Part shown: one piece after another, positions 1-64,000 of the stretch
How the letters are laid out: every line of letters starts with the position of its first letter
How positions within the stretch are numbered: position 1 is the first letter of the stretch
Assembly: GCA_009784985.1 (NCBI GenBank)
Contig: WQXF01000001.1
Coordinates: 1,540 to 65,539 of the forward strand
DNA: 64,000 bases
Reading direction: 5' to 3'
Source of the DNA: Clostridia bacterium
Lineage (GTDB): Bacteria > Bacillota > Clostridia > Christensenellales > Aristaeellaceae
Notes under the pieces: generated by a model
The model's database searches: none
Seen by the model: the letters and a program-made list of their open reading frames with translations, nothing else
What the model was told of the DNA's origin: nothing
Program-made: the position numbers and the translations under genes

Positions 1-1230
1 GTATCGCGCATCGTATCCAATCCATTTTCGGACAGCTCGGTGGAGAATATTTACGTGTCGCCCGGCAATCCGGCGTACGCGGATGTTGACGGCGTTCTGT
101 TTGACAAGCAACAGCAAATGTTGGTTTCCTATCCTACCACCCGGGAAGGCGCGTACACGGTTCCCGAGGGCATACGATCCATCGGCGAGGAGGCATTTTT
201 GAGATGCCGGGGTTTGACCGGCGTAACCCTCCCCGAAAGCCTGACAAGCATCGGCTACAGAGCGTTCGCGAGTTGCGGCCGCCTACCCAGCGTGACCATC
301 CCGGACAGCGTCACAAGCATAGGCGAAGATGCGTTTTATGACTGCGGCTTAAGCCATGTAACGATTGGGAGCGGCGTTAAGAGCATCGGCGACAGGGCGT
401 TTTCTTCTTGCGGCATGATCAGCGTAATCATCCCGGACAGCGTGACGAGCATTGGCGACGGCGCGTTTAGCCGGTGCGGCAGTTTAACCACCGCAATCAT
501 CCCCGCCGGTGTAACGAGCATCGGCTTCGACGCGTTCTATGAGTGTAACAAACTTACCTTAAACGTGGCCGATGGCAGCTTTGCCGAGCGGTACGCGAAG
601 GACAATAAAATACCTTTTGTTTATATGACCGACGAGGGAGCGCATCGAATAGACGCCAGCGGGCAGTGGCTGTATATACTGGAGGATGATGGCGCGACGA
701 TTATGAGATGCGTGGTGAATCCGGAAGGCGACCTGGTGATCCCGCGTGAGCTGGATGGTTATGGGGTGACGGGTATCGGCAATCGCGCGTTTGAGCGGTG
801 CGGCGCCTTGACCGGCGTGACCATTCCAAACAGTGTGACAAGCATCGGCGACAATGCGTTCAATTGGTGCGGGAGCCTCGCCAGCGTGACCATCCCGGAC
901 AGCGTAACGAGTATCGGCAAGGACGCCTTCTCTTTTTGCAAAGCTTTAACCAGCATTGTCATCCCGGATAGCGTAACAAGCATCGATTGGGGAGTGTTCA
1001 GTTCTGCCGGCTTAACCAGTGTGACCATCCCGGACAGCGTGACGAACATCGACGATTTCGCGTTCTCTTGGTGCCGCGGCTTGGCCAGCGCGACCATACC
1101 TGCTAGCGTGACCAGCATCGGCACAAAGGCCTTTGCCAGTTGCGATGTCTTAACCCTGAGCGTAACGGGAGGCAGTTTCGCCGAGCAATACGCGAAGGAC
1201 AATGAAATACCTTTTGTTTACACTGAGTGA
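1..1230 (+). CDS. BspA-type leucine-rich-repeat (LRR_5-like) surface protein, 5' end cut by window edge; two LRR modules in one ORF
   Basis: Frame 1 is open from nt 1, with no stop before the first ATG at 40. It has ~23-aa repeats IPDSVTSIGxxAFxxCxxLTSV. The tail motif GSFAExYAKDNxIPFVY occurs mid-protein and again at the C-terminus. The internal DASGQWLYILEDDG...LDGYGVTGIG matches the mature N-termini of the paralogues at 1257 and 39861. Confidence 0.85.
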   Translation, partial: VSRIVSNPFSDSSVENIYVSPGNPAYADVDGVLFDKQQQMLVSYPTTREGAYTVPEGIRSIGEEAFLRCRGLTGVTLPESLTSIGYRAFASCGRLPSVTIPDSVTSIGEDAFYDCGLSHVTIGSGVKSIGDRAFSSCGMISVIIPDSVTSIGDGAFSRCGSLTTAIIPAGVTSIGFDAFYECNKLTLNVADGSFAERYAKDNKIPFVYMTDEGAHRIDASGQWLYILEDDGATIMRCVVNPEGDLVIPRELDGYGVTGIGNRAFERCGALTGVTIPNSVTSIGDNAFNWCGSLASVTIPDSVTSIGKDAFSFCKALTSIVIPDSVTSIDWGVFSSAGLTSVTIPDSVTNIDDFAFSWCRGLASATIPASVTSIGTKAFASCDVLTLSVTGGSFAEQYAKDNEIPFVYTE

Positions 1231-1256
1231 TGCATTTTGCTTTGGAGGTATCGGCA

Positions 1257-3374
1257 ATGGCTCATTATAAAAAACATGCAATCGCGGTACTGGTGGCGGC
1301 AGTGATGATATGTGCTCTTTTTATAACTGTTGGAGTTGCCGGGGAGCAAACAGACGCAAGCGGGCAATGGAGATATGTACTTGAGGATGGCGGCGTAACG
1401 ATTACGGGATACGTGGTGGAGCCAGAAGGCGATCTATTGATCCCGAGTGAATTAGACGGGTATGCGGTGACGGGTATCGGTGATAGAGTGTTCATGCGGT
1501 GTCGTGGCCTAACCGGCGTACATATCCCAGAGAGCGTGACGCGCATCGAATGGAGCTCGTTTTTTCTCTGTTCTTCATTGGCGCGTATTGATGTGGCGCC
1601 AAACAATCCGGTCTTTGAGAGTATCGATGGCGTTCTATTTCACAAGCAGCAGAAAATGCTGGTCACTTATCCTGGAGCCAGAGAAGGTGCATATACGATT
1701 CCTGAAGGGGTGCTGCACATTGGCGAGACGGCATTTAGGAGTTGCAGAGGGCTAACCGATGTAACCATTCCCAACAGCGTGACGAGCATCGGCGACGATG
1801 CATTTGGTCATTGCTACAATTTAAACAATGTGACCATCCCGGACGGCGTGACGAGTATCGGCGATGGGGCGTTCTATTCATGTAGCAACTTAACCAGCAT
1901 GACCATCCCGGACAGCGTCAAGAGCATCGGCGACGGGGCGTTTTCTTGGTGTAGCGGCTTAACTAGCGTGTCCATCGGAGCCGGGGTAACGAGCATTGGG
2001 GCAAACCCATTTGCGAGATCCCCTTTGACGTACATTGCCGTTGCGCCTAATAATCCGGCGTTTGAGAGTATAGATAATGTTCTTTTTGAAAAACAACAGA
2101 ATATACTGGTTTCTTACCCTTTTGCGAGGGAAGGTGCGTATGCGGTTCCTGAGGGAGTGCTGCACATCGGCGACAGTGCATTTTTTGGCTGTAGTGGCTT
2201 AACCGCCGTGACCATCCCGGATAGTGTCACAAGCATCGGCATAAGCGCTTTCAGTAACTGCGATCAATTAGCCAGCGTAACCATCGGGGCTAACGTAACA
2301 AGCATCGGCGAGAAGGCGTTTCTTTTTTGCGAAAGCTTAACCAACGTGACCATCCCTGCGAGCGTAAGGGACATCGGCGAGGCCGCGTTCTATGGTTGCA
2401 GCGGCTTAACCGGCGTGATCATTCCGAACGGTGTAATGAGCATTGGTGAGCGTGCGTTCTCAAGGTGCAGCAGTTTGGCCAACATTTCCATCCCGGAGAG
2501 CGTAACGAGCATTGGGCCAAACCCATTTGTGGGATGCCCTTTGACGTACATTGCCGTTGCGCCTAACAATCCGGTGTTTGAGAGTATCGATGGCGTTCTA
2601 TTTAACAAACAGCAGAAAATACTGATTTCTTACCCTTACGCAGGGGAAGATACATACACGATTCCCGAGGGCGTGCTGCACATCGGCGATACAGCGTTTC
2701 TTTGGTGCGGCTTAACCAGCATAACCATTCCAGACAGCGTAATAAGCATCGGCAATTACGCATTCGCTGATTGTGAAAGCCTAACCGATATAACCATACC
2801 GAACGGCGTAACGAGCATCGGCGAATGGGCGTTCCGTGATTGTAGCAGCTTAACGAACTTAATCATCCCGGATAGCGTAACGAGCATCGGCGAGAGGGCG
2901 TTCTCTGGATGCAGCAGTTTAACCAGCGTGACCATTCCAGACAGTATGACGAACATCGGCAACGGCATGTTTAGCAGGTGCAGCAGTTTAACGAACGTGA
3001 TCATCCCAGATAGCGTAACGAGTATCGGCGATGGGGCGTTCTCTGAGTGCAGCAGCTTAACCAGCGTGATCATCCCGGATAGCGTAACGAGCATTGGTAA
3101 CTGGGCGTTCTCTGATTGTACCAGCTTAACGAACGTGATCATCCCCGATAGCGTAACGAGCATCGGCGACAGGGCGTTCTTTCATTGTGCAGGGTTAACC
3201 AGCGTGACCATTCCTGCCAGTGTGACGAGTATCGGCGACTTTGCGTTTTATATGCAAGGCGAAGAGATATTTGATGATGTACCGAATGAAAAAGTTACCT
3301 TGCGTGTAGAAAAAGGCAGCTGGGCAGAGCAATACGCGAAGGACAATAACATACCGCATATTTTTATCGAGTGA
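1257..3374 (+). CDS. BspA-type leucine-rich-repeat surface protein with N-terminal signal/anchor helix
   Basis: GGAGG lies 8 nt before the ATG at 1257. MAHYKKHAIAVLVAAVMICALFITVGVAG is a hydrophobic leader, followed by DASGQWRYVLEDGG and more than 20 LRR units (IPDSVTSIG...). The tail is WAEQYAKDNNIPHIF. The ORF-track start at 1227 lacks an RBS. Confidence 0.85.
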   Translation: MAHYKKHAIAVLVAAVMICALFITVGVAGEQTDASGQWRYVLEDGGVTITGYVVEPEGDLLIPSELDGYAVTGIGDRVFMRCRGLTGVHIPESVTRIEWSSFFLCSSLARIDVAPNNPVFESIDGVLFHKQQKMLVTYPGAREGAYTIPEGVLHIGETAFRSCRGLTDVTIPNSVTSIGDDAFGHCYNLNNVTIPDGVTSIGDGAFYSCSNLTSMTIPDSVKSIGDGAFSWCSGLTSVSIGAGVTSIGANPFARSPLTYIAVAPNNPAFESIDNVLFEKQQNILVSYPFAREGAYAVPEGVLHIGDSAFFGCSGLTAVTIPDSVTSIGISAFSNCDQLASVTIGANVTSIGEKAFLFCESLTNVTIPASVRDIGEAAFYGCSGLTGVIIPNGVMSIGERAFSRCSSLANISIPESVTSIGPNPFVGCPLTYIAVAPNNPVFESIDGVLFNKQQKILISYPYAGEDTYTIPEGVLHIGDTAFLWCGLTSITIPDSVISIGNYAFADCESLTDITIPNGVTSIGEWAFRDCSSLTNLIIPDSVTSIGERAFSGCSSLTSVTIPDSMTNIGNGMFSRCSSLTNVIIPDSVTSIGDGAFSECSSLTSVIIPDSVTSIGNWAFSDCTSLTNVIIPDSVTSIGDRAFFHCAGLTSVTIPASVTSIGDFAFYMQGEEIFDDVPNEKVTLRVEKGSWAEQYAKDNNIPHIFIE

Positions 3375-3487
3375 TGCTGCTTGCATCGCTGCTTACCCCT
3401 TGGTGGTCTGCGCAATCCCCATCCACTGCAGCTCAGAGCACAGGGCAATCGCATTTGAAAATAATTTTTTCCAATCATTGGTTTTAG

Positions 3488-3533
3488 CACATCGCCGCTA
3501 TTGAATCCCCCCGCCGCAGCGGTGGAGGGATTC
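3488..3533. repeat. Copy of GC-rich palindromic intergenic repeat (GAATCCCCCCGCCGCAGCGGTGGAGGGATTC core)
   Basis: cacatcgccgctattgaatccccccgccgcagcggtgg is nearly the reverse complement of 16666-16704 (ccaccgcagtggcggggggattcaaaagcggcgatgtgg). The core is self-complementary. Confidence 0.7.
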
Positions 3534-3629
3534 CGCAAGGCAGTTTCCATTGCATCCGGCAGGTTATTGGGTTATACTGTACGCAAAAATATGAATGAAA
3601 TATTCATAGGAAAAGGTTGTGAACCAAAC

Positions 3630-4682
3630 ATGATGAAGGTTGCAGTCATCGGGTGCGGAACCATTGCCAACGCGGCGCATATCCCCGCCTACGTTAAGAA
3701 TCCCCAAACGGAGATCGCCTACTTTTGCGATATCCTGCCCGATCGGGCCCAGGCCGCTGTGGAGAAGTACGGATGCGGCGTGGCCATCGCTGATTACCGT
3801 GAGGCGCTGCGGGATCCACAGGTAGTGGCCCTATCGGTGTGTACGCCCAACGACACCCACGCCAAGATTTCTATAGAGGCCTTGCGTGCCGGAAAACACG
3901 TATTATGCGAAAAACCGGCAGCCCGCACCTATGCCGAGGCCTTGGAGATGCAGCGCGTGCAGCACGAGACCGGCAAGGTGCTGAACATCGGCGTTGTCAA
4001 TCGTTTTAACGATAGCGTCAACAAGATTCGCGCTTACATTGCCGAGGGCCGGTTGGGGGAGGTGTACCATGTGTACGCCAGCTTCCGCGCCCATCGCTCG
4101 ATCCCTGGGTTGGGTGGGGCTTTTACTACCAAGGCTATTGCCGGGGGCGGCGCGCTGATCGACTGGGGTGTGCACTTCTTGGATGTGGTGATGTATTGCT
4201 GTGGCGACCCCACGCCTAAAACCGTGTCCGGCGAGGTGTTTTCTAAGCTGGGCAAGGATCTAAAGGCCTATGCCTACAAGGATATGTGGGCTGGCCCCCC
4301 CAATTACGATGGCGTGTACGATGTGGACGATTCGGTCACGGCTTTGGTGCGTACAACCGGCCCGGCCATCACCGTGCACGGCGCTTGGGCGCAGAATATC
4401 GGCCAGGACGAGATGTTTATCGATTTTATGGGCGACAAGGCGGGTATTCGCCTGCGTTACGGCTCGGACTTTACGCTGTACACGGCGGAGCACGGTGCGC
4501 TGGTATCCTACGTGCCGGAGTTTACCCCCGGCGACATGTTCCAGCAAGAGGTGGATGCCTTTGTAAGATGCATCGGCACCGGCGAAAAGCTGGCATCCCA
4601 CATCGACACAGTGATCCTAACCTCTTCCATCATGCAGGCGATTTATGATTCGGCGGAGCAACATCGGGAGATGTCCGTTTAG
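3630..4682 (+). CDS. Gfo/Idh/MocA family NAD(P)-dependent oxidoreductase
   Basis: MMKVAVIGCGTIANAAHIPAY is a Rossmann N-terminus and the EKP motif is present (LCEKPAA). The ATG at 3630 is preceded by aggaaaagg. The upstream part of the tracked ORF (3501-3629) runs through the repeat element. Confidence 0.8.
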   Translation: MMKVAVIGCGTIANAAHIPAYVKNPQTEIAYFCDILPDRAQAAVEKYGCGVAIADYREALRDPQVVALSVCTPNDTHAKISIEALRAGKHVLCEKPAARTYAEALEMQRVQHETGKVLNIGVVNRFNDSVNKIRAYIAEGRLGEVYHVYASFRAHRSIPGLGGAFTTKAIAGGGALIDWGVHFLDVVMYCCGDPTPKTVSGEVFSKLGKDLKAYAYKDMWAGPPNYDGVYDVDDSVTALVRTTGPAITVHGAWAQNIGQDEMFIDFMGDKAGIRLRYGSDFTLYTAEHGALVSYVPEFTPGDMFQQEVDAFVRCIGTGEKLASHIDTVILTSSIMQAIYDSAEQHREMSV

Positions 4683-7146
4683 CCCATTTTACGATCTCGT
4701 ACCATAGTACCGACGAGGCTGCCAGCACCAGCGCGATCAACAGCTGCCCTGCTGCCAGTGGCGCCAGCCTTAGAAAATCGTTGAGCGGGCTGTACAGGAT
4801 CACAAACAGGCCGACAAGGGTCACGATGTTTACCCCCCACATCACCTTGTCTTTGGCCAAACGTTTGATGGATGTAGAAACCGGGTCAATATCCGAACTG
4901 TTGACTTGCACCAAGAACAGATTGGCCAGCATAATCACGGCAAGGCCCATAGACCGGGCAGCAGCAGCGTTGCCCGGATTTTGTTGCAGCGATAGGTAGT
5001 AGGCCCCAAAGGACGCGGCAAAGATCACCAGGCCCTGCGCCACGCTTTTGATCACTGTGCTTACGGTCAGCAGTTTTTCTTTTGGGTTGCGGGGCCTTCG
5101 CTTCATGATGCCGGTTTCCGCAGGCTGCCGTTCCAGCACGATGGAGCAGGTGGGGTCTACGATCAGCTCCAGCAATACCACGTGGAGGGGTAGCAGCATC
5201 AGGCTGCCGGGGGGGATGCCTAGGGCCGGCGCAAGCAGGGACGTGAGGGCGATGGGGATGTGGATGGTAAACACATACCCTACCGCTTTGCGGATATTAT
5301 CGTAGATTCTGCGCCCGTCTTTTACCGTGTCTACGATGGTGGAGAAATTGTCGTCCATCAAAATCAGTTCGGCGGCCTCCCGGGATACCTCGCTGCCCCG
5401 TTTGCCCATGGCGATGCCGATGTCCGCGTATTTTAGGGCGGGGGCGTCGTTTACGCCGTCGCCGGTCATGGCCACCACTTCGCCATTGTCTTTCAGCGCC
5501 TGTACGATGCGCATCTTATGGGCGGGGATCACACGGGAGAAGATGCTTGCCGTTTGTACGCTCTGGCGCAGCTCATCGTCGGTCATTTGCTCCAGCATGT
5601 CGCCGGTAATGATCCCATCGTGGTTTTCCATGCCGATTTGTTTGGCGATAGAGGCGGCGGTGATGCCGTTGTCGCCGGTGATCATCACTACCCGGATTCC
5701 CGCCGATTTGCATACAGCGATGTCGTTTTTGATCGAGTCCCTGGGTGGGTCGGCCAGGCCGATCAGCCCATCGAGGGTCAGTGAACAATCCGTAATGTTT
5801 GCGGGAATATCCTGTGCATCATTTAGGTGGACGGATGCCACGGCGATCACCCGCAGCCCCTGTTCGCTCATCATGCGATTCTGGCTTTCGGCCAGGGCCC
5901 GCTCCTCATCGGTCATCTTGCAGATGGTGAGGATCCTTTCCGGGGAACCCTTGGCGGCGATGATTACCTCGCCGTCGTGAAACCACACGTGGCCCATCAT
6001 TTTTTGCTCATTCGTAAAGGCGTATTCGGTGAGCAGCTCGCCGCCAAAAAGATGGGTCTTGGGGATGCCCAGCTCCTCGCAGTGGGCCAGCATGGCTTTT
6101 TCCATGGGGTCATAAGGGTCGGTTTCGCAGGCAAGGCCCATGGTTTCGTTTAGATGCTCTTGGCTGCCGTTTGCCGCCCAGGTATCCTGCACGGTCATTT
6201 GATTGAGGGTGATGGTGCCGGTTTTGTCCACGCATAGCACAGACACCGCGCCCAAGGTTTCTACCGCAGGCAGCCTGCGCACCAGGGATTGCTTTTTGGC
6301 CAGCCGCCATGCCCCCATGGAAAGAAACACCGTGAGTATCACCGGGAACTCCTCGGGGATCATGGCCATGGCAAGGGTGATGCCCGATAGGATGCTTGCA
6401 ACCAGCCGGTCGGCCCAGGGATGGCCGGGGATGTTAAACCAGGTGACCACACCCACCAGCAGGGACAGCCCGGCGGCGATGGCCGCGCAAAACTTTACGA
6501 TGCTGCCGGTTTGTTTTTGCAGCGGGGTGCGCTCCACGGTTGCGCCCGCCACATGGGTTCCGATTTTGCCGAATTCGGTGGCCCCGCCAATCTTTTCGAC
6601 CAGCACTGCGCCGGAGCCTTGGATCACCAGGGTCCCGGCATAACAGTAGTCCTTGCGCCAGTAATCATCGGATTTCTCTGCCTTGGCAATCTTCCAAACG
6701 CCCTCGGCCTCGCCGGTAAGGGAGGATTCATCCACGCACAGGTCGCTGCATCGTATCACGACACCGTCGGCGGGGATTTTGATGCCCTCGTGGATCAACA
6801 TCAGGTCGCCGGGCACCAGATCGGCGCTGGGGATTTGCGTTTCTTCTCCGTCGCGGATTACGATGATCTGTGGGGCGGAGAGGTCTTTTAGCGCGTTCAG
6901 GGTCTTTTCGGTTTTCCAGCCCTGGATGATGTCGATGCTGATAATGCCGATAACAAACACCAGCATGATGGCCCCGTCCAAGGGTTCGCCGAGCACAAAG
7001 TAGATGATGGCCGCGGCAAGCAGCAGCAGGAACATGGGCTCGCACAAGATATGAAACGCCTTTTTAACGAAGCTTTCTTTTTTTTGCGAGGCAAGCTCAT
7101 TTTTGCCGTATTGTTGTTGCAGCGCCTTTGCTTGTTCAGTGGTCAT
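4630..7146 (-). CDS. Cation-translocating P-type ATPase (P2-like, Ca2+/Mg2+-type; no CPC heavy-metal motif)
   Basis: Motifs present: DKTGTIT phosphorylation site, TGES-like LTGEA, TGDN, GDGVNDAPALK, and PEEFPV in TM4. GGAGGG precedes the ATG at 7146 (MTTEQAKALQ...). The 52 extra N-terminal codons in the ORF track cover the leader/terminator. Confidence 0.85.
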   Translation of the reverse strand: MTTEQAKALQQQYGKNELASQKKESFVKKAFHILCEPMFLLLLAAAIIYFVLGEPLDGAIMLVFVIGIISIDIIQGWKTEKTLNALKDLSAPQIIVIRDGEETQIPSADLVPGDLMLIHEGIKIPADGVVIRCSDLCVDESSLTGEAEGVWKIAKAEKSDDYWRKDYCYAGTLVIQGSGAVLVEKIGGATEFGKIGTHVAGATVERTPLQKQTGSIVKFCAAIAAGLSLLVGVVTWFNIPGHPWADRLVASILSGITLAMAMIPEEFPVILTVFLSMGAWRLAKKQSLVRRLPAVETLGAVSVLCVDKTGTITLNQMTVQDTWAANGSQEHLNETMGLACETDPYDPMEKAMLAHCEELGIPKTHLFGGELLTEYAFTNEQKMMGHVWFHDGEVIIAAKGSPERILTICKMTDEERALAESQNRMMSEQGLRVIAVASVHLNDAQDIPANITDCSLTLDGLIGLADPPRDSIKNDIAVCKSAGIRVVMITGDNGITAASIAKQIGMENHDGIITGDMLEQMTDDELRQSVQTASIFSRVIPAHKMRIVQALKDNGEVVAMTGDGVNDAPALKYADIGIAMGKRGSEVSREAAELILMDDNFSTIVDTVKDGRRIYDNIRKAVGYVFTIHIPIALTSLLAPALGIPPGSLMLLPLHVVLLELIVDPTCSIVLERQPAETGIMKRRPRNPKEKLLTVSTVIKSVAQGLVIFAASFGAYYLSLQQNPGNAAAARSMGLAVIMLANLFLVQVNSSDIDPVSTSIKRLAKDKVMWGVNIVTLVGLFVILYSPLNDFLRLAPLAAGQLLIALVLAASSVLWYEIVKWAKRTSPDVAPPNHKSPA

Positions 7147-7321
7147 GGGGATCCCTCCGTCATAAAAAATAAAAACGCACCTATAGGACACTTTACTGTC
7201 CCACAGATGCGTATAGTACGCTTCCGTTGCCGCAATCGCGGCCCAGCCCCACAAACCCAAAGGGTTCATCGCCTGCTCAGTTCTATTGCAGCAAGGTACC
7301 ATAAGCTGAGCGGTTTGTCAA
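7147..7321 (-). promoter_or_regulatory. Promoter plus ~140-nt 5' leader of the P-type ATPase containing an intrinsic terminator (candidate attenuator/riboswitch)
   Basis: On the minus strand, TTGACA (7316-7321), a 17-nt spacer and TACCTT (7293-7298). The leader ends in the hairpin cgcaucugugggaca/ugucctauaggugcg (7176-7211, 15 bp including 3 G-U pairs), then UUUUUAUUUUUU (7164-7175), immediately before the RBS. Confidence 0.5.
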
Positions 7322-7355
7322 GCAAAATTATCATTATTAGAGAATAATATTTCAC

Positions 7356-7547
7356 TCACTCCCTGTATTTGCGCCAGAGATAAAACCCCAAGCCCGGAAT
7401 CATAGCGGCAAAGTTTAGCGCAAAGAACCAGCCGAAAAGCGACACGCCATTATCGCCGCCATGCTTGGTAAGCCTGTACGCTGTTCCATACGAAAGGCAG
7501 ACTTGTACCATTGAACAAATGTACCATAATACCAACAGGATTTCCAT
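7356..7547 (-). CDS. Small hydrophobic membrane protein (63 aa, 2 predicted TM)
   Basis: AGGAGG lies 8 nt before the ATG at 7547. MEILLVLWYICSMVQVCL... and FGWFFALNFAAMIPGLGFYLW are hydrophobic helices. No family was recognised. Confidence 0.45.
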   Translation of the reverse strand: MEILLVLWYICSMVQVCLSYGTAYRLTKHGGDNGVSLFGWFFALNFAAMIPGLGFYLWRKYRE

Positions 7548-7578
7548 TTTTGCTTGCCTCCTCAGTATAATCTCGTTT

Positions 7579-7776
7579 TCAGGGGTAAGGCCGCACAACT
7601 TCTCTCATGCACATGGGATTATCTGGGTCAAAATTAATCACCACAAAGTGTATGCATTGTTCGCATTCGTCTTCTGTTTCTGAAAGAATACCTTTTCGGG
7701 GGCAGTGCGCGGCCCATGAAAGAGGCTTGCAAAGTTTAATTTCACAGATATGCATATGCGGCATCATCGCAGGCAT
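7579..7776 (-). CDS. Small Cys/His-rich protein (65 aa), possible metal-binding
   Basis: AAGGAGG lies 8 nt before the ATG at 7776. Sequence MPAMMPHMHICEIKLCKPLSWAAHCPRKG...ECEQCIH...PMCM has 6 Cys and several His/Met. No family was recognised. Confidence 0.4.
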   Translation of the reverse strand: MPAMMPHMHICEIKLCKPLSWAAHCPRKGILSETEDECEQCIHFVVINFDPDNPMCMREVVRPYP

Positions 7777-7837
7777 TGTCATGGCCTCCTTGATTGCGGT
7801 GAGTAGCTTCATCTTACTCTATGCATGCTTTGAAGTC

Positions 7838-7874
7838 AAATAAAACTCCCCAACCGGCAAGGCCGGAAGGGGAG
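7838..7874 (-). terminator. Rho-independent terminator after the ABC substrate-binding protein gene
   Basis: Minus strand CUCCCCuuCCGGccuugCCGGuuGGGGAG followed by UUUUAUUU. Confidence 0.7.
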
Positions 7875-7926
7875 CCGTTGCTGTTGCCCAAGCGGGGCAG
7901 TAGCAGGAGGGATGAAACCAGTGCTC

Positions 7927-8844
7927 TTACAGGGCGGCAGCGTCGATGACCTGCACGCCGGTGTCGATGCTTACTTCTTCCAGCTCTTCGCCCGTCAGTA
8001 CCAGAGCGGCGGACATCATGCCAGCATAACCCATGAGATAGGGATCCTGCGCCATTGTGCACAGCAGCCAGCCATCCCGTACCAGGCCCAGGATCGCATC
8101 GGACTTGTCAAAGCCCACGCCTACTACGCCCGAATCGCCAGCTTCCATGATCGCGTTACCCACGCCCACGGTGCCGCCTTCGTTGGTGCCGAAGATGCCT
8201 ACAACACCCTGGGTGATGTAGTTGGCGGCGATGTTCTGGGACTCGGTGGCGTTGCCGTTGCCGTACTGCACCTCAAGAAGTTCAAAGGCAGTGCCTTCAA
8301 AAGCCTTGCGGAAGCCGTCTTCGCGCTGTTGGGTGGAGGTGGTGGCGGCATTTACGTTTACGATGCCGATCGCGCCCTCGGTGACGCCAGCGGCGGTAAG
8401 GGCGGCCAGCATTTGCTGCCCGGCGGTCTCGCCAGCGTTGGTGTTGTTGGTGGCCAGGGTGGCCAGCGCCGGGAAGTTGGCGGGGGAGTCAACATAGATG
8501 AACTGCACGCCAGCTTCGCTGAGCTCCTGGATGGTGGCAACCTGGGTGTCGGGGCCATTGGAGGCCAACAGAACCAGATTCACGCCATCGGCAAAGGCAT
8601 TGTTCATGCACTCGATCTGAGCGCTGTCATCCTTGCCAACCTGGGGGGCGTCCCACTTGTAGTTGATGACGAGGCCTTCTTCGGCCAGCTCGGCAACCGC
8701 GTCGCGGCAGCCTTCGTCAACCGACACCCAGTGCAGGTCCATCAGGTCCATCGTGATAAGCCATACGTTAAAGTCTGCCGCCACCGCGGACGTTGCGCCC
8801 AGCATCATGAGCAGGGCAAGTGCCAAAGAGAGTAGCTTTTTCAT
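7927..8844 (-). CDS. Sugar ABC transporter substrate-binding protein (ribose/RbsB-like periplasmic-binding fold)
   Basis: AGGAGG precedes the ATG at 8844. The signal peptide is MKKLLSLALALLMMLGATSAVAADF. The body resembles the Peripla_BP_4 family and the gene sits next to a permease and an ATPase. The longer tracked N-terminus is unsupported. Confidence 0.8.
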   Translation of the reverse strand: MKKLLSLALALLMMLGATSAVAADFNVWLITMDLMDLHWVSVDEGCRDAVAELAEEGLVINYKWDAPQVGKDDSAQIECMNNAFADGVNLVLLASNGPDTQVATIQELSEAGVQFIYVDSPANFPALATLATNNTNAGETAGQQMLAALTAAGVTEGAIGIVNVNAATTSTQQREDGFRKAFEGTAFELLEVQYGNGNATESQNIAANYITQGVVGIFGTNEGGTVGVGNAIMEAGDSGVVGVGFDKSDAILGLVRDGWLLCTMAQDPYLMGYAGMMSAALVLTGEELEEVSIDTGVQVIDAAAL

Positions 8845-8903
8845 GGGAATCCTCCTAATTTTTATTCTTAAAACGCGCTTGTGACGCATCTTAATTCTGG
8901 ATT

Positions 8904-9965
8904 TTAGTTTGTGGTAGTTGTTTCGCGCAAGCTTGCGGCAGCCTGTTCCGCTTGGGCCCGCAACCGCCTGCTCCTGCCGTCGCGTACGATAATGTCGGCC
9001 CATACCGAGATGATAACGATGATGCCAACGCTGATATTTCGGTACGCTACAAACACATTGGCCAGGGATAGGCCATTTTGCATGATACCCCATACGCAGG
9101 CCCCCATAATCGTGCCCAGCAGGATACCTTGGCCACCCAAAGTGCTAACGCCGCCGATAACCGACGCGGCCACCGCAAACAGCTCAAATGTCGTACCAGA
9201 GTCCATGGTGCCCAAGCCGCCCTGGGCGCATTGGATCAGGCCGGCAACGCAGGCGCAAAACGCACTGACGGTATAGGCCTTCACCACGGTTTTGGTGACG
9301 TTGACGCCAGAGAGCTGCGCGGCTTCCCGGTTGCTGCCCACGGCGTAGATGTGCCGCCCGGTTCGGGTTCTGCTGAGCAAAAAGTTAAATACCAACCACA
9401 GGCCCAGGGCGATCCATACCGTATTGTAGGGGAAGTTCACGCCAAACAAATTGAACCTGCCGTAGTAAAATACATCGCGGAACAATTGGGCTCCCTGGCC
9501 GATGGCGTCGGTGTTGCGGTTGCCGTTCACCACTTGGGCGATGCCGCGGGCGATGGTCATGGTGCCCAGGGTGGCGATAAACGGCGGCAGTTTAACCCGG
9601 GCTACCAGCAAGCCGTTGATGATGCCGGTTACGACAGCGGGAATGAATGTAAGCAGTACGGCCAGCCAGGGGTTCACGCCCCTGGTCATCAGCGTGGCCG
9701 AGATCATGCAGCTCATGCCCAGCACCGAACCGATGGATAGATCGATGTTGCCGGTGATCAGCACATAGGATTGGCCGATGCCTACGATCAAGAATGGCGC
9801 GATCTGGCGCAGCAGGTTGTGCATGTTGCGATCCGAAAGGAAGTTGGGGTTCAACAAACCAAAGATACTGCCCAACACGATGATGCCGAAAAAAACCGTG
9901 ATGACCTGGCCCATGCCGCGGATTGCGAAGACTCGCTTAACAATGTTTGGTCTTGTCTCTGCCAT
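8904..9965 (-). CDS. Sugar ABC transporter permease (RbsC/BPD_transp_2 type)
   Basis: Multi-TM protein with features typical of ribose/xylose-type permeases (ITGNIDLSIGSV..., GGVSTLGGQG). Confidence 0.85.
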   Translation of the reverse strand: MAETRPNIVKRVFAIRGMGQVITVFFGIIVLGSIFGLLNPNFLSDRNMHNLLRQIAPFLIVGIGQSYVLITGNIDLSIGSVLGMSCMISATLMTRGVNPWLAVLLTFIPAVVTGIINGLLVARVKLPPFIATLGTMTIARGIAQVVNGNRNTDAIGQGAQLFRDVFYYGRFNLFGVNFPYNTVWIALGLWLVFNFLLSRTRTGRHIYAVGSNREAAQLSGVNVTKTVVKAYTVSAFCACVAGLIQCAQGGLGTMDSGTTFELFAVAASVIGGVSTLGGQGILLGTIMGACVWGIMQNGLSLANVFVAYRNISVGIIVIISVWADIIVRDGRSRRLRAQAEQAAASLRETTTTN

Positions 9966-9979
9966 ATTGCTCTGCTCCC

Positions 9980-11479
9980 TTACTGCTTGACTTCAAACTG
10001 TGTGGCCAGCTCCATGATCTTTTCTTGGGTTGCGTCTTCAATGGGCATCTCGCCGGTCACCCGGCCGTCGCACATTACGATGATGCGATCCGAGATGCCC
10101 AATATCTCCGGCATTTCGGAGGAAACGAATAGGATGGCAATGCCGCGCTGCTTCAGGTCGTTCATCAGGTTGTAGATTTCAACTTTGGCGGCCACGTCGA
10201 TGCCCCGGGTGGGTTCATCAAAGATGACTACCCGGGCCTGGCGTGCCAGCCACTTGCCCAGCACCACTTTTTGCTGGTTGCCGCCCGATAGGCTTGCCGC
10301 GTCCACATCGATGTGGGGCGCCTTGATGCGCAAGTCTTCCATCGCCTTGTTGGCCATCTTGCGTTCCTGATCGCGCCGCACAAAAGATGTGGGCCCGCAA
10401 AGAATATCCAAGTTGGGCAACGCGATGTTTTCGCGTATTACCAGGCGGGTGCATAGCCCGTCGCGCTTGCGGTCTTCCGGCACCAACACCACGCCCCGTT
10501 TGATGGCGTCTTCGGGATGGCGGATGTCGATCTTGCTGCCGTCGAGCCAAATCTCGCCGGAGCTGGTGGCGTCTACGCCAAAGATGGCCCGCATGGTTTC
10601 GGTGCGCCCCGCACCCATCAGGCCCGCAATGCCCACGATCTCACCCTCGCGTAGCGATAGGCTTACATTGCGCACCAAGCGCCCTGCGTTCAGGCGTTTT
10701 ACCTCAAATACGGTTTTGCCCACTTTGCAGGTGACACGGGGGAATTTTTCGTTGATCTCCCGGCCCACCATGTTGGCGATGATCTCTGGCAGCGTGGTGT
10801 CGGCCAGGTTTGTGCAGGTGATGAATTCCCCGTCGCGCAGGATGGTCACACGGTCAACGATATGCTGCAACTCATCCAGCCGGTGGGAAATGTAGATGAT
10901 GCCGCGACCCTCTTTCCGGAGCCGATGGATGATGATGAACAGATCGTCGATTTCTTTGGCGGTGAGGGCGGAGGTGGGTTCGTCCATGATCAGCACTTTG
11001 GCGTCGGTAGCCAGGGCCTTGGCGATCTCTACCATCTGCTGCTTAGAGATGGCTAGGTTGCCCACGATGGTATCGGGATCCAAAGCGATATTCAGCCTGC
11101 CCAGCACTTCCCGGGCGGCTTGGGTCATCTCCCGGCGGCAAAGCCTGCCGTTGCGAACGATCTCGCGCCCCAAAAAGATATTTTCAGTCACCGTTAGGTG
11201 CTGGCAAAGGTTTAATTCTTGGTGGATAATTGCCACGCCCAGCTCTTGCGCCCGCAGTGGCGTTAGGTGTTCTGCGATTTGACCAAAAAGCCGCACCGTG
11301 CCCCCATCCTTCGCAAATACGCCGCTCAGGATTTTAACCAGCGTAGACTTGCCCGCGCCGTTTTCGCCCAGCAAGGCGTGCACCTCGCCGGGGCGCAGGG
11401 AGAAATCCACCTCCTGCAGCGCGCGAACGCCGGGGAAGCTCTTGGTGATGCCGCGCATTTCAACCAGGTTCGCTGTCAT
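9980..11479 (-). CDS. Sugar ABC transporter ATP-binding protein (duplicated ABC domains, RbsA-like)
   Basis: Walker A GENGAGKST and the signature LSGGNQQKV are present. There are two nucleotide-binding domains in 499 aa. Confidence 0.9.
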   Translation of the reverse strand: MTANLVEMRGITKSFPGVRALQEVDFSLRPGEVHALLGENGAGKSTLVKILSGVFAKDGGTVRLFGQIAEHLTPLRAQELGVAIIHQELNLCQHLTVTENIFLGREIVRNGRLCRREMTQAAREVLGRLNIALDPDTIVGNLAISKQQMVEIAKALATDAKVLIMDEPTSALTAKEIDDLFIIIHRLRKEGRGIIYISHRLDELQHIVDRVTILRDGEFITCTNLADTTLPEIIANMVGREINEKFPRVTCKVGKTVFEVKRLNAGRLVRNVSLSLREGEIVGIAGLMGAGRTETMRAIFGVDATSSGEIWLDGSKIDIRHPEDAIKRGVVLVPEDRKRDGLCTRLVIRENIALPNLDILCGPTSFVRRDQERKMANKAMEDLRIKAPHIDVDAASLSGGNQQKVVLGKWLARQARVVIFDEPTRGIDVAAKVEIYNLMNDLKQRGIAILFVSSEMPEILGISDRIIVMCDGRVTGEMPIEDATQEKIMELATQFEVKQ

Positions 11480-11651
11480 GATCGCACCAATCCTTACAGA
11501 GCTTTTCGTACCATTTGCCTATAGTATAGCGGATGAATGGGCTTTGTGGAGCAGGAGATTTTTTAGGATTACCGGAAAAAACATTGATTTGGGGTAAAAA
11601 AAGAAGCGGCAAGACGGCTTTCGCCATGCCGCCACCTTGCTTGTGCCTTGT

Positions 11652-12578
11652 TCACTTTTCCATTTGATTAGCTGGAACCGGCATCACCCATAACTCCATT
11701 TTGCACACCTCGGGACTTGCACTGATGTATTTTTCCGCTGAAAAGGGCTGTATGGATATATTGTGCTTTGGGAGCCAAACGCCAAATAGATACTTCATGC
11801 TTTTGCCCAACGCGGATGTTGTTAGTTCTTCAAAACTCTCCGCTTCAATAGAACATACAACATATTTGGCGGCAGCGAGTTCCCAAGTCACATAATCATC
11901 GTATGCCGTTGTGCCCGGCATTGCGGAAGCGCCTGCAAAATAGGTAAAAGCGCCATCATTTTCGCCCATGGTGGATACCGCCAGCTCCATGCCGCCGGTT
12001 TTTATCCCTTTTATGTGGGCTTTTTGCTTATGAAACCTATCCCACAATAATCCCGGCACGTCAATGCCTGTTGTTTCGCCCAGGGGTGTTTGCTCTGATA
12101 CCAAAACAGGCCCTGATAAGCCAATAAAAAGTTCGGGAGCATCGATTCTTTTGCGCGATATTTCCAAAACAATGTTTTCGGTAATCAGCGGCACATCTTC
12201 GTCAACCAATGTGTAATCTAGCAATAAATCGGGCTTTATGATCTGATTGAGCCGCACAGGATGATTGCGGTATTCCATTGGTGTTATTCCAAACGCACCC
12301 TTAAATGTTTTTGTAAAATGTTCATGGCTGTTGAAGCCATGTTCGAGGGCAATATCCAATATGCGTTTGGTTTTATCCTCGAGGATGTCACACGCTCTTG
12401 CCAACCTGCGCATTTTGATGTATTCATTTACGGGACGCTTTACAAGGCGGCTAAACAAACGTTGAAAATAAAAAGGCGAAAGTGCGGCAACCTTTGCCAA
12501 TTCTTCGGGCGAAATTCTTTGCGCTAAGTTATCCTCGATGTAATCCACTACCTTTTGGATTGCTTCCCATGCATGCAT
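11652..12578 (-). CDS. AraC family transcriptional regulator with C-terminal GyrI-like effector-binding domain
   Basis: The N-terminal HTH_18 pattern is present (LAQRISPEELAKVAALSPFYFQRLF...GFNSHEHFTKTFKGAFGITPMEYR). The ~150-aa C-terminal domain is typical of GyrI-like/AraC_E_bind. Confidence 0.8.
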   Translation of the reverse strand: MHAWEAIQKVVDYIEDNLAQRISPEELAKVAALSPFYFQRLFSRLVKRPVNEYIKMRRLARACDILEDKTKRILDIALEHGFNSHEHFTKTFKGAFGITPMEYRNHPVRLNQIIKPDLLLDYTLVDEDVPLITENIVLEISRKRIDAPELFIGLSGPVLVSEQTPLGETTGIDVPGLLWDRFHKQKAHIKGIKTGGMELAVSTMGENDGAFTYFAGASAMPGTTAYDDYVTWELAAAKYVVCSIEAESFEELTTSALGKSMKYLFGVWLPKHNISIQPFSAEKYISASPEVCKMELWVMPVPANQMEK

Positions 12579-12737
12579 AACATAACCTCCATTATTGTTG
12601 TGCCCCTATTCTACAGCATAAAAAAGCTGTTTGCTTGTTTTAGAATGCTCTTTTCAGCATCATCTAGCATCCCGCCGCCCAATGTGCTAAAATGGTCCGG
12701 GCGCTCATAGCCTTCTTTGCGGAAGGAGTGAGCAATC

Positions 12738-13784
12738 GTGAGGTTCAAACGCAGCGACGTAGAACGAATGCTGATCGCCGGCGCGGCGGGGTTGGTGCTG
12801 CTGCTGGCGGTGCGGGGAGGGGAAACCAACCTGCCTTTGGAAAACGTGTACGAAGAACCCTTCGACCAGATTCCTGTGGAGACCGTGATCGCCAGGCCCG
12901 TTGGGCCCACCCAGTCCACGGTGGTGTACTATCAGGATGGCGACGGCTACCTGGTGCCGGTGCAGCGGCAGGTTGGCAAACAAGAGGGCATTGCCAAGGC
13001 CACACTGGGCCTGATGGTAAAGGATGTGTACAACGACATGGAGGCGGCCCGCCTGGGCCTGCGCACCGTGATCCCAGAGGGCACCTCCTTTGACCTGAAC
13101 ATTGCCGGGGGCCGTGCCCGCATCGACGTAAGCAAGGAAGCCCTAGCCACCATCGACGCCGAGCAGGAAACCAACATGGTGTCCGCGGTGGTATACGCCC
13201 TCACGGAGTTTCCCACCGTAACGGAAGTAGAGTTTTTGGTAGACGGGCAAAAACGCAGCAAACTGACCCACGGAACCGATGTATCCGGCGTGTTCTATCG
13301 GGAGAGCCTGAACCTGGAAAGCGTAGACGGTGTGTGGAGCACCGCAACCCTGGCCGATGCCAGGCAGGTGCAACTGTACTTCCCCTCAGAGAGCGGCAGG
13401 CTGATGGTGCCGGTGACCCGTTTGGTGTATTCCGAGCCGGACATCAACACCGCCATGCTGGAGCTGGCCAAGGGGCCCCGGCAAGACAGCGGCTTGCAAC
13501 AACCCCTACCCGAAGATGTGGGGCTGGTGGACGTAAAGGTATCGGGCAACACGGCCACGGTGAGCTTCACCAAGGAGTTTGTGCAGATCGCCGAGCAGTC
13601 CGACGGTGGCCTCCAGGCCCTTCGTGCGCTGATGCTCACCTGCACCCAATACCCGGGCGTTACCAATGTAAAGATTATGGTGGACGGCAAGGAATACACG
13701 CCCCCGGTGCCCCAGGAGCAGACCACATTCGCCAATGTAGCCGATATGATCGTAGACAGTTTCCCGGAGATCGAGTTCGAATAA
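12738..13784 (+). CDS. gerM: GerMN-domain sporulation/germination protein (GerM-like)
   Basis: GTG start with GGAAGGAG upstream, and an N-terminal anchor LIAGAAGLVLLLAV. There are two GerMN-like halves (VYYQDGDGYLVPV..., VQLYFPSESGRLMVPV...). It lies directly upstream of rph, as in B. subtilis. Confidence 0.75.
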   Translation: MRFKRSDVERMLIAGAAGLVLLLAVRGGETNLPLENVYEEPFDQIPVETVIARPVGPTQSTVVYYQDGDGYLVPVQRQVGKQEGIAKATLGLMVKDVYNDMEAARLGLRTVIPEGTSFDLNIAGGRARIDVSKEALATIDAEQETNMVSAVVYALTEFPTVTEVEFLVDGQKRSKLTHGTDVSGVFYRESLNLESVDGVWSTATLADARQVQLYFPSESGRLMVPVTRLVYSEPDINTAMLELAKGPRQDSGLQQPLPEDVGLVDVKVSGNTATVSFTKEFVQIAEQSDGGLQALRALMLTCTQYPGVTNVKIMVDGKEYTPPVPQEQTTFANVADMIVDSFPEIEFE

Positions 13785-13844
13785 GCTATTATGATGGGAA
13801 ACCGGTTGGTTTCCCAATCTCTTTAACAAAGAAGGGGACAAGCT

Positions 13845-15158
13845 ATGGAAATTTTGGGTAGAGCCGATGGCCGCAGAGCCGACGAACTGCGCCCGGTGAC
13901 CATGGAGCCAGGATTCGTGCGCACCGCCACCGGTTCCTGCCTGATCACCTGCGGCGGCACCCGGGTGATCTGCACCGTAAGCGCCGAGGCCGGTGTCCCT
14001 CCGTTTTTGAGCGGGAAGGGGAGCGGCTGGCTCACCGCCGAATACGCCATGCTGCCCGCCTCCACGGGCCGGCGCAAGCAGCGGGATTACTTAAAGCGAG
14101 ACGGGCGCAGCGTGGAGATTCAGCGGTTGATCGGCCGCACGTTGCGGCAATCTGTAGATCTAAATCGCCTGGGTGAACGCACCCTCACTGTAGATTGCGA
14201 CGTGCTGGAGGCCGACGGCGGCACCCGGGCCGCCGCTATCACCGGCGCCTTTGTGGCGCTGGTGCAGACAATTGACGCCCTGATTGCCCAGGGGCGGCTC
14301 AAGGAATCGCCCATCGTAAAGCAGGTGGCGGCGGTGAGCTGTGGTTTGGTGGCGGATATCCCATGCCTGGATTTATGCTATGCCGAAGACAGCGCCGCCC
14401 AGGTAGATCTGAATTTGGTGATGGACGGCACCGGCGGCTGCATTGAGGTGCAGGGCACGGGGGAGAAGCGCGCCTGCACCATGGAGGAGCTGCAAACGCT
14501 GCTGGCCCTGGCCCAGCGCGGCATTGAGCGATTGGTGGAGTTGCAGCGCCAGGCCCTGGGAGAGGCGGCGGCGCTCATCGCGCCCAAACCCAAGTTGGTG
14601 GCCGCCACCAACAATCCCCATAAAGTAAGAGAGCTGCAAAAATTGCTGGGGGAACGCTACGACATTCTTTCGGATTGTTCCATTGAAGTAGAGGAAACCG
14701 CCGATACATTCGAAGGCAATGCCGCCCTCAAGGCCGAGGCGCTGCTGGCCGCCACCGGCCTGTCCTCCGTGGCGGACGATTCCGGGCTGGAGGTGGACGC
14801 ACTTCTTGGGCAGCCTGGCGTGCGTTCGGCCCGTTATTGCGGCCAACACGGAAACGACGAGGCCAACAACGATCTGCTGCTCCAAAACCTGGCTAACGTG
14901 GCCGCTCCCCGAACCGCCCGTTTTGTATCGGCCATCGCCCTGGCCCGGCCCGGCAAGCCAACCCTTATCGTGCGTGGGACCTGCGAGGGAAGCATTTTGT
15001 TTGAACGGCATGGAACAGGCGGTTTTGGTTACGATTCGTTGTTTTTGCCGGCCGGCGGCGAAAAGTCGTTTGCGGAAATAACAGAAGAAGAAAAGAATGC
15101 AGTGAGCCACCGGGCCCAGGCCGTGGCCAAACTACTGGAGGCGCTGAACAATGAGTAG
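13845..15158 (+). CDS. rph: Fusion protein: ribonuclease PH (N-terminal ~240 aa) + RdgB/HAM1 non-canonical purine NTP pyrophosphatase (C-terminal ~195 aa)
   Basis: The N-terminal half is RNase PH-like (RADGRRADELRPV..., GSGWLTAEYAMLPAST). From KLVAATNNPHKVRELQ onward it shows RdgB hallmarks (DSGLEVDAL, GFGYDSLF). It is a single uninterrupted ORF. Confidence 0.85.
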   Translation: MEILGRADGRRADELRPVTMEPGFVRTATGSCLITCGGTRVICTVSAEAGVPPFLSGKGSGWLTAEYAMLPASTGRRKQRDYLKRDGRSVEIQRLIGRTLRQSVDLNRLGERTLTVDCDVLEADGGTRAAAITGAFVALVQTIDALIAQGRLKESPIVKQVAAVSCGLVADIPCLDLCYAEDSAAQVDLNLVMDGTGGCIEVQGTGEKRACTMEELQTLLALAQRGIERLVELQRQALGEAAALIAPKPKLVAATNNPHKVRELQKLLGERYDILSDCSIEVEETADTFEGNAALKAEALLAATGLSSVADDSGLEVDALLGQPGVRSARYCGQHGNDEANNDLLLQNLANVAAPRTARFVSAIALARPGKPTLIVRGTCEGSILFERHGTGGFGYDSLFLPAGGEKSFAEITEEEKNAVSHRAQAVAKLLEALNNE

Positions 15159-15663
15159 GGCAGTGCGCATCGGCGTGCTCAGCGATACCCATCGGGATGA
15201 AGCCGCCATCCGCCAAGTTTTGAAACGTTTGTTGGCGGCAGGGCCTCTGGATGCCCTCTGTTTTTTGGGGGATTGTGCGGCGGACTTGCGTGTGATAGAA
15301 GCCAACCTGCCGCAGGGCCATAAAACAGCGGTTTATGCCGTGCGTGGCAATAACGATGTGTTTGCTGCCGAGACCGATGAACTTACCGTTTCTTTGGGTG
15401 GCAAAAAGCTGCTGCTAACCCACGGGCACCGGCAGCGCGTGAAAATGCATCGATTGGGTTTGCTGCTGCACGCACGGGAACAGGGGGCCGATGTTGCGTT
15501 ATTTGGCCACACCCACCGGCCCGAATGCAGGTACGAGCAGGGCATATTGTTGCTGAATCCCGGCGCGGCATGTAGGGCGAATCCTGCCTGGGCCGAGTTG
15601 GTGATACGGGATGGAGTGGTAACTCCCAGGCAATTCACAATGATGGAAGGGGATGAAGTATGA
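15151..15663 (+). CDS. YfcE/YsnB (MJ0936) family metallophosphoesterase
   Basis: Motifs: IGVLSDTH, GDC, RGNND, LTHGH, GHTH. The start overlaps the rph-rdgB stop. Confidence 0.85.
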   Translation: MSRAVRIGVLSDTHRDEAAIRQVLKRLLAAGPLDALCFLGDCAADLRVIEANLPQGHKTAVYAVRGNNDVFAAETDELTVSLGGKKLLLTHGHRQRVKMHRLGLLLHAREQGADVALFGHTHRPECRYEQGILLLNPGAACRANPAWAELVIRDGVVTPRQFTMMEGDEV

Positions 15664-16331
15664 GCTATTTTTCATATTTAAGTTGCAATAGGGAGCTTCC
15701 AACCGGCTTCTTTGGAAAACCGCCGAAAGCCATCTATCCTAGTTATGATGCCTATCGTTCTTCTCCCGATTATGTTGTTCCGCAAGATCTGCTTACGGGC
15801 AAACCTCGAAAAATTGATGAAAACGACATCACGGCTTGCCTTAAGGGCAATGTGATTGTGTATGCAACCAATGAAGATTCCGGGGGCGTTCGTATTACAC
15901 CGTATTCACCGATTGTTACAATATGCGGAACGCAAAAGATAGACGACGATGTAAGTTGCTATTTCACTTTTCCGTTTCGATACAATACCACTGGCCACCG
16001 TAGTAGTTTAGAAAAGTACCTATGTAAGTATTTGCAACCGGGCGATCAAGCGCAGCATTTGACTTGTTGGGCCGGAGGCGGGAAATCCAAAAGCGATACA
16101 TGGGAAGAAAAGACTATCGATTTACAATGGGTGATTGATAACAATGGTTGGGCAGAATATACCAGGATCAAAAACAATAGCACTGTGCTGTTTCTGGCGC
16201 CGAAAGCGCCCTTGCCGGAGATCGATATCTACCCCGTGAAAAATCCTGATTTCTCTTGTCAAATCATTCAAGAGGGCGGTTTTGAAGCATTCACCGCAAG
16301 CTCGGCATCCGCACAGGGCATAGGTTTTTGA
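15660..16331 (+). CDS. Hypothetical protein (223 aa), no recognisable family, lower-GC than flanks
   Basis: ATGA start/stop overlap with the phosphoesterase gene. There is no signal peptide or TM, and several Cys. The coding call rests on ORF length and the coupling. Confidence 0.5.
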   Translation: MSYFSYLSCNRELPTGFFGKPPKAIYPSYDAYRSSPDYVVPQDLLTGKPRKIDENDITACLKGNVIVYATNEDSGGVRITPYSPIVTICGTQKIDDDVSCYFTFPFRYNTTGHRSSLEKYLCKYLQPGDQAQHLTCWAGGGKSKSDTWEEKTIDLQWVIDNNGWAEYTRIKNNSTVLFLAPKAPLPEIDIYPVKNPDFSCQIIQEGGFEAFTASSASAQGIGF

Positions 16332-16558
16332 TTTTTCTTGATTGATACCGCAAGCGCTCAGGCCGGGCGATCCCGCGGCACATGGCGTATAGCGCTTATT
16401 GCTGCTTCCTTCCGGACCTGACAAGATTCGTGCCCCGCCATTGCACAGGACCCGGCCGTCATCGCGCTTGTGGCCAGGTTAGTATAGCGCACAAGTGGGG
16501 AAAAAGCAACTGAGTATATTTTTTCCAACAAACTTGCCGTTAATCAAAGCGCTGTGCA

Positions 16559-16704
16559 GAATCCCTCCACCACTGCGGTGGTTCCCCTCCCTGTAACAAG
16601 GGAGGTAAGGGCTGAGAACGAAAACTCTGCTAAAATCCTATACCCCCCTTGTTGAAGGGGGGAGGGCCACCGCAGTGGCGGGGGGATTCAAAAGCGGCGA
16701 TGTG
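16559..16704. repeat. MITE/REP-like composite palindromic element (two inverted copies of the GAATCCC..CCACCNCNGCGGTGG core flanking two short hairpins)
   Basis: gaatccctccaccactgcggtgg (16559-16581) faces ccaccgcagtggcggggggattc (16666-16688). The internal hairpins are cctccc...gggagg and cccccc...gggggg. It is related to the copy at 3488-3533. Confidence 0.7.
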
Positions 16705-16782
16705 GAAACAACACCGCAATCCAAATCAAACACCCATTCAAAAAAAGCGCTACAATCCCAAACAGAACGGGAGGTGAGGAGC

Positions 16783-17724
16783 ATGTACGAGTGGCACAGG
16801 CAGGTGCAAAAGATCGTGGACGATATCGATCAATGCATCGCGAATCGAGATGACGACGGGCTGACCCTGCGGGTGATCGCCAAAGAAAGCGGGTATTCCG
16901 AATATCATATGTCGCGCAAGTTCCAAAGCCTGTCGGGCATCTCATTGCGGGATTATTTACGAAAGCGGCGCATCGCCTTTGCGCTGATCGACGTACGCGA
17001 CACGGCCAAAAGCCTGCTGGACATCGCCGTGGACTACGGGTTTTCATCCCACGAGGCGTTCTGCCGGTCATTTAAGGCGGCGTACGGCATCCCGCCGAGC
17101 ACGTTTCGGCTAAAACCCAGGCCGGTGGTACTCCGCACAAGGCTCATCACTTTTGACCGCTACTTTATGGGGTTAGGGGAGATTGGAATGGTAAAATCCA
17201 CACAGGAAATCAAGGTGTACTTCGTGTCGATCCCGGCGCACAAGTTTTTGCACATCAAAAACTACGAGAGTGACGGCTACTTCGATTTCTGGGAGAAGCA
17301 GGACTTGATTCCAGGGGAGGACTGCGACACGGTGGCCGGCTTACTGGACAGCATCAAGGGCAAGCTGGACGGGGAAGACGGCGTGATCGGCAAATTCAGC
17401 GGCCAGATTATGGGGCGGATTTTTGAGGGCGGCAAAGTGCCTGAGGCCTATGGGGTGCGCCTGCCCGCGGACTATGCGGGCGAGGTTCCCGCGCCGATGC
17501 AGATGCTGGACGTACCGGAAGCCGAGTACATCGTGTTTGAGCATGGCAGCTTTGATTACGAGCAGGAGTGCGAAACGGTGTACGACAAAGTGCAGGCCGC
17601 GGTGGACGGCTTTGATTATGCCAACACGGATTACGCCCTAGACAATGCGGCTGGGCGCGTGGGGTACTACTTTTTTGATCCCGAGCGGTATATCAAGCGT
17701 GTTTTGCCGGTGAGGCGGAAATAA
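16783..17724 (+). CDS. AraC family transcriptional regulator with C-terminal effector-binding-like domain
   Basis: GGGAGGTGAGG precedes the ATG at 16783. HTH_18 pattern: LRVIAKESGYSEYHMSRKFQSL...GFSSHEAFCRSFKAAYGIPPSTFR. The tracked start at 16675 lies inside the repeat element. Confidence 0.8.
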   Translation: MYEWHRQVQKIVDDIDQCIANRDDDGLTLRVIAKESGYSEYHMSRKFQSLSGISLRDYLRKRRIAFALIDVRDTAKSLLDIAVDYGFSSHEAFCRSFKAAYGIPPSTFRLKPRPVVLRTRLITFDRYFMGLGEIGMVKSTQEIKVYFVSIPAHKFLHIKNYESDGYFDFWEKQDLIPGEDCDTVAGLLDSIKGKLDGEDGVIGKFSGQIMGRIFEGGKVPEAYGVRLPADYAGEVPAPMQMLDVPEAEYIVFEHGSFDYEQECETVYDKVQAAVDGFDYANTDYALDNAAGRVGYYFFDPERYIKRVLPVRRK

Positions 17725-17796
17725 CCGTCATTGCGAGCGCAGCGAAGCAATCCAGAAAGCGATTACTGGATTGCTTCGCTGCACTCGCAATGACGG
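17725..17796. repeat. 31-bp-stem hairpin (ccgtcattgcgagcgcagcgaagcaatccag / ctggattgcttcgctgcactcgcaatgacgg) between convergent genes
   Basis: The arms at 17725-17755 and 17766-17796 are complementary with one G-U, around a 10-nt loop. It starts 1 nt after the stop codon of the AraC gene and ends 8 nt before the GNAT gene stop. Confidence 0.8.
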
Positions 17797-17804
17797 CGCA
17801 TCCC

Positions 17805-18653
17805 TCACGTAAAACACAAATCCGGGAATTTAAAATCGCCCAGTTCGCAGTCCGCGCCCCGCACAAACAACGGGTCGCCGTCAAACTCCTCCCAGCGAAA
17901 GGGCGCATCCAGCCCGTCGGGCACAAAACCGAATTCCACACGGCGTACGCCGGTAAAGGGCAAGTGGGCCGCCAGCTCCTCCCAACACACCGGGCCCAGG
18001 GCAAACAAAGCATGCAAGTGGAGCGTCGCTCCTTCCTGTGATGCCACCACCAGCGTTTGAAGTGCCGGTATCTCGTACAGGCAGGCCTTATACGGCCCCA
18101 AGTGAATATGAAAAAGGGTGATGGTATCCGTGTTGGCGCAGTCCAGCACGTTTGAGAATACCTTGTGCCCCCGTACATAGCGCGCCACTTTGGGGTCGTC
18201 GAAAGCCAGCTTTACGGTTGGGCAGGCATTGTCGATGGCGCAGTCTAGCACCGGCAGCTTTTCCCGAACAGGTCGAAAGCCAAAGCGGGGGTAAAAGTCC
18301 AACACACTTTCGTTGGCAGACAGATACATGGGCGTGTTGGGATAGCACTGGATCACATGCTCCATCAGCAAACGGGCATACCCTTTGCCACGATGGTTTG
18401 GATCGGTGCATACCGCGCCCACAGACAGCGCTTCGATGAGTTTCCCCCGCCACAGCATTTGGGTCTTAAATACGCAGATGTTGGACACAATGGGGCCGTC
18501 TTCGTTGTCCAGGGCCAGGGCATAACTTTCATAGCGCTCATCCCATAAGTTTAGATCGTACCAAAAGGTGAAGTCCAAAAAGATGGGGGAGAGCAATGCG
18601 TTGAGCCGGCGTTGATAGTCCTTGTTGTTGGAGTTATTGAATAGGATAGGCAT
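17805..18653 (-). CDS. GNAT family N-acetyltransferase (two-domain, 282 aa)
   Basis: The acetyl-CoA binding motif HRGKGYARLLMEHV is preceded by a typical beta4 strand (SVGAVCTDPN). Confidence 0.75.
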   Translation of the reverse strand: MPILFNNSNNKDYQRRLNALLSPIFLDFTFWYDLNLWDERYESYALALDNEDGPIVSNICVFKTQMLWRGKLIEALSVGAVCTDPNHRGKGYARLLMEHVIQCYPNTPMYLSANESVLDFYPRFGFRPVREKLPVLDCAIDNACPTVKLAFDDPKVARYVRGHKVFSNVLDCANTDTITLFHIHLGPYKACLYEIPALQTLVVASQEGATLHLHALFALGPVCWEELAAHLPFTGVRRVEFGFVPDGLDAPFRWEEFDGDPLFVRGADCELGDFKFPDLCFT

Positions 18654-18761
18654 GGGTGTTCCTCCTCGCTCGATTTGCCATTTTATTTGTTCAGTTACAT
18701 TCTTTTTAGGTTCTTTTTGACCCGGATGGCCCGCTTAATACGTTTCAACGGGCGGGCCACC

Positions 18762-19076
18762 TTACGTTTGGATTTCATGGCGTGTGCCTCCATTATTGCC
18801 CGCGTAGCGCTTGGCCGTTTCCCAATCATTGTCTAGAAAAGCTTGGTACAGTTCCTTGTCGATCCGGCTTGGCTTTACGCGGGCAAAGATTTCTTGGTTC
18901 CAGGTGGTGTTGCAGCGTTCGCAGCGGTAGATCAGCCAGATATCCAGGTGTTTTCCGTTTGCATTCACACGAAACTTGCCACTGCACACGAACCTGCTGG
19001 TTTTTTTGCACTTGCTGCAATGGCGCGAACGGGTGGGGGCGTCTGGCCCAACCCCGCGCCGGTTTTTTCGTTCCAT
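18762..19076 (-). CDS. DUF1062-like zinc-ribbon protein
   Basis: The pattern CSKCKK...FRVNANGKHLDIWLIYRCERCNTTWN resembles DUF1062. GAGGAAG precedes the ATG at 19076. Confidence 0.6.
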   Translation of the reverse strand: MERKNRRGVGPDAPTRSRHCSKCKKTSRFVCSGKFRVNANGKHLDIWLIYRCERCNTTWNQEIFARVKPSRIDKELYQAFLDNDWETAKRYAGNNGGTRHEIQT

Positions 19077-19311
19077 ATGGCTTCCTCTTGACTTTCCAGT
19101 CGAAGCCATGACGACAAAGCAAAGCGCCCCCTTCCAAAAATCAAGGAAGAAGGCGCGAACAAATGAGCGAGCATGTTACCCATCGCACGGCTTCACTTAA
19201 TTTTTTGAAGGCGCATAGCACATAAAAGCATCAAAACTAATGTGATGCTGCTTGAACTATGCCGATCGAAAATTAAGCGATAGCTGGCATTGGATGCGCT
19301 CCTTTCTATGA

Positions 19312-19770
19312 CTATGTCGTGTGGTCGTTGTTATTGTTTATTGTTGCTTGTTCCTTCTTTCGGTAAAGAACAAAGGCTCTTATTGCAGCGCATAGCGTGT
19401 ATGTAAAAAAGAGCGGTAAAATAGTAAAATAGCCACCTTGATACCACCGCCGGGTTCTTAAGAATAATTCGGGGGCATCAAACAAATACATCGCTATTTC
19501 TGGAATGCACATCAAAAAAAGGAGAAAGATAGATGCAATGTGGGCAAAAAGCATGCTTTTGCGCTTGTAATCCTTTTTGCTAAATGTAAGAATAGCGAAT
19601 ATTATGCCAGAAATAACATAGGCAAGAGATAGCCAGTACATGGAACGATGGTCGAAAGTAAGCCTACGCACGGTTTCAGTGCTTATTGTTATTTGTTGCG
19701 TAACAACGAGGAATACCACCGGCCAAAGCGCGATTGCCAGAACATGCGCTATGTGCATATGTTTTTTCAT
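19312..19770 (-). CDS. Hypothetical 4-TM membrane protein in an AT-rich patch
   Basis: Four hydrophobic helices and an Asn-rich tail. Composition is visibly AT-rich compared with coaBC next door. Confidence 0.5.
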   Translation of the reverse strand: MKKHMHIAHVLAIALWPVVFLVVTQQITISTETVRRLTFDHRSMYWLSLAYVISGIIFAILTFSKKDYKRKSMLFAHIASIFLLFLMCIPEIAMYLFDAPELFLRTRRWYQGGYFTILPLFFTYTLCAAIRAFVLYRKKEQATINNNNDHTT

Positions 19771-19790
19771 TTGAGATCATTCCTGTCATG

Positions 19791-20999
19791 TCAGTTAATA
19801 ACATTATAGCATAGCTTGGCGATTTCGTCTAGGATGCGATGGGACAAAGCCTGCTTGGTCATTTGCGGCAGGTTGATTTCGTTTTCTGCTGTGATCAAAG
19901 AAGCGATGTTGGTATTAACGTCAAAGCCCGCGCCGGGGAGCGATACATCGTTGGCTACCACCAGATCGGCATGTTTGCGGAGCAGCTTTACCCGTGCGTT
20001 TTCGGCAAGCTTCTCGGTTTCGGCGGCAAAAGCCACAATGATTTGGCCGGGCTTTTTGCCCTCGCCTACAGCGGCGGCTACGTCTGGGTTTTGCACCAGG
20101 CGCAGCATCAATGGATCATCGTTTTGTTTTTTGAGTTTATTAGGAGCTATGGTTTCAGCCCGGTAATCGCCGGGGGCAGCCGCTTGGATGATTATGTCGT
20201 GCGACTGTGCATGGGCCATCATCAAATCCTGCAACTCCAGCGTGGTGCCAAAACGTTCAACGTTGGCTCCTGCGGGTGGGTTTAATGCAACAGCTCCGGT
20301 GAGCAATAACACCTCTGCGCCACGGGACAACGCCGCCTCTGCAAGGGCATAGCCCATTTTGCCCGAAGAACGGTTGGAGATGTAGCGCACCGGATCCAAT
20401 GGCTCCCGTGTGGGCCCGGCGGTGATCAGCACGCGCTTGCCCGCCAAATCCTGTTTGGCGCAAAGGCATGCGCACACACGATCCACGATCACATCGACTT
20501 GAGCCAACCGGCCCGCGCCCTCGTCGCCGCAAGCCAGGCGGCCACTCTCAGGCTGGATGATCCCCACGCCCCGGGCTGTGAGCACATCTAGATTTTGGCC
20601 CATGGCAGCGCTTTCCCACATGCCGGTGTTCATGGCCGGAGCCACCAGCACCGGTGCGCGGGTGGCCATCACGGTGGTGGTGAGCATGTCGTCGGCGATA
20701 CCGTTGGCCATTTTGCCCAGCACATTGGCGGTGGCGGGGGCGATCAAAAAAGCGTCGGCGCGCTTGGCCAACGCGATGTGCTCCACCTCCCAGGTAGCGG
20801 GCCGCTCGAATAGATCGCAGGCCACCGGGTGGTTCGACAGGGTTTCAAACGTGAGCGGCGCCACAAAGGCGCAGGCGCTTTTGGTCATGATCACATACAC
20901 CTGTGCGCCCAGCTTTATCAGGCGGCTGGTGATTTCCGCCGCCTTGTAGGCCGCGATGCCGCCGGTAACGCCCAGAACCACCGTTTTGCCGTGTAGCAT
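19791..20999 (-). CDS. coaBC: Bifunctional phosphopantothenoylcysteine decarboxylase / phosphopantothenate-cysteine ligase
   Basis: The N-terminal flavoprotein domain has GKTVVLGVTGGIAAYKA and the C-terminal DFP/CoaB domain has ITAGPTREPLDPVRYISNRSSGKMG. GAAGGA lies 8 nt before the ATG at 20999. Confidence 0.9.
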   Translation of the reverse strand: MLHGKTVVLGVTGGIAAYKAAEITSRLIKLGAQVYVIMTKSACAFVAPLTFETLSNHPVACDLFERPATWEVEHIALAKRADAFLIAPATANVLGKMANGIADDMLTTTVMATRAPVLVAPAMNTGMWESAAMGQNLDVLTARGVGIIQPESGRLACGDEGAGRLAQVDVIVDRVCACLCAKQDLAGKRVLITAGPTREPLDPVRYISNRSSGKMGYALAEAALSRGAEVLLLTGAVALNPPAGANVERFGTTLELQDLMMAHAQSHDIIIQAAAPGDYRAETIAPNKLKKQNDDPLMLRLVQNPDVAAAVGEGKKPGQIIVAFAAETEKLAENARVKLLRKHADLVVANDVSLPGAGFDVNTNIASLITAENEINLPQMTKQALSHRILDEIAKLCYNVIN

Positions 21000-21031
21000 A
21001 CAATCCATCCTTCAAACCGGAAGTCCGCGAG

Positions 21032-21116
21032 AGCAACGGGACGCCGAGGGCGGCGTCCCCTACGGAAGCGCATGGCCGTAACTTTGTAGGGGACGCCGCC
21101 TTCGGCGTCCCGTTGC
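21032..21116. repeat. GC-rich nested palindromic repeat (GGGACGCCGAGGGCGGCGTCCCCTAC family), copy 1, between rpoZ and coaBC
   Basis: The arms at 21032-21063 and 21086-21116 are inverted copies. Each arm contains its own 9-bp hairpin (gggacgccg/cggcgtccc). Confidence 0.8.
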
Positions 21117-21134
21117 CTGCCGTAGCGGGGGATT

Positions 21135-21350
21135 CTATTCCTCGTCAATATTCGTAGCCCGGTCGTAGGCGATCAGCCCGCGGTTCACTTCCTCCACGGC
21201 TACGCATACCGCCTTCACTTCCTTGGTGTCGATCAGCGGCTGCACACCGCCCACCAGTTGCCTGGCCCGTTTGGCTACCTCTACCACCAGCGTGTAGCGG
21301 CAATCTACCTTATCCAACAAAGTTCCGATGGGGGGATTGGTCATGGGCAT
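21135..21350 (-). CDS. rpoZ: DNA-directed RNA polymerase subunit omega
   Basis: 71 aa. The motif RYTLVVEVAKRARQL and the position between gmk and coaBC support the call. Confidence 0.85.
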   Translation of the reverse strand: MPMTNPPIGTLLDKVDCRYTLVVEVAKRARQLVGGVQPLIDTKEVKAVCVAVEEVNRGLIAYDRATNIDEE

Positions 21351-21362
21351 ACAAATTCCTCC

Positions 21363-21968
21363 TTATTCTACCGGAATGTCCGGGATGAACCGCGTGGTGC
21401 GTTGCCTTTCGGCGGCTACGATGGAGCGCAGCAAGGCCATGGATTTGTCCACCGTGTCGTTTACGATGACATACTGATACTTGGCGAGCTGATCGATTTC
21501 GCCCTTGGCGTTGTTTAGGCGGCGCTCAATCTCGCTCTGCTGATCGGTATTGCGGGTATGCAGGCGCTTGCGAAGTGTGGCATAAGAGGGGGGCAGGATA
21601 AACACCGTGACACAATCCGGCATGGCGGCGGCCACGCTGCGTGCGCCCTGGGAGTCGATGTCCAGCAGCACGTCGCGCTCGGCTTCCAGGAGGCGCCGCA
21701 CCTCCTCCCGCAGGGTTCCATAGCGGTTGCCGTGCACCAGGGCGCACTCCAAAAAGTCGCCGTTGTCCACATGGCGCTGGAATTCGTCACCGGATAAGAA
21801 GTGATAGTGTTTGCCGTTTTCTTCGCCCTCGCGCCGTCCCCGTGTGGTGGCCGATACCGAAAACTCAAACCGTGGATCCTCCTGAAGCAGCTGGGTACAC
21901 AGCGTGCCCTTGCCCGCACCGGAAGGGCCGGAGATGACCAGCAGCATGCCTTTTCGTGTGTATGGCAT
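21363..21968 (-). CDS. gmk: Guanylate kinase
   Basis: P-loop ISGPSGAGKGT, plus SATTRGRREGEENGKHYHF. Confidence 0.9.
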   Translation of the reverse strand: MPYTRKGMLLVISGPSGAGKGTLCTQLLQEDPRFEFSVSATTRGRREGEENGKHYHFLSGDEFQRHVDNGDFLECALVHGNRYGTLREEVRRLLEAERDVLLDIDSQGARSVAAAMPDCVTVFILPPSYATLRKRLHTRNTDQQSEIERRLNNAKGEIDQLAKYQYVIVNDTVDKSMALLRSIVAAERQRTTRFIPDIPVE

Positions 21969-21971
21969 GGG

Positions 21972-22247
21972 TTAATCCTCCTCTTCGTCGGCGATGCCGG
22001 TATTTTCCTTAGCGCTTAGGCGATGGGCCACGGTTTCCGGCTGCACCGCCGATAGGATCACATGGTCGCTGTCGGTGATGATCACAGCCCGTGTGCGCCT
22101 GCCGTAGGTGGCGTCGATGAGCTGGCCCCGCTCCCGGGCGTCTTGTACGATACGTTTTACGGGCGCGGAATCCGGGCCCACGATGGCGATCAGCCGGTTG
22201 GCCGATACGATATTGCCAAAGCCGATGTTAATGAGTTTGATGCCCAC
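21972..22247 (-). CDS. remA: RemA/DUF370 family regulator
   Basis: [23 protein letters not shown]...[23 protein letters not shown] matches the RemA (YlzA) pattern. Confidence 0.85.
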
Positions 22248-22274
22248 GCGTACCTCCTTGGGTTTTTGGAAACG

Positions 22275-23147
22275 TTACTCGATATTTTGCGCCTGCTCCC
22301 GCAACTTTTCGATCAGGCCCTTTACGTCTACCACCCGAGAGGTGATCGCCAGGTCTGAAGCCTTGGAGCCGATGGTGTTGATCTCGCGGTTGAGTTCCTG
22401 AATCAAAAAATCCAGCCTGCGGCCCACGCCATCGGTTCCGGAGAAGGCGGCGCGCATTTGCTCGATGTGGCTGGCCAGGCGGACAAGCTCCTCGTCGATG
22501 GCGCAGCGGTCGGCATAGATGGCCACTTCTTGGGCCAGGCGTTGGGGATCGACGGGTGTGTCCAGCAACTCGGCCAGGCGGCCTTGCAACTTTTCTTGAT
22601 AGGCGCGTACCACCAGCGGGGCACGCTCGGCGATCTGGTTGGCGGCGGTTTCAATATTGGATAACTTTGCCAGCATGTCGTCGCGCAGCGCCTCGCCCTC
22701 GCGGGTACGCATGGCGCAGGCCTCATCGCAAGCAAACCTCAGCGTTTCTTCCAGCAGGGCGATCACCGCGTCGCGGTCTTCCTCCTGTTCGGATACCACC
22801 AGTACATCGGGCAGGCGCGCGTAATCGGCCACAGATAACCCGGTGTCCGTTTGAACGGTAGCATGGATGCTATCAAATGCGTTGCGATAGGCCGAAAGCA
22901 GCGCGGTATCCACGCTCACCGTGCGGGCGTCGGTGCGGGTGTTTCGGTAGTTGATGGTTACATCCACATGGCCGCGCCGTATCTGGGCGGATAGTACCTT
23001 GCGGATGGGATCCTCTAAAAAGCCTAGGGAGCGGGGCATACGAAAGGCGATATCCAAAAACCGATGGTTTACGGTTTTGACTTCCACAGTCATTTCACGG
23101 CCATCCTGTTGGTTTTGTTTGCGGCCATACCCGGTCATGCTTTGCAC
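22275..23147 (-). CDS. yicC: YicC/YloC family endoribonuclease
   Basis: MQSMTGYGR start and C-terminal DUF1732-like EINTIGSKA. The yloC-remA-gmk-rpoZ synteny supports it. Confidence 0.85.
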   Translation of the reverse strand: MQSMTGYGRKQNQQDGREMTVEVKTVNHRFLDIAFRMPRSLGFLEDPIRKVLSAQIRRGHVDVTINYRNTRTDARTVSVDTALLSAYRNAFDSIHATVQTDTGLSVADYARLPDVLVVSEQEEDRDAVIALLEETLRFACDEACAMRTREGEALRDDMLAKLSNIETAANQIAERAPLVVRAYQEKLQGRLAELLDTPVDPQRLAQEVAIYADRCAIDEELVRLASHIEQMRAAFSGTDGVGRRLDFLIQELNREINTIGSKASDLAITSRVVDVKGLIEKLREQAQNIE

Positions 23148-23211
23148 GCTATATCCTCCACACGCTTTTCATCGGATGAGATCATACCATAGGATGGGGG
23201 AATTGGCAAGA

Positions 23212-24201
23212 TTATGGCGCGCCCAACGCCCGATAAATCTCGTCCCCCTCCGGCGGGGGCAGGGGTGTTTCGCGTTGGCCGCACAGCAGAACTCGCTCCG
23301 GCCCGGCAGTAAATTCGCCGATGATGGCAGCATGAATTTCCTGCTGGCCGAGCGTTTCGCAAAGCATTTCGCCGTTTGGGTGGGCGATCAGCATCACCCC
23401 GCTGGAAATCAGCCGCAAGGGGTCGATGCCCAGCGCATCGCATAGCTTGCGTGTAACCGGACGCACGGGGATGTCGTCCAATCGCAGGCACAGGCCCAAA
23501 CCCGATGCCTCGGCCATCTCCCAGGCTGCGCCCAGCACACCGCCCTCGGTGGCATCGTGCATGGCGGTGGCTCCGGATTGGGCGGCGATCCGGCCTTCGG
23601 GCAGTACGCTCAGTTTGCCGATCAGCCTATGGGCCTCCGACAATTCTAGCTCGGTAAGCGAGTTGCGCAGTTTGTGAGCGGCATCTTGGGCCAGGATGGC
23701 CGTGCCCTCCAAGGCGGCTTGTTTGGTCATCACCAGGGCGTCGCCGGGGCGCGCGCCGCCGGTACGCTTTAGCGCTTCTAACTTTACCCGCCCCACCACC
23801 GTGGAGGAGAGCACCATGCGCCGCACCGCATCCGTGACCTCGGTATGACCGCCGATGATTTGCAGGCCTTGGGCGGCGGCTTCTTCTGCCGCCTCCCGTA
23901 CCACCTTGCCGATATCTTCGGGGGTAGCTTCCGGTGGGGCCAGCACGGTGAGCAGTACACCCAGGGGCTCCGCGCCCGCCGCGGCCACATCGTTCACCGA
24001 AACCTGCACGGCCAGCTGCCCAAGCTTTGAACCCGCTGCGGTGATGGGATCGGTGGATAATACGCAGGCTTCATCGCCAAAGCGCAGGGCCGCGCAGTCC
24101 TCGCCCACGCCCGGACCCAGCAGCACATCGTTGCGGTTGGGGCCCAGCTCGGACAAAATGAGCCGTTGTAATTCAAAGTTGGTTAGTTTGCCTGTGCGCA
24201 T
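23212..24201 (-). CDS. AIR synthase-related (PurM/HypE-like) family protein
   Basis: Pattern GVGEDCAAL...LSTDPIT...VNDVAAAGAEP...IGGHTE. The ATG at 24201 follows GAAGGA. The tracked TTG start at 24219 overlaps the end of ligA. Confidence 0.75.
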   Translation of the reverse strand: MRTGKLTNFELQRLILSELGPNRNDVLLGPGVGEDCAALRFGDEACVLSTDPITAAGSKLGQLAVQVSVNDVAAAGAEPLGVLLTVLAPPEATPEDIGKVVREAAEEAAAQGLQIIGGHTEVTDAVRRMVLSSTVVGRVKLEALKRTGGARPGDALVMTKQAALEGTAILAQDAAHKLRNSLTELELSEAHRLIGKLSVLPEGRIAAQSGATAMHDATEGGVLGAAWEMAEASGLGLCLRLDDIPVRPVTRKLCDALGIDPLRLISSGVMLIAHPNGEMLCETLGQQEIHAAIIGEFTAGPERVLLCGQRETPLPPPEGDEIYRALGAP

Positions 24202-24205
24202 ATCT

Positions 24206-26212
24206 TCATCCTTCACCAATCATTTGCAAAAACTCAGCTTCGTCGATTACCCGGACACCTAGCTTTTGCGCCTTGGCCAGCTTGTTTCCGGCGGCCTCAC
24301 CGGCCAGCACCAGGCCGGTTTTGGCCGATACGCTGGACACGGTTTTGCCGCCGTGGGCTTCGATCAGTTTTTCGGCCTCGCTGCGGGCAAGGGTGGGCAG
24401 TGTGCCGGTGAGAACCACGGTGAGGCCACTGAGCGCACCTTGTTTTAATTCGGCCTGCATGGGTTGCGGCGACACCCCAGCCTCCAGCAGCCGCCGCACC
24501 AACGCCCGGTTTTCCGGCTGGGCAAAGTATTCTACGATGCTAGCCGCTACCACCTGGCCTACTTCATCTACTTGTTGCAGCGTCTCCTCGCTTGCCGAGG
24601 AGAGGGCCTCCAACGTGCCAAAGGCCCGGGCCAAATCCCGGGCGGTTTTGCGGCCCACGTTTGGGATGCCCAGCGCAAATAAAAAGGCATCCAGCGGGCA
24701 ATCTCGGCTTTTTTGCAGTTCTTGTTGCAGCTTATCGGCCTTTTTTGCGCCAAAGCCCCGCAGGGCTATCATCGCTTCAGGGGTCAAAACGTACAGACCG
24801 GCGGGATCGCGCAGGCTCAGTTCGTCGTAAAACAGCTCGGCGGTTTTTTCGCTGAAGGCCTCGATGTCCATGGCGTCGCGACAGGCAAAATGGGCCAGCC
24901 GTGCCACGGTCTGCGGGCGGCAAGTGTTGCGATTTAGGCAAAATAAATGCGCTCCTCGCTCGGCCAGGGGTTGTCCGCAGGCCGGGCAGGCGGCGGGCGG
25001 TTCGATGTTGCGCCGGCCTTCGGTAGTGTCTTCATCTACCACGCCCAATATCTCCGGGATTACGTCGTTGGAGCGGCGCACCCACACCCGCGCGCCGATG
25101 CGTATTTTTTTGCGCTGGATATCACCCCAGTTATTGAGGGTGGCCCGCTGGATCGTGGCTCCAGCTAACTCAACGGGAGCCAGATGAGCCAGGGGCGTAA
25201 GCTTGCCGGTGCGGCCCAACTCCCAGGTTATGTCCAGCAGCTCGGTGGTGGTCTCTTCGGCTTCGAATTTATAGGCCACCGCCCAGCGGGGGAATTTGTC
25301 GGTATAACCCAGGACGTTTCGGGTAGCTTCGTCGCAGATTTTGATCACTGCGCCGTCGATCAGGAAGTCCAGCTCGTTTCGGCGGGCGTCGATATCCTGC
25401 ACTAGTTGCAACGCTTCATCAACTGAATGGGCGATCTGAAAGTAGGGGCTCACCGGCAGTTGATTCTCTTGAATAAAGGCCATCATCTCGCGATGATCGG
25501 CAAAACTTTTTTCTTCAATATAACCCACTTGATAAAAGAAAACGTCTAACGAACGCTCCGCCGTTACTTGAGGATCCAGGTTGCGCAGCGCACCGGCCGC
25601 GCCATTGCGGGCGTTTTTCAGTGGCTCAGCGTGGGTTTTGTTGTATGCTTCCAAAACAGAAAGGCGCATGATTGCCTCGCCGCGCACCTCCATGCGACCA
25701 GCAAACGAAACCCGCTCCGGCACATGACGCACGGCCCGTGCTTGGGCGAGAACCGCCTCGCCCACCTCGCCGTTGCCCCGGGTGGCGGCCTGGGTTAGCA
25801 CGCCGCCCTCGTAGGTGAGGTTGATGGCGATGCCGTCGAACTTATACTCTACGGCATAACACAAAGGCGGGAGCGACCCATCCTTCTCCCGTAGTTTTTC
25901 GCAACGGTTTGCCCAGTCGGCCAGTTCTTGGGGGGACTGGGTCTTGCCCAAACTCCACAGGCGAGCCAGGTGCCGGTGGGGCGCAAAGGCCGCAAGGGTT
26001 GCTCCGCCCACCTGACGGGTGGGGGAGTCGGGCAATCGCACACCGGTTTCTTCTTCCAAACGCCACAGATTATCGTAAAGGGCGTCCCACTCTTTATCCG
26101 ATATCAGCGGTTGATCCAGCACGTAATAAGCGTGGGCGGTTTCGTTCAGGCGATCCACCAACGTGCGCATGCCTTCCGGCTCGGGTGCGTTGGTGGCGGT
26201 TTTATGTTCCAT
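24206..26212 (-). CDS. ligA: NAD-dependent DNA ligase
   Basis: The KxDG adenylation motif is present (EYKFDGIAI). There is a Zn finger CPACGQPL...C, HhH repeats and a C-terminal BRCT. Confidence 0.95.
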   Translation of the reverse strand: MEHKTATNAPEPEGMRTLVDRLNETAHAYYVLDQPLISDKEWDALYDNLWRLEEETGVRLPDSPTRQVGGATLAAFAPHRHLARLWSLGKTQSPQELADWANRCEKLREKDGSLPPLCYAVEYKFDGIAINLTYEGGVLTQAATRGNGEVGEAVLAQARAVRHVPERVSFAGRMEVRGEAIMRLSVLEAYNKTHAEPLKNARNGAAGALRNLDPQVTAERSLDVFFYQVGYIEEKSFADHREMMAFIQENQLPVSPYFQIAHSVDEALQLVQDIDARRNELDFLIDGAVIKICDEATRNVLGYTDKFPRWAVAYKFEAEETTTELLDITWELGRTGKLTPLAHLAPVELAGATIQRATLNNWGDIQRKKIRIGARVWVRRSNDVIPEILGVVDEDTTEGRRNIEPPAACPACGQPLAERGAHLFCLNRNTCRPQTVARLAHFACRDAMDIEAFSEKTAELFYDELSLRDPAGLYVLTPEAMIALRGFGAKKADKLQQELQKSRDCPLDAFLFALGIPNVGRKTARDLARAFGTLEALSSASEETLQQVDEVGQVVAASIVEYFAQPENRALVRRLLEAGVSPQPMQAELKQGALSGLTVVLTGTLPTLARSEAEKLIEAHGGKTVSSVSAKTGLVLAGEAAGNKLAKAQKLGVRVIDEAEFLQMIGEG

Positions 26213-26257
26213 GCGCGACGCTCACTCCTTCAATCGGCGGTAAGACGATGGTGGGGG

Positions 26258-26340
26258 CAGCGGGACGCCGAGGGCGGCGTCCCCTACAGGGTTACGGCCA
26301 TGCGTTTCTGTAGGGGATGCCGCCCTCGGCATCCCGCCGC
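26258..26340. repeat. GC-rich nested palindromic repeat, copy 2 (inverted relative to copy 1), between pcrA and ligA
   Basis: gcagcgggacgccgagggcggcgtcccctac ... gtaggggatgccgccctcggcatcccgccgc. The central spacer is the reverse complement of the spacer in copy 1. Confidence 0.8.
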
Positions 26341-26351
26341 TTTTGCCTAAT

Positions 26352-28625
26352 CTATTTTGCAACTTTTACAATGGGCGCGATGGATATAGCAAATTCCTTT
26401 GCGCCGTAAGCGGCAAATTCAATGGTAATGCGGGCGTCGGCGCCTTTGCCGTTAAGACCGGTGACATTGCCTTCGCCAAATTTTTTGTGCAGAACCCGGT
26501 CGCCCACGTCAAACAACGTGGGCCCAACCGCCTGCCCGGCAGCAATGGAAGGCACCATCACCGCGTTGCCAAAGCCCTTTTGTACGCCAGGTATGCGCAG
26601 CGTGCCTGCACGGCCGCCGCCAAAGTCGGTGATGGGTTGGCGTTGGGCGCGGGCGCTTTGTGGCTCCCGGCGCTCCTGGCCGGTAGAAGGGAAAGCCGTT
26701 TCCTTGCGTAAGGCGCCGCTTTCGTCCAGCAGCCGCCGGGGAATTTCACTTAAGAAGGGGGAAGGGGGATTGTGCAGCATTTGGTTAAACAGCATGCGTT
26801 GGGTGGCGTGGGAAAGGTGCAGCATATCCCTGGCGCGGGTGATGCCCACATAGCATAGACGGCGCTCCTCTTCCAAACGTTCCGGGTCCATCAGCGACCG
26901 GCCGCTGGGGAAGATGCCCTCCTCCATGCCGGTGATAAACACGATAGAGAATTCCAGGCCCTTGGCGCTGTGCAGCGTCATCATGGTAACGGATCGTTGC
27001 TCGCCTTGCAGGCCGTCTAGATCAGTCACTAAAGCAACGTTCTCTAAAAAGCCTTCTAAAGTGGGCTCCTCGGCCTTTTGTGCAAATTCCTGTACCGCGC
27101 CGCCGAATTCCTTCATGTTTTCCAGCCGGTTTTGCGCTTCTTCGGTACGCTCCCGCTCATATTGGGCGGCCAGCCCGGTTTCTTCGATCAGCAAGTCTAC
27201 AAAGGCGGGCAACTCCATGGTGTGGCGCAGGGCGGTGAGTTTGGTGAGCAGTTGGGCAAAATCGCCTACGCACTTGCGGGCACGGGAGGCTAGGGATTCC
27301 GGTGGCTCCAGCATCGCCGAAAAAAGCGAATACTGCTTTCGTTCGGCATGGCCTACCAGCTCTGCGATCGTAGCATCGCCAATGGAGCGTTTGGGTTGGT
27401 TGATGATCCGGCGCAGGGACACGTCGTCGGCGGGATTAACGATCACCCGCAGATAGGCCACGATGTCGCGAATCTCCTTGCGGTCGTAAAAGCGTGTGCC
27501 GCCAAATACCCGGTAGGGGATGCCCGCGCGCACCATCATTTCTTCCAGCACGCGGGATTGGGCGTTGACCCGGTACAGCACCGACATCTTTTGATAGCTA
27601 TGGCCCGCTTGGGTGAGCTGATGCATACGGTCGCAGACCCAGGCGGCTTCCTCCCGCTCGTCTCCGGCCTTAAACAGGCAGATGGGCCGCCCTTCGCCGC
27701 GTTCGGTCCACAGGGCTTTCTCTTTTCGGCCCTCGTTGCGGGCGATCACGTTGTTGGCGGCATCCAATATATTGGCGGTGGAGCGATAGTTCTGCTCCAG
27801 CTTGATCACCGTGCACGGGGCAAAATCCTGCTCAAAATCCAATATATTGCGCAGATCAGCGCCCCGCCAGCCGTAGATGGACTGATCGTCGTCACCTACC
27901 ACGCATAAGTTTTGATGGGTGGCAGCCAGCAGTTTGATCAGCATGTACTGGGCATAGTTCGTATCCTGGTACTCATCTACGTGGATGTATTCAAAGCGCT
28001 GCTGATAGGCCTCCAACACCGGCGGGTGGGCGGCGAACAACTCTAGGGTTTTGACCAGCAGATCGTCAAAATCCAGGGCGTTGGCGGCACGGAGCCGCTC
28101 CTCGTAAGCCACGAACAGATCGTGGACCATTTGCATGCGAAAATCCCGGCTGGAAGCGGCAAACCACTCGTCCGGGCTGAGCAATTTGTTTTTTGCATCA
28201 GAAATCTTTGACTTAACCTCCCGGGGGGGAAGCAGCTTATCATCAATGTTTTGTTTTTTGAGCAGCTCCTTAATCAGGGTCATCTGATCGTCGTCATCGT
28301 AGATGGTGAAGGCACGGGTATACCCCAGTTTGTCGATGTCCCGGCGCAACATCCGGGCGCAACAAGCATGGAAGGTACACACCCAGGCTTCGGCGGCGGC
28401 CTGGGGAGCCAGGGAATCCACCCGCTCCCGCATCTCGCGGGCGGCTTTGTTGGTAAAGGTGATGGCAAGGATCCGGTAGGAGGGGACGCCCTTGTCCAGC
28501 AGGTTGGCGATGCGATAGGTTAGCGCCCGCGTTTTGCCGGAGCCGGCCCCGGCCAATATCAGCAGCGGGCCCTCGGTGGTTTCCGCCGCCAGCCGCTGCT
28601 GCGGGTTGAGCATGCTCAAGTCCAT
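26352..28625 (-). CDS. pcrA: ATP-dependent DNA helicase PcrA (UvrD/Rep family)
   Basis: Motifs: AGAGSGKTRAL, DEYQDTN, TLHSAKGLEF, VGITRA. The ATG at 28625 follows GGAGGGAAAGG and shares one nucleotide with the yerC stop (TAATG). Confidence 0.9.
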   Translation of the reverse strand: MDLSMLNPQQRLAAETTEGPLLILAGAGSGKTRALTYRIANLLDKGVPSYRILAITFTNKAAREMRERVDSLAPQAAAEAWVCTFHACCARMLRRDIDKLGYTRAFTIYDDDDQMTLIKELLKKQNIDDKLLPPREVKSKISDAKNKLLSPDEWFAASSRDFRMQMVHDLFVAYEERLRAANALDFDDLLVKTLELFAAHPPVLEAYQQRFEYIHVDEYQDTNYAQYMLIKLLAATHQNLCVVGDDDQSIYGWRGADLRNILDFEQDFAPCTVIKLEQNYRSTANILDAANNVIARNEGRKEKALWTERGEGRPICLFKAGDEREEAAWVCDRMHQLTQAGHSYQKMSVLYRVNAQSRVLEEMMVRAGIPYRVFGGTRFYDRKEIRDIVAYLRVIVNPADDVSLRRIINQPKRSIGDATIAELVGHAERKQYSLFSAMLEPPESLASRARKCVGDFAQLLTKLTALRHTMELPAFVDLLIEETGLAAQYERERTEEAQNRLENMKEFGGAVQEFAQKAEEPTLEGFLENVALVTDLDGLQGEQRSVTMMTLHSAKGLEFSIVFITGMEEGIFPSGRSLMDPERLEEERRLCYVGITRARDMLHLSHATQRMLFNQMLHNPPSPFLSEIPRRLLDESGALRKETAFPSTGQERREPQSARAQRQPITDFGGGRAGTLRIPGVQKGFGNAVMVPSIAAGQAVGPTLFDVGDRVLHKKFGEGNVTGLNGKGADARITIEFAAYGAKEFAISIAPIVKVAK

Positions 28626-28945
28626 TACGCCTTTCCCTCCATTCCCTTTCCAACAACTCGGTCTAGCACGGTGTTGTATCCATCGGAGCCGTAAGTTAAA
28701 CAACGATTGACCCGGCTGATGGTGGCGGTGCTTGCGCCGGTTTCGCCTGCAATATCTTGATACGTAATTTGCTCACGGAGCAGGCGCGCCACCTCGATCC
28801 GCTGGGCCATTGCTTGCACCTCGGTGATGGTGCAAAGGTCGTCCAGCAGTTGATAACACTCCTGTGGGGTTTCCAGGGCGAGCAGCACGCGCACCAGCAG
28901 GTCGGTTTGGGGATTCCTGCGCGGCATCTCTTTTTTGTCCTTCAT
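28625..28945 (-). CDS. yerC: YerC/YecD family TrpR-like protein
   Basis: The sequence CTITEVQAMAQRIEVARLL...YQDIAGETGASTATISRVNRCL is typical of the family. Confidence 0.8.
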   Translation of the reverse strand: MKDKKEMPRRNPQTDLLVRVLLALETPQECYQLLDDLCTITEVQAMAQRIEVARLLREQITYQDIAGETGASTATISRVNRCLTYGSDGYNTVLDRVVGKGMEGKA

Positions 28946-29275
28946 TTTGAGGAGCCTCCATTATGCTCTTAGTATAAAAAGCCGCCAAAGGCGCCCGACC
29001 TTCGGCATGCTCCGTGGCGCGGAATATAAAAAGAGTATAACATAAATTGGCCGGAAAAGGAAGGTCTGGCGGCTTTTTTTATAGAGAAAGCGGGGTTTTG
29101 CCAACCGGGCGCTTCCATAGTTTTCCCATTTTGGTGTGGTGTATGCGGGGTGGGGGCGTTGTTGGTCGGTTTATGCATGTTGGTGTGTAAAAAGAATGCC
29201 TTTGGTTCATTTGCCAAAGTGCTTGTGTTCAGTCATTGAGTGTGCTACTATATATAGTGTCATGGAGCTGTGGCA

Positions 29276-29953
29276 ATGCGGGAAAATCCTAATTTATGGG
29301 AGCGCCAAATGAAACATGAAAAAATGATACTCGTTGAAGGTGTATCAAATGCAGGAAAAACTGCTCTTTGTAAAGGCTTATCCGAAACCTACGGATTTGT
29401 AGTCATACCAGAAGGTATCAGGTATCTTGAAAAACAAACTGGAAAATTTGAGGCTGAACTAATGAGCATACCTACAACCCTAGAAATTGAATGCAATAAT
29501 CAGAAAACTCTTTTCGATATGGAGCTGCAAAGAATTATTGATGCTAATCGCCTTTTGTCGAAAAGCACCAGCGTTGTTATCGACAAATCCGCTCTTTCCA
29601 TTATGTCGACGGCGTTGGCTTTTGAAAAAATAAAAGGACTTAAAGGTGCATTTGACCATGTGAATGTTTTGTACAGTAAGTATAGAGAGGATATTTTGCA
29701 ACAATCTTTAAGAGAGCCAAATGGTATCGTCTTATTATCCGTTTCTCATGATAGTGCGAGGGCTAGGAATGCTAAGCGAAGCCACGTTCTAGAAGCGGAT
29801 TGGATTTCGGAAAAAATCCAAACAATTCAAGATGGATTTTTGAAAAACTGGATATCAAACATGCAGATTCCATCCATAATCATCGATACTTCTCCAAAAA
29901 GTTTGCTGGAGGTATTGGATGAGGTTGCTCGGTTCATTTTTAACTTAGAGTAA
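29276..29953 (+). CDS. P-loop NTPase with nucleoside/nucleotide-kinase-like architecture (function unknown)
   Basis: Walker A GVSNAGKT lies close to the N-terminus, with a hhhhD element VVIDKS and an Arg/Lys-rich lid-like segment SARARNAKRSH. Alternative start at 29309 (MKHEKMILVEG, with TGGGAG 6 nt upstream). AT-rich codon usage. Confidence 0.6.
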   Translation: MRENPNLWERQMKHEKMILVEGVSNAGKTALCKGLSETYGFVVIPEGIRYLEKQTGKFEAELMSIPTTLEIECNNQKTLFDMELQRIIDANRLLSKSTSVVIDKSALSIMSTALAFEKIKGLKGAFDHVNVLYSKYREDILQQSLREPNGIVLLSVSHDSARARNAKRSHVLEADWISEKIQTIQDGFLKNWISNMQIPSIIIDTSPKSLLEVLDEVARFIFNLE

Positions 29954-29974
29954 TAGCAGGCGAGGTAAGTATTA

Positions 29975-30880
29975 ATGGTAGATTTGCATTGCCATACGAA
30001 ACATTCCGACGGGACATGGAATACCGTACAGCTCTTGCAGCAAGCAGAGAGGAAAGGAATTACTCTTCTGTCGATTACAGATCATGACACATTAGAGTCC
30101 TATTTTGATTTGTTTGGTATGGATTATTCACAATACTACTCAGGGGAAATTCTTGTCGGTTGTGAGTTTGCTGCCGTTTTTAATGGCATAAGAATTGAAT
30201 TGCTGGGATATAGCTTCGACTTATTCGTTGTTCAAAAATGGCTAGATGATTTCTATCGGAGGGTAGAGAAAAAAAAGAGCTTTTGCGAAGAGTACGATCA
30301 ATTATTGGCGTTGTGCAAAAAACATAATGTAGCTGTAGATGCTGGTGATATGATTAATCCATCTATAGAGTATCCAATAGCAGCAATACATAGAAATATC
30401 AAGCAGCACCCGCAAAATCGCCATTTATTTGATAGAGCGAGTTGGGTTAGCCAAGAAGTTTTTTTCAGAAACTGCACGTGCAATGTTAATTTTCCTTTGC
30501 ATTTAGAGTGCTCTACTCAAGTTCCGAAAGCAGAAGATATTGCAGACGTTATTAGAGAAGCTGGGGGTTTTGTTTTTCTTGCGCATGCTTTTGCTTATTC
30601 TTTGAGTGATTACAATGCTTTTCTAAATCAAATAGCCGATGCAAGAGGGATTGATGGTTTAGAAGTGTATTGCTCAAAGCATAGTACAAGCCAAGCAAAT
30701 TATTTGAGCAATTTTTGTCGAAAGAGGGGACTGCTAGTATCTGGTGGTTCAGATTGTCATGGAATGAAGAATCCGTCAAGAAAGCTAGGCACTGGTTTTG
30801 GAGGTTTATGTGTGAATGAAAAGGAAATAATGGCTTGGGCCGGACAAAGGAATTCAGATCAATATAAAGTGCACAACTAG
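29975..30880 (+). CDS. PHP-domain phosphoesterase, TrpH/YciV-like
   Basis: Motifs MVDLHCHTKHSDG, ITDHD, FLAHAF and GGSDCHG. GAGGT lies 9 nt before the ATG, 22 nt after the preceding gene. Confidence 0.7.
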   Translation: MVDLHCHTKHSDGTWNTVQLLQQAERKGITLLSITDHDTLESYFDLFGMDYSQYYSGEILVGCEFAAVFNGIRIELLGYSFDLFVVQKWLDDFYRRVEKKKSFCEEYDQLLALCKKHNVAVDAGDMINPSIEYPIAAIHRNIKQHPQNRHLFDRASWVSQEVFFRNCTCNVNFPLHLECSTQVPKAEDIADVIREAGGFVFLAHAFAYSLSDYNAFLNQIADARGIDGLEVYCSKHSTSQANYLSNFCRKRGLLVSGGSDCHGMKNPSRKLGTGFGGLCVNEKEIMAWAGQRNSDQYKVHN

Positions 30881-30906
30881 AGATAGTTGCGTTTTCTTCA
30901 GAAATA

Positions 30907-32367
30907 TTACCTTGCTGTTTTATGTTTTTTTAATTGCAAGTTTATTAGGCTATATATCGGCCCTAGGTTAGATAAGAGAAAAGCAAAGGCTGTTGAAAAA
31001 AGCAAAGATATCCTCTTTGGCTTATTCATTCCGTGCATATATGCAATTTTTAAAGGATAAGTATATGTGCATGCTATCATGAAAATATAGGCGGCCAGTG
31101 CTGAAGTAAGTGCGATTACATTTGTTGCGCATATTGAATAAATGAAGGATAGAACGACACAAAAAGGGAAAAAGAGCCACGACAGGGTTCCGCGAATTTG
31201 ATTCAGCCAAAAAAGGAAACCGCTCAATGTACGACGGCCGCTTTTTTCGACAATGGAATTGTATATGCTTGTGAATTGAAAAGCAGTTCTAAACCATACG
31301 GCATGCTGTTTGACTTGGGTACGTAGATAATTTGGAGTTTCGGCCAACTCCAATGAAGGAAGGGCGCAAACGAAAATGTTTTCGTGTCGCAGATAGAAGC
31401 TCATGTATATATCTTCACACCAAAAGTCTGTTTGAAATCCTCCCATTTCTAACAATTTATCCAATCTAACGAACATACCATGTCCCACTACATGATTTCG
31501 TAGCAATTGTGAGCGCATAAAGCTATTCATGAGTCCATTCCTTAGTTCAAAATTTGATTGGTACATAGCAAACCCCTTCATTATTGGGGATAAAGCATTT
31601 ACATTTGATATCATGATTGAGTATTGTTGCATAATTACAGGATTTTTATTGAGATGAATACACTTTAATGTATCCCTAAAAGTCTCTTTATCAGGCATGC
31701 TGTCAGCATTGTATACGCAAATATATCTTTTCTCTTTAGGAATAGGGGAGGGGAGCAGCTCTTCCAGATTTCCTAATAGAAAATTCAATTGGTCGGCCAT
31801 GTACCCATTATTATGCGGGTAGTGAATGATGTGCAATCTATCCTCAAGGTGAAGTCTTTTAATGAAGCGCTGAACAATTTCAAAAGTGCTGGGTGCAATA
31901 TGTATCGCTTCTTCTACGGCAGATACTGTTTTGTCAGGATTGTGCTTACAGAAAATCTGTAATGCTTTTAGATTGGATGTGGGCAAAATGGTGTTATACT
32001 TGTTAATCAAAACACTAATATCCACATTGCGCATCAGGTCTTTGACGAGCGCTTGCTTATTTGCTAGGTTTGCTTGTTTTTCATAGCTTTCTTTTTCAGT
32101 AGTGACAACAATGATCGATATGTTTAAATGCGCTGGTGCTATTTTTAGAAAATGCAAGAGCGTTGTCTCAATTATATCCTGCTCCCTTAAGCAAGGAATG
32201 ACGACCGATATTTGACAATCGCTGCTGAGGGGTGCAGAAAGGTACCGCATTTTTAGCTCCTTGTATTTTTTGCAAAACACAGAAGACTTTACCCAATTCC
32301 AAATGCCGATGAGTAGTTCCAGCAGAAGGAAGATTTGAAGGAAGAGCGGAATATAATTTCTTAACAT
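30907..32367 (-). CDS. Family 2 glycosyltransferase with N- and C-terminal TM segments (synthase-like)
   Basis: An N-terminal TM is followed by ISVVIPCLREQDIIETT and a DxD-like YNADS. WCEDIYMSFYL precedes QHAVWFR, which resembles the Q(R/Q)xRW region. Four to five C-terminal TM helices. AT-rich. Confidence 0.65.
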   Translation of the reverse strand: MLRNYIPLFLQIFLLLELLIGIWNWVKSSVFCKKYKELKMRYLSAPLSSDCQISVVIPCLREQDIIETTLLHFLKIAPAHLNISIIVVTTEKESYEKQANLANKQALVKDLMRNVDISVLINKYNTILPTSNLKALQIFCKHNPDKTVSAVEEAIHIAPSTFEIVQRFIKRLHLEDRLHIIHYPHNNGYMADQLNFLLGNLEELLPSPIPKEKRYICVYNADSMPDKETFRDTLKCIHLNKNPVIMQQYSIMISNVNALSPIMKGFAMYQSNFELRNGLMNSFMRSQLLRNHVVGHGMFVRLDKLLEMGGFQTDFWCEDIYMSFYLRHENIFVCALPSLELAETPNYLRTQVKQHAVWFRTAFQFTSIYNSIVEKSGRRTLSGFLFWLNQIRGTLSWLFFPFCVVLSFIYSICATNVIALTSALAAYIFMIACTYTYPLKIAYMHGMNKPKRISLLFSTAFAFLLSNLGPIYSLINLQLKKHKTAR

Positions 32368-32509
32368 GGTTAGGACGTCAAGCCTCCCAATTCAGCGTTT
32401 TGATCATTGATGGAAAGAATAAGCAATGGTATATTAGCACACAACCAATTATGATGCAAGACCCCTTTAAGGCGGTTTGTTTTCATCTTCCGAAAACGTG
32501 CATAAACCC

Positions 32510-32560
32510 TTGCGCGATAAAGCCATTTATGCTACACTACGCATGAAGAAAACGTTTTAT
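32510..32560 (+). promoter_or_regulatory. Putative promoter and LacI-type operator upstream of the GH94 gene
   Basis: TTGCGC (32510-32515), a 17-nt spacer, then TACACT (32533-32538). The palindrome AAAACGTTTT (32549-32558) matches the CG-centred core of LacI/GalR-family operators. A LacI regulator is encoded downstream. Confidence 0.45.
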
Positions 32561-32590
32561 TACATGCGAAAACTTCATAGGAGGAGCGTT

Positions 32591-34975
32591 ATGCAATACG
32601 GTCATTTCGACGAAAAAAACAGGGAATATGTTATCACCAATCCCGCCACGCCGTCGGCATGGGCAAACTACCTGGGTTCACCCGAGTACGGCGCGATCAT
32701 TTCCAACAATGCGGGCGGCTATAGCTTTGTGAAATCAGGAGCCGCCGGGCGCATTACCCGGTATCGGTTTAATTCGGTGACGGCGGATCAGCCCGGCCGG
32801 TATATCTACATTCGTGATATGGAGGACGGCGATTATTGGTCGGCATCCTGGATGCCTGTGGGCAGGTCTTTGGACGCCTATCGTTCGGAATGCCGCCACG
32901 GCACGGCCTACACCGCCATCGCATCCCAGTATAATGAAATTAAAACCGAAACCCTTTACTACGTGCCCCAGAACGCTACCCACGAAGTATGGCGGCTGCG
33001 CGTTACAAACGAGAGCGCCAAGCCACGCAAGCTGGCCATCACCGGCTATGTGGAGTTCACCAGCGACCCTTTCTACGAGCAGGATCAGGTGAATCTGCAA
33101 TACACCCTTTTTATCACCCGCACATACTTCCACGGCAACCATATCTTACAACGCTTTAACGAAAACTTTGCCGATCCCACCAAAGAACGTTTCTTTGGTG
33201 TGATGGGCGCGGATGTAAGCGCTTATTGCGGCGACCGGGACAAGTTTGTGGGCTCCTACCGGGGCTACCACAATCCTGCCGGTATCGCGGAGGGACTAAA
33301 GGGTGATCTGAATTACAACGGCAACTCTTGCGGTGCGCTGCAGAGCGATATTGTGCTGCAGCCGGGCGAATCGAAAGAGATCATTTACTTGCTTGGCCAA
33401 AAGCCCCAAGCCGAGGCCGCAGCCCTAATCGCCGGTTACAGTGCGGCTGGCCGGGTTGACCGCGAGTTGGCGGAACTAAAGGCCTTCTGGCATAGCAAGC
33501 TGGACAATCTGCAGGTAAAAACCCCCGACGATAAGTTCAACAACATGATCAACGTGTGGAACGCCTACCAATGCTTTATCACGTTCCTATGGTCGCGGGC
33601 GGCGTCGTTCCAGTATTGCGGCTTGCGTAATGGGTTCGGCTATCGGGATACGGTGCAGGACATTCAAGGCATCATCCACCTGGCGCCCGACTTGGCCCGC
33701 AAGCAGCTGGAGTTCATGCTGTCGGCCCAGGTGTCCAACGGCGCGGGCTTGCCCTTGGTGAAGTATGATCATAACCCCGGCCATGAGGATACGCCCGACG
33801 ACGCTTCTTACGTAAAGGACACCGGCCACCCTAGCTACCGTGCCGACGATGCGTTATGGCTTTTCCCCACCATCAAAAAGTACATCGATGAGTCGGGAGA
33901 AATAACCTTCCTGGATCATGAGGTGCTGTTTGCCAACGTGAACGAAAAGGCATCGGTGTATGAGCACCTGAAGCGTGCCATACAGTTTTCCATGGACAAC
34001 CTAGGCTCCCACGGCATGCCCGCCGGTCTCCATGCCGACTGGAACGACTGCCTGCGCCTGGGCAAGCGCGGCGAATCTACCTTTGTGCTGTTTCAGCTGT
34101 ACTACGCCCTGCGCATCCTAAAAGGGTTTGCGGTGATCAAAGACGACAAAGTGTACGTTCACAAACTGGATGGGCTCTTGGCCGATATCAAACAGAAGAT
34201 CGACAGCCTATGCTGGGATGAAGACCGCTGGATCCGGGGCTTCCGCGAAGACGGTACAATCATTGGCAAGCGGGATGACTTGGAGGCGTCCATGTGGCTT
34301 AATCCGCAGACTTGGGGCGTGATATCAGGGGCATCCACACCAGAGCGCGGGGCAAAAACCATGGATTCGGTCTATCGGGAGCTCAACACCCCCCACGGCA
34401 TTATGCTGATGTATCCGGCTTACCAAAACCACGCTTTTGATGGCGCGCTGGCGGTTTGTTACAACAGGGGCGCAAAGGAGAACGCCAGCGTCTTCTCCCA
34501 AACCCAGGGATGGGCCATACTAGCTGAAGCCTTGCTGGGGCGTGGCGGCCGCGCGTATGAATACTGGCGTGGGGCCAGCCCCGCAACCATGAACGAAGAT
34601 GCGGATCGCCGCGTGATTGAGCCTTATGTGCACGGCCAATTTGTGGAGGGCGCCGACAGCCCCTTTGCCGGGCGCGCCCATGTCCATTGGCTCACCGGCA
34701 CCGCCTCCACGGTAATGGCTGGGTCGGTGGAAGGCATACTGGGCCTGCGCCCCACCCCGGATGGTATCTTGGTTAGCCCCTCCATCCCCACAAGCTGGAC
34801 GGACTGGAGTATGGTAAAGAAGCTGCGGGGCAAAACGCTGCGCATCACCATTCAGAATCCCAATGGCTCACAGCACGGGGTGAAGGCTGTTACGGTGAAT
34901 GGGAAAAAGCTGGACGGCGTTTTCATCCCCGATACTGCGCTAGCCGAAAACAACGACATATTGATTCAAATGTAA
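32591..34975 (+). CDS. GH94 family glycoside phosphorylase (cellobiose/chitobiose phosphorylase-like)
   Basis: AGGAGG precedes the ATG at 32591. The N-terminus MQYGHFDEKNREYVITNPATPSAWANYLG is typical of GH94, and the protein is ~794 aa. Confidence 0.8.
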   Translation: MQYGHFDEKNREYVITNPATPSAWANYLGSPEYGAIISNNAGGYSFVKSGAAGRITRYRFNSVTADQPGRYIYIRDMEDGDYWSASWMPVGRSLDAYRSECRHGTAYTAIASQYNEIKTETLYYVPQNATHEVWRLRVTNESAKPRKLAITGYVEFTSDPFYEQDQVNLQYTLFITRTYFHGNHILQRFNENFADPTKERFFGVMGADVSAYCGDRDKFVGSYRGYHNPAGIAEGLKGDLNYNGNSCGALQSDIVLQPGESKEIIYLLGQKPQAEAAALIAGYSAAGRVDRELAELKAFWHSKLDNLQVKTPDDKFNNMINVWNAYQCFITFLWSRAASFQYCGLRNGFGYRDTVQDIQGIIHLAPDLARKQLEFMLSAQVSNGAGLPLVKYDHNPGHEDTPDDASYVKDTGHPSYRADDALWLFPTIKKYIDESGEITFLDHEVLFANVNEKASVYEHLKRAIQFSMDNLGSHGMPAGLHADWNDCLRLGKRGESTFVLFQLYYALRILKGFAVIKDDKVYVHKLDGLLADIKQKIDSLCWDEDRWIRGFREDGTIIGKRDDLEASMWLNPQTWGVISGASTPERGAKTMDSVYRELNTPHGIMLMYPAYQNHAFDGALAVCYNRGAKENASVFSQTQGWAILAEALLGRGGRAYEYWRGASPATMNEDADRRVIEPYVHGQFVEGADSPFAGRAHVHWLTGTASTVMAGSVEGILGLRPTPDGILVSPSIPTSWTDWSMVKKLRGKTLRITIQNPNGSQHGVKAVTVNGKKLDGVFIPDTALAENNDILIQM

Positions 34976-34984
34976 GGAGTTTAC

Positions 34985-36004
34985 ATGAGCGTTACCATAC
35001 GTGATGTGTCCCAAAAATGCGGGTTGTCAATCTCCGCGGTCTCCAAAGCGCTTAACAATTATAGCGATGTGAGCGAGGAGACCCGCAGGCGCGTGTTCCA
35101 GGCAGCGGAAGAGCTGGGGTATTATCCCAATGCTGTGGCGCGCAGCCTAAAAACCAACCGCACATACAACATCGGCATCATCTTGGATGATGAGATGGAT
35201 GATCACCTGCTGCACAGCTATTTTGTGGTGTTATTAAACGGCTTTAAGCGGGAGACCGAGCGGCTTGGCTACGCGATTACCCTGGTAAACCGCAACATCG
35301 GCACCCGGCGGTATACCTTTTTAGATCATTGCAGATACCGCAACCTAGACGGGGTATGCGTGCTGTGCGCAGATTTTTATGATCCGGAGATTGGCGACTT
35401 GGTGCGCAGCAGCCTGCCCACCGTAACCATCGATCACTTGTTTAGCGGCAAGGATTGTGTGCTCAGCGACAACAAACAGGGCATGCGGGATATACTCAAC
35501 CATGTTTTGGCCATGGGCCACGGGCGCATCGCGCATATTTACGGAACGCCCGCCAGCGTAACCGATGCGCGGCTGGCTGCATACTACGAAGTGATGCATG
35601 AAAACGGTTTGGTATTGCCCGAAGGTTATGTGACGCAAAGCGAATATCACAGCACAAGATATGCTTTTGAGGCTACGCAACGTTTGCTGGAGCTGGATCC
35701 CCGGCCCACCTGCATCTTGATGACCGACGATTATTCGGCGCTGGGTGGCATGGAAGCCATTGCCCAGGCTGGCTTGCGCATTCCCGAGGATATCTCCATT
35801 GTGGGATACGACGGCAGCTTTATGTTGCAAAAGCTGCGCCCCCGCCTAACCACTTTGCGGCAAGACGCTGAGGCCATCGGGACCCGGGCGGCAGCCCGGC
35901 TGATCCAACGTATTGAAGACCCGTCGGCCCCGGCTGGGTATCCGGATATTGTGCCGGGCGTGTTGGTGGAAGGCGAAACCGTGATGAAAGTGAGCCCAAT
36001 ATGA
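34985..36004 (+). CDS. LacI family transcriptional regulator
   Basis: The HTH is VTIRDVSQKCGLSISAVSKALNN...ARSLKT, and the C-terminus is a periplasmic-binding-like domain. Confidence 0.9.
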   Translation: MSVTIRDVSQKCGLSISAVSKALNNYSDVSEETRRRVFQAAEELGYYPNAVARSLKTNRTYNIGIILDDEMDDHLLHSYFVVLLNGFKRETERLGYAITLVNRNIGTRRYTFLDHCRYRNLDGVCVLCADFYDPEIGDLVRSSLPTVTIDHLFSGKDCVLSDNKQGMRDILNHVLAMGHGRIAHIYGTPASVTDARLAAYYEVMHENGLVLPEGYVTQSEYHSTRYAFEATQRLLELDPRPTCILMTDDYSALGGMEAIAQAGLRIPEDISIVGYDGSFMLQKLRPRLTTLRQDAEAIGTRAAARLIQRIEDPSAPAGYPDIVPGVLVEGETVMKVSPI

Positions 36005-36143
36005 ACCTCTTTTGAGGCCTCTTATAACAGTATATGAACATCCCTTAAGGGGTGAAGGCACTTCTACTCTGGAACATGATTAGAGCACATTCGTGTCAGG
36101 GCTATGTTTTTGAAAACTCTAAAATTCTCAAGGAGGATGTATT

Positions 36144-36892
36144 GTGGACAAATTGAGAAATCTGGCAGCTGTCTTAATCAACGGGTGTTTGCCTCTTTTG
36201 GCCATACCGATAAATGGTTATTTGATTGATAGGAGTATACCGCAAGAGTATTCATTGCTATTTTTGATAGCGCTTTCTATCTGCATATCACTTTTTTTCT
36301 ACTTTATTATCCCTGGTATTTTATTCAATCTATATTTTGTCAGGTGGATTTTCGACCCCCTCGCCAGATTTGAAGGCTGTTGGGCCAGTATTATTGATAT
36401 AGAAAACAATACCGATGGCCGTGTATGCGGTTTTTTTAGGTTTATTTACGATAGACACGAAAGCAATTACTTATATGAAGGTCAAAATTATAATATAAAA
36501 GGAGAAACAATTACATCGTTTGCGGCGAGTGATATTCAATATAAAAAAGAGATAAATGGACTTCGCTTCTTTGGAACAGCTAAAAGAACCAATGAAAATC
36601 CAGCTGTTGTTAATAGGACGACTACTATAAATACATGGGGAGAAATAAGTTTTTCTGGAGGAAAAAAAGATCCTTCAATAAGAGCTTGAACTCAGTAAAT
36701 GGCTTTTTTATTAATGACAGCAACGAACTCTTTAGAGCTAGGTATGTAGCAATGAGAGTAACTACTGGCAGGATAAGGCAACTAATGGAAATCCCAACAA
36801 TGAGAAGTAAAAATTTAGAAATGCAAAATGAACGTGCAATATATGCAGTTAAGCACTATAAGGAATATAAAAAATCCTTTGTTGGTTTGTAG
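36144..36892 (+). pseudogene. 3-TM hypothetical protein interrupted by a -1 frame change at an A7 tract (36662-36668); either frameshifted gene, homopolymer error or programmed frameshift
   Basis: ORF 36144-36689 and ORF 36635-36892 overlap in adjacent frames. Reading GGA GGA AAA AAA with one extra A, or a -1 slip, gives a continuous ...SFSGGKKRSFNKSLNSVNGFFIND... of 249 aa. GTG start with AAGGAGG upstream. AT-rich. Confidence 0.55.
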
Positions 36893-37087
36893 TTAATCCA
36901 ATATTATGAGGAGCGGAAATGATGAAGAAACTCATGCGAGCAAAAACTGAAGAATGCTCTGGATTTTTTCGCTTTGTTCACAATAATGGGGTGCAAGAGT
37001 AAAAGATGGAGGTCATGTAAGAATAAAAATGGATAATATGCGGGGAACAATAGGCCACGACGCAACTTATTGTTCACTGTTAGTTGT

Positions 37088-37702
37088 TCACTTTTCATCC
37101 GCTTGCTCCATGGCATCGCGAACGATGCTCCAATCGTACCCGCGTCGGGCAAGGGCTGCTTGCACTTTGCGGCGTATGTCCCGGGCGTCTTTGCCATGGG
37201 TACGGGCCAGCAGCTTTTGTGCGTGGGCAGTGGCGGCGCGCAGTTGTTCTTCTTCATCCACCTGTGAAAGGGCGGACGCGATGGTGTCGCGGTCTACGCC
37301 CTTTTTTTGCAGTTCGATGGCGATGCGCCGCGTGCCCAACGCCTTGGTACTACGGGATTGAGCCCACCGCTCGGCAAACTCGGCGTCGTTTAGGTAGCCC
37401 TCCTGGGTAAGCCGCGCTACGACCCGCTCCCGGGCGGTTTCGTCATATCCGGCTTGCTCCAGGCGTGTGTTTACCTCCCGTGCTGTCCGGGGACGCGCCG
37501 CCAGGTAGGCAACGGCGGTATCCAGCGCAAAGCGATACCCCCGCTCGTGCATCCACGCGATATGTGCTTCTACGTCCAACTCATCGCCGGTGCGCAGGGG
37601 CCGTGCCCGAAAGAGGGGCGGGGGGATGCGCAGCGCCGGTTCATCTTCCAGCTCGATGCGTACGGCGCCGTGTTGTTTGCGTATGGATAAGATGGTGGGC
37701 AT
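37088..37702 (-). CDS. recX: Recombination regulator RecX
   Basis: Three-repeat helical pattern: ALDTAVAYLAARPRTAREVNTRL...YLNDAEFAERWAQSR...GTRRIAIELQKKGV. Confidence 0.8.
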   Translation of the reverse strand: MPTILSIRKQHGAVRIELEDEPALRIPPPLFRARPLRTGDELDVEAHIAWMHERGYRFALDTAVAYLAARPRTAREVNTRLEQAGYDETARERVVARLTQEGYLNDAEFAERWAQSRSTKALGTRRIAIELQKKGVDRDTIASALSQVDEEEQLRAATAHAQKLLARTHGKDARDIRRKVQAALARRGYDWSIVRDAMEQADEK

Positions 37703-37794
37703 GTATTATCTCCTCAGTTTTTTGGTATAAATCTTGCCAAACCGTGCAAGCTACTCACGAAACGGACCCACAACAATCAAAGGAGGGAAGAGCT

Positions 37795-38007
37795 ATGCAG
37801 GGACAAGCCCAGCAACCGCAGCTCACCGCAACCAACCTAAAGGTGCTCATCGACCAAATGAACCACGAGGCGATCGCAAAAAAGAAGTGCGAGTTCTTTT
37901 CGTCGCTGCTCGGCGATCCGGCGCTCAAGGGCATGGTGCTGACGCTGGCGCAGCATCATCGTGAGCACTACGACAAGCTGTTTAACTACCTCAACAGCCA
38001 CCAGTAA
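37795..38007 (+). CDS. Small Coat-F-like spore coat protein (70 aa)
   Basis: AAAGGAGGG precedes the ATG at 37795. The helical pattern LKVLIDQMNHEAIAKKKCEFF...DPALKGMV...HHREHYDKLFNYL sits next to a clear CotF gene. The long tracked ORF from 37465 is antisense to recX. Confidence 0.5.
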   Translation: MQGQAQQPQLTATNLKVLIDQMNHEAIAKKKCEFFSSLLGDPALKGMVLTLAQHHREHYDKLFNYLNSHQ

Positions 38008-38037
38008 CAATAACAGCGATGGAAGGGGAATTCGAAC

Positions 38038-38382
38038 ATGAACCAAGGCCCGATGAACCATACAAACAACAGAACCGGCTTTCAGCCCAACATGGCCGGT
38101 TTTCAGCAAAGCGCCAACTGGACCGATGAGGAGATCATCTCCGACATTCTGACCACCGAAAAGACCATGGTAGGCTTTTATGGCGCCACTGCCTGCGAAA
38201 CCACCTGCCCGAATCTGCGAAGGGTGCTGATGGACAACATGGCCTGCACCGTGGGCGACCAATATCAGGTGTTTGACCACATGCGCCAGCGCAACTGGTA
38301 TCCGGTAAAGAACGCGCCCACCCAAGAGGTGCAGGACGCAAAAACCAAGTTCTCGCAAATGAAGAATCAGATTTGCCAATAA
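38038..38382 (+). CDS. Spore coat protein, CotF family
   Basis: TDEEIISDILTTEKTMVGFYGATACETTCPNLRRVLMDN...QVFDHMRQRNWYPV matches the Coat_F domain pattern. Confidence 0.75.
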   Translation: MNQGPMNHTNNRTGFQPNMAGFQQSANWTDEEIISDILTTEKTMVGFYGATACETTCPNLRRVLMDNMACTVGDQYQVFDHMRQRNWYPVKNAPTQEVQDAKTKFSQMKNQICQ

Positions 38383-38406
38383 GGCTCATAAGATAAGCCT
38401 TGCGCA

Positions 38407-39837
38407 TCAGCGGCTGTTTTCCGAAAGCAGCCGCTGCTTTAGCGCGTACAGGCCGTCGGACAGGTCTACCTTGTAGATGTGGGGCCTGCGCAAGCGCTTG
38501 TACTCCTCCCAGAAGGTATCCAAATCGCGTTGGGCGTAGGCGGTGATAGAATCCAAATCGGGGAGCTGATACACCAATTCTCCGTTCCGGAACACCGGCT
38601 CTAACAGATTGCGCATCGTATAATCCGTAAGGGTCATGCGCTTCCACGTGTTTTCGGGATCAAATATAGTGAGGGGCTTTGTGGGATCAAAGGATTCCTC
38701 CTCTAAAGCAATCAAGTCGGCGATGGCCATGCCGTCGGCCTTGTTGTAGATGCGCAGCACTTTTTTGATGCCCGGATTCGTTACCTTGGCCGGGTTATCG
38801 GATATTTTGATGCAGGGTTGCATTTCGCCGTTTACTTCCTGGGCGGCCAGCTTGTATACGCCGCCCAGGGCGGGATTGTCTTGGCTGGTGATCAGGCGGG
38901 TGCCTACGCCCCAGGTGTTGATTGCTGCGCCCTGGGCCTTTAGATCCCAGATCACCTCTTCATCCAGATCGCCGGAGGCCACGATCCGGGCGTTGGGGAA
39001 ACCAGCCTCGTCCAGCATGCGGCGGGCGGTGCGGCTCAGGTAGGCGATGTCCCCGCTGTCCAGGCGGATACCGGCGGGCTCCTGCCCCGAAGCGCGCAAC
39101 TCATGAAATACCTTGATGGCGTTGGGCACGCCGGATTTGAGGGTATCGTAGGTATCCACCAGCAGCAAGCAACCTTCGGGGAATACCTTGGCGTAGGCGC
39201 GGAATGCCTCCAGCTCGCTGGGGAAACTCATCACCCAGCTGTGGGCGTGGGTGCCCCGCACCGGTATGCCAAACAACACCCCGGTCATCACATTGCTGGT
39301 GGCAGTGCATCCGCCGATGATGGCGGCCCGCGCGCCGTAAATGCCGGCATCCGGCCCCTGGGCACGGCGCAGGCCAAACTCCAGCACGGCATCACCTTGG
39401 GCAGCCTGCACCACCCGGCGGGCCTTGGTGGCGATCAGGGTTTGGTGGTTGATGATGTTAAGCAGCGCGGTTTCTACCAGCTGCGCTTGCATGATGGGCG
39501 CGTTGACCCGCAGGATAGGCTCATCGGGGAACACCACGGTGCCTTCGGGCACGGCATCCACGTCGCCAGTGAAACGAAAGTCCGCCAGCGTATTTAAAAA
39601 GCCCTGCTCAAATACGCCCAAGCTGCCTAAATAGGCGATATCCTCGGGGGTAAAACGCAGATTGCGGATATAGTCGATGGCCTGCTCCAGCCCGGCGGCT
39701 ACGGCATGGGCGGTGGTTTCGCCTTGCTTGCGGTAGAATAGATCGAACACCGCACGTTGATCCTGCATGCCAAAGTGCCAGTAGCCGTTCATCATGGTGA
39801 GTTCGTACAGATCGGTCATCATGGTTAGGTTGCGCAT
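38407..39837 (-). CDS. pncB: Nicotinate phosphoribosyltransferase
   Basis: The N-terminus is TMMTDLYELTMMNGYW, with GTHAHSWVM and DSGD motifs. Length is 476 aa. Confidence 0.9.
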   Translation of the reverse strand: MRNLTMMTDLYELTMMNGYWHFGMQDQRAVFDLFYRKQGETTAHAVAAGLEQAIDYIRNLRFTPEDIAYLGSLGVFEQGFLNTLADFRFTGDVDAVPEGTVVFPDEPILRVNAPIMQAQLVETALLNIINHQTLIATKARRVVQAAQGDAVLEFGLRRAQGPDAGIYGARAAIIGGCTATSNVMTGVLFGIPVRGTHAHSWVMSFPSELEAFRAYAKVFPEGCLLLVDTYDTLKSGVPNAIKVFHELRASGQEPAGIRLDSGDIAYLSRTARRMLDEAGFPNARIVASGDLDEEVIWDLKAQGAAINTWGVGTRLITSQDNPALGGVYKLAAQEVNGEMQPCIKISDNPAKVTNPGIKKVLRIYNKADGMAIADLIALEEESFDPTKPLTIFDPENTWKRMTLTDYTMRNLLEPVFRNGELVYQLPDLDSITAYAQRDLDTFWEEYKRLRRPHIYKVDLSDGLYALKQRLLSENSR

Positions 39838-39860
39838 GGGATTGCACCTTCTTTGCTTAA

Positions 39861-40865
39861 TTATTGATATAATGCGTAGGGGATATTGAAAACTCTCGCG
39901 TATTGCTCGGCAATACTGCCCTCTTTTACGCTCAAAGTGAGTTTGTTGCAGCCATAAAAAGCATTCTCGCCGATATGTATTACGCTGTCTGGGATGGTTA
40001 CGTTGGTTAAGCTGCTACAGTTATAGAACGTATTGTGGCCGATAGTTGTCACGTAATCCGGGATGGTTACGCTGGTTAAACCAAGGCAACCATAGAATGC
40101 ACCACCACCGATGCTCGTTACGCTGTCTGGGATGGTCACGCTGATCAAGCCACTACTCTCAGCGAACGCATTGGCACCTATAACCAGTATTCCTTCAGGA
40201 ATCTTATACGTGCCTTCTTTGAGGCTCGGGAAAGAGACTAGCTTCTTTTGTTGCATATTAAAAAGCACGCCATCAATCTGCGCATATACCGGATTGTCGG
40301 ATGATACATCAATGTATGCCAATGGACAACCCAGAAAGGGGTTTAAACCGATGCCCATTACACTGTTCGGGATAGCTGCACTGGTCAAGCTGCTGCATCC
40401 CATGAACGCATAATCACCGATGAATGTCACACCGTTCGGGATGCTTACATTGGCTAGACTGCTACATCCACTGAACGCATAGTCGCCGATGCTCGTTATA
40501 CTGTCCGGAATGATCACGCTGGTTAAGCCTTCACACAATGAAAATCCCCAATCGCCGATATGCGTTATGCTGTCCGGGATAGTTACGCTCGTTAAGTCCC
40601 TACATCCATGGAATGCAAAGTTACTGATACTCGTTACCGCATATCCATCTAATTCACTCGGTATCAATAGATCGCCTTTTGGTTCTATCCCGTGCCTTGA
40701 AATCCTCGCGCCGTCACTCTCAAGTACATATCTCCATTGCCCGCTTGCATCCACCCTTGGCTCCCATTCCTCTGCGCCTGCATTTACCGTAAGCAGTGCC
40801 AATGCCGCGATCATTAGGCATGCACACGCTGCACTTCGTATCCAGCGGTTTTTTGTTTGCTTCAT
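39861..40865 (-). CDS. BspA-type leucine-rich-repeat surface protein with signal peptide
   Basis: The leader is ACACLMIAALALLTVNAGA, followed by DASGQWRYVLESDG...LDGYAVTSI and LRR units (IPDSITSIGDYAF...). The tail is IAEQYARVFNIPYALY. Confidence 0.85.
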   Translation of the reverse strand: MKQTKNRWIRSAACACLMIAALALLTVNAGAEEWEPRVDASGQWRYVLESDGARISRHGIEPKGDLLIPSELDGYAVTSISNFAFHGCRDLTSVTIPDSITHIGDWGFSLCEGLTSVIIPDSITSIGDYAFSGCSSLANVSIPNGVTFIGDYAFMGCSSLTSAAIPNSVMGIGLNPFLGCPLAYIDVSSDNPVYAQIDGVLFNMQQKKLVSFPSLKEGTYKIPEGILVIGANAFAESSGLISVTIPDSVTSIGGGAFYGCLGLTSVTIPDYVTTIGHNTFYNCSSLTNVTIPDSVIHIGENAFYGCNKLTLSVKEGSIAEQYARVFNIPYALYQ

Positions 40866-40882
40866 TTTGTTAATTCTTTCTT

Positions 40883-40997
40883 TTATAGAATTTCAACATG
40901 CTCGGGAACACCGTATTTTTCTTGTGCTTTTGCAGCACGTTCTAATAGCTCGCGGAGAGTTAAATCCTCCCACAAGTTTTCACGCCACTTGGTATAA

Positions 40998-41026
<29 letters not shown>
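40883..41026 (-). CDS. Possible small acidic protein (47 aa) overlapping the lgt 3' end
   Basis: GAGGAGGGGGAAG precedes the ATG at 41026. The product is MEKDEVLELDYTKWRENLWEDLTLRELLERAAKAQEKYGVPEHVEIL. There is a 29-nt out-of-frame overlap with lgt. No family was recognised. Confidence 0.3.
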
Positions 41027-43013
<1,987 letters not shown>

Positions 43014-43057
43014 CGGCGGTGTAAAGCAGCGTAAATGGCCTAATTAGGTAGCAATAA

Positions 43058-43092
43058 GCGAGAGCGGGGTGTATGCCAACTCTCGTTTTTTT
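43058..43092 (+). terminator. Rho-independent terminator after upp
   Basis: The stem is cgagag (43059-43064) paired with ctctcg (43080-43085), followed by T7 (43086-43092). The 15-nt loop is rather long. Confidence 0.55.
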
Positions 43093-43163
43093 GATGCCAT
43101 GGAACAGAGTGGCGATTTTAAACATATGAATGCAAGGGAATTATCTTATGAGGAGCTTTGCAT

Positions 43164-44264
43164 ATGAGCAAAAATAATGGCCATATTTCTCAACCCTGTT
43201 TACCAAACCGATGTGGGCCATGCCATGTGGGTTGTTGGATGCCATTTTTCCCATGCCGTTGCGAGCCGTGTCCTCCTCCGCCACCCCCGCCGCCCGTTAT
43301 TCAATTTTCGGTGACCTATCTTTCAAACGGCGGAACCGGCGGCACAGTAGATACGGGCGTTGCTTCCGGCACCCAGTATGTGGCCAAAAACGATGCAGCC
43401 GTGGGTATAAGCCGCCCGGATTATGGCTTTGTTGGCTGGAATACCATGCCGGACGGCTCCGGCACAGCCTACGTGCCGGGACAGGTGATCACGATTGCCG
43501 CCAACTTGACGCTTTATGCACAGTGGGCAGCCCAACTGCCCATGTTTGACGTAACATATGATGCAAACGGCGGAACCGGCGGTACTGTGGATGCCGGCAT
43601 TGCTTCCGGCGCGCGGTATGTGATCAAAAACGATGCAGCTGCAGGTATAAGCCGCCCGGATTATGACTTTGTTGGATGGAATACCATGCCGGATGGTTCT
43701 GGTGTAGCCTATATGCCAGGGCAAGTGATCACGGTTGTTGGCAACCTAACGTTATATGCCCAATGGACAGCCCAACTGCCCATGCTTGACGTAACATATG
43801 ATGCAAACGGCGGAACCGGCGGCACAGTGGATACGAGCATTCCTTCCGGCACGCGGTATGTGGTCAAAAGCAATACAGCCATGGGTGTAAACCGACCCAA
43901 TTATGACTTTGTTGGCTGGAATACTATGGCGAACGGCTCCGGCACAGCCTACATGCCGGGGCAAGTGATTACGATTACCAACAACCTAACGCTATATGCC
44001 CAATGGGCAGCACAACTGCCCACGTATAGCGTGACATATCATGGGGGTATCGGAGGAACAGGCGGCATGGTGGATGCCGGTCTTGCTCTCGACTCACAGT
44101 ATGTGATCAGAAACGGCCAAGCTGCGGGCGTAAGCAATCCGAGCCATGCCTTTCTTGTATGGAATACCCGTCAGGACGGCCTTGGTGTGACATACGTGGC
44201 GGGGCAAGTGATTACGATTACTGACAACCTAACGTTATATGCCCAGTGGATATGGCTAGGCTAA
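43164..44264 (+). CDS. Listeria-Bacteroides (InlB B / Flg_new) repeat protein with Cys/Pro-rich N-terminus and no signal peptide
   Basis: There are four ~80-aa repeats: VTYDANGGTGGTVD...YDFVGWNTMPDGSGxAYxPGQVITxxxNLTLYAQW. The N-terminus is CLPNRCGPCHVGCWMPFFPCRCEPCPPPPPPPP. GAGGAG lies 8 nt before the ATG at 43164. Confidence 0.8.
   Translation: MSKNNGHISQPCLPNRCGPCHVGCWMPFFPCRCEPCPPPPPPPPVIQFSVTYLSNGGTGGTVDTGVASGTQYVAKNDAAVGISRPDYGFVGWNTMPDGSGTAYVPGQVITIAANLTLYAQWAAQLPMFDVTYDANGGTGGTVDAGIASGARYVIKNDAAAGISRPDYDFVGWNTMPDGSGVAYMPGQVITVVGNLTLYAQWTAQLPMLDVTYDANGGTGGTVDTSIPSGTRYVVKSNTAMGVNRPNYDFVGWNTMANGSGTAYMPGQVITITNNLTLYAQWAAQLPTYSVTYHGGIGGTGGMVDAGLALDSQYVIRNGQAAGVSNPSHAFLVWNTRQDGLGVTYVAGQVITITDNLTLYAQWIWLG
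43300..44261 (+). repeat. Four tandem ~240-bp coding repeats (inside the InlB-B-repeat gene)
   Basis: The block ...gtaacatatgatgcaaacggcggaaccggcgg... recurs near 43549, 43789 and (diverged) 44029. Repeats 2 and 3 are near-identical over long stretches. Confidence 0.8.
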
Positions 44265-44476
44265 TGTGCTAAATATTAACAAACCCAGGATTTTGTGGCG
44301 CCAAAAACGAAAACCACAGCCCATTGTGGTTTCTTAAGCCAAATTTCAGCAAAAAGTTGCAAAAACCTCTATGCAAAAAGAAGAAAAGCGTGTATAATAA
44401 CGTAATGGATATAATAATGGATATGAACACACGATGAATCCACTGCGAACCCAACGACTGGATGCGAGGGATGAGC

Positions 44477-46090
44477 ATGCACAACAGAGTATGGTTAAGA
44501 ATATGGATGTTTCTTTTAGGGGTAGTGATACTGTCGGTGCCGTTGGTTAGCGTTTGCGCGGCAGCAATAACGGCGACCCAGCCGCCCGTTGCCTTTGATG
44601 CGGAAAGTCACCGGCTGGTGTTTGACCGGGCTTCTTTGAGCTTGGCCCTGGGCGGAGAGGGTAGCGCTGCGCTGATGGCGGCCCTGGCGCCCACCTTGTC
44701 CGAGGAGGCCGAGGTCATTTTCCACTGGTCTACTGCCGATCCGGAAATTGCGATGGTATCGGATACGGGCGCTGCGGCCACCGTAACCGCGCTGCAAGGT
44801 GGCGTGACCCGGCTGATTGCCAAAGCGTCCATTCCCGCATGGGAAGTGGAATGGCTCGCCGAATGTGTGGTGTGGGTTCACGAGCCGGTGCGCAGCATCA
44901 ACCTGTCCACCGGCCTGCTTGCCCTGCGGGCAAACGATGCCGACCGGGCCTTCGCCACCCTGGCCTATGCCATTCAGCCTGCCACCCACACCGAGGTGAT
45001 CACCTGGCGTGTGGAGCAGGATGGTGGGGAAGGGGATGTGATTGCCTTTGATACACAAAGTGGCCTAGTCCGTGCCCTGCGCGAGGGCACCGCATACGTG
45101 GTGGCCGAGGCCAGCAGTGGTGTGTCGGCCCGATGCAGGGTGGTGGTGGAGCCAGCGGGAGAGGAACTTCCTAGGCCCCGCTCGGCCGTAGCCGGTGTGT
45201 CCGATGAGGATGTGCCGCCAGAAGATGCCCAGGATACAACGCCTGCCCAAAGCATAAGCTTTGCCGGGCTGGATACCGCCATTGGCATTCGCCTGGGCGA
45301 TCCCCCCGTGGTTTTGTTGGATTCCCTGGTTTTTGCGGGGGAGGCTCCCCTTAAAGAGCAGTTGGCGCAATTGACCTGGCGCAGCAGCGATAGGCGAATC
45401 GCTCGGGTGGACGAAGGGGGCGCTGTTTATCCTGTAAAGGTGGGCAAGGCCACCATCACCGTGCGCAGCTCCGATGGGCGCCAAGCTTCCAGTTTGGTAA
45501 CGGTGTACAGGCGGGATGCCCTTTCGGCCCGGCTGCATGCCAAGTCAACCGTGCGGCTCACGTTGGGGCGTACCCTTCGGCCCACCGTCGTTTTTGCGCC
45601 GATGCACAGTTACGCCGAGTTGCGATGGACCTCCTCAGACCCCACCGTGGCCTTCGTAGATCCAGGCAGCGGCCTCATCACCGCGGTGGGCAAGGGTACG
45701 GCCCAGATTACCGCTCAGGCGCTCAACGGCTCCATCCCAAACCTGTCCCTTGCGGTAATAGTTTCGGCGCCGATTACTTCATTAGTGATAGAGACAGACG
45801 CTTCCGCCCGAGCAATCCCCGGCCAAATATGGACACTGACGGTGATGCCGGAGCCGCCTTGGGATATCACCAGCGACACCGTGACCTGGTCGAGCAGCAA
45901 CCCAAAGGTGGCTTCGGTAGACAGGCATACCGGCGTGGTGATCGCCCACAGAGCTGGGGCCACCGTGATTATTGCCAGGGCGACCAGCGGTGTTAGAGCC
46001 ACTTATCCCGTTCGTGTGGACAATCCCATAAAAATCACCGAAAGCAAGACAGAATGGACGGAGTGGCCAAGTGCAAAAATTGATCGATGA
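44477..46090 (+). CDS. Secreted/anchored protein with multiple bacterial Ig-like (Big_2) domains
   Basis: The leader is VWLRIWMFLLGVVILSVPLVSVCAA. Big_2-like units repeat (e.g. VTWSSSNPKVASVDRHTGVVIAHRAGATVIIA, LRWTSSDPTVAFVDPGSGLITAVGKGTAQITA). The start was chosen after GAGGG; 44462 and 44471 are also possible. Confidence 0.75.
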   Translation: MHNRVWLRIWMFLLGVVILSVPLVSVCAAAITATQPPVAFDAESHRLVFDRASLSLALGGEGSAALMAALAPTLSEEAEVIFHWSTADPEIAMVSDTGAAATVTALQGGVTRLIAKASIPAWEVEWLAECVVWVHEPVRSINLSTGLLALRANDADRAFATLAYAIQPATHTEVITWRVEQDGGEGDVIAFDTQSGLVRALREGTAYVVAEASSGVSARCRVVVEPAGEELPRPRSAVAGVSDEDVPPEDAQDTTPAQSISFAGLDTAIGIRLGDPPVVLLDSLVFAGEAPLKEQLAQLTWRSSDRRIARVDEGGAVYPVKVGKATITVRSSDGRQASSLVTVYRRDALSARLHAKSTVRLTLGRTLRPTVVFAPMHSYAELRWTSSDPTVAFVDPGSGLITAVGKGTAQITAQALNGSIPNLSLAVIVSAPITSLVIETDASARAIPGQIWTLTVMPEPPWDITSDTVTWSSSNPKVASVDRHTGVVIAHRAGATVIIARATSGVRATYPVRVDNPIKITESKTEWTEWPSAKIDR

Positions 46091-47042
46091 ATTAAGAGTG
46101 CGTGCGGCAGGTTTGGGTTTCAGTACGCTCTGGATTACCGATGCATCCCCCTTTGCTGATTGGGAGCGGGCGGTGCGGGCGAGGGGCGATGGGTTGGGCG
46201 CGTCGATACAGGCCGATCCGCGGGTGGTTTTGCCTTCGGCACGGTGCGTTGTGGTGCTGGCCTACCCCTATCAAGACGAGGCTGAGCCGGCCCCTCCCCA
46301 AGTGAGCGTATCCCAATACTACCTTGCGTCCCACAAGGCCTATCACGCGCTGCCTGCCCTGGCCGATTGGCTGCGGGGGTTAGGATTTCAGGCGGAACCG
46401 CGCCCTGGGCTGCCGGTAAAACCTGCGGCCCTTCGGGCAGGAGCCGGGCGGTATGGGCGCAACGGATTGCTGATCACCGAAGAGTACGGCGGCAACACCG
46501 CACTGGCGTTGCTGCTCACCGATGCGGAGCTGCCCCTAGATGCGCCCACCGGCGCCCTTCTTGCGGCTGAATGCCAAAACTGCGCTGCCTGCGTAAGCAT
46601 CTGCCCCACAGGTGCGCTGGATGGTACGTCTGCCGTGGATACCACACGCTGCTTGCGCACTTACATGTTTTATCATGAGCCAGTGCCCGTTGAGTATCGC
46701 GAGATGATGGGCAACCGTTTTCTTGGATGCGACGATTGCCGCCGGGCTTGCCCGTGCACTGCCCGCATGGACAAAAAGACTTTGCCTGCGGAAACATTGC
46801 GTCTTACGTTGGATATGCTGCTGGGCTGCGACGCATCACGCTGTGAAGCCCTCAAACAAATCGAGGAAAAAGTGGGCGGCAACTATGCCCGGCTCAATCA
46901 AGTATTGGCCCAAGCCGCGCTGCTGGCGGGTAACAGCGGCGAAACCCGCTACCTGCCGGCGTTGATCCCACTATGCGAAAGCGAACACGTTCCGTTGCGG
47001 GAACATGCGCGTTGGGCAGTAAAAAAGTTGCAACAAACATAA
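46071..47042 (+). CDS. queG: Epoxyqueuosine reductase-like 4Fe-4S protein (QueG family)
   Basis: The ferredoxin motifs are CQNCAACVSICPTGAL and CDDCRRACPC, with a HEAT-like C-terminus. GTG start with GGAG upstream. It overlaps the end of the Big_2 gene by 20 nt. Confidence 0.7.
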   Translation: MQKLIDELRVRAAGLGFSTLWITDASPFADWERAVRARGDGLGASIQADPRVVLPSARCVVVLAYPYQDEAEPAPPQVSVSQYYLASHKAYHALPALADWLRGLGFQAEPRPGLPVKPAALRAGAGRYGRNGLLITEEYGGNTALALLLTDAELPLDAPTGALLAAECQNCAACVSICPTGALDGTSAVDTTRCLRTYMFYHEPVPVEYREMMGNRFLGCDDCRRACPCTARMDKKTLPAETLRLTLDMLLGCDASRCEALKQIEEKVGGNYARLNQVLAQAALLAGNSGETRYLPALIPLCESEHVPLREHARWAVKKLQQT

Positions 47043-47160
47043 AATCCTAGCGCAAAATGTAGAGCGGGAAATCGTGCGTTTCGGTATCAAATATGTTATA
47101 CTGCGAGGTGGGTACGTGCTTTATGCCGAAGGGGCTGTAAGGATGGAGGAGAGGGTTAAA

Positions 47161-47766
47161 ATGGCTGCGTTGTCCGGCGCTCCGGTTCAGGGACGCCGTG
47201 GGGACTGGCTCACCGAGCTGGTCTGGAAACGTGTGCAGCAACTCACCATTCTCTATCCCCAAGATATGCTGCTGGATGTTGCCAGCGAAGACGGGGAGCT
47301 GCTCCGCCGTATCGCAAAAATTGAGCCGGAAGCCGGTCTTGCGGGCATCTGTGCCACGCCCCAATTGGCGCGCACCGCCCGCTACCGCGTGCCGGAAGCC
47401 GATATCATGTACGCTGAGCTGGACGATTTTCCGTGGCTTGGCCAAAGTTTTGATGTAGCGATGTGCCTGCTGTCCGTATCGGCCATGCGGGATTTGTCTA
47501 CCGTGCTGGCCGAGGTATTCCGTGTACTAAAGCCGGGCGGGCAGTTTTTGCTGGCCGCGCCTTGGCTCCCCGCAACCTTCCGCAAGTTGGCCAACCGCTT
47601 TTTGGTGGATGAATCCGAAGAAAGTGTGGCGGTTCTTTCAACAAAGGAGTTGCAGCGCAGTTTAGAGCAGGCAGGTTTTGCCCACATCAGTTTTACGCGC
47701 CTGATGGGGCTTCGGTGCGTTGCGGTAGGCTGGAAGCCGTACAAACAAAATGGAGGCACAGCATGA
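47161..47766 (+). CDS. Class I SAM-methyltransferase-fold protein (Methyltransf_11-like) with atypical motif I
   Basis: The post-I and motif II/III region is typical (FDVAMCLLSVSAMRDL...VLKPGGQFLLAAP). Motif I reads LLDVASEDG rather than a Gly-rich loop. GGAGGAGAGG precedes the ATG at 47161. Confidence 0.65.
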   Translation: MAALSGAPVQGRRGDWLTELVWKRVQQLTILYPQDMLLDVASEDGELLRRIAKIEPEAGLAGICATPQLARTARYRVPEADIMYAELDDFPWLGQSFDVAMCLLSVSAMRDLSTVLAEVFRVLKPGGQFLLAAPWLPATFRKLANRFLVDESEESVAVLSTKELQRSLEQAGFAHISFTRLMGLRCVAVGWKPYKQNGGTA

Positions 47767-48626
47767 ATATAAAGAAGTACAGGGTAACCGATGGCGACGG
47801 TTTTTCTTTGGCGGATTTTTGCCCCAAGGACACGGGGAAGTGCAAAGCATCCGGCGACGTGCAAAAAATCATCACCCAAAACATCAGCCAGATGAAGGAA
47901 CTTCAAGACCGGCTGTATGCCGATGGAAAAACCGCTTTGCTGCTCATTTTTCAGGCCATGGACGCGGGGGGCAAGGACAGCGCCATCAAGCATGTGATGA
48001 GCGGCGTGAATCCACAGGGGGTTGACGTGTTTAGCTTTAAGCAACCCTCCAAAAAAGAACTTTCTCACGATTATCTGTGGCGGGCGGTAAAGGTGCTGCC
48101 CCCGCGGGGCAAAATCGCAATCTTTAACCGCTCTTATTACGAGGATGTGCTAATCGTTAAAGTCCACCGTCTCTATGAAAACCATAATGTGCCGGAGCGT
48201 TGCAAGGGAGAGGATACGATTGAAAAGCGTTATGCCCAGATCCGGCATTTCGAAGATTATCTATGGGAAAACGGCATTGTGACCGTAAAGTTCTTTTTGC
48301 ATTTATCCAAAGAAATGCAGCGCCAGCGGTTTTTAAAGCGCATCAACGAAAAGGACAAGAATTGGAAATTCTGTTTGGGCGACATAGAGGAGCGGCAGTA
48401 TTGGGACGATTATCAAGACGCGTATCAATCGGCAATCGCCGCCACCGCCACCAGGCATAGCCCCTGGTATGTGGTTCCGGCGGATAAAAAGTGGTTTGCC
48501 CGGGCCGTAATCTCCACGGCGGTGCTGGATGCGTTGCAACAGATCGATCCCCAATATCCCAAAATCACACACGCTCAGGAAGCCGAACTAGAGGAATGCA
48601 AACAAAGGTTGCTGGAAGAGGGCTGA
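47763..48626 (+). CDS. PPK2 family polyphosphate:nucleotide phosphotransferase
   Basis: LLIFQAMDAGGKDSAIKHV is a Walker A variant, and RSYYEDVLIVKVH is present. The C-terminal WYVVPADKKWFAR is typical of PPK2. ATGA overlap with the upstream gene. Confidence 0.85.
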   Translation: MNIKKYRVTDGDGFSLADFCPKDTGKCKASGDVQKIITQNISQMKELQDRLYADGKTALLLIFQAMDAGGKDSAIKHVMSGVNPQGVDVFSFKQPSKKELSHDYLWRAVKVLPPRGKIAIFNRSYYEDVLIVKVHRLYENHNVPERCKGEDTIEKRYAQIRHFEDYLWENGIVTVKFFLHLSKEMQRQRFLKRINEKDKNWKFCLGDIEERQYWDDYQDAYQSAIAATATRHSPWYVVPADKKWFARAVISTAVLDALQQIDPQYPKITHAQEAELEECKQRLLEEG

Positions 48627-48627
48627 T

Positions 48628-49476
48628 ATGGATCCGTATATCGGAGTTGAAGAACGTTTTGTTGCTTTTGCCGGGGGAGAACCTCGGATTGCCGCCGTCG
48701 TTGTGATCGGCTCACGGGCAAGAGACGACCGGCCTGCCGATGCGTATTCGGATTTGGATATACTCCTGGTTGTTGAAGACCCGGCTTTTTTTCTCGAAAC
48801 CGACGATTGGCTGTGGCAAATTGGCGAATTCCACATTTCCTTTGTAGAAGAAACCATTGGCGGAGCCAAAGAGCGCAGGGTGCTGTTTGATGATGCGCTG
48901 GACGTGGATTTTGTGCTCCTGCCGGAGGCCGAGGCCTGGAGCGCCTTACGGAGCGCCGAGGCCATCGGCATACTCCAGCGGGGATATCGTGTGCTGGTGG
49001 ACAAGCGTGGCTTCTTCGCGCTGTTACCCGGTATGAGCATTCGTCCTTCTGCTGCAACCCTACCTGATGAAGCTGAGTTTTTGAATAACATAAACGATTT
49101 TTGGTATCATGCGGTGTGGACGGCCAAAAAGCTGCTGCGCGGTGAGGTATGGATGGCCATATCTTGCCTGGATTGTTATATGAAACACAAGCTGTTATGG
49201 ATGATAGAACAACATGCCCGAGCGACCCATGGGCCCCAACGGGATACCTGGTTTGCCGGGCGGTTTTTGGATACCTGGGCCGATGACGCTACCAAGGACG
49301 CATTGCGGCATGCCTTTGCCCGCTACGAAACCCAGGACATCAAGCGGGCGCTGTTTGAGACGATGGATTTATTTCGCAGCTTGGCGGTAGAAAGCACGGA
49401 AAAGCTTGGCTTTTGTTATCCATGCAAGGCAGATCGGGTTGCTACGCAATGGGTGATAGGGGCTCTGTATGAATGA
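48628..49476 (+). CDS. ANT(6)/AadK-like nucleotidyltransferase (aminoglycoside 6-adenylyltransferase family)
   Basis: The NTase motif is VIGSRARDDRPADAYSDLDILLVV. At 282 aa it matches AadK size. It starts 1 nt after the PPK2 stop. Confidence 0.7.
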   Translation: MDPYIGVEERFVAFAGGEPRIAAVVVIGSRARDDRPADAYSDLDILLVVEDPAFFLETDDWLWQIGEFHISFVEETIGGAKERRVLFDDALDVDFVLLPEAEAWSALRSAEAIGILQRGYRVLVDKRGFFALLPGMSIRPSAATLPDEAEFLNNINDFWYHAVWTAKKLLRGEVWMAISCLDCYMKHKLLWMIEQHARATHGPQRDTWFAGRFLDTWADDATKDALRHAFARYETQDIKRALFETMDLFRSLAVESTEKLGFCYPCKADRVATQWVIGALYE

Positions 49477-50413
49477 AATACTCTCTTTGCTAAAATCCGA
49501 ATACGGCATTGTTTCAAACGCCATTTTCCCCGTTCCCGGCGGCTTTTCCGCAAAGGCGACGTATCATGCAATGGGTGCGGACGGCATCGAATACTTTGTT
49601 AAGATATACGACAAATCCCTGCCGACCACCCGTTTTTTTGTGGAGCGGATCGACGCGTACATGCCGGTGCTGGCCTGGTTGTCGGCTTTGCCTGCCCTGA
49701 ACGGGCGCATGCTTACGCCCATCCCCCTGCGGCATGGCGGGGCATACAAAGCCGAGACAAGGGACGACGTATGTGTGTTGTTTCGATATGTGCACGGCGA
49801 GGCGCCGGGCATAGAGGGAATGACCAACGCGCAGACGGCGGAGTTAGCCGAGGTACTGGCCCGCTTGCACGAAGTTGGTGGAACCGTGCCCTTTGAAACG
49901 CCTGGGCTGAACGAAGACATTTCATTGCCCTTCTGTGACCGGCTTTTGGCGTTTTTGGATGATCCGGGTGAACTATCGTTTCTGGTTGCTCCCCATGCAC
50001 AGATGCTCCGTGGGGCGATAGGGGAAACCTTACGCCTGCGGGACAGGGTTCGGGTTGGGCATTCCCCGCTTGTGCTCTGTCATGGAGACGCCCACGGCAA
50101 CAATGTGATCCAAAGCGGGCGCCTAGTGCTGGCCGATTGGGAGGATTTGCGCCGGGCGCCCCCCGAGGCCGATCTATTCATTTATGCGTGGCATCCACAT
50201 GGCGAAACATTGCTTAACGCGTATGCCGCCGCCCGATCCGGCTACCGTATCAACCTCGAGTTGCTGCATTTTTATGTGCTGCGCAGGCGGATCGAGGATA
50301 TTTGGGTTGATATACAGCGTTTGACCGAAGAGGCTCCAAACGAAGCCGAGGCTGCAAAGCATCTTGGCTGGATACAAAGCAGTATTGAGGCAATACAGGC
50401 ATTGTATCGTTAA
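49469..50413 (+). CDS. APH-fold phosphotransferase (aminoglycoside/small-molecule kinase family)
   Basis: The Brenner motif is LCHGDAHGNNVI, followed by LADWEDL. The start overlaps the ANT(6) stop by 8 nt. Confidence 0.75.
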   Translation: MNEILSLLKSEYGIVSNAIFPVPGGFSAKATYHAMGADGIEYFVKIYDKSLPTTRFFVERIDAYMPVLAWLSALPALNGRMLTPIPLRHGGAYKAETRDDVCVLFRYVHGEAPGIEGMTNAQTAELAEVLARLHEVGGTVPFETPGLNEDISLPFCDRLLAFLDDPGELSFLVAPHAQMLRGAIGETLRLRDRVRVGHSPLVLCHGDAHGNNVIQSGRLVLADWEDLRRAPPEADLFIYAWHPHGETLLNAYAAARSGYRINLELLHFYVLRRRIEDIWVDIQRLTEEAPNEAEAAKHLGWIQSSIEAIQALYR

Positions 50414-50418
50414 TCAAA

Positions 50419-52311
50419 TTATTTGCGTTTCCCACCCGGCTTGCCCTTGGCGCGAGGCGATGCTTTTGTGTTGGGTACACTGGTTTTTTTTGCACTGGGC
50501 GCGGCCTTTTTGATGGGTTTGCGCCAAGGCGGTACAAGGCATTCCCGCCCATAACCGATTAAATCTTCCCGCCCAGCTTTGGCCAGCGCCTCGCGCACCA
50601 GCCCGTGGTTGGCCGGGCGGCGGTATTGCAGCAATGCGCGCTGCATCGCCTTTTCACGGGTGGTGCGGGGCACGTATACTGGCTCCATGGTGCGTGGGTC
50701 TAAGCCGGTGTAAAACATGCAGGTGGAGAGGGTACCGGGCGTGGGGTAAAAATCCTGCACCTGCTCGGGCTGGTGGCCGGTGTCGCGCAGATAAAGGGCC
50801 AGCTCGATGGCCGAGGCTAGATCGCTGCCCGGATGGCTGCTCATCAGGTAGGGTACCAGGTACTGGGAGCGCCCCAACTCCCGGTTGATGGCCTCGTACC
50901 GGCGGGCGAAACTGTCGTACACCTGGCGGCTTGGCTTGCCCATAACGGCCAGCACCTGGGGGCACACATGCTCGGGCGCAACTTTAAGCTGCCCGCTTAC
51001 ATGGTGCTCACATAGCTCCTGCAGGAAGGCCGGATTGGGATCGGCCTGTATGTAATCGTAGCGCAGGCCTGAGCGGACAAACACTTTTTTTACGCCGGGC
51101 AATGTCCGTAGTTCCCGCAGAAGCTCTAAAAATTCCCGGTGATCTACGATCAGCTTGTCGCAGGGTTTGGGGAACAGGCATTGCTTCTTTGCGCAAGCGC
51201 CGCGCTTGAGCTGCCCATCGCAGGCAGGGCGGCGAAAGTTGGCCGTGGGGCCGCCCACGTCGTGTATGTAGCCCTTAAAGCCCGGCAGGTGGGTGAGCAA
51301 ACGCGCCTCTTGCAGCAACGATGCCGGGCTGCAGGAACTTACGATACGCCCCTGGTGAAACGTAATGGAACAAAAGCTGCATCCGCCAAAGCAGCCCCGT
51401 GTGGCGGCCAGCGAGAATTTCACTTCTTCTAAGGCGGGAACACCGCCTGCTTCATCGTAGTCCGGATGCCAGGCGCGCTCGAAGGGCAGCGCGTATGCGG
51501 CGTCCAACTCGGCTCGGGTGAGGGGAAAGTCCGGCGGGTTTTGCATCAAAAAGCGGCGTTCATCCTGCTTTTGTGCCAGCGGTTTGCCACGATAGGGATC
51601 TTGCTGGTTGTGCTGGGCCAGAAAGGCCTTGGCATAGACGGCTTTATCCCGTGCGCAGGCCTGATGATCCGGCAGCATAACATAGTTAGGAGGCGGCACT
51701 GCCCCCATCCAGCAGGCGCCTCGCAGGGCGGGGAGTTCTTCGATTGACGCCCCTCGCTCCAGCCAGCGTGCCGTGGCCAGGATGGTGCGCTCGCCCATGC
51801 CGTACAGCAGCAAATCCGCCCCGCTGTCCACCAGGATGGAGCGGCGCACGGTATCATCCCAATAATCGTAGTGGGAAAAGCGGCGTAAGGAAGCCTCCAC
51901 GCCGCCGATCACGATAGGCACATCCCCAAAGGCGCGGCGGATCAGGTTGCAGTACACGATGGTGGCGCGATCCGGCCGGCAACCGGCACGTCCACCGGGG
52001 GCGTAGGCATCGGAGCTCCGGGGTTTTTTGGCGGCGGTGTAGTGGTTCACCATGCTGTCGATCACCCCGGCGGACACCAAAAAACCAAGCCGGGGGCGGC
52101 CAAACCGGCTCACAGAGGCAGGGTTGCGCCAATCGGGCTGGGCCAAAATAGCAACCCGGTATCCAGCCTTGTTTAGCACCCGGCCCAGCAGTGCCGCGCC
52201 AAAGGAGGGGTGATCCACATAGGCATCGCCGCTTACGAACACAAAATCCGGCCCGTCCCAGCCGAGGGCGGTCATATCCTGGGCTGTTGTGGGTAAAAAT
52301 GCTGAGCGCAT
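50419..52311 (-). CDS. ygiQ: YgiQ family radical SAM protein (UPF0313)
   Basis: The N-terminus is DFVFVSGDAYVDHPSFG. The radical SAM cluster region is RGCFGGCSFCS. The tail is Lys-rich. Confidence 0.85.
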   Translation of the reverse strand: MRSAFLPTTAQDMTALGWDGPDFVFVSGDAYVDHPSFGAALLGRVLNKAGYRVAILAQPDWRNPASVSRFGRPRLGFLVSAGVIDSMVNHYTAAKKPRSSDAYAPGGRAGCRPDRATIVYCNLIRRAFGDVPIVIGGVEASLRRFSHYDYWDDTVRRSILVDSGADLLLYGMGERTILATARWLERGASIEELPALRGACWMGAVPPPNYVMLPDHQACARDKAVYAKAFLAQHNQQDPYRGKPLAQKQDERRFLMQNPPDFPLTRAELDAAYALPFERAWHPDYDEAGGVPALEEVKFSLAATRGCFGGCSFCSITFHQGRIVSSCSPASLLQEARLLTHLPGFKGYIHDVGGPTANFRRPACDGQLKRGACAKKQCLFPKPCDKLIVDHREFLELLRELRTLPGVKKVFVRSGLRYDYIQADPNPAFLQELCEHHVSGQLKVAPEHVCPQVLAVMGKPSRQVYDSFARRYEAINRELGRSQYLVPYLMSSHPGSDLASAIELALYLRDTGHQPEQVQDFYPTPGTLSTCMFYTGLDPRTMEPVYVPRTTREKAMQRALLQYRRPANHGLVREALAKAGREDLIGYGRECLVPPWRKPIKKAAPSAKKTSVPNTKASPRAKGKPGGKRK

Positions 52312-52320
52312 GGTTTCCCC

Positions 52321-53088
52321 TTATACAATCGTCAATGTATGTTTCCCTTCCACGGAAACAATTTTGTCCGGCTCCACCTTGGCGAAAGACTCCGCGTCTA
52401 AATACAGGGAAAAGTGCGGATGGGTCTTGAGGATCGTGGCCGGAATTCGATTATTCACCGGATTTTGCAGGGTATCCCGCACCGCATCTGCCTTTACGGC
52501 AAAGGGCACGCTGGACACGATGCGCTCACACTGCAAAATCTGAAACGCCGTCATGGTTACGGCACGATCCGGCACCTCTTCCATGGAATCGAACCACTTT
52601 TCGCCTACCTGCTGGGCCTTGCAGCGGTCGTCCAGATATACGTAGATAAAGGCTTCTTGGGTATCAAAATCGGCGGGCGGATCGTTAAAGGCGATGTGGG
52701 CGTTTTCGCCGATGCCGATGATCCCCAGGTCGATGGGCTCGGAGCGTACGGCCTGGGTAAGAGCGGCCATGTTTTCCGGCGTGCCATCTACCAGATGCAC
52801 CTTGCCGGGATTCGCCACATGGATAAAACGCTCTATTAAGTACTTGCGGAAGCTGGCCCGGTGGGTCATGGGCAACCCCACATATTCATCCAGATGGAAC
52901 ATCTCCACCAGAGCCCAGGGAATATCCTGCCGGGTGAGGGCGGCCAGGGTGGTGAATTGGGATGCGCCGGTGGCGAGTATGATGCGGGCTTTGCCGCGGC
53001 GATCGATGGCACTACGTATCATCAACGCCGCCTCGTTTGCCGCCGCCTCGCCCAGCTTTTCTGGATCAGGAAAAACAAAGATATTCAT
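52321..53088 (-). CDS. nagB: Glucosamine-6-phosphate deaminase/isomerase family protein
   Basis: The pattern ILATGASQ...FHLDEYVGL...IGIGENAHIAFNDP matches the NagB family. The ATG at 53088 follows AAAGGAAA. Confidence 0.8.
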   Translation of the reverse strand: MNIFVFPDPEKLGEAAANEAALMIRSAIDRRGKARIILATGASQFTTLAALTRQDIPWALVEMFHLDEYVGLPMTHRASFRKYLIERFIHVANPGKVHLVDGTPENMAALTQAVRSEPIDLGIIGIGENAHIAFNDPPADFDTQEAFIYVYLDDRCKAQQVGEKWFDSMEEVPDRAVTMTAFQILQCERIVSSVPFAVKADAVRDTLQNPVNNRIPATILKTHPHFSLYLDAESFAKVEPDKIVSVEGKHTLTIV

Positions 53089-53104
53089 GGCTTTAGGTTT
53101 CCTT

Positions 53105-53527
53105 TCAGTTCGTATATTTAATATGCAATAAGCGTTTGATGATCTCCAGTTGCTCATGCCGGCTTATATCGATATCAATGCTCCGCCCCTCCACATAGGG
53201 CGTGGCGGCGCGGAAGGCCTCTTTGATTTCTTCGGGCAAAATATCGTCCGCCTCCACACAGGCTACCCCTCTTTCGCCCAAACCAATGCGCAATCTAAAA
53301 CAATCTTTTAGTGGCACAAAAAAGAGCAAGTTTCGCTTTTTGCTTAGGAGCTTATAGGACCAACCGGCAGCCTTGCCGTAATGTTTCCATTCGCCGGTGA
53401 TGGCAGGATAGGTGTTTTGCACATGGCCCTTTATTTCGTCCCATAGGGCATGGGTGTTGCCAAGGGCATCCGCAACCATGTCATCCTGTGGCATAATGCT
53501 TTTATCATCAAAAAAACTTACTGCCAT
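53105..53527 (-). CDS. DUF3788-like protein
   Basis: MAVSFFDDKSIMPQDDMV...LWDEIKGHV...GEWKHYGKAAGWSYKL...LFFVPLKDCFRL resembles DUF3788. AGAGGAGG precedes the ATG at 53527. Confidence 0.55.
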   Translation of the reverse strand: MAVSFFDDKSIMPQDDMVADALGNTHALWDEIKGHVQNTYPAITGEWKHYGKAAGWSYKLLSKKRNLLFFVPLKDCFRLRIGLGERGVACVEADDILPEEIKEAFRAATPYVEGRSIDIDISRHEQLEIIKRLLHIKYTN

Positions 53528-53606
53528 AAAAATACCTCCTCTGCGCTTTTGTTCAGTATAACACACCATATATGACAAATGGAACGCTTTTGTGCACAAA
53601 TATCAT

Positions 53607-53635
53607 TTGACAATAGAACGCATGTTCGCTATTAT
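53607..53635 (+). promoter_or_regulatory. Near-consensus sigma-70-type promoter upstream of the orphan tail-fibre gene
   Basis: TTGACA (53607-53612), a 17-nt spacer, then TATTAT (53630-53635), about 25 nt before the RBS AAAGGAGGG. Confidence 0.6.
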
Positions 53636-53660
53636 GCAAACATCGAAAGGAGGGCATGGA

Positions 53661-55373
53661 ATGGCAAAAAACAAAAAACCAGCGGTAACGGTACGCCATC
53701 GCACGATGAGCATACCCAAGGATCGAAGGTGGCTGGGCGTGGAGCGAGACCGAAACGCGGAGCTTGTGGAGTTTGTGCTGCCACGCGTGTATCAGGGCGT
53801 AGACCTGGCGGAGAAGACGATTTTTGTGGACACCATGAACGCGCAAGGCGGATTGTACGACACCGCTCAGCCCGAAAAGCATGTAACAGAAGAGGAAATT
53901 TACCTAAGTTGGGTTGTGGGGCCGCTGCCGGCCTTTACCGGCGGAAAGGTAAAAGTGCGGCTGCGTGCCATTGGGCCGGATTTTGTGTGGCAAACAGAAA
54001 CCGGCGAATTTAACTTGGCCACGACTTTTTTGGGCGACGATCCGCCGAATCCGCCGGGTATGGGGTACTTTAACCTTGCGCTGCTGCAAGTGGCCGAGTT
54101 GCGCGACCAGGCGGCGCTTTCCGCCGCGTCTGCCGAGCAAAGTATTGCTGCCGCCCAAATATGGGCCGAAAGCTCCGGGTCTGCCGCCAGAGGCATGGAG
54201 GTGCTTAAACAGCTTACCACAGAGACCAGCGATACCGGCCCCATCGCCACGATCCACCCGGTAGACGGCCTGCCGTTGGATGTGGCGGCCCGGCTTATCG
54301 CCCAGCAGGCGGGAGCAGGCGATCCGTCGCCGGATAATGTGCGGCCCATCGTTGGGCAGAATGCGCTATCGATTGTACGATCAGGGGCAAATCTCTCCAA
54401 TATGACGACATACAACTTTGTTAAGCCTGCAACCAGGACGCGCAATATACAAACGGGTATCATGCCGCCGGGGACTTATACGATATCGATGCAAATGAGC
54501 GGACAAGCAGGAGGGTTTTCGGGGTTTGGTTTACGGGCACAACGCTCCGCGTCCGACGAAGGGGGTGACGTTCCCGGAACGACGACCCTAAACTTTAGCG
54601 AGACATCTCCCACCAGGGTTGTCGGCACATTCGTGGCCCCCAATGGGTTTGCGGTGCTGTACTGCTATATACATGGTGATAATCCAGATGGAGCGACGGT
54701 TTCAATATCCGACATACAACTTGAGTTAGCGCCTGGCACAAACACGTTTGAGCCTTACGCAGGGAATGCCTACAACATCACACTGCCGCAAATGCTATAT
54801 GGATTGCCGGGGGCGGAAGACGAGGTGCGGAACGATGGAACTGTGCTGCAAAACACGCGCTTGCAAGTCCTGAATGGTTCCGAAAGCTGGACAAACAGCG
54901 CGAATATATCCGGATCAACACTCGCAAGATTTTACTGCCCAGGAGGTGCAGTTGGGGCGTTTGCAAACGATATACCAGGCATATGTGATCGCTTTGCGTG
55001 GATATCTCCATGGGTGTTAAACATATCGGGCGAAGGATGCGGATGGGTTAACCAAGCATCGACCCGTTTTGACATCGTGATCGCAAAATCCCGGATACCG
55101 GGCTGGGATGATGCATGGGACGCCGCCCAAAGAGCAACCGTATTTAGGGGGTGGCTGGCTGCCAACCCTACCACGATTATAGCCGCGCTAAGGGCGCCCG
55201 GAGCGCTGTCGATCCCACCAATCACCATCCCTGCCCTGCCAGGCGTAAACAACATATGGAGCGATGGGGGAGGGGCCGTCACGGCGGCGGGGCGGTTGTC
55301 GCCGCAACATGCCCACAATCAGATCAATGCGCGCCTGGCGGCGCTTGAGAACCTAGCAACAATGAGCAAGTAA
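53661..55373 (+). CDS. Phage tail-fibre / baseplate upper protein-like (XkdV/BppU-N-like N-terminus)
   Basis: The N-terminal ~120 aa resemble the BppU_N/DUF2479 pattern (RWLGVERDRNAELVEFVLPR...GLYDT...). An Ala/Ser-rich coiled-coil collar follows (AELRDQAALSAASAEQSIAAAQIWAESSGSAA). The gene is followed by an XkdX-like gene. Confidence 0.55.
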   Translation: MAKNKKPAVTVRHRTMSIPKDRRWLGVERDRNAELVEFVLPRVYQGVDLAEKTIFVDTMNAQGGLYDTAQPEKHVTEEEIYLSWVVGPLPAFTGGKVKVRLRAIGPDFVWQTETGEFNLATTFLGDDPPNPPGMGYFNLALLQVAELRDQAALSAASAEQSIAAAQIWAESSGSAARGMEVLKQLTTETSDTGPIATIHPVDGLPLDVAARLIAQQAGAGDPSPDNVRPIVGQNALSIVRSGANLSNMTTYNFVKPATRTRNIQTGIMPPGTYTISMQMSGQAGGFSGFGLRAQRSASDEGGDVPGTTTLNFSETSPTRVVGTFVAPNGFAVLYCYIHGDNPDGATVSISDIQLELAPGTNTFEPYAGNAYNITLPQMLYGLPGAEDEVRNDGTVLQNTRLQVLNGSESWTNSANISGSTLARFYCPGGAVGAFANDIPGICDRFAWISPWVLNISGEGCGWVNQASTRFDIVIAKSRIPGWDDAWDAAQRATVFRGWLAANPTTIIAALRAPGALSIPPITIPALPGVNNIWSDGGGAVTAAGRLSPQHAHNQINARLAALENLATMSK

Positions 55374-55395
55374 CAAAAAATGGGAGGATAAGATC

Positions 55396-55656
55396 ATGTA
55401 TGATGTGTTAAAAAACCACCTAACCCACGGCAACTATACCCTTGAGGACGCGGAGGAGCGAATCGATTACTTTGTGGCAACAGGGCGAATTGCACCGGTC
55501 CAGGCGGCAGAACTACAGGGCATAGCCAACAGCAATGCCAGCAGTCCCGGCGGCTTGGCAGACGAGCTGCAGGCCCTGAGACGGGAGTTGGAAGACATCA
55601 AACGCAGGTTTGCCGGTGATGACACGGTATGTGATGATGAGGAAGCAGCATCATAA
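55396..55656 (+). CDS. XkdX-like small phage protein
   Basis: MYDVLKNHLTHGNYTLEDAEERIDYFVATGRIAPVQAAELQGI matches the XkdX pattern (yY..g.yt.edv..fV..g.It..qy). Confidence 0.55.
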   Translation: MYDVLKNHLTHGNYTLEDAEERIDYFVATGRIAPVQAAELQGIANSNASSPGGLADELQALRRELEDIKRRFAGDDTVCDDEEAAS

Positions 55657-56355
55657 TTTGCCTATTCTTTTACGCTCTTCTACCCAGCCCTCTTTGATTA
55701 CCTGTCGTTGCCGGGCGATGCACAAGGAGGCGTCGGGTACGTTTTCGGTCACAGTGGAGCCTGCGGCTACGTAGGCATCCTTGCCCACCTCCACAGGTGA
55801 AACCAGGTTTACATTGCAGCCAATGAAGGCGCGGTCTCCCACTTGGGTACGGTACTTGTGCTTGCCATCGTAATTTACGAACACCACACCGCAGCCCAGG
55901 TTCACGTCTTCACCCAGATCGCTATCGCCCACGTAAGTAAGGTGGGAGATGCGGGTAAGATCGCCCACGGTGCTGTTTTTGATCTCTACAAAATCGCCCA
56001 CGCGGCACCGGGCGCCCAGTTTTGTGCCAGGCCGCAAAAAGGCGAAGGGCCCTGCCGTGGTCTCGGCCCCTATTTCGGTTTCGACGGCCACCACGCTTTC
56101 TAACCTAACACCGTCGGCCAGGTTGGTATCCCGCAAGCGATTGTTGGGCAACAGGGTGCAGTTTTTGCCGATCACGGTGCGGCCCTCGAGCACATTGCCC
56201 GGATAGATCACCGTGCCCGCACCGATGCAAACTTCGGCGTCGATATAGGTCGCCTTTGGGTCGATCAATATCACGCCGTTTTTTGCGTGGGCGGCATTGA
56301 TGCGGTCCCGGGCATCCGCGTTGGCAAAGGCGGGGAGTGGGGCAGCCTGGCTCAT
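55651..56355 (-). CDS. Stand-alone left-handed beta-helix acetyltransferase equivalent to the C-terminal (GlcN-1-P acetyltransferase) domain of GlmU
   Basis: It aligns by eye with E. coli GlmU residues ~230-456 (GPFAFLRPGTKLG, GDFVEIKNS, SHLTYVGDSDLGEDVNLGCG, NYDGKHKYRT, KEGW). The N-terminal uridyltransferase domain is absent. Only 13 nt separate it from the purR stop. Confidence 0.75.
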   Translation of the reverse strand: MSQAAPLPAFANADARDRINAAHAKNGVILIDPKATYIDAEVCIGAGTVIYPGNVLEGRTVIGKNCTLLPNNRLRDTNLADGVRLESVVAVETEIGAETTAGPFAFLRPGTKLGARCRVGDFVEIKNSTVGDLTRISHLTYVGDSDLGEDVNLGCGVVFVNYDGKHKYRTQVGDRAFIGCNVNLVSPVEVGKDAYVAAGSTVTENVPDASLCIARQRQVIKEGWVEERKRIGKL

Positions 56356-56368
56356 AAAAGGAACCTCC

Positions 56369-57208
56369 TTATTGATTCAGCAGCCAATCCGCAGGCCGGA
56401 TCAGCGCCGACTCGTGCTCGTCGTCCACTTCATCCATTACCATCAGCGCTTTTGCAGATTCCAGACGCTTGCGTTCCGGCTCCATGGTGGCGATCACCAC
56501 GCACACGCCCACCACCGTGACCGAAAACTCACGCATCATGTCCATCATGCCCTTGGCGGTGCCACCGGCTTTCATAAAGTCGTCCACAATCAGCGCACGC
56601 TGGCCTTCCCGCACTGCCCGGCGTGAGAGGGACATGGTTTCGATCCGCCCCGCCGAGCCGGAAAGGTAGTTGATGTTGACCGCCGGGCCCTCGTATACCT
56701 TGCTGCTTCGCCGCCCGATCACCAGGGGAACGCCCAGCGCCTTGGCAGCCATCAGCGCCACCGGGATGCCCTTGGTTTCCATGGTGAGCACAAAATCCGG
56801 CTCGTCGTGATAAAACTGCCCGGCCATAATCGCGCCCATCTTTTCCACCAAGTCGGGCATAGACAGGATGTCGGCCATGTACAAAAAGCCGCCGGGCAGC
56901 ACCCGGCCCGGCTCGGCCAGCCGGTTTGCCACCGACTGCACAAAATCCAGCGCCGCGGCTTGGGTGATTGCCGGGCGGTACCGCACGCCGCCTGCCGCGC
57001 CGGTTACGGTGTCCAGGCAACCGAGTTGGAACGTGGCCATGGTGTCAGCCAGGATGTCGATATCCTCGCTCAGTGTGGACTTGGCTGCTCCAAAAAGCTC
57101 GGCAAAGCGGCTGAGCCTGATCACCTGATTGGGCGAGGAAGTTAGTATGCGCGTCATCGCGGCCAGTCTTTCATTACGGCGGATATTTTCGCGGCGAATA
57201 TTTTGCAT
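56369..57208 (-). CDS. purR: Pur operon repressor
   Basis: The N-terminal PuR_N pattern is RNERLAAMTRILTSSPNQVIRLSRFAELFGAAKSTLSEDI. The C-terminal PRT domain has ALIVDDFMKAGGTAKG. Confidence 0.85.
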   Translation of the reverse strand: MQNIRRENIRRNERLAAMTRILTSSPNQVIRLSRFAELFGAAKSTLSEDIDILADTMATFQLGCLDTVTGAAGGVRYRPAITQAAALDFVQSVANRLAEPGRVLPGGFLYMADILSMPDLVEKMGAIMAGQFYHDEPDFVLTMETKGIPVALMAAKALGVPLVIGRRSSKVYEGPAVNINYLSGSAGRIETMSLSRRAVREGQRALIVDDFMKAGGTAKGMMDMMREFSVTVVGVCVVIATMEPERKRLESAKALMVMDEVDDEHESALIRPADWLLNQ

Positions 57209-57403
57209 AAGGCATACTCCTTTTGGCGTCTCGCAAGAAAAAGACGAATGATTCCTTCTGAGCAGCATTATTATATAGCACTATTGGAGCAAAATCCACT
57301 ATTTTTTATCGAATTATTCTTTTTTTGTTCGTGTATTGATTGCAAGACGCCCTTCGGCGTATAATAAACGCAATGTGAAAATAAAACGTTTGGAAGGTGC
57401 ACA

Positions 57404-58807
57404 ATGCAACAGGTTCCGCAAATTCCGCACATACGCGATTTTCGGGGGCAGCGCGTCCATATGATAGGCATCGGCGGCAGCTCCATGTCCGGCTTGGCCG
57501 AAATGCTCCAGGCTCAAGGATATCAACTCACCGGGTCGGACAATACCGATTCTTACGCCACCCGCAAGCTGCAGGAGAGGGGTGTTTTTATCACCATTGG
57601 GCACCACGCCGCCAACGTAGCCGGGGCTTCGCTGGTGGTGTATACCGCCGCCATTGCGCCGGACAATGCAGAGCGCGTGGCCTGTGAGCGCGAGGGCATA
57701 CCCACCCTGGAGCGCGCCTACCTGCTGGGGCAGCTCATGGAAGGGTATCCCTGCGCCATTGGCGTGAGCGGAGTGCATGGCAAAACCACCACTTCGTCCA
57801 TGCTGGCGCAGATCCTGTTGGAGGCAGGCACGGATCCGGCCATTAGCATCGGCGGATCGTTGGATGCCATCGGCGGCGGCATGCGGGTGGGCCATGGCGA
57901 TGTGTTTTTGGCCGAGGCCTGCGAGTTTAACGCCAGCTTTTTGCGGCTGCGGCCCACCGTGGCCGTGCTGCTCAATATCGACGAGGATCACTTAGATTTT
58001 TATCGGGATATTGACCATATCACCGACACTTTCGCCGAGTTCTTGGCGATGTTGCCTCCCGATGGAACCTGCGTGGCCTGGGGCGACGACGAGCGCGTCC
58101 TGAGCCTGCTGCCGGGCCTGCCTTGCCTGTGGCTCACCTACGGCCTGGGCGAGCACAACCGCTGGCAGCCGTTAGAGTTGACATACGATCAAACAGGCCA
58201 TGCTGCCTTTACCGCCACCCTGGACGGCCAGCCCATGGCCCGGGTGGAGCTGCAGGTGCCCGGCTCCTTCCAAACCCTAAACGCTTTGGCCGCCCTGGCT
58301 ACCGCCCATGCCGTGGGGGTTGATATGGACATCGCCGCCCGGGCCCTGGGCGGATTTGTGGGCGTACACCGCCGGTTTGAGCTTACCGGCGTGGTGCAGG
58401 GCGTTCGTTTATATCACGATTACGGGCACAACCCCACCGAGATGCGCTATGCTCTTTCGGTGGCGAACATGCAGCCCCATAACCGGCTGTGGGCGGTGAT
58501 GCAGCCCCACACCTATTCGCGGGTGAAGCGGCTGTTTGAATCCTATATCCATTGCTGCGACGTGGCAGACGAAATACTGATCACCGACATCTACGCCGCG
58601 CGGGAAAAGGATCCGGGCGATATTCACAGCACCATGCTGGTGGAGCGCATTGCCGCCACCGGGCAGAGGGTGCATTATACGCCTACCTTTGATGATACCG
58701 AGGCGTATTTGCGAGAGCACTGGCAGCCGGGGGATTTGGTGCTGACCATGGGGTGCGGGAATATCAATTTGTTGAATGATCAGATTGCGGAGAATGAGGA
58801 GGGGTGA
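57404..58807 (+). CDS. murC: UDP-N-acetylmuramate--L-alanine ligase
   Basis: Patterns HMIGIGGSSMSGLAEML and GVSGVHGKTTTSSML, plus the Mur ligase middle and C-terminal domains. Confidence 0.95.
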   Translation: MQQVPQIPHIRDFRGQRVHMIGIGGSSMSGLAEMLQAQGYQLTGSDNTDSYATRKLQERGVFITIGHHAANVAGASLVVYTAAIAPDNAERVACEREGIPTLERAYLLGQLMEGYPCAIGVSGVHGKTTTSSMLAQILLEAGTDPAISIGGSLDAIGGGMRVGHGDVFLAEACEFNASFLRLRPTVAVLLNIDEDHLDFYRDIDHITDTFAEFLAMLPPDGTCVAWGDDERVLSLLPGLPCLWLTYGLGEHNRWQPLELTYDQTGHAAFTATLDGQPMARVELQVPGSFQTLNALAALATAHAVGVDMDIAARALGGFVGVHRRFELTGVVQGVRLYHDYGHNPTEMRYALSVANMQPHNRLWAVMQPHTYSRVKRLFESYIHCCDVADEILITDIYAAREKDPGDIHSTMLVERIAATGQRVHYTPTFDDTEAYLREHWQPGDLVLTMGCGNINLLNDQIAENEEG

Positions 58808-58821
58808 TTTTTTAGTTGGAC

Positions 58822-59106
58822 CTACTCCTCAAAGAGATCGGAGTGCGTACCTGTTCCGGAAGCCAAAAGAACCAAATTGCCTTGATCAATCTGGTAGACA
58901 AGTAACCAATCAGGCTCAATGTGGCATTCACGGTACCCCCGCATTTCACCTTTAAGCGGATGATCTTGGTATTTTTCTGGCATCTGCCTCTCGGAGGCCA
59001 GCAAATCGAGCGCGATGGTCAGTTTGGAAATATTTTTGCCGCGCTTGATTGCACGCTTAACGTCGCGTTTCATTTTGGCGGTGTACTTAATTGTAAGCAT
59101 GGTCAA
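58822..59106 (-). CDS. yafQ: Type II toxin, YafQ family (RelE/ParE superfamily mRNA interferase)
   Basis: The motif DHPLKGEMRGYRECHIEPDWLLVY is typical of YafQ. There is a 4-nt overlap with the upstream antitoxin gene. Confidence 0.85.
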   Translation of the reverse strand: MTMLTIKYTAKMKRDVKRAIKRGKNISKLTIALDLLASERQMPEKYQDHPLKGEMRGYRECHIEPDWLLVYQIDQGNLVLLASGTGTHSDLFEE

Positions 59107-59375
59107 TCCTCCAGCATAGATTGCACAGCTTCCTCGGCGGTAGTATAAGGCCCGTGCAGACCTCTTCCTAAGCGGATGTCCTCCATCGCCTTGCGGAGTT
59201 CGGCACTTGGCCTTCTGTCATGGCTGCGCTTGACGGCAAATGGTATGCCGTCCGTCTCAAGGGCGGCGGCAAGGAACATTCTAACCGCCGTTGGCGTATC
59301 AAGGCCAAGGTGGGAAAAAAGGGAATCTGCCGCTGCCTTCATGCCATCGTCTATTCTAATTTGAATTGTTGCCAT
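59103..59375 (-). CDS. dinJ: Type II antitoxin, DinJ/RelB family
   Basis: MATIQIRIDDGMKAAADSLFSHLGLDTPTAVRMFLAAAL matches the RelB/DinJ ribbon-helix-helix pattern. AGGAGG precedes the ATG at 59375. Confidence 0.85.
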   Translation of the reverse strand: MATIQIRIDDGMKAAADSLFSHLGLDTPTAVRMFLAAALETDGIPFAVKRSHDRRPSAELRKAMEDIRLGRGLHGPYTTAEEAVQSMLED

Positions 59376-59395
59376 ATAGCCTGCCTCCTGTAATG

Positions 59396-59436
59396 ATTTG
59401 CATTTCAATCGTAATGCAAATTGTTGCATTTGTCAA
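59396..59436 (-). promoter_or_regulatory. dinJ-yafQ promoter with overlapping ATGCAA/TTGCAT inverted repeats (likely autoregulatory operator)
   Basis: On the minus strand, TTGACA (59431-59436), a 17-nt spacer and TACGAT (59408-59413). The inverted repeat AATGCAAcaatTTGCATT lies inside the spacer, and a third ATGCAAAT lies downstream. Confidence 0.55.
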
Positions 59437-59510
59437 GCGCTGTCGTTTCATTAAATTTTGTGATATAATACGCTATGTACGATCCCACACAAATCGGAGG
59501 AACACATTTC

Positions 59511-60365
59511 ATGCCGGAAATCACGCGGGCTTGCCTGGCGCTGATCCTCAGTTGCGGGCTTGCCTATGGCGGCTGGAGCGAGATCGCGCCCCATGCCGAT
59601 CCGTATTTTGATTCGCTGATATTGGTCAACAGAGAAAATAGGGCCCCCATCGCCGCGCCATCATTGGTGTTGCCGGATGTACCGCCGGCCAGATCGGGCA
59701 ACGCTTCGAATGTCTACATGCAACCCAATGCCGCCAATGCGCTGGAGCAGCTTTTTGCCGCCGCCCAGGTGGAGCAGGGGTATTTGCTGTACGCCGTGTC
59801 CGGCTATCGGTCGGCGGGAACCCAGGGCGCGATATACGAGCGCCGGGTGGAACAAAGCGGAGAGGCCGCCAAAAGGTGGGTGGCGCCGGGCGGTTTTTCG
59901 GAACACCAAACCGGCTTGGCCATGGACGTCACCGGCGCCAGTGTGCGGGATTTGGGATTAACCCAGCGTTTCGGCGATTCCGAAGAAGGGCTGTGGGTGG
60001 CGCACAATGCCCACCGCTTTGGTTTTATCATACGCTACCAGCGCGGATGGGAGCAGATCACCGGCTATAATTACGAACCTTGGCATCTGCGTTATGTGGG
60101 CCTTGAGCATGCCGCCCGCATGTACGAGTTGTATATTCCATTAGAGGAATACCTGGCGCTGTTGCAGCAGGAACGTGTGAACGAGGTGCTTGTTGCGCTG
60201 GGGTTGGCGCCGCTGATTACGCCTACGCCAACGCCTGATCCTACACCCATGCCCACACTGGAACTCACGCCCATGCCGCTGATGACGCTGGCGCCTGAGG
60301 CCATCCCGTCCCAGCCAACCGGTGATAATCCTTTCGGCACGCCCAGGCCGATTGAAAGGCCGTGA
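59511..60365 (+). CDS. M15B (VanY-type) D-alanyl-D-alanine carboxypeptidase family protein with Pro/Thr-rich C-terminal tail
   Basis: SGYRS...SEHQTGLAMD...EPWHLRYVG gives the Zn ligands H, D, H of the VanY family. The leader is ACLALILSCGLAYG. An extended -10 TGATATAAT lies at 59461-59469. Confidence 0.8.
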   Translation: MPEITRACLALILSCGLAYGGWSEIAPHADPYFDSLILVNRENRAPIAAPSLVLPDVPPARSGNASNVYMQPNAANALEQLFAAAQVEQGYLLYAVSGYRSAGTQGAIYERRVEQSGEAAKRWVAPGGFSEHQTGLAMDVTGASVRDLGLTQRFGDSEEGLWVAHNAHRFGFIIRYQRGWEQITGYNYEPWHLRYVGLEHAARMYELYIPLEEYLALLQQERVNEVLVALGLAPLITPTPTPDPTPMPTLELTPMPLMTLAPEAIPSQPTGDNPFGTPRPIERP

Positions 60366-60418
60366 TTGCTGTTTTCTTATGATGAAGAAGAGGTTGGGCA
60401 AGGGACTGGAAATTTTTC

Positions 60419-60447
60419 TTGACTATGAAGGGATGCTTGCGTATAAT
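60419..60447 (+). promoter_or_regulatory. Consensus sigma-70-type promoter at the left edge of an AT-rich islet
   Basis: TTGACT (60419-60424), a 17-nt spacer, then TATAAT (60442-60447). Confidence 0.65.
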
Positions 60448-60482
60448 TTAACACATGCCTATATAAGGTAATTTGAAGATAC

Positions 60483-61382
60483 ATGCTAAACGGAGATCTG
60501 CTTGTGAATGCCAGAAAAAGGTTCGGCGAAAGAATTGTACTTAAGGCAATCATACAAGTGTTGCCTATGTTGGGCATTACCATTGGAATTAATTTCATTG
60601 GAAAGAATGCTTTGCTTGTCGATTCGGTAACAGGGGAGTTGACTGTTTTGGGATGGTCGCTTACTTTTGTCGTCGTAATTTCTGTTTTTCTGTATAATTA
60701 TCTCGCATATCGACATGAATTGCTTGAGAAGAGAGACAGGTTGCACAAAGAAGGAGTATCAAGAAAAATTAACGAGTCGATTTATAATTTGTTTTTGCAG
60801 CGAATTATTTACTGTAAAAACCAGTTAAACTCTAATAGGGATATAGATTTATCGAATTTTGATAAGTACATTGGAAGCTGTACCATTAAGGAAATATGCA
60901 ATTTGCTTTCTGATTTGCTGGGGATAGATAAGCACAGAGTGTTGATCGTCTTACTTTCTAAACGCTTAAAGAAGTGGGAAGCTCTGGCCTCCGTCAATGC
61001 CGATAATACGCAAAAGCTAGATGATCTTCTGGTGAGCGATAAATCTGCGTTAGCGCAATTTCTTGATTCTGGCCACACAGAATGGTATATCATGGACAAA
61101 AAAGAAGCAGTAAAAGAAGACAGGTATTTGAATGATTCAAGAGACATGGTAGAAGAGACGGGTTCACTTTATAGCTATCGTTTTAAGACTGCAAACGCCA
61201 CAAAAGCCGATATCTCCGACATGATTATTTCTATATCAACATATGGAGCTGTGTTATCAGAGAAAGACATTGGAATAGTTCGAGATAATATTCTTTTCTC
61301 ATTTCAGAATTTAGTGATGTATGATGACGTGGTTAATAAAGTTAGGATAAAAGAAATGAAAAGAGAGCTGAAGTTAAGTTGA
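60483..61382 (+). CDS. Hypothetical 2-TM protein with ~200-aa cytoplasmic domain (possibly GAF-like sensor fold)
   Basis: The TM helices are IVLKAIIQVLPMLGITIGINFIG and LTVLGWSLTFVVVISVFLYNYLAY. The remainder is soluble with no recognised motif. Alternative GTG start at 60504, after GGAG. AT-rich. Confidence 0.55.
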   Translation: MLNGDLLVNARKRFGERIVLKAIIQVLPMLGITIGINFIGKNALLVDSVTGELTVLGWSLTFVVVISVFLYNYLAYRHELLEKRDRLHKEGVSRKINESIYNLFLQRIIYCKNQLNSNRDIDLSNFDKYIGSCTIKEICNLLSDLLGIDKHRVLIVLLSKRLKKWEALASVNADNTQKLDDLLVSDKSALAQFLDSGHTEWYIMDKKEAVKEDRYLNDSRDMVEETGSLYSYRFKTANATKADISDMIISISTYGAVLSEKDIGIVRDNILFSFQNLVMYDDVVNKVRIKEMKRELKLS

Positions 61383-62095
61383 TTGGTATTATTGGCGCTA
61401 TGTTAAGCGAAGTTGATGGTCTAAAGGGAGAGATGGATCTAGAAAGGATCGATTGCTTTTCTTGTATAGATTTTTATGTGGGGCAAGCATATGGAGCAAA
61501 TGTCGTGGTGGCAGCCTGTGGTGTGGGAAAAGTAAATTCCGCTATATGTGCGCAGGTAATGATTTATAAATATAACCCAGAATTTATTATCAACATAGGT
61601 GTAGCAGGCAGTCTGAGTTCGAAAATTGAAGTGCTTGATCTTGTGGTAGCAGATTCTGTTGTGCAGCACGATGTAGATACATCGGCCGTAGGGGATCCTG
61701 TTGGTATGATCTCGGGGATCAATTTGACATACATCCCTTGTGATGCAGGCGAGATGGCAATAGGTACTATTAGTAAAAATTCTGAGATACTTAGAATTCA
61801 TCATGGAACAATAGCATCTGGTGATCAATACATTGTCGATAAAAAAAAGAAAAGAGATATTGCTTCGCGATTCAATGCAGTTGCAGTCGATATGGAAAGT
61901 GGAAGTATAGGGCAAGTATGCCATATAAACCAGGTGCGCTTTTGTGCGCTCAGAGCGATTTCCGATAGAGGTGATGCTGCGGAGTACCTTGAATTTTTGG
62001 CTGATGCAGTGGAAAGAGCACTAATTGCACTCCGTATCCTGCTATCTGAGTTATCTAATACCGCAAGCAAATCTGAGCAAGGGAGTGAGAGATAA
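61379..62095 (+). CDS. mtnN: PNP_UDP_1 family nucleosidase, MTA/SAH nucleosidase (MtnN/Pfs)-like
   Basis: IGIIGAMLSEV, ACGVGKVNSA, NIGVAGSL and AVDMESGSIGQVC...LRAISD match the MtnN pattern. TTG start in a TTGA overlap with the upstream stop. AT-rich. Confidence 0.75.
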   Translation: MIGIIGAMLSEVDGLKGEMDLERIDCFSCIDFYVGQAYGANVVVAACGVGKVNSAICAQVMIYKYNPEFIINIGVAGSLSSKIEVLDLVVADSVVQHDVDTSAVGDPVGMISGINLTYIPCDAGEMAIGTISKNSEILRIHHGTIASGDQYIVDKKKKRDIASRFNAVAVDMESGSIGQVCHINQVRFCALRAISDRGDAAEYLEFLADAVERALIALRILLSELSNTASKSEQGSER

Positions 62096-62100
62096 ACGCA

Positions 62101-63396
62101 ATGTCATATAGAATTGATAATGTGTTGCTCTTTACTGGAATAGACTGGGTATCTAATGCGTGCGTGTACATTGATGGAGCCAGAATTATTTATGCAGGAG
62201 CGCAAGCAAAAGCACCACTATTCGATATTCCCCATGATTACATTAATGGGCATGGTTGTATAGCTATGCCGGGTTTGTCCAATGCGCATACCCACCTTTC
62301 GATGACATTGCTCCGTGGTGTGGGAAGTGACCAGGTTTTGCTCGACTGGCTAGAAAACGCTGTGTGGCCTGCAGAGAAGCGGCTTACTCCCGCCTTTGCC
62401 CGTGCTGGGGTAAAGCTAGGCCTGCTAGAGCAGCTGCGCTTTGGTGTCACAAATTTTGCTGATCAGTATTTCTATATGGATGATGTGGCTGAGGCGGTGA
62501 TCGAGAGTGGCGCACGGGCTTTGTTGGCTTGTGGGCTTTTGGGTTCTAATCATGAGCATCATAAGCAACAACTCGCCAAGAATGTGGCCCTGTTCAGGCA
62601 GTACCATGGCGCGGCCGAGGACCGTGTTCGTGTGGGGATCGGCACCCACGGCGAATACACCAACACCGATGAATCCATCCGCGCCCATGCAAAAGCGGCC
62701 CAGGAGCTAGGCGCGATGATCCACGTGCACATCGCCGAGACCCGCGCTGAAACAGAGGGCTGCAAGAGCCGCCGCAATGGTCGGTCGCCGGTGCGCTACC
62801 TTGCGGACATGGGGTTGCTGGACATCCCCACCCTGGCTGCCCACTGTGTGTGGGTGGACGATGCCGATATGGATATCCTGGCCGAAAAGGGGGTAGCGGT
62901 GGCCCACAACCCGGTAAGCAACCTAAAGCTGGCCAGCGGCGTGATGCCCCTGCCCCGCATGTTGGAAAAGGGCATACAGGTATCCCTGGGCACCGACGGC
63001 GCGGCCAGCAACAACAACTTGAACCTATGGGAAGAAGTTAAACTCACCGGTATCCTGCACAAGGGGGTATCCGGCGATCCTACGCTGATTTCGCCCAAGC
63101 AGGTGCTGGCCATGGCCACGCGCAACGGAGCGCGGGCAATGGGTTTTGAAAACGTAGGTTTGCTGCTGTTTGGCTGGCATGCCGATATGATCCTGCTGGA
63201 GGCCGGTTTGCCCCACCGTGTTCCCTGTGTGGATCCCGCTGCCGATCTGGTATACGCCGCCCAGGGCGCCGATGTGCGTATGACCATGGTAGATGGCCGC
63301 GTGCTTTACCTGGACGGTGAATACCTTACGTTGGATAAGGAACGGATCATAACCGAAGCCCAAAAGGCTGCCGATGTGATGATCTATGGAAGATAA
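62101..63396 (+). CDS. mtaD: Amidohydrolase, 5-methylthioadenosine/S-adenosylhomocysteine deaminase (MtaD)-like
   Basis: Patterns PGLSNAHTHLSMTLLRG, HVHIAET, AHCVW and SLGTDGAASNN match the MtaD/SsnA-type deaminase family. Confidence 0.8.
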   Translation: MSYRIDNVLLFTGIDWVSNACVYIDGARIIYAGAQAKAPLFDIPHDYINGHGCIAMPGLSNAHTHLSMTLLRGVGSDQVLLDWLENAVWPAEKRLTPAFARAGVKLGLLEQLRFGVTNFADQYFYMDDVAEAVIESGARALLACGLLGSNHEHHKQQLAKNVALFRQYHGAAEDRVRVGIGTHGEYTNTDESIRAHAKAAQELGAMIHVHIAETRAETEGCKSRRNGRSPVRYLADMGLLDIPTLAAHCVWVDDADMDILAEKGVAVAHNPVSNLKLASGVMPLPRMLEKGIQVSLGTDGAASNNNLNLWEEVKLTGILHKGVSGDPTLISPKQVLAMATRNGARAMGFENVGLLLFGWHADMILLEAGLPHRVPCVDPAADLVYAAQGADVRMTMVDGRVLYLDGEYLTLDKERIITEAQKAADVMIYGR

Positions 63397-63838
63397 AAGC
63401 AAAGCGTCTTTTTTGCAGCATTGGTTTAAGGGATTTGCAAAATCCATAGATCGTATAGCGGAACCGGATCGCAATGTGATTTGGAAAGAATGCGGCAGGG
63501 CATGCTCGGATTCGTATACAAAACAAATATACGTGGAGACTTATGCACTTTGTGAGAACATCCGCGATTTTTGTGCGCGTTTAAAAGAGCGATTTCCTGA
63601 GATGGATATTTGCGTGTCGGGGGATGGGGGATATATTCAACTGACGTATCGTTACTGCGCGTGTGACTTGGTGCGCGACGGGTTTATGAGCACACCTTTG
63701 TTGTGCGAGTGTTCGCGGCAGAGCTTATTGTACAATTGGGAAGCGGTGCTTGGCGAACAAAGGGTAGAGGTGGAATTGCTGCAGTCCATACTGGGTGGCG
63801 GCGATTGCTGCCGGTTTCTGATACGTGTTTTGGCATAG
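63386..63838 (+). CDS. Hypothetical Cys-rich protein (150 aa)
   Basis: The ORF overlaps the mtaD stop by 11 nt. It has 12 Cys, including CACD, CECS and a C-terminal GGGDCCRF. No confident family assignment. Confidence 0.45.
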   Translation: MEDKSKASFLQHWFKGFAKSIDRIAEPDRNVIWKECGRACSDSYTKQIYVETYALCENIRDFCARLKERFPEMDICVSGDGGYIQLTYRYCACDLVRDGFMSTPLLCECSRQSLLYNWEAVLGEQRVEVELLQSILGGGDCCRFLIRVLA

Positions 63839-63853
63839 ATCGCCGCGGATCCG

Positions 63854-63944
63854 GTAGGGCGCGACGCCCTCGGCGCGCCGTGATTCGACCCAAATAACGC
63901 ACCGTTGCTGCAATACGACGGCGCGCCGGGGCGTCGCGCCCTAC
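63854..63944. repeat. GC-rich palindromic repeat, variant subfamily (GTAGGGCGCGACGCCC...)
   Basis: gtagggcgcgacgccctcggcgcgccg (63854-63880) faces cggcgcgccggggcgtcgcgccctac (63919-63944), with a ~38-nt spacer. Confidence 0.75.
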
Positions 63945-64000
63945 AAACGGCAAACCGGCCGTTTTGCGTTATCCCTCTTTTTTGACCACCGGGATGCAAA

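Follow-up and report, generated by a model that had tools for sequence, protein, structure and literature searches.

A three-gene AT-rich islet

An AT-rich islet occupies positions 29200 to 32575 of the window (the whole 64,000-nt stretch of DNA analysed here), between yerC (Trp_repressor), pcrA and ligA on one side and GH94 and LacI genes on the other. Composition profiles and direct counting gave a GC content of 0.384 for the islet, compared with ~0.57 in its flanks (0.582 on the left, 24200-29100; 0.559 on the right, 32600-36000) and 0.542 across the window. An earlier note on this DNA had described the same setting and a drop to about 37-42% GC in compositionally foreign DNA, all of which is borne out; its figure of ~70% GC for pcrA came from one line of sequence (0.53-0.65 in 300-nt windows), although the flank is indeed richer in GC than the islet. 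The compositional borders fall at ~29.15-29.2 kb and ~32.55-32.6 kb, so that the left edge had been correctly placed at ~29.2 kb, whereas the right edge lies ~100 nt beyond the 32.45 kb proposed. The GH94 gene most likely starts at ATG 32591, with a GGAGGAG ribosome-binding site ahead of it.

The islet carries three intact genes, encoding a P-loop kinase (29276..29953, plus strand), a TrpH-type PHP phosphoesterase (29975..30880, plus strand) and a convergent GT2 (30907..32367, minus strand). The kinase and PHP genes are adjacent and co-oriented, as described before, but the gap between them is 21 nt, not 22; the 26-nt gap to the GT2 gene was counted correctly. This convergent junction contains a weak terminator-like hairpin (30872..30891, minus strand), a pattern match only, from a consensus scan. 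In agreement with the earlier reading, there was no tRNA gene in 20-42 kb, no integrase ORF and no convincing flanking direct repeat around the islet. A repeat search did reveal a 12-nt inverted repeat, GGTTTATGCA(T/C)G, that brackets the islet, with a left copy GGTTTATGCATG (29168..29179, plus strand) and a right copy GGTTTATGCACG on the minus strand (32497..32508). These are the only two copies in the 64 kb, a count that is not significant (at least two matches in 25 of 100 shuffles), and they may represent a putative relic terminal repeat. Two more assemblies of this species carry the islet at the identical locus; it is a horizontally acquired copy of the cassette described below.

A dNK/TMPK-fold kinase and a TrpH-type phosphoesterase

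The 225-aa kinase was assigned to the dNK/TMPK fold by Pfam, PHROG, AF2 and Foldseek, in keeping with the kinase type proposed earlier, and the motifs then listed (GVSNAGKT, in the context VEGVSNAGKT, VVIDKS and SARARNAKRSH) are all found: GVSNAGKT forms the Walker A motif, D-K-S stands where ERS or DRY is expected, and R164 and R168 are the LID residues. It scored 35.4 bits with Pfam dNK (cutoff 27) and 47 bits with the PHROG thymidylate kinase profile, but 23 bits with dTMP kinase TIGR00041 against a cutoff of 83. The top Foldseek matches of its AF2 model (pLDDT 95) were deoxyadenosine kinases, dCK (TM 0.72) and TMPKs. The kinase belongs to a rare GT2-associated subfamily, with 53 cluster representatives among 1.84 billion proteins. 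In the family alignment Walker A, D-(K/R)-S and the arginines of the LID are retained. The Glu with which dNKs carry out catalysis on the 5'-OH (E46 in the window kinase) is not kept family-wide, and the phosphoryl acceptor may therefore not be a nucleoside 5'-OH.

The 301-aa PHP protein is a TrpH/YciV-type metal-dependent phosphoesterase (Pfam PHP, 34.8 bits) with the motifs DLHCHTKHSDG, TDHD and GGSDCHG and a complete metal-binding set (HxH, DHD, E, H, DxH). Its top NCBIfam matches were nside_bi_sphtase (3',5'-nucleoside bisphosphate phosphatase, 78.8 bits) and RNaseRnm (RNase RNM, 77.9 bits), neither score coming near the equivalog cutoffs of 375-400, and its closest solved structures are 3e0f (5e-16), 9etk, 7ug9 (RNase AM) and 2yb1. 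These matches support the TrpH assignment made earlier and indicate that the protein is likely a nucleotide phosphatase or a short-oligonucleotide 5'-3' exonuclease.

A membrane-integrated, synthase-like GT2

The 486-aa GT2 (Pfam Glyco_trans_2_3, 30.1 bits) has hydrophobic segments at residues 4-26, about 391-411, 414-436 and 453-471. This layout, one N-terminal and three C-terminal TM segments, agrees with the earlier description of TM segments at both ends, and the 486-aa start is preferred because homologues conserve the N-terminal TM helix. The GT-A domain holds a helical insert of ~80 aa, evident in the family alignment and in the AF2 model (pLDDT 91). Sequence motifs include IPCLREQ (57), YNADS (219), VVGHG (293), WCEDIY (316) and KQHAVWF (353), the last resembling QxxRW with V replacing R. 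The family alignment indicates that the catalytic ED and Q...W motifs are retained, and it places VVTTxKE where the uracil-binding Asp motif DDxSxD is expected; with that motif and the Arg of QxxRW missing, the donor is uncertain. Foldseek matched the model to PcManGT, BcsA, hyaluronan synthases (TMq 0.54-0.59) and chitin synthases. With the PgaC_IcaA profile, whose cutoff is 422, it scored 20 bits, and searching PDB sequences with a profile of the GT2 returned no match.

A GT2-kinase core with replaceable accessories

We surveyed 73 related loci, which represent 21 kinase lineages at 80% identity and span Clostridia, RF39/Mollicutes-like Bacilli, Lactobacillaceae and Tissierella. The kinase adjoins a GT2 of the window's subfamily in all 21 lineages, PHP is added in 12 and a nucleoside 2-deoxyribosyltransferase (NDT) in 10. 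A fuller form is an NDT-GT2-kinase-PHP operon; the window copy lacks NDT, as do several variants. Cassette genes overlap or abut in one operon, kinase, GT2 and PHP vary together in pairwise identity (r = 0.83, 0.89 and 0.79), and both GT2 homologues that were examined independently have an adjacent kinase gene. A second, distant locus whose GT2 is 38% identical (L090) shares the window's convergent kinase-PHP/GT2 layout. The genes thus form a conserved syntenic unit outside the window's lineage, a point on which the earlier note had made its proposal depend. The conserved core is GT2 plus kinase, and PHP is a frequent, replaceable accessory. Because only the GT2-kinase pair is universal among these lineages, we regard the GT2 as the heart of the system. 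The kinase-PHP module proposed earlier stands as a linkage but not as the invariant pair, and the idea that the GT2 is merely a neighbour regulated by that pair is contradicted.

Cassette-linked PHP homologues are 37-46% identical and occur in 12 lineages; in others the place of PHP is taken by a His_Phos_1 protein (78 bits) or a YjjG-like HAD nucleotidase (top match, pyrimidine 5'-nucleotidase/YjjG). That three unrelated phosphatase families fill this slot argues that phosphatase activity itself is required. Close PHP homologues also stand alone in unrelated contexts, so PHP may be a recruited generalist. The cassette NDT (87 bits) is nearest to true NDT structures. NDT, the TrpH-type PHP and the YjjG-like HAD are the identifiable accessories, and each of them is of a nucleoside- or nucleotide-acting type. 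Further variants carry a SAM methyltransferase or, in Lactobacillaceae, an A-PCP-C NRPS module plus an MFS exporter, and both of these lack a phosphatase. Exporters occur in two variants (a SET-type sugar-efflux MFS, 139 bits, and an EntS-like MFS), and in one variant another GT2, soluble and TuaG-like, is added to the first. The neighbour survey never found a nucleotidyltransferase, dehydrogenase or epimerase for sugar-donor synthesis within the cassette.

Host genomes elsewhere have 22-29% GC, and in most of them the cassette sits at native GC without island features. The four-gene unit moves as a discrete block of 3.3-3.5 kb between different contexts, accompanied in some genomes by a large serine recombinase that interrupts PBP genes; a transposase or integrase also travels with it. 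Searches for phage, plasmid, PADLOC and Rfam matches returned nothing that accounts for the cassette, and the literature searchable here describes nothing like it, in line with the earlier note's failure to match the pair to a named system (the PHROG search agrees). On this distribution of homologues, the cassette occurs widely among low-GC gut Firmicutes and, to the extent that we could search, is undescribed.

A possible nucleoside glycosylation pathway and its alternatives

We tentatively favor a reading in which the islet is a three-gene version of the mobile cassette and encodes a short kinase-to-membrane GT2-to-phosphatase pathway, whose product would be a glycosylated compound derived from a nucleoside or nucleotide and might also be exported. 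The kinase would yield a 5'-phosphorylated nucleoside-type intermediate, which the GT2 would glycosylate at the membrane, or on which it would build a short glycan; a nucleotide phosphatase (the TrpH-type PHP in the window, His_Phos_1 or the YjjG-like HAD in other loci) would then strip the phosphate, committing or activating the product. This product, a glycosylated metabolite of nucleoside origin or a surface glycoconjugate, would be released or exported. In fuller versions NDT would supply or alter the nucleoside, and the NRPS module with its MFS exporter, or the methyltransferase, would tailor the product. The order of glycosyl transfer and dephosphorylation is suggested by analogy with OtsA/OtsB, SPS/SPP and GpgS/GpgP, which act on phosphorylated acceptors. 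The nucleoside- or nucleotide-acting nature of the accessories speaks for a nucleoside-derived product, and the SET-type and EntS-like MFS proteins hint at export. Counting against this pathway are the two phosphatase-free variants and the possibility that PHP is a generalist; moreover, membrane synthase-type GT2s usually yield polymers or sugars linked to lipids rather than small glycosides of nucleosides.

A rather unlikely alternative is that the genes form a synthase operon in which the GT2 alone makes an exopolysaccharide or oligosaccharide, in the manner of HasA, the type-3 capsule or NodC, the nucleoside enzymes merely feeding or recycling its donor nucleotide, for example by boosting a (deoxy)nucleotide pool for an unusual NDP-sugar or removing inhibitory NDP/NMP. 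The GT2's nearest structures and TM layout would suit such a role, as would its weak PgaC/IcaA matches, the TuaG-like GT2 of one variant, and an ED to Q...W spacing of ~37 residues, similar to that in cellulose synthase. Synthase operons such as hasABC and cps3DS often carry precursor-supply genes; however, no donor-making enzyme ever occurs in the cassette, and a kinase and a phosphatase acting on one nucleotide carrier would be futile. NDT, the NRPS module and the SET-type pump also fit poorly, a translocation channel would be expected to have more than four TM helices, and the canonical UDP-binding residues are changed. It is more improbable still that the genes form a deoxynucleoside or nucleotide salvage module for reduced-genome gut bacteria, combining NDT, dNK and a nucleotide phosphoesterase as lactobacilli and mollicutes do, with the GT2 a functionally separate hitch-hiker. 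Salvage in Lactobacillus classically relies on NDT and a deoxynucleoside kinase, the hosts are low-GC, small-genome Firmicutes and the NDT resembles true transferases, but it is the GT2 that is universal, co-varies in identity with the kinase and shares a single operon with the other genes, while NDT is absent from the window and several variants.

The cassette's mobility invites another reading, which we consider unlikely: a nucleotide-centred anti-phage or other conflict system in which, during infection, kinase, PHP and NDT would exhaust or transform the (deoxy)nucleotides or produce a chain terminator of nucleoside-analogue type, with the GT2 as effector or exporter. Consistent with this, the cassette is mobile AT-rich cargo that travels with large serine recombinases, transposase or integrase, and its 150 non-redundant neighbours include type II R-M, NsnA/B, AriA, GmrSD and PDC-S05 matches, one locus (L088) adjoining an R-M pair. 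The kinase resembles phage thymidylate kinases and has a weak PADLOC match to VakA (E = 2e-4). Yet PADLOC gave no match for PHP or the GT2, housekeeping genes make up most of the neighbours, the cassette has native GC in the majority of hosts, and phage and viral collections contained no homologues. The sensor, nuclease and NTPase modules usual in such systems are absent, and the NRPS/MFS and sugar-efflux variants look biosynthetic.

Comparison with known systems

The kinase shares its fold with dNK, dCK, M. mycoides dAK and TMPK (TM up to 0.72), together with Walker A, the D/E-R/K-S motif and LID arginines, but is only 14-20% identical to them; it differs in the rarity of its family, in a catalytic Glu that is not universal, and in residing in an accessory cassette outside core nucleotide metabolism. 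The TrpH/YciV enzymes, including RNase AM and the 3',5'-adenosine bisphosphatase Cv1693, are the closest solved relatives of PHP and share its metal motifs and inserted domain; at ~78 bits against cutoffs of 375-400, however, PHP is not an orthologue. The earlier note's loose analogy to BY-kinase/PHP-phosphatase pairs is not supported. Although P-loop and PHP proteins co-occur in BY-kinase/CpsB and Ppl, the window kinase has the nucleoside/NMP-kinase fold of dNKs, without Walker A'/B architecture or a Tyr cluster; PHP is TrpH-type, not CpsB-like, and Ppl is a single large fusion.

Like the membrane GT2 synthases (hyaluronan synthase, BcsA, chitin synthase/NodC, PgaC/IcaA) and PcManGT, the window GT2 combines a GT-A domain, interface helices and C-terminal TM helices with ED and Q...W motifs, yet it is only 10-14% identical to them. 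It departs from the synthases in lacking DDxSxD and the QxxRW Arg, in its ~80-aa insert and in always being paired with a kinase; we know of no membrane GT2 synthase that requires a kinase partner.

In gene logic the cassette may resemble the pathways for trehalose (OtsA/OtsB), sucrose (SPS/SPP) and glucosylglycerate (GpgS/GpgP), in which a glycosyltransferase uses a phosphorylated acceptor and a phosphatase follows; its GT would likewise act between phosphate-adding and phosphate-removing enzymes. The phosphatase superfamily differs among these pathways too, OtsB being a HAD enzyme and mycobacterial GpgP a histidine phosphatase. Their glycosyltransferases are soluble members of GT20, GT4 and GT81 that use phosphates of sugars or glycerate, whereas the cassette has a four-TM synthase-like GT2, a kinase of nucleoside/NMP-kinase fold and nucleotide-type phosphatases.

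Small clusters that build nucleoside or nucleotide antibiotics offer a further parallel. In the tyrocitabine (tyb) cluster of Lactobacillus iners, an MFS exporter accompanies an A-PCP-C NRPS, which attaches acyl groups to the ribose hydroxyls of an antibiotic containing a nucleotide (PMC13235161); the Lactobacillaceae variant has this combination of tailoring and export genes as well. Biosynthesis of the blasticidin type, too, joins an enzyme of the NDT family to a glycosyltransferase (PMC3715490); in the cytosine-nucleoside antibiotic clusters for blasticidin S and mildiomycin the NDT-family member is a hydrolase. The cassette lacks TybB (TyrRS-like) and TybC, its NDT resembles true transferases rather than CMP hydrolases, and the window copy has neither NDT nor NRPS. 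Conversely, the tyb, blasticidin S and mildiomycin clusters have no membrane GT2 and no dNK-like kinase, the two genes that form the cassette's core.

A compositionally foreign islet of three genes

The AT-rich islet at 29200-32575 of the window had a GC content of 0.384 by direct count, compared with 0.582 to its left, 0.559 to its right and 0.542 for the whole window. A 300-nt sliding profile gave 0.34-0.42 over roughly 29.2-32.6 kb, against 0.53-0.65 in pcrA and yerC and 0.51-0.60 beyond the islet. ORF calling placed three genes within it: a P-loop kinase (29276-29953, forward strand), a TrpH-type PHP protein (29975-30880, forward strand) that begins 21 nt downstream of the kinase, and, convergent to these and 26 nt from the PHP gene, a 486-aa membrane GT2 (30907-32367, reverse strand). 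Their GC contents were uniform (0.378-0.389 each, direct count). The foreign composition, the ORFs and the motifs reported in the earlier note, including those that it had quoted for the kinase, were thus confirmed.

The islet is flanked by yerC (Trp_repressor), pcrA and ligA on one side and by GH94 and LacI genes on the other. The classical traits of a genomic island (an integrase or recombinase, a tRNA or gene target, flanking repeats) were not seen in the window: a tRNA scan of 20-42 kb returned none, and neither an integrase ORF nor a convincing flanking direct repeat was found at the islet. Exactly at the two islet edges (29168-29179 and 32497-32508) lies an inverted repeat of 12 nt, GGTTTATGCA(T/C)G; these are its sole two copies in the 64 kb, a count that carries no statistical support since 25 of 100 shuffles gave at least two matches. 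The position of the pair is suggestive of relic element ends. Two further assemblies of the same species carry an identical islet at the same locus. No islet-free relative was found, an exact-match lookup with YerC having returned the same species only, each time with the islet.

Other parts of the window are also AT-rich. A second islet (60483-62095, GC about 0.39-0.45) holds two overlapping co-directional ORFs, one of 299 aa lacking a solid Pfam match and one of 238 aa that belongs to the PNP_UDP_1 nucleoside phosphorylase superfamily (139 bits); it is another nucleoside-enzyme pair on compositionally foreign DNA. A third stretch (36000-37000, GC about 0.36), just after lacI, contains a 181-aa forward-strand ORF (36144-36689) whose N-terminus is hydrophobic; it matches nothing in Pfam and recurs in a second assembly of the species (L007).

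Known superfamilies, divergent members

Each islet protein falls within a known superfamily, and none reaches an equivalog threshold. The kinase passed the Pfam dNK model PF01712 over residues 20-209 (35.4 bits, cutoff 27) and matched a phage 'thymidylate kinase' family in PHROG at 47 bits, which denotes relatedness only; its score against the dTMP-kinase equivalog TIGR00041 was 23.4 bits versus a cutoff of 83.25. An AlphaFold (AF2) model built from 40 sequences (pLDDT 95) had the dNK/dCK fold. Its top Foldseek matches were 8puu, 2jaq and dCK (TM 0.6-0.72), and it superposed best on deoxyadenosine kinases, dCK (TM 0.72) and TMPKs, with sequence identities of 14-20%. Three features are retained across the family: Walker A, a D-(K/R)-S motif (D103-K104-S105 in this protein) and the LID arginines (R164/R168). 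E46 appears to align with the catalytic Glu base of the (V/T)EP motif of dCK/dNK, and is Gly in some family members. The family is rare: an exhaustive phmmer search found 53 members among 1.84 billion representatives, and a word-indexed homology search retrieved only the kinase itself. We rejected the reading of this protein as an ordinary core-genome dNK.

The PHP protein has the full set of metal-ligand motifs (HxH, D/H, E, H, H, DxH), seen as DLHCHT, TDHD, GCE, LAHA and GGSDCHG. The best-scoring families were NF041577, a 3',5'-nucleoside bisphosphate phosphatase (78.8 bits, equivalog cutoff 400), and NF047791, RNase RNM (77.9 bits, cutoff 375), both well below threshold. Its nearest solved relatives, 3e0f (to which both the N- and C-terminal halves align), 9etk, RNase AM (7ug9) and Cv1693 (2yb1), place it in the TrpH/YciV clade. 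Two PHP homologues of 450-459 aa (P0081 and P0090) are fused to a NUDIX domain, a further link between this clade and nucleotide substrates.

The GT2 matched Pfam Glyco_trans_2_3 weakly, scored 20 bits against a cutoff of 422 for TIGR03937 (PgaC_IcaA), and returned nothing in a PDB sequence profile search. In its structural model (pLDDT 91), a TM helix at the N-terminus precedes a GT-A domain that bears a helical insert (residues 91-172, about 80 in all); interface helices come next, and three TM segments close the C-terminus. This arrangement of GT-A domain, interface helices and TM bundle matched known synthases in Foldseek (E = 2e-10 to 1e-8, TMq 0.45-0.59), the best being PcManGT, BcsA, hyaluronan synthases (TMq up to 0.59) and chitin synthases. 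In the family alignment, WCEDIY (the ED) and KQxAVWF (the Q...W) are invariant and about 37 residues apart. At other positions the family departs from the usual motifs, with VVTTxKE for DDxSxD, IPCLREQ for PxYNE, NADS for DxD, and Val or Ala where QxxRW has its Arg. Because these canonical synthase motifs are substituted, the donor nucleotide may be unusual. In one GT2 homologue (P0238) the C-terminus gives way to sequence from the last third of the kinase family (…RNKTR…LSKAWID…YQNEFYE…), which looks like a deletion joining the two adjacent genes rather than a natural fusion protein.

A conserved GT2-kinase pair with exchangeable partners

The first two PHP homologues checked stood alone, which at first hinted at a lack of synteny; a kinase-centred survey reversed that impression. 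In the GT2 homologues that were looked up, a kinase homologue lies directly downstream. A locus scan with a seven-sequence kinase alignment as query identified 16 loci in species-representative genomes and 57 in metagenomes, mostly from human gut. We clustered 70 kinases into 21 lineages at 80% identity and counted partners within three genes. A GT2 of the same subfamily accompanied the kinase in all 21 lineages; a PHP protein was present in 12, a nucleoside 2-deoxyribosyltransferase (NDT) in 10, a SAM methyltransferase in three, an A-PCP-C NRPS-like protein together with an MFS transporter in three, and a His_Phos_1 phosphatase with an upstream protein of no assigned family in two. The membrane synthase-like GT2 and a dedicated enzyme of nucleoside/NMP-kinase fold form an obligate pair, and the survey excludes chance adjacency.

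This 73-locus survey established that the homologues are syntenic outside the lineage of the window. It also changed the proposal that the kinase and PHP genes are the core of an undescribed accessory system: a conserved system on acquired DNA is upheld, and its core is the GT2-kinase pair (21 of 21 lineages) rather than kinase and PHP (12 of 21).

The commonest form of the cassette is a tight, co-directional NDT-GT2-kinase-PHP operon. In the window copy there is no NDT and the GT2 is inverted, a convergent layout that recurs in a locus whose GT2 is 38% identical (L090); apart from its foreign composition the window copy adds no unique feature. Pairwise identities covary among the three proteins (r = 0.83 for kinase/GT2, 0.89 for GT2/PHP and 0.79 for kinase/PHP), as joint inheritance would predict, with shared species phylogeny contributing too. 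The NDT reached 87 bits with the Pfam model Nuc_deoxyrib_tr, and the structures nearest to it are those of true NDTs. In the His_Phos_1 variant, the protein upstream of the GT2 carries a DGAHR motif (read by eye). In a further variant, reached through a GT2 homologue, the kinase and the membrane GT2 are accompanied by a second, soluble GT2, by a YjjG-like HAD pyrimidine 5'-nucleotidase and by an MFS of the SET sugar-efflux type. The phosphatase slot is thus filled by three unrelated nucleotide-type families, and every identifiable accessory enzyme is of a nucleoside- or nucleotide-acting type.

Efflux-type MFS transporters occur in two variants and an A-PCP-C module in one. The latter is a 958-aa protein downstream of the GT2 in Lactobacillus helveticus DSM 20075 (L022, 9928-12804) and two other loci (L015, L068), and consists of DltA-like adenylation and carrier domains followed by a C-terminal domain of 400 aa. 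This last domain had no Pfam or PDB profile match; by our own reading it is condensation-like, with an invariant HHxxD, perhaps a divergent member of the condensation or acyltransferase type.

Mobility and origin of the cassette

Comparisons between related loci show the cassette moving as a block. Among contigs of one kinase lineage, 99% identity is confined to a stretch that runs from the NDT through the PHP gene and for about 230 nt more (L018, 6244-9772), and the flanks are unrelated. Another pair of loci (L020 and L021) shares 82% identity across the four genes only. Of the island traits missing from the window, a large serine recombinase and a split target gene occur at L020, L023 and L065. 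In L020 (5894-12294), L065, L023 and also L073, an insert of about 5.3 kb holds the four cassette genes together with a 66-aa ORF and the gene for a large serine recombinase (554-563 aa). It splits a gene for a PBP5/DacB-like D-Ala-D-Ala carboxypeptidase that is intact in L026 and L075. The arrangement is reminiscent of the recombinase-excised intervening elements in sporulation genes. The His_Phos_1 variant, also with a serine recombinase (L080, 4787-12579; L081; L083), directly follows a truncated class-B PBP (PBP_dimer and the start of the transpeptidase domain). An ORF after that recombinase may be the remainder of the PBP, and the site would then be a second PBP gene used as an insertion target.

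Within one cassette lineage, L042 (9760-12594) differs from L018 by an extra block of about 2.8 kb after PHP, with a segment of about 140 nt duplicated on its two sides. Its proteins (530-565 aa and 157 aa) had no Pfam or PHROG match, and the block may be a further small insertion element.

Most hosts of the cassette have genomes of 22-29% GC, which the cassette matches. It is conspicuously AT-rich only in the window (0.38 vs 0.57) and in Schleiferilactobacillus (0.44 vs 0.58 and 0.48). This pattern suggests that low-GC Firmicutes are the reservoir and that the window copy was acquired horizontally. A scan of viral contigs and tblastn searches of phage genomes and plasmids yielded no relatives of the kinase or GT2 other than one 25%-identical cyanobacterial plasmid gene. 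Together, the results indicate that the islet is real, well delimited and horizontally acquired, and that it is a reduced version of a widespread and apparently uncharacterised mobile cassette.

Possible functions

The evidence for synteny, for non-orthologous replacement of the phosphatase and for mobility is strong, and all three were surprising; the mechanism is one that we infer. Some glycoside pathways glycosylate a phosphorylated acceptor and then strip the phosphate. By analogy, the kinase would act first on a nucleoside-type scaffold, the GT2 next and the phosphatase last, with the product released or exported at the membrane, and we give this nucleoside-glycoside route not quite an even chance of being correct. 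More tentatively, and with doubt outweighing belief, we suggest that the cassette could represent a new class of mobile mini-pathway that makes and secretes a glycosylated nucleoside analogue, aminoacylated or methylated in some lineages. Such a compound might serve as an antibiotic or as an anti-phage agent resembling a chain terminator; its phosphorylated, self-protected intermediate would be unmasked by the PHP, His_Phos or HAD enzyme, and the transfer of a glycosyl group to a nucleotide acceptor by the GT2 would be coupled to membrane passage. To our knowledge, no reaction of that type is known for the synthase-like GT2 family.

The fold of the GT2 favours a synthase-type exopolysaccharide operon with nucleotide-handling helpers; the accessory set fits such an operon poorly, and we consider it rather unlikely. 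A nucleotide-centred defence system seems slightly less probable still. It would be compatible with the mobility of the cassette, with some defence genes among its neighbours and with a weak match of the kinase to VakA (E = 2.3e-4), the lone PADLOC-DB v2 match among the islet proteins, whereas the PHP and GT2 have no PADLOC match and most cassette neighbours are housekeeping genes. Least probable, and by our estimate improbable outright, is a salvage module with a hitch-hiking GT2, a reading contradicted by the GT2 being the sole universal partner. An Rfam search of the islet (E up to 1) and of 19 cassette loci found no riboswitch that would name a ligand.

If the product is indeed a secreted nucleoside-derived glycoside, the cassette would define a compact gut-microbiome natural-product family missed by current BGC and defence finders, and would extend synthase-type GT2 chemistry beyond polymers. 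It is mobile, consists of two to four genes and occurs in many contigs from human-gut metagenomes. It is also a clean testable unit: a 3.3-kb operon, with natural 'knock-outs' of each accessory gene and three interchangeable phosphatases. The serine-recombinase elements that interrupt PBP genes are of separate interest for mobile-element biology.

Comparison with known systems

The combination of genes has no counterpart among PADLOC systems or Rfam elements, and no description of it was found in the literature searched; searches on VakA and CGA synthase gave nothing useful. A paper on L. johnsonii glucan concerns GtrA/GtrB and is unrelated. The likeness to BY-kinase/CpsB pairs that the earlier note had drawn can be set aside: there is no C-terminal Tyr cluster, the kinase folds as a dNK/TMPK, and the relatives of the PHP protein are TrpH-type. 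Its comparison with Ppl does not hold either, as PADLOC-DB v2, in which Ppl is included, gave no match to the PHP.

Genome-mining lists contain unnamed NRPS families of L. jensenii and L. helveticus that have no known product. In the tyrocitabine cluster of L. iners, an NRPS attaches acyl groups to ribose hydroxyls in an antibiotic that contains a nucleotide, and the TyrRS-like TybB is said to occur in all related clusters (review PMC13235161). The islet has no TyrRS-like gene, nor does the cassette enclose one in any gene map. Because TybB is absent, the Lactobacillaceae variant is an analogue of the tyrocitabine cluster rather than a member of its family, the two being alike in joining an MFS exporter to an A-PCP-C NRPS.

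Follow-up and report, generated by a model that had tools for sequence, protein, structure and literature searches.

The broad PNP_UDP_1 superfamily fold is shared by metabolic and immune proteins. MtnN/Pfs nucleosidases (NF004079, TIGR01704; PDB 1JYS, 3NM4) consist of one ~230-aa PNP_UDP_1 domain with a conserved catalytic Glu, a Met-Glu pair and a Ser-Asp pair, and the same fold occurs in the immune ATP nucleosidases Cap17 (CBASS) and DtcC (Detocs), which carry fused TPALS/SAVED or receiver domains and have CD-NTase or histidine-kinase partners. PNP domains of this type belong to a Cap17 clade separate from MtnN, DeoD, Udp, and XapA, and NLR and pAgo proteins are further sensors with which they are fused or share an operon; the enzymes cleave ATP and dATP, their expression is toxic, and they confer phage protection. 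Ligand-gated membrane effectors of signalling defence with two transmembrane (TM) helices, such as PycTM, the 2TM-SAVED protein Cap14 and the TM-CARF protein Cam1, are built of N-terminal TM helices followed by a C-terminal ligand-binding domain and have no enzymatic domain; their genes adjoin that of the enzyme producing the activating signal (cyclase, CD-NTase, or Cas10). For S-adenosylhomocysteine (SAH), MTAN/LuxS, SAHH, and a deaminase combined with an S-inosylhomocysteine (SIH) hydrolase represent alternative routes (PMC10978960). The ahcY–mtaD pair of related Clostridia and Negativicutes corresponds to the route via SAH deaminase and SAH/SIH hydrolase, as in Thermotoga maritima and Methanocaldococcus jannaschii. 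In the data of Rousset et al. (10.1101/2023.01.24.525353, Table S3), the MtnN/Pfs clade shows no enrichment in the vicinity of defence systems.

We analysed a 64-kb stretch of DNA from a Clostridia bacterium (hereafter the window), in which genes for a membrane-anchored protein with a predicted GAF fold, for a nucleosidase and for an mtaD-like amidohydrolase follow one another. The resident mtaD-like gene is the same as in the ahcY–mtaD pairs and the gene of an SAH-cleaving enzyme precedes it immediately, in the same position and orientation, but in the window this enzyme is a nucleosidase of unrelated fold, and it comes with an additional gene, that of the membrane GAF protein, and with a new promoter. 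With moderate confidence, we explain the locus as a metabolic gene displacement by an acquired MtnN cassette that also carries an orphan membrane GAF protein.

Composition and Boundaries of the AT-Rich Tract

The GC content falls from 57.1% (positions 56369–60365) to 38.8% (60366–62100) and amounts to 60.1% further downstream (62601–63396). The AT-rich tract, which we set at 60366–62600, starts just past the vanY stop codon, and its right edge is a gradient within the 5′ part of mtaD, where GC3 is 0.30–0.37 over codons 1–60, ~0.5 up to codon 165, and ~0.77 thereafter. An AT-rich islet directly after the vanY-like gene had been noticed in the earlier, sequence-only reading of this DNA; its presence was borne out, and its end at 62095 has to be moved, as the GC3 dip extends into mtaD. 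The dip over the first ~165 mtaD codons was seen in the window and in L003 only, being absent from the mtaD loci L006–L008. L003 is the orthologous locus, 81% identical to that of the window. Reading the two sequences by eye, we found that their similarity starts near the −35 hexamer of the promoter described below and that L003 lacks vanY sequence farther upstream, where it is AT-rich too. The shared base at which L003, L004, and L005 end was considered as an insertion boundary and rejected, the three being 100% identical and probably representing one community assembled thrice.

The tract was most likely acquired horizontally, the single line of support being its deviant composition. No direct or inverted repeats were found at its flanks, no tRNA gene in the window, and no recombinase among the called neighbour genes; a riboswitch search found none. 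The neighbourhood is of the housekeeping type (purR, murC, vanY, and mtaD). A RelB/YafQ pair is encoded 1 kb upstream.

Transcription Unit and Translational Coupling

A predicted sigma-70-type promoter, TTGACT–17 nt–TATAAT, is located on the + strand (as are all the features given below) at 60419–60447. It matches the consensus at 11 of 12 positions and was the best site in a 5-kb scan; only three such sites, with at most one mismatch, occur on both strands of the 64 kb (0.21 expected). L003 has a counterpart in the same position (TTGACA–17–TACAAT). The presence of the promoter proposed from the sequence alone was borne out.

The TGA stop codon of the GAF gene overlaps the TTG start codon of mtnN in the tetranucleotide TTGA (61379–61382), an arrangement conserved in L003 and L004. 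The TTG start is real, since the six codons between it and the first ATG (encoding IGIIGA) differ from those of L003 only synonymously. It has no strong Shine–Dalgarno sequence of its own. These data support the co-translation that the overlap had been taken to imply. The mtnN stop codon is separated by 5 nt from the mtaD start, and no convincing terminator-like site in the right orientation was found inside the unit. The layout suggests that the GAF gene, mtnN, and mtaD form an operon served by a strong promoter of its own. The unit probably ends with an ORF for a Cys-rich protein of 150 aa (63386–63838, from the ORF list), which overlaps the mtaD stop by 11 nt, has a weak match to DUF6144 below the cut-off and corresponds to a gene call of 120 aa in L001.

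Identity of the Nucleosidase

The mtnN gene (61379–62095) encodes a protein of 238 aa, whose previous assignment to PNP_UDP_1 was confirmed by the domain match (E = 2e-40). It passed the cut-offs of both MtnN equivalog models, scoring 196.1 bits with NF004079 (cut-off 169) and 132.5 bits with TIGR01704 (cut-off 73.8), and its strongest 38 PDB matches were all MTA/SAH or aminodeoxyfutalosine nucleosidases. Residues E11, M172–E173, and S195–D196 aligned with their counterparts in the Helicobacter pylori MTAN structures 5JPC and 3NM4. In the Escherichia coli numbering, these catalytic and substrate residues of MtnN are Glu12, Met173–Glu174, and Ser196–Asp197. Among 4,914 homologues (E ≤ 1e-10) every named one was an MtnN; the identity was 48% to the named MtnNs P0033 and P0053 and 45–51% to thousands of MtnNs from Clostridia. 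The protein is slightly more divergent than typical, with a median distance to other MtnNs of 0.54 versus 0.475 among those MtnNs. The gene is under purifying selection (dN/dS 0.175). In contrast to typical mtnN genes, it lies on AT-rich foreign DNA, its TTG start overlaps the stop of a membrane-protein gene, and it is followed by mtaD, at the relatives' ahcY position.

The suggestion that the nucleosidase may be an immune effector resembling Cap17 or DtcC did not stand up to these comparisons. The PNP fragment of Cap17 was only 15% identical (E = 9e-6), and the match to the PNP domain of DtcC was not significant (E = 5.5). The window nucleosidase falls into a different clade and is a single domain with no fused sensor, either TPALS/SAVED or receiver; it has no CD-NTase or histidine-kinase partner, its neighbours being vanY, the GAF protein gene, and mtaD. 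The immune PN-superfamily model of PADLOC gave 38 bits over a partial stretch, and the phage collection yielded matches of 27–36% only, one of them to a 290-kb Salmonella genome record. Altogether, judged by its sequence, the nucleosidase is a canonical housekeeping MtnN.

The Membrane-Anchored Protein with a Predicted GAF Fold

Upstream of mtnN lies the gene of the membrane-anchored GAF-fold protein (60504–61382, 292 aa). The gene had been described as a 299-aa ORF encoding two TM helices; the ORF and the helices are there, and it is the start that should be revised, the GTG at 60504 being likelier than the ATG at 60483. A ribosome-binding site, GGAG (60493–60496), lies 7 nt before the GTG (the extended motif GGAG(AT), 7–8 nt 5′ of it) and recurs in L003, whereas the codons from the ATG up to the GTG have not been conserved there; the gene callers likewise settled on the protein of 292 aa. 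The dN/dS of 0.107, at a dS of ~1 versus the orthologue, shows that the ORF is a real gene, and such strong purifying selection means that the protein has a function of its own.

The N-terminal part forms a TM hairpin (60531–60710) with TM1 at residues 10–33, a short loop, and TM2 at residues 46–69; the AF2 model places helices at 2–35 and 48–109, and the hydropathy over 19-residue windows reaches 1.6–1.7. Basic residues flank the hairpin on both cytoplasmic sides, which by the positive-inside rule would orient the GAF domain towards the cytoplasm. In the AF2 model (pLDDT 90.7, pTM 0.79) the hairpin is followed by a stalk helix, the GAF-fold domain with its core at residues 116–246 (60849–61241), and a long C-terminal helix at residues 253–291 (61260–61376). 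Foldseek searches of the PDB with the model retrieved the GAF domains of phytochromes, histidine kinases, and PDE6, as well as CodY and fRMsr, with E from 8e-5 upward, probability ~1, and target-normalised TM-scores of up to 0.64. The soluble domain is thus predicted to have a GAF fold, in agreement with the earlier guess of a GAF/PAS-like sensor. The residues conserved in the family are W158, K199, Y208, D214, G220, S221, T246, and Y247; in the model, K199, Y208, D214, G220–S221, and T246–Y247 map to the segment from beta3 to beta4 and to the end of beta5.

The predicted alpha/beta fold with flanking long helices is common to the window protein and to the GAF domains of phytochromes, CodY, phosphodiesterases (GAF-A/B), histidine kinases, and fRMsr. 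Unlike these, it is not detected by the GAF models of Pfam, has no enzymatic or other output domain and is anchored in the membrane by the N-terminal two-helix hairpin. It most likely binds a small cytoplasmic ligand. An enzymatic GAF of the fRMsr type was considered and rejected, as the window protein has Ser in place of the Cys at the GS-x-x-C position of its own family. With PycTM, Cap14, and Cam1 the protein shares the architecture only, i.e., the two TM helices followed by a ligand-binding type of fold; its sensor fold is different, and no signal-making enzyme (cyclase, CD-NTase, or Cas10) is encoded in the window or in any of nine genomic contexts read for distant relatives.

Rarity, Distribution, and Neighbours of the GAF Family

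Only one other distinct close sequence was found among 5.8 billion proteins. About 30 distant relatives (cluster representatives among 1.84 billion proteins) are of similar length, and most of them align over most of their length. Neither Pfam GAF nor GAF_2 or GAF_3 matched any of 32 family members at E ≤ 0.1, and searches of Pfam, NCBIfam, PADLOC, PHROGs, and PDB sequences with the window protein and the 32-member alignment gave only noise, in line with the previous statement that the ~200-aa soluble domain belongs to no recognisable family. The matches at the noise level included Phage_stabilise (19.6 bits, below the cut-off) and designed coiled coils. The phage (50,697 records) and plasmid (72,556 records) collections contained no homologue. 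In a scan of metagenomes, the only hit of the window protein was a JGI contig already known, and a profile of the alignment A2 retrieved only known sequences from the 5.8-billion-protein database, in a search limited by its word index. The family is very rare, patchily distributed and has no Pfam model.

The neighbours of distant members are varied. None of the nine genomic contexts contained a PNP gene, so the survey provided no sign of a recurrent association between the two-TM protein and nucleosidases. Small ORFs upstream of distant members were considered as a conserved partner and discarded, not being homologous to one another. One member, at L099, sits in a variable region with RHS, HepT-MNT, and KAP-NTPase genes; another adjoins the gene of an HD-domain protein, and 0.7 kb upstream of a further one there is an ORF that we take to resemble a phage tape-measure protein. 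The BFVD database holds phage proteins of similar predicted fold.

Comparison of the mtaD Loci

The third gene of the unit (62101–63396) encodes an mtaD-like amidohydrolase of the MTA/SAH/5′-deoxyadenosine deaminase family (Amidohydro_1, E = 3e-68), which matches the NCBIfam deaminase models below their cut-offs. Its nearest MtaD relatives, those of L006 and L007, are 76% and 67% identical, respectively. In both of these loci and in nine further ones ahcY, the SAH hydrolase gene, lies directly upstream of mtaD, and no ahcY was found in the 64-kb window. Neither a PNP gene (flanks up to 10 kb) nor a member of the GAF family was present in any of 80 mtaD loci. The ahcY gene of the relatives is of the short form (~415 aa) adjoining a deaminase gene and is probably of the SIH-hydrolase type. 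Otherwise the synteny around mtaD is not conserved with L006 and L007, whose contigs both end at ahcY. A remote donor for the 5′ part of mtaD was ruled out, as the N-terminal part of the protein still has its nearest counterparts in L006 and L007; any donor was therefore a relative. A metabolic role had been put forward in the sequence-only reading as a caveat, on the strength of the adjacent mtaD, and the presence of ahcY at this place in the relatives makes it the better interpretation.

Discussion

The explanation that we favour assumes that an ~2.2-kb AT-rich cassette with its own promoter was acquired horizontally and came to lie between vanY and the resident mtaD, where it would occupy the place of ahcY in related genomes. 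MtnN would hydrolyse MTA, SAH, and 5′-deoxyadenosine, all by-products of SAM, at the N-glycosidic bond, and in this way it may have taken over the SAH disposal carried out by AhcY beside mtaD in the relatives. Such a non-orthologous gene displacement would probably have proceeded by recombination with the right-hand junction inside mtaD. We infer the event, the direction of transfer, and the enzymatic activities from sequence: the cassette most likely displaced ahcY because ahcY is present in relatives, PNP genes are absent from all 80 mtaD loci, and the GC3 dip in mtaD is specific to the lineages that carry the cassette. Displacement in situ is suggested by adjacency, as the flanks are not shared with L006 and L007. 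It counts against displacement that the cassette is still AT-rich although its two carrier lineages differ by a dS of ~0.8–1.0, which is odd for an old insertion. We take the link between the GAF protein and MtnN to be one of co-transfer and co-expression and not that of an obligate sensor–effector pair, since outside a small clade the family has no tie to nucleosidases. The coupling kept over the same distance and the selection on the GAF gene, stronger than that on mtnN, would fit a true partnership as well.

Such a partnership is the essence of a regulated metabolic module, a rather unlikely alternative, in which the GAF protein would bind a methyl-cycle or purine metabolite and control or tether the co-translated MtnN, its activity being gated at the membrane by a small-molecule cue. 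The conserved TTGA overlap with a TTG start that has no strong Shine–Dalgarno sequence, the purifying selection on both genes over a dS of ~1, the predicted orientation of the GAF domain towards the cytoplasm, where MtnN works, and a fold known from classic small-molecule sensors are all consistent with it. These points are offset by the lack of association with PNP genes outside the clade and by the fact that stop/start overlaps are common between unrelated operon genes; moreover, we know of no MtnN enzyme that requires a partner. A quite improbable extension sees in the two-TM GAF family a new ligand-gated membrane class of accessory or conflict regions that has recruited MtnN as a dedicated partner. 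The L099 island hints at it, as do the phage proteins with a comparable predicted fold. If it were true, the nucleosidase would make or destroy an adenosyl ligand read by the GAF domain, and the two genes would form a membrane sensor–nucleosidase module whose role would go further than the disposal of SAM by-products, into defence or signalling.

A two-gene anti-phage or toxin system is very unlikely in our opinion. In such a system the GAF protein would serve as a sensor or as a ligand-gated membrane effector, and the PNP enzyme would use up or produce an adenine nucleotide or nucleoside. The layout of N-terminal TM helices and a C-terminal ligand-binding domain does resemble that of the membrane effectors of cyclic-nucleotide defence, the family is rare, patchy, and carried on AT-rich accessory DNA, and its members at L099, beside the HD-domain protein, and 0.7 kb downstream of the tape-measure-like ORF, as well as the BFVD phage proteins and the RelB/YafQ pair, could be read in its favour. 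The PNP protein, however, is a canonical MtnN outside the Cap17 clade and belongs to the clade not enriched near defence systems (10.1101/2023.01.24.525353). It is not fused to a sensor, and neither a cyclase nor a CD-NTase or kinase partner occurs in the window or the nine contexts. The GAF protein has no PADLOC match and no homologue in the phage and plasmid records, the neighbourhood is housekeeping, and the cassette sits exactly at the position of the relatives' metabolic gene; no relevant account of TM-GAF anti-phage effectors came up in a literature search. Hence, the locus does not look like an anti-phage system. It is similarly doubtful, if slightly less so, that MtnN acts after MtaD, with its specificity shifted to the deaminated 5′-methylthioinosine and S-inosylhomocysteine, having replaced an AhcY of the SIH-hydrolase type. 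The ~415-aa ahcY beside the deaminase gene matches the route of deaminase and SIH hydrolase (PMC10978960), mtnN is co-oriented with mtaD and lies 5 nt upstream, and the enzyme is somewhat more divergent than other MtnNs; set against this, the adenine-recognising S195–D196 and the other catalytic residues are unchanged, the MtnN equivalog threshold was passed, and no specificity-determining change was identified.

If ahcY was indeed displaced by the MtnN cassette, the locus presents an apparent swap of AhcY for MtnN, an enzyme of unrelated fold, in the same operon position and on recognisably foreign DNA, with a recombination junction that codon usage may reveal. For annotation, the locus shows that the finding of a PNP gene beside a two-TM protein on AT-rich DNA does not by itself speak for an immune ATP nucleosidase. 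The locus also defines a very rare family of membrane-anchored GAF-fold proteins with no Pfam model, and its close coupling with MtnN, seen in a single clade, provides a starting point for finding the ligand and the output of its GAF domain.

Organization of the mtnN locus

The vanY gene (forward strand, ending at 60365) directly adjoins the left edge of an AT-rich tract, with 38.8% GC in 60366-62100 versus 57.1% in the left flank and 60.1% in the 3' part of mtaD. The AT-rich DNA after vanY described in the sequence-only reading was thereby confirmed; its proposed end was not, low GC at third codon positions (GC3) continuing into mtaD. The consensus promoter placed at the opening of the tract was also found, as a promoter-like site TTGACT-17-TATAAT at 60419-60447 on the forward strand matching 11 of 12 consensus positions. 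Allowing up to one mismatch, the window holds just three such sites, where 0.21 would be expected.

The next ORF (forward strand, to 61382) encodes a membrane protein with a predicted GAF fold. Read earlier as 299 aa, the ORF itself was retained but its start was revised: judged from the sequence, translation most likely begins at GTG 60504, giving 292 aa. A GGAG motif lies 7 nt 5' of this GTG and both are kept in the orthologue from a second cassette-bearing lineage, the codons from the ATG to the GTG are not conserved there, and gene callers likewise pick the GTG. The TGA of the GAF gene overlaps the TTG (61379) of mtnN, a 238-aa PNP_UDP_1 gene ending at 62095 on the same strand; this overlap, noticed before, proved to be conserved, as are the translational coupling and the promoter-like site. 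The mtaD-type amidohydrolase gene (431 aa, 62101-63396, forward) begins five bases past mtnN, and its stop is overlapped by 11 nt by a Cys-rich ORF of 150 aa (63386-63838, forward). The latter gave only a sub-threshold match to DUF6144, shows low GC3 in its 5' half, and was not found beside mtaD in any of 80 related loci. No repeats, tRNA or recombinase marking the cassette borders and no riboswitch at the locus were detected. A RelB antitoxin/YafQ-ParE toxin pair (58822-59429, reverse strand) is located between murC and vanY, approximately 1 kb upstream of the cassette.

Identity of the nucleosidase

The mtnN product exceeded the cut-offs of two NCBIfam models, the MtnN equivalog NF004079 (196.1 bits against 169) and TIGR01704 (132.5 bits against 73.8), and the strongest 38 of its 45 PDB sequence matches were MTA/SAH or aminodeoxyfutalosine nucleosidases. 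Alignment to H. pylori MTAN placed the catalytic residues E11, M172-E173 and S195-D196, and the named proteins among 4,914 homologues (E ≤ 1e-10) were MtnN. By sequence, the nucleosidase is thus assigned as a canonical MtnN with an intact active site. The TTG start is likewise real, since the six codons separating it from the first in-frame ATG specify IGIIGA, the conserved opening strand of MtnN, and differ from the orthologue by synonymous changes only; gene callers choosing the ATG (231 aa) remove this strand.

The suggestion that the nucleosidase resembles the immune effectors Cap17 (CBASS) or DtcC (Detocs) did not hold. Named MtnNs shared 48% identity with it (E about 1e-72) versus 15% for the Cap17 PNP fragment (E = 9e-6), and the DtcC PNP domain gave no significant match in direct comparison (DtcC and partial Cap17 sequences taken from the supplementary data of Rousset et al., 10.1101/2023.01.24.525353). 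The PADLOC immune PN-superfamily model reached 38 bits over a partial stretch only. Rousset et al. assign immune PNP domains to a clade apart from MtnN, and their data show no enrichment of the MtnN/Pfs clade near defence systems (0.030 observed versus 0.033 expected; Table S3, 10.1101/2023.01.24.525353). On these grounds membership in the immune ATP-nucleosidase family was rejected.

Putative displacement of ahcY upstream of mtaD

A scan with the MtaD protein, one genome per species, yielded 80 loci, none of which contained a PNP gene within the flank covered (up to 10 kb) or a GAF-family member. The two nearest loci, L006 and L007 (from 'Eubacteriales bacterium' MAGs, MtaD identity 76% and 67%), each have an adenosylhomocysteinase gene, ahcY, that ends a few bases upstream of mtaD; their contigs end at ahcY, so that the comparison concerns adjacency and not shared upstream flanks. 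The same adjacency was observed in nine further loci (Oscillospiraceae, Megasphaera and others), and no ahcY was detectable within the 64-kb window. In a Thermobaculum MAG (L081, 7441-9938), two tandem ahcY copies directly precede mtaD. Described alternatives for disposing of SAH are MTAN/LuxS, SAHH, and a deaminase acting ahead of an SAHH homologue that cleaves SIH (PMC10978960). The simplest reading of these arrangements is a non-orthologous displacement, in which a foreign mtnN cassette replaced ahcY before mtaD in this lineage. Such a replacement is an event type already known; its traces are unusually clear here.

GC3 of the window mtaD is 0.30-0.37 in codons 1-60, about 0.5 in codons 61-165 and about 0.77 thereafter, whereas it is flat (0.67-0.93) over the full length of mtaD in the cassette-free loci L006-L008, which supports a putative recombination junction inside mtaD. 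The 5' dip recurs in L003 of the second cassette-bearing lineage. L006 and L007 remain the nearest matches to the N-terminal segment of MtaD; therefore the donor of that segment, if any, would be a relative with lower GC. The contigs L003, L004 and L005 stop at the same base and, being 100% identical, probably represent one community assembled three times. Their bases 1-208, upstream of the conserved promoter, are about 30% GC and are not vanY.

The membrane GAF protein and its family

The GAF gene showed a dN/dS of 0.107 at dS about 1 (81% amino-acid identity to the orthologue) and mtnN 0.175; both are under purifying selection, and sequence comparison marks the GAF gene as a real gene. Among 5.8 billion clustered proteins, its close relatives amounted to one other distinct sequence, that of L003/L004/L005, in the same GAF-mtnN-mtaD arrangement. 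A complete HMMER search of 1.84 billion cluster representatives added about 30 distant relatives of 255-352 aa, most aligning over most of their length at 21-30% identity (a few local matches higher). K199, Y208, D214 and G220-S221 are invariant in the family alignment, W158 and T246-Y247 nearly so. Sequence models from Pfam, PADLOC, PHROG and PDB recognised no member, in agreement with the initial impression of a soluble domain of no recognisable family.

AlphaFold2 run on this alignment (pLDDT 90.7, pTM 0.79) confidently predicted a helix with TM1 (residues 2-35, hydrophobic core 10-33), a helix with TM2 and a long stalk (48-109, TM2 46-69), an alpha/beta core (116-246) and a C-terminal helix (253-291). 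The two N-terminal TM helices were thus recovered, and the guess of a GAF/PAS-like fold was upheld as a predicted GAF fold: Foldseek against the PDB retrieved many GAF proteins, including phytochromes, CodY, histidine-kinase GAFs, PDE6 and fRMsr (E from 8e-5, probability about 1, TM-score up to 0.64 when normalised to the small GAF targets). Basic residues precede TM1 and follow TM2, hence by the positive-inside rule the GAF domain would face the cytoplasm. The protein has no output domain. A redox enzyme like fRMsr was argued against, the Cys frequent after Gly-Ser in the family being Ser in the window protein. The protein belongs to an uncharacterised family of known fold.

Nine genomic contexts of distant members were readable, and none contained a PNP or MtaD gene, so the co-occurrence of the 2-TM protein with PNP genes, for which the sequence-only reading had suggested a survey, did not extend outside this clade in these contexts. 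The neighbours comprised an M28 peptidase, a phosphoribosyltransferase, a large LTD/CARDB protein, a FIST protein and IspD, and an HD-domain protein; one neighbouring ORF presumably resembles a phage tape-measure protein. At the locus L099 (1-17026), the family member P0152 closes a series of small genes that show little Pfam signal or none. This series adjoins a 2177-aa RHS/YD-repeat toxin and is followed by sigma factor and HTH genes, a HepT-MNT toxin-antitoxin pair and a KAP-family NTPase, an arrangement suggestive of a conflict or variable island. BFVD contained phage proteins with a similar predicted fold, and no sequence homologue was found in phage and plasmid collections. Because the distant contexts lack PNP genes and are varied, the family appears to be an accessory gene of patchy distribution, and its tie to MtnN is confined to this small clade.

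Proposed function and alternatives

Transcription from the 60419 promoter would run through mtnN and mtaD, and probably also the 150-aa ORF. MtnN would clear MTA, SAH and 5'-deoxyadenosine, standing in for the AhcY of the relatives, and the GAF protein would bind a small molecule of the cytoplasm at the membrane and have its own selected function. We regard this overall picture as reasonably probable. Its main rival, regulation or tethering of MtnN by the GAF protein, seems unlikely to us. Still more doubtful is a ligand-gated membrane GAF protein whose ligand is produced or destroyed by MtnN, and we give as little credence to a nucleosidase that has shifted towards 5'-methylthioinosine and S-inosylhomocysteine, the deaminated substrates, an idea that lacks residue-level support. 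An immune two-gene system is very improbable, because the nucleosidase half groups with MtnN and the locus is metabolic.

Other AT-rich DNA and further ORFs in the window

A second AT-rich islet (29270-32367, GC 0.38-0.39) encodes a deoxynucleoside-kinase-like protein (227 aa), a PHP-domain protein (301 aa) and, on the reverse strand, a GT2 glycosyltransferase (486 aa); the first of these is another nucleoside-metabolism gene on foreign-looking DNA. Low-GC ORFs with no Pfam match lie at 36144-36689 (181 aa, GC 0.35), 19312-19770 (152 aa, reverse strand, GC 0.41) and 15660-16331 (223 aa, GC 0.45), and small AT-rich insertions seem to be scattered widely over the genome. An ORF of 593 aa (53592-55373), which gave no Pfam match, contains just past its beginning a promoter-like sequence close to consensus (TTGACA-17-TATTAT, 53607-53635); if this promoter is used, the true start would be further downstream. 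A BspA-type leucine-rich-repeat protein (39861-40865, reverse strand; LRR_5, E = 2e-61) has a somewhat low GC of 0.47.
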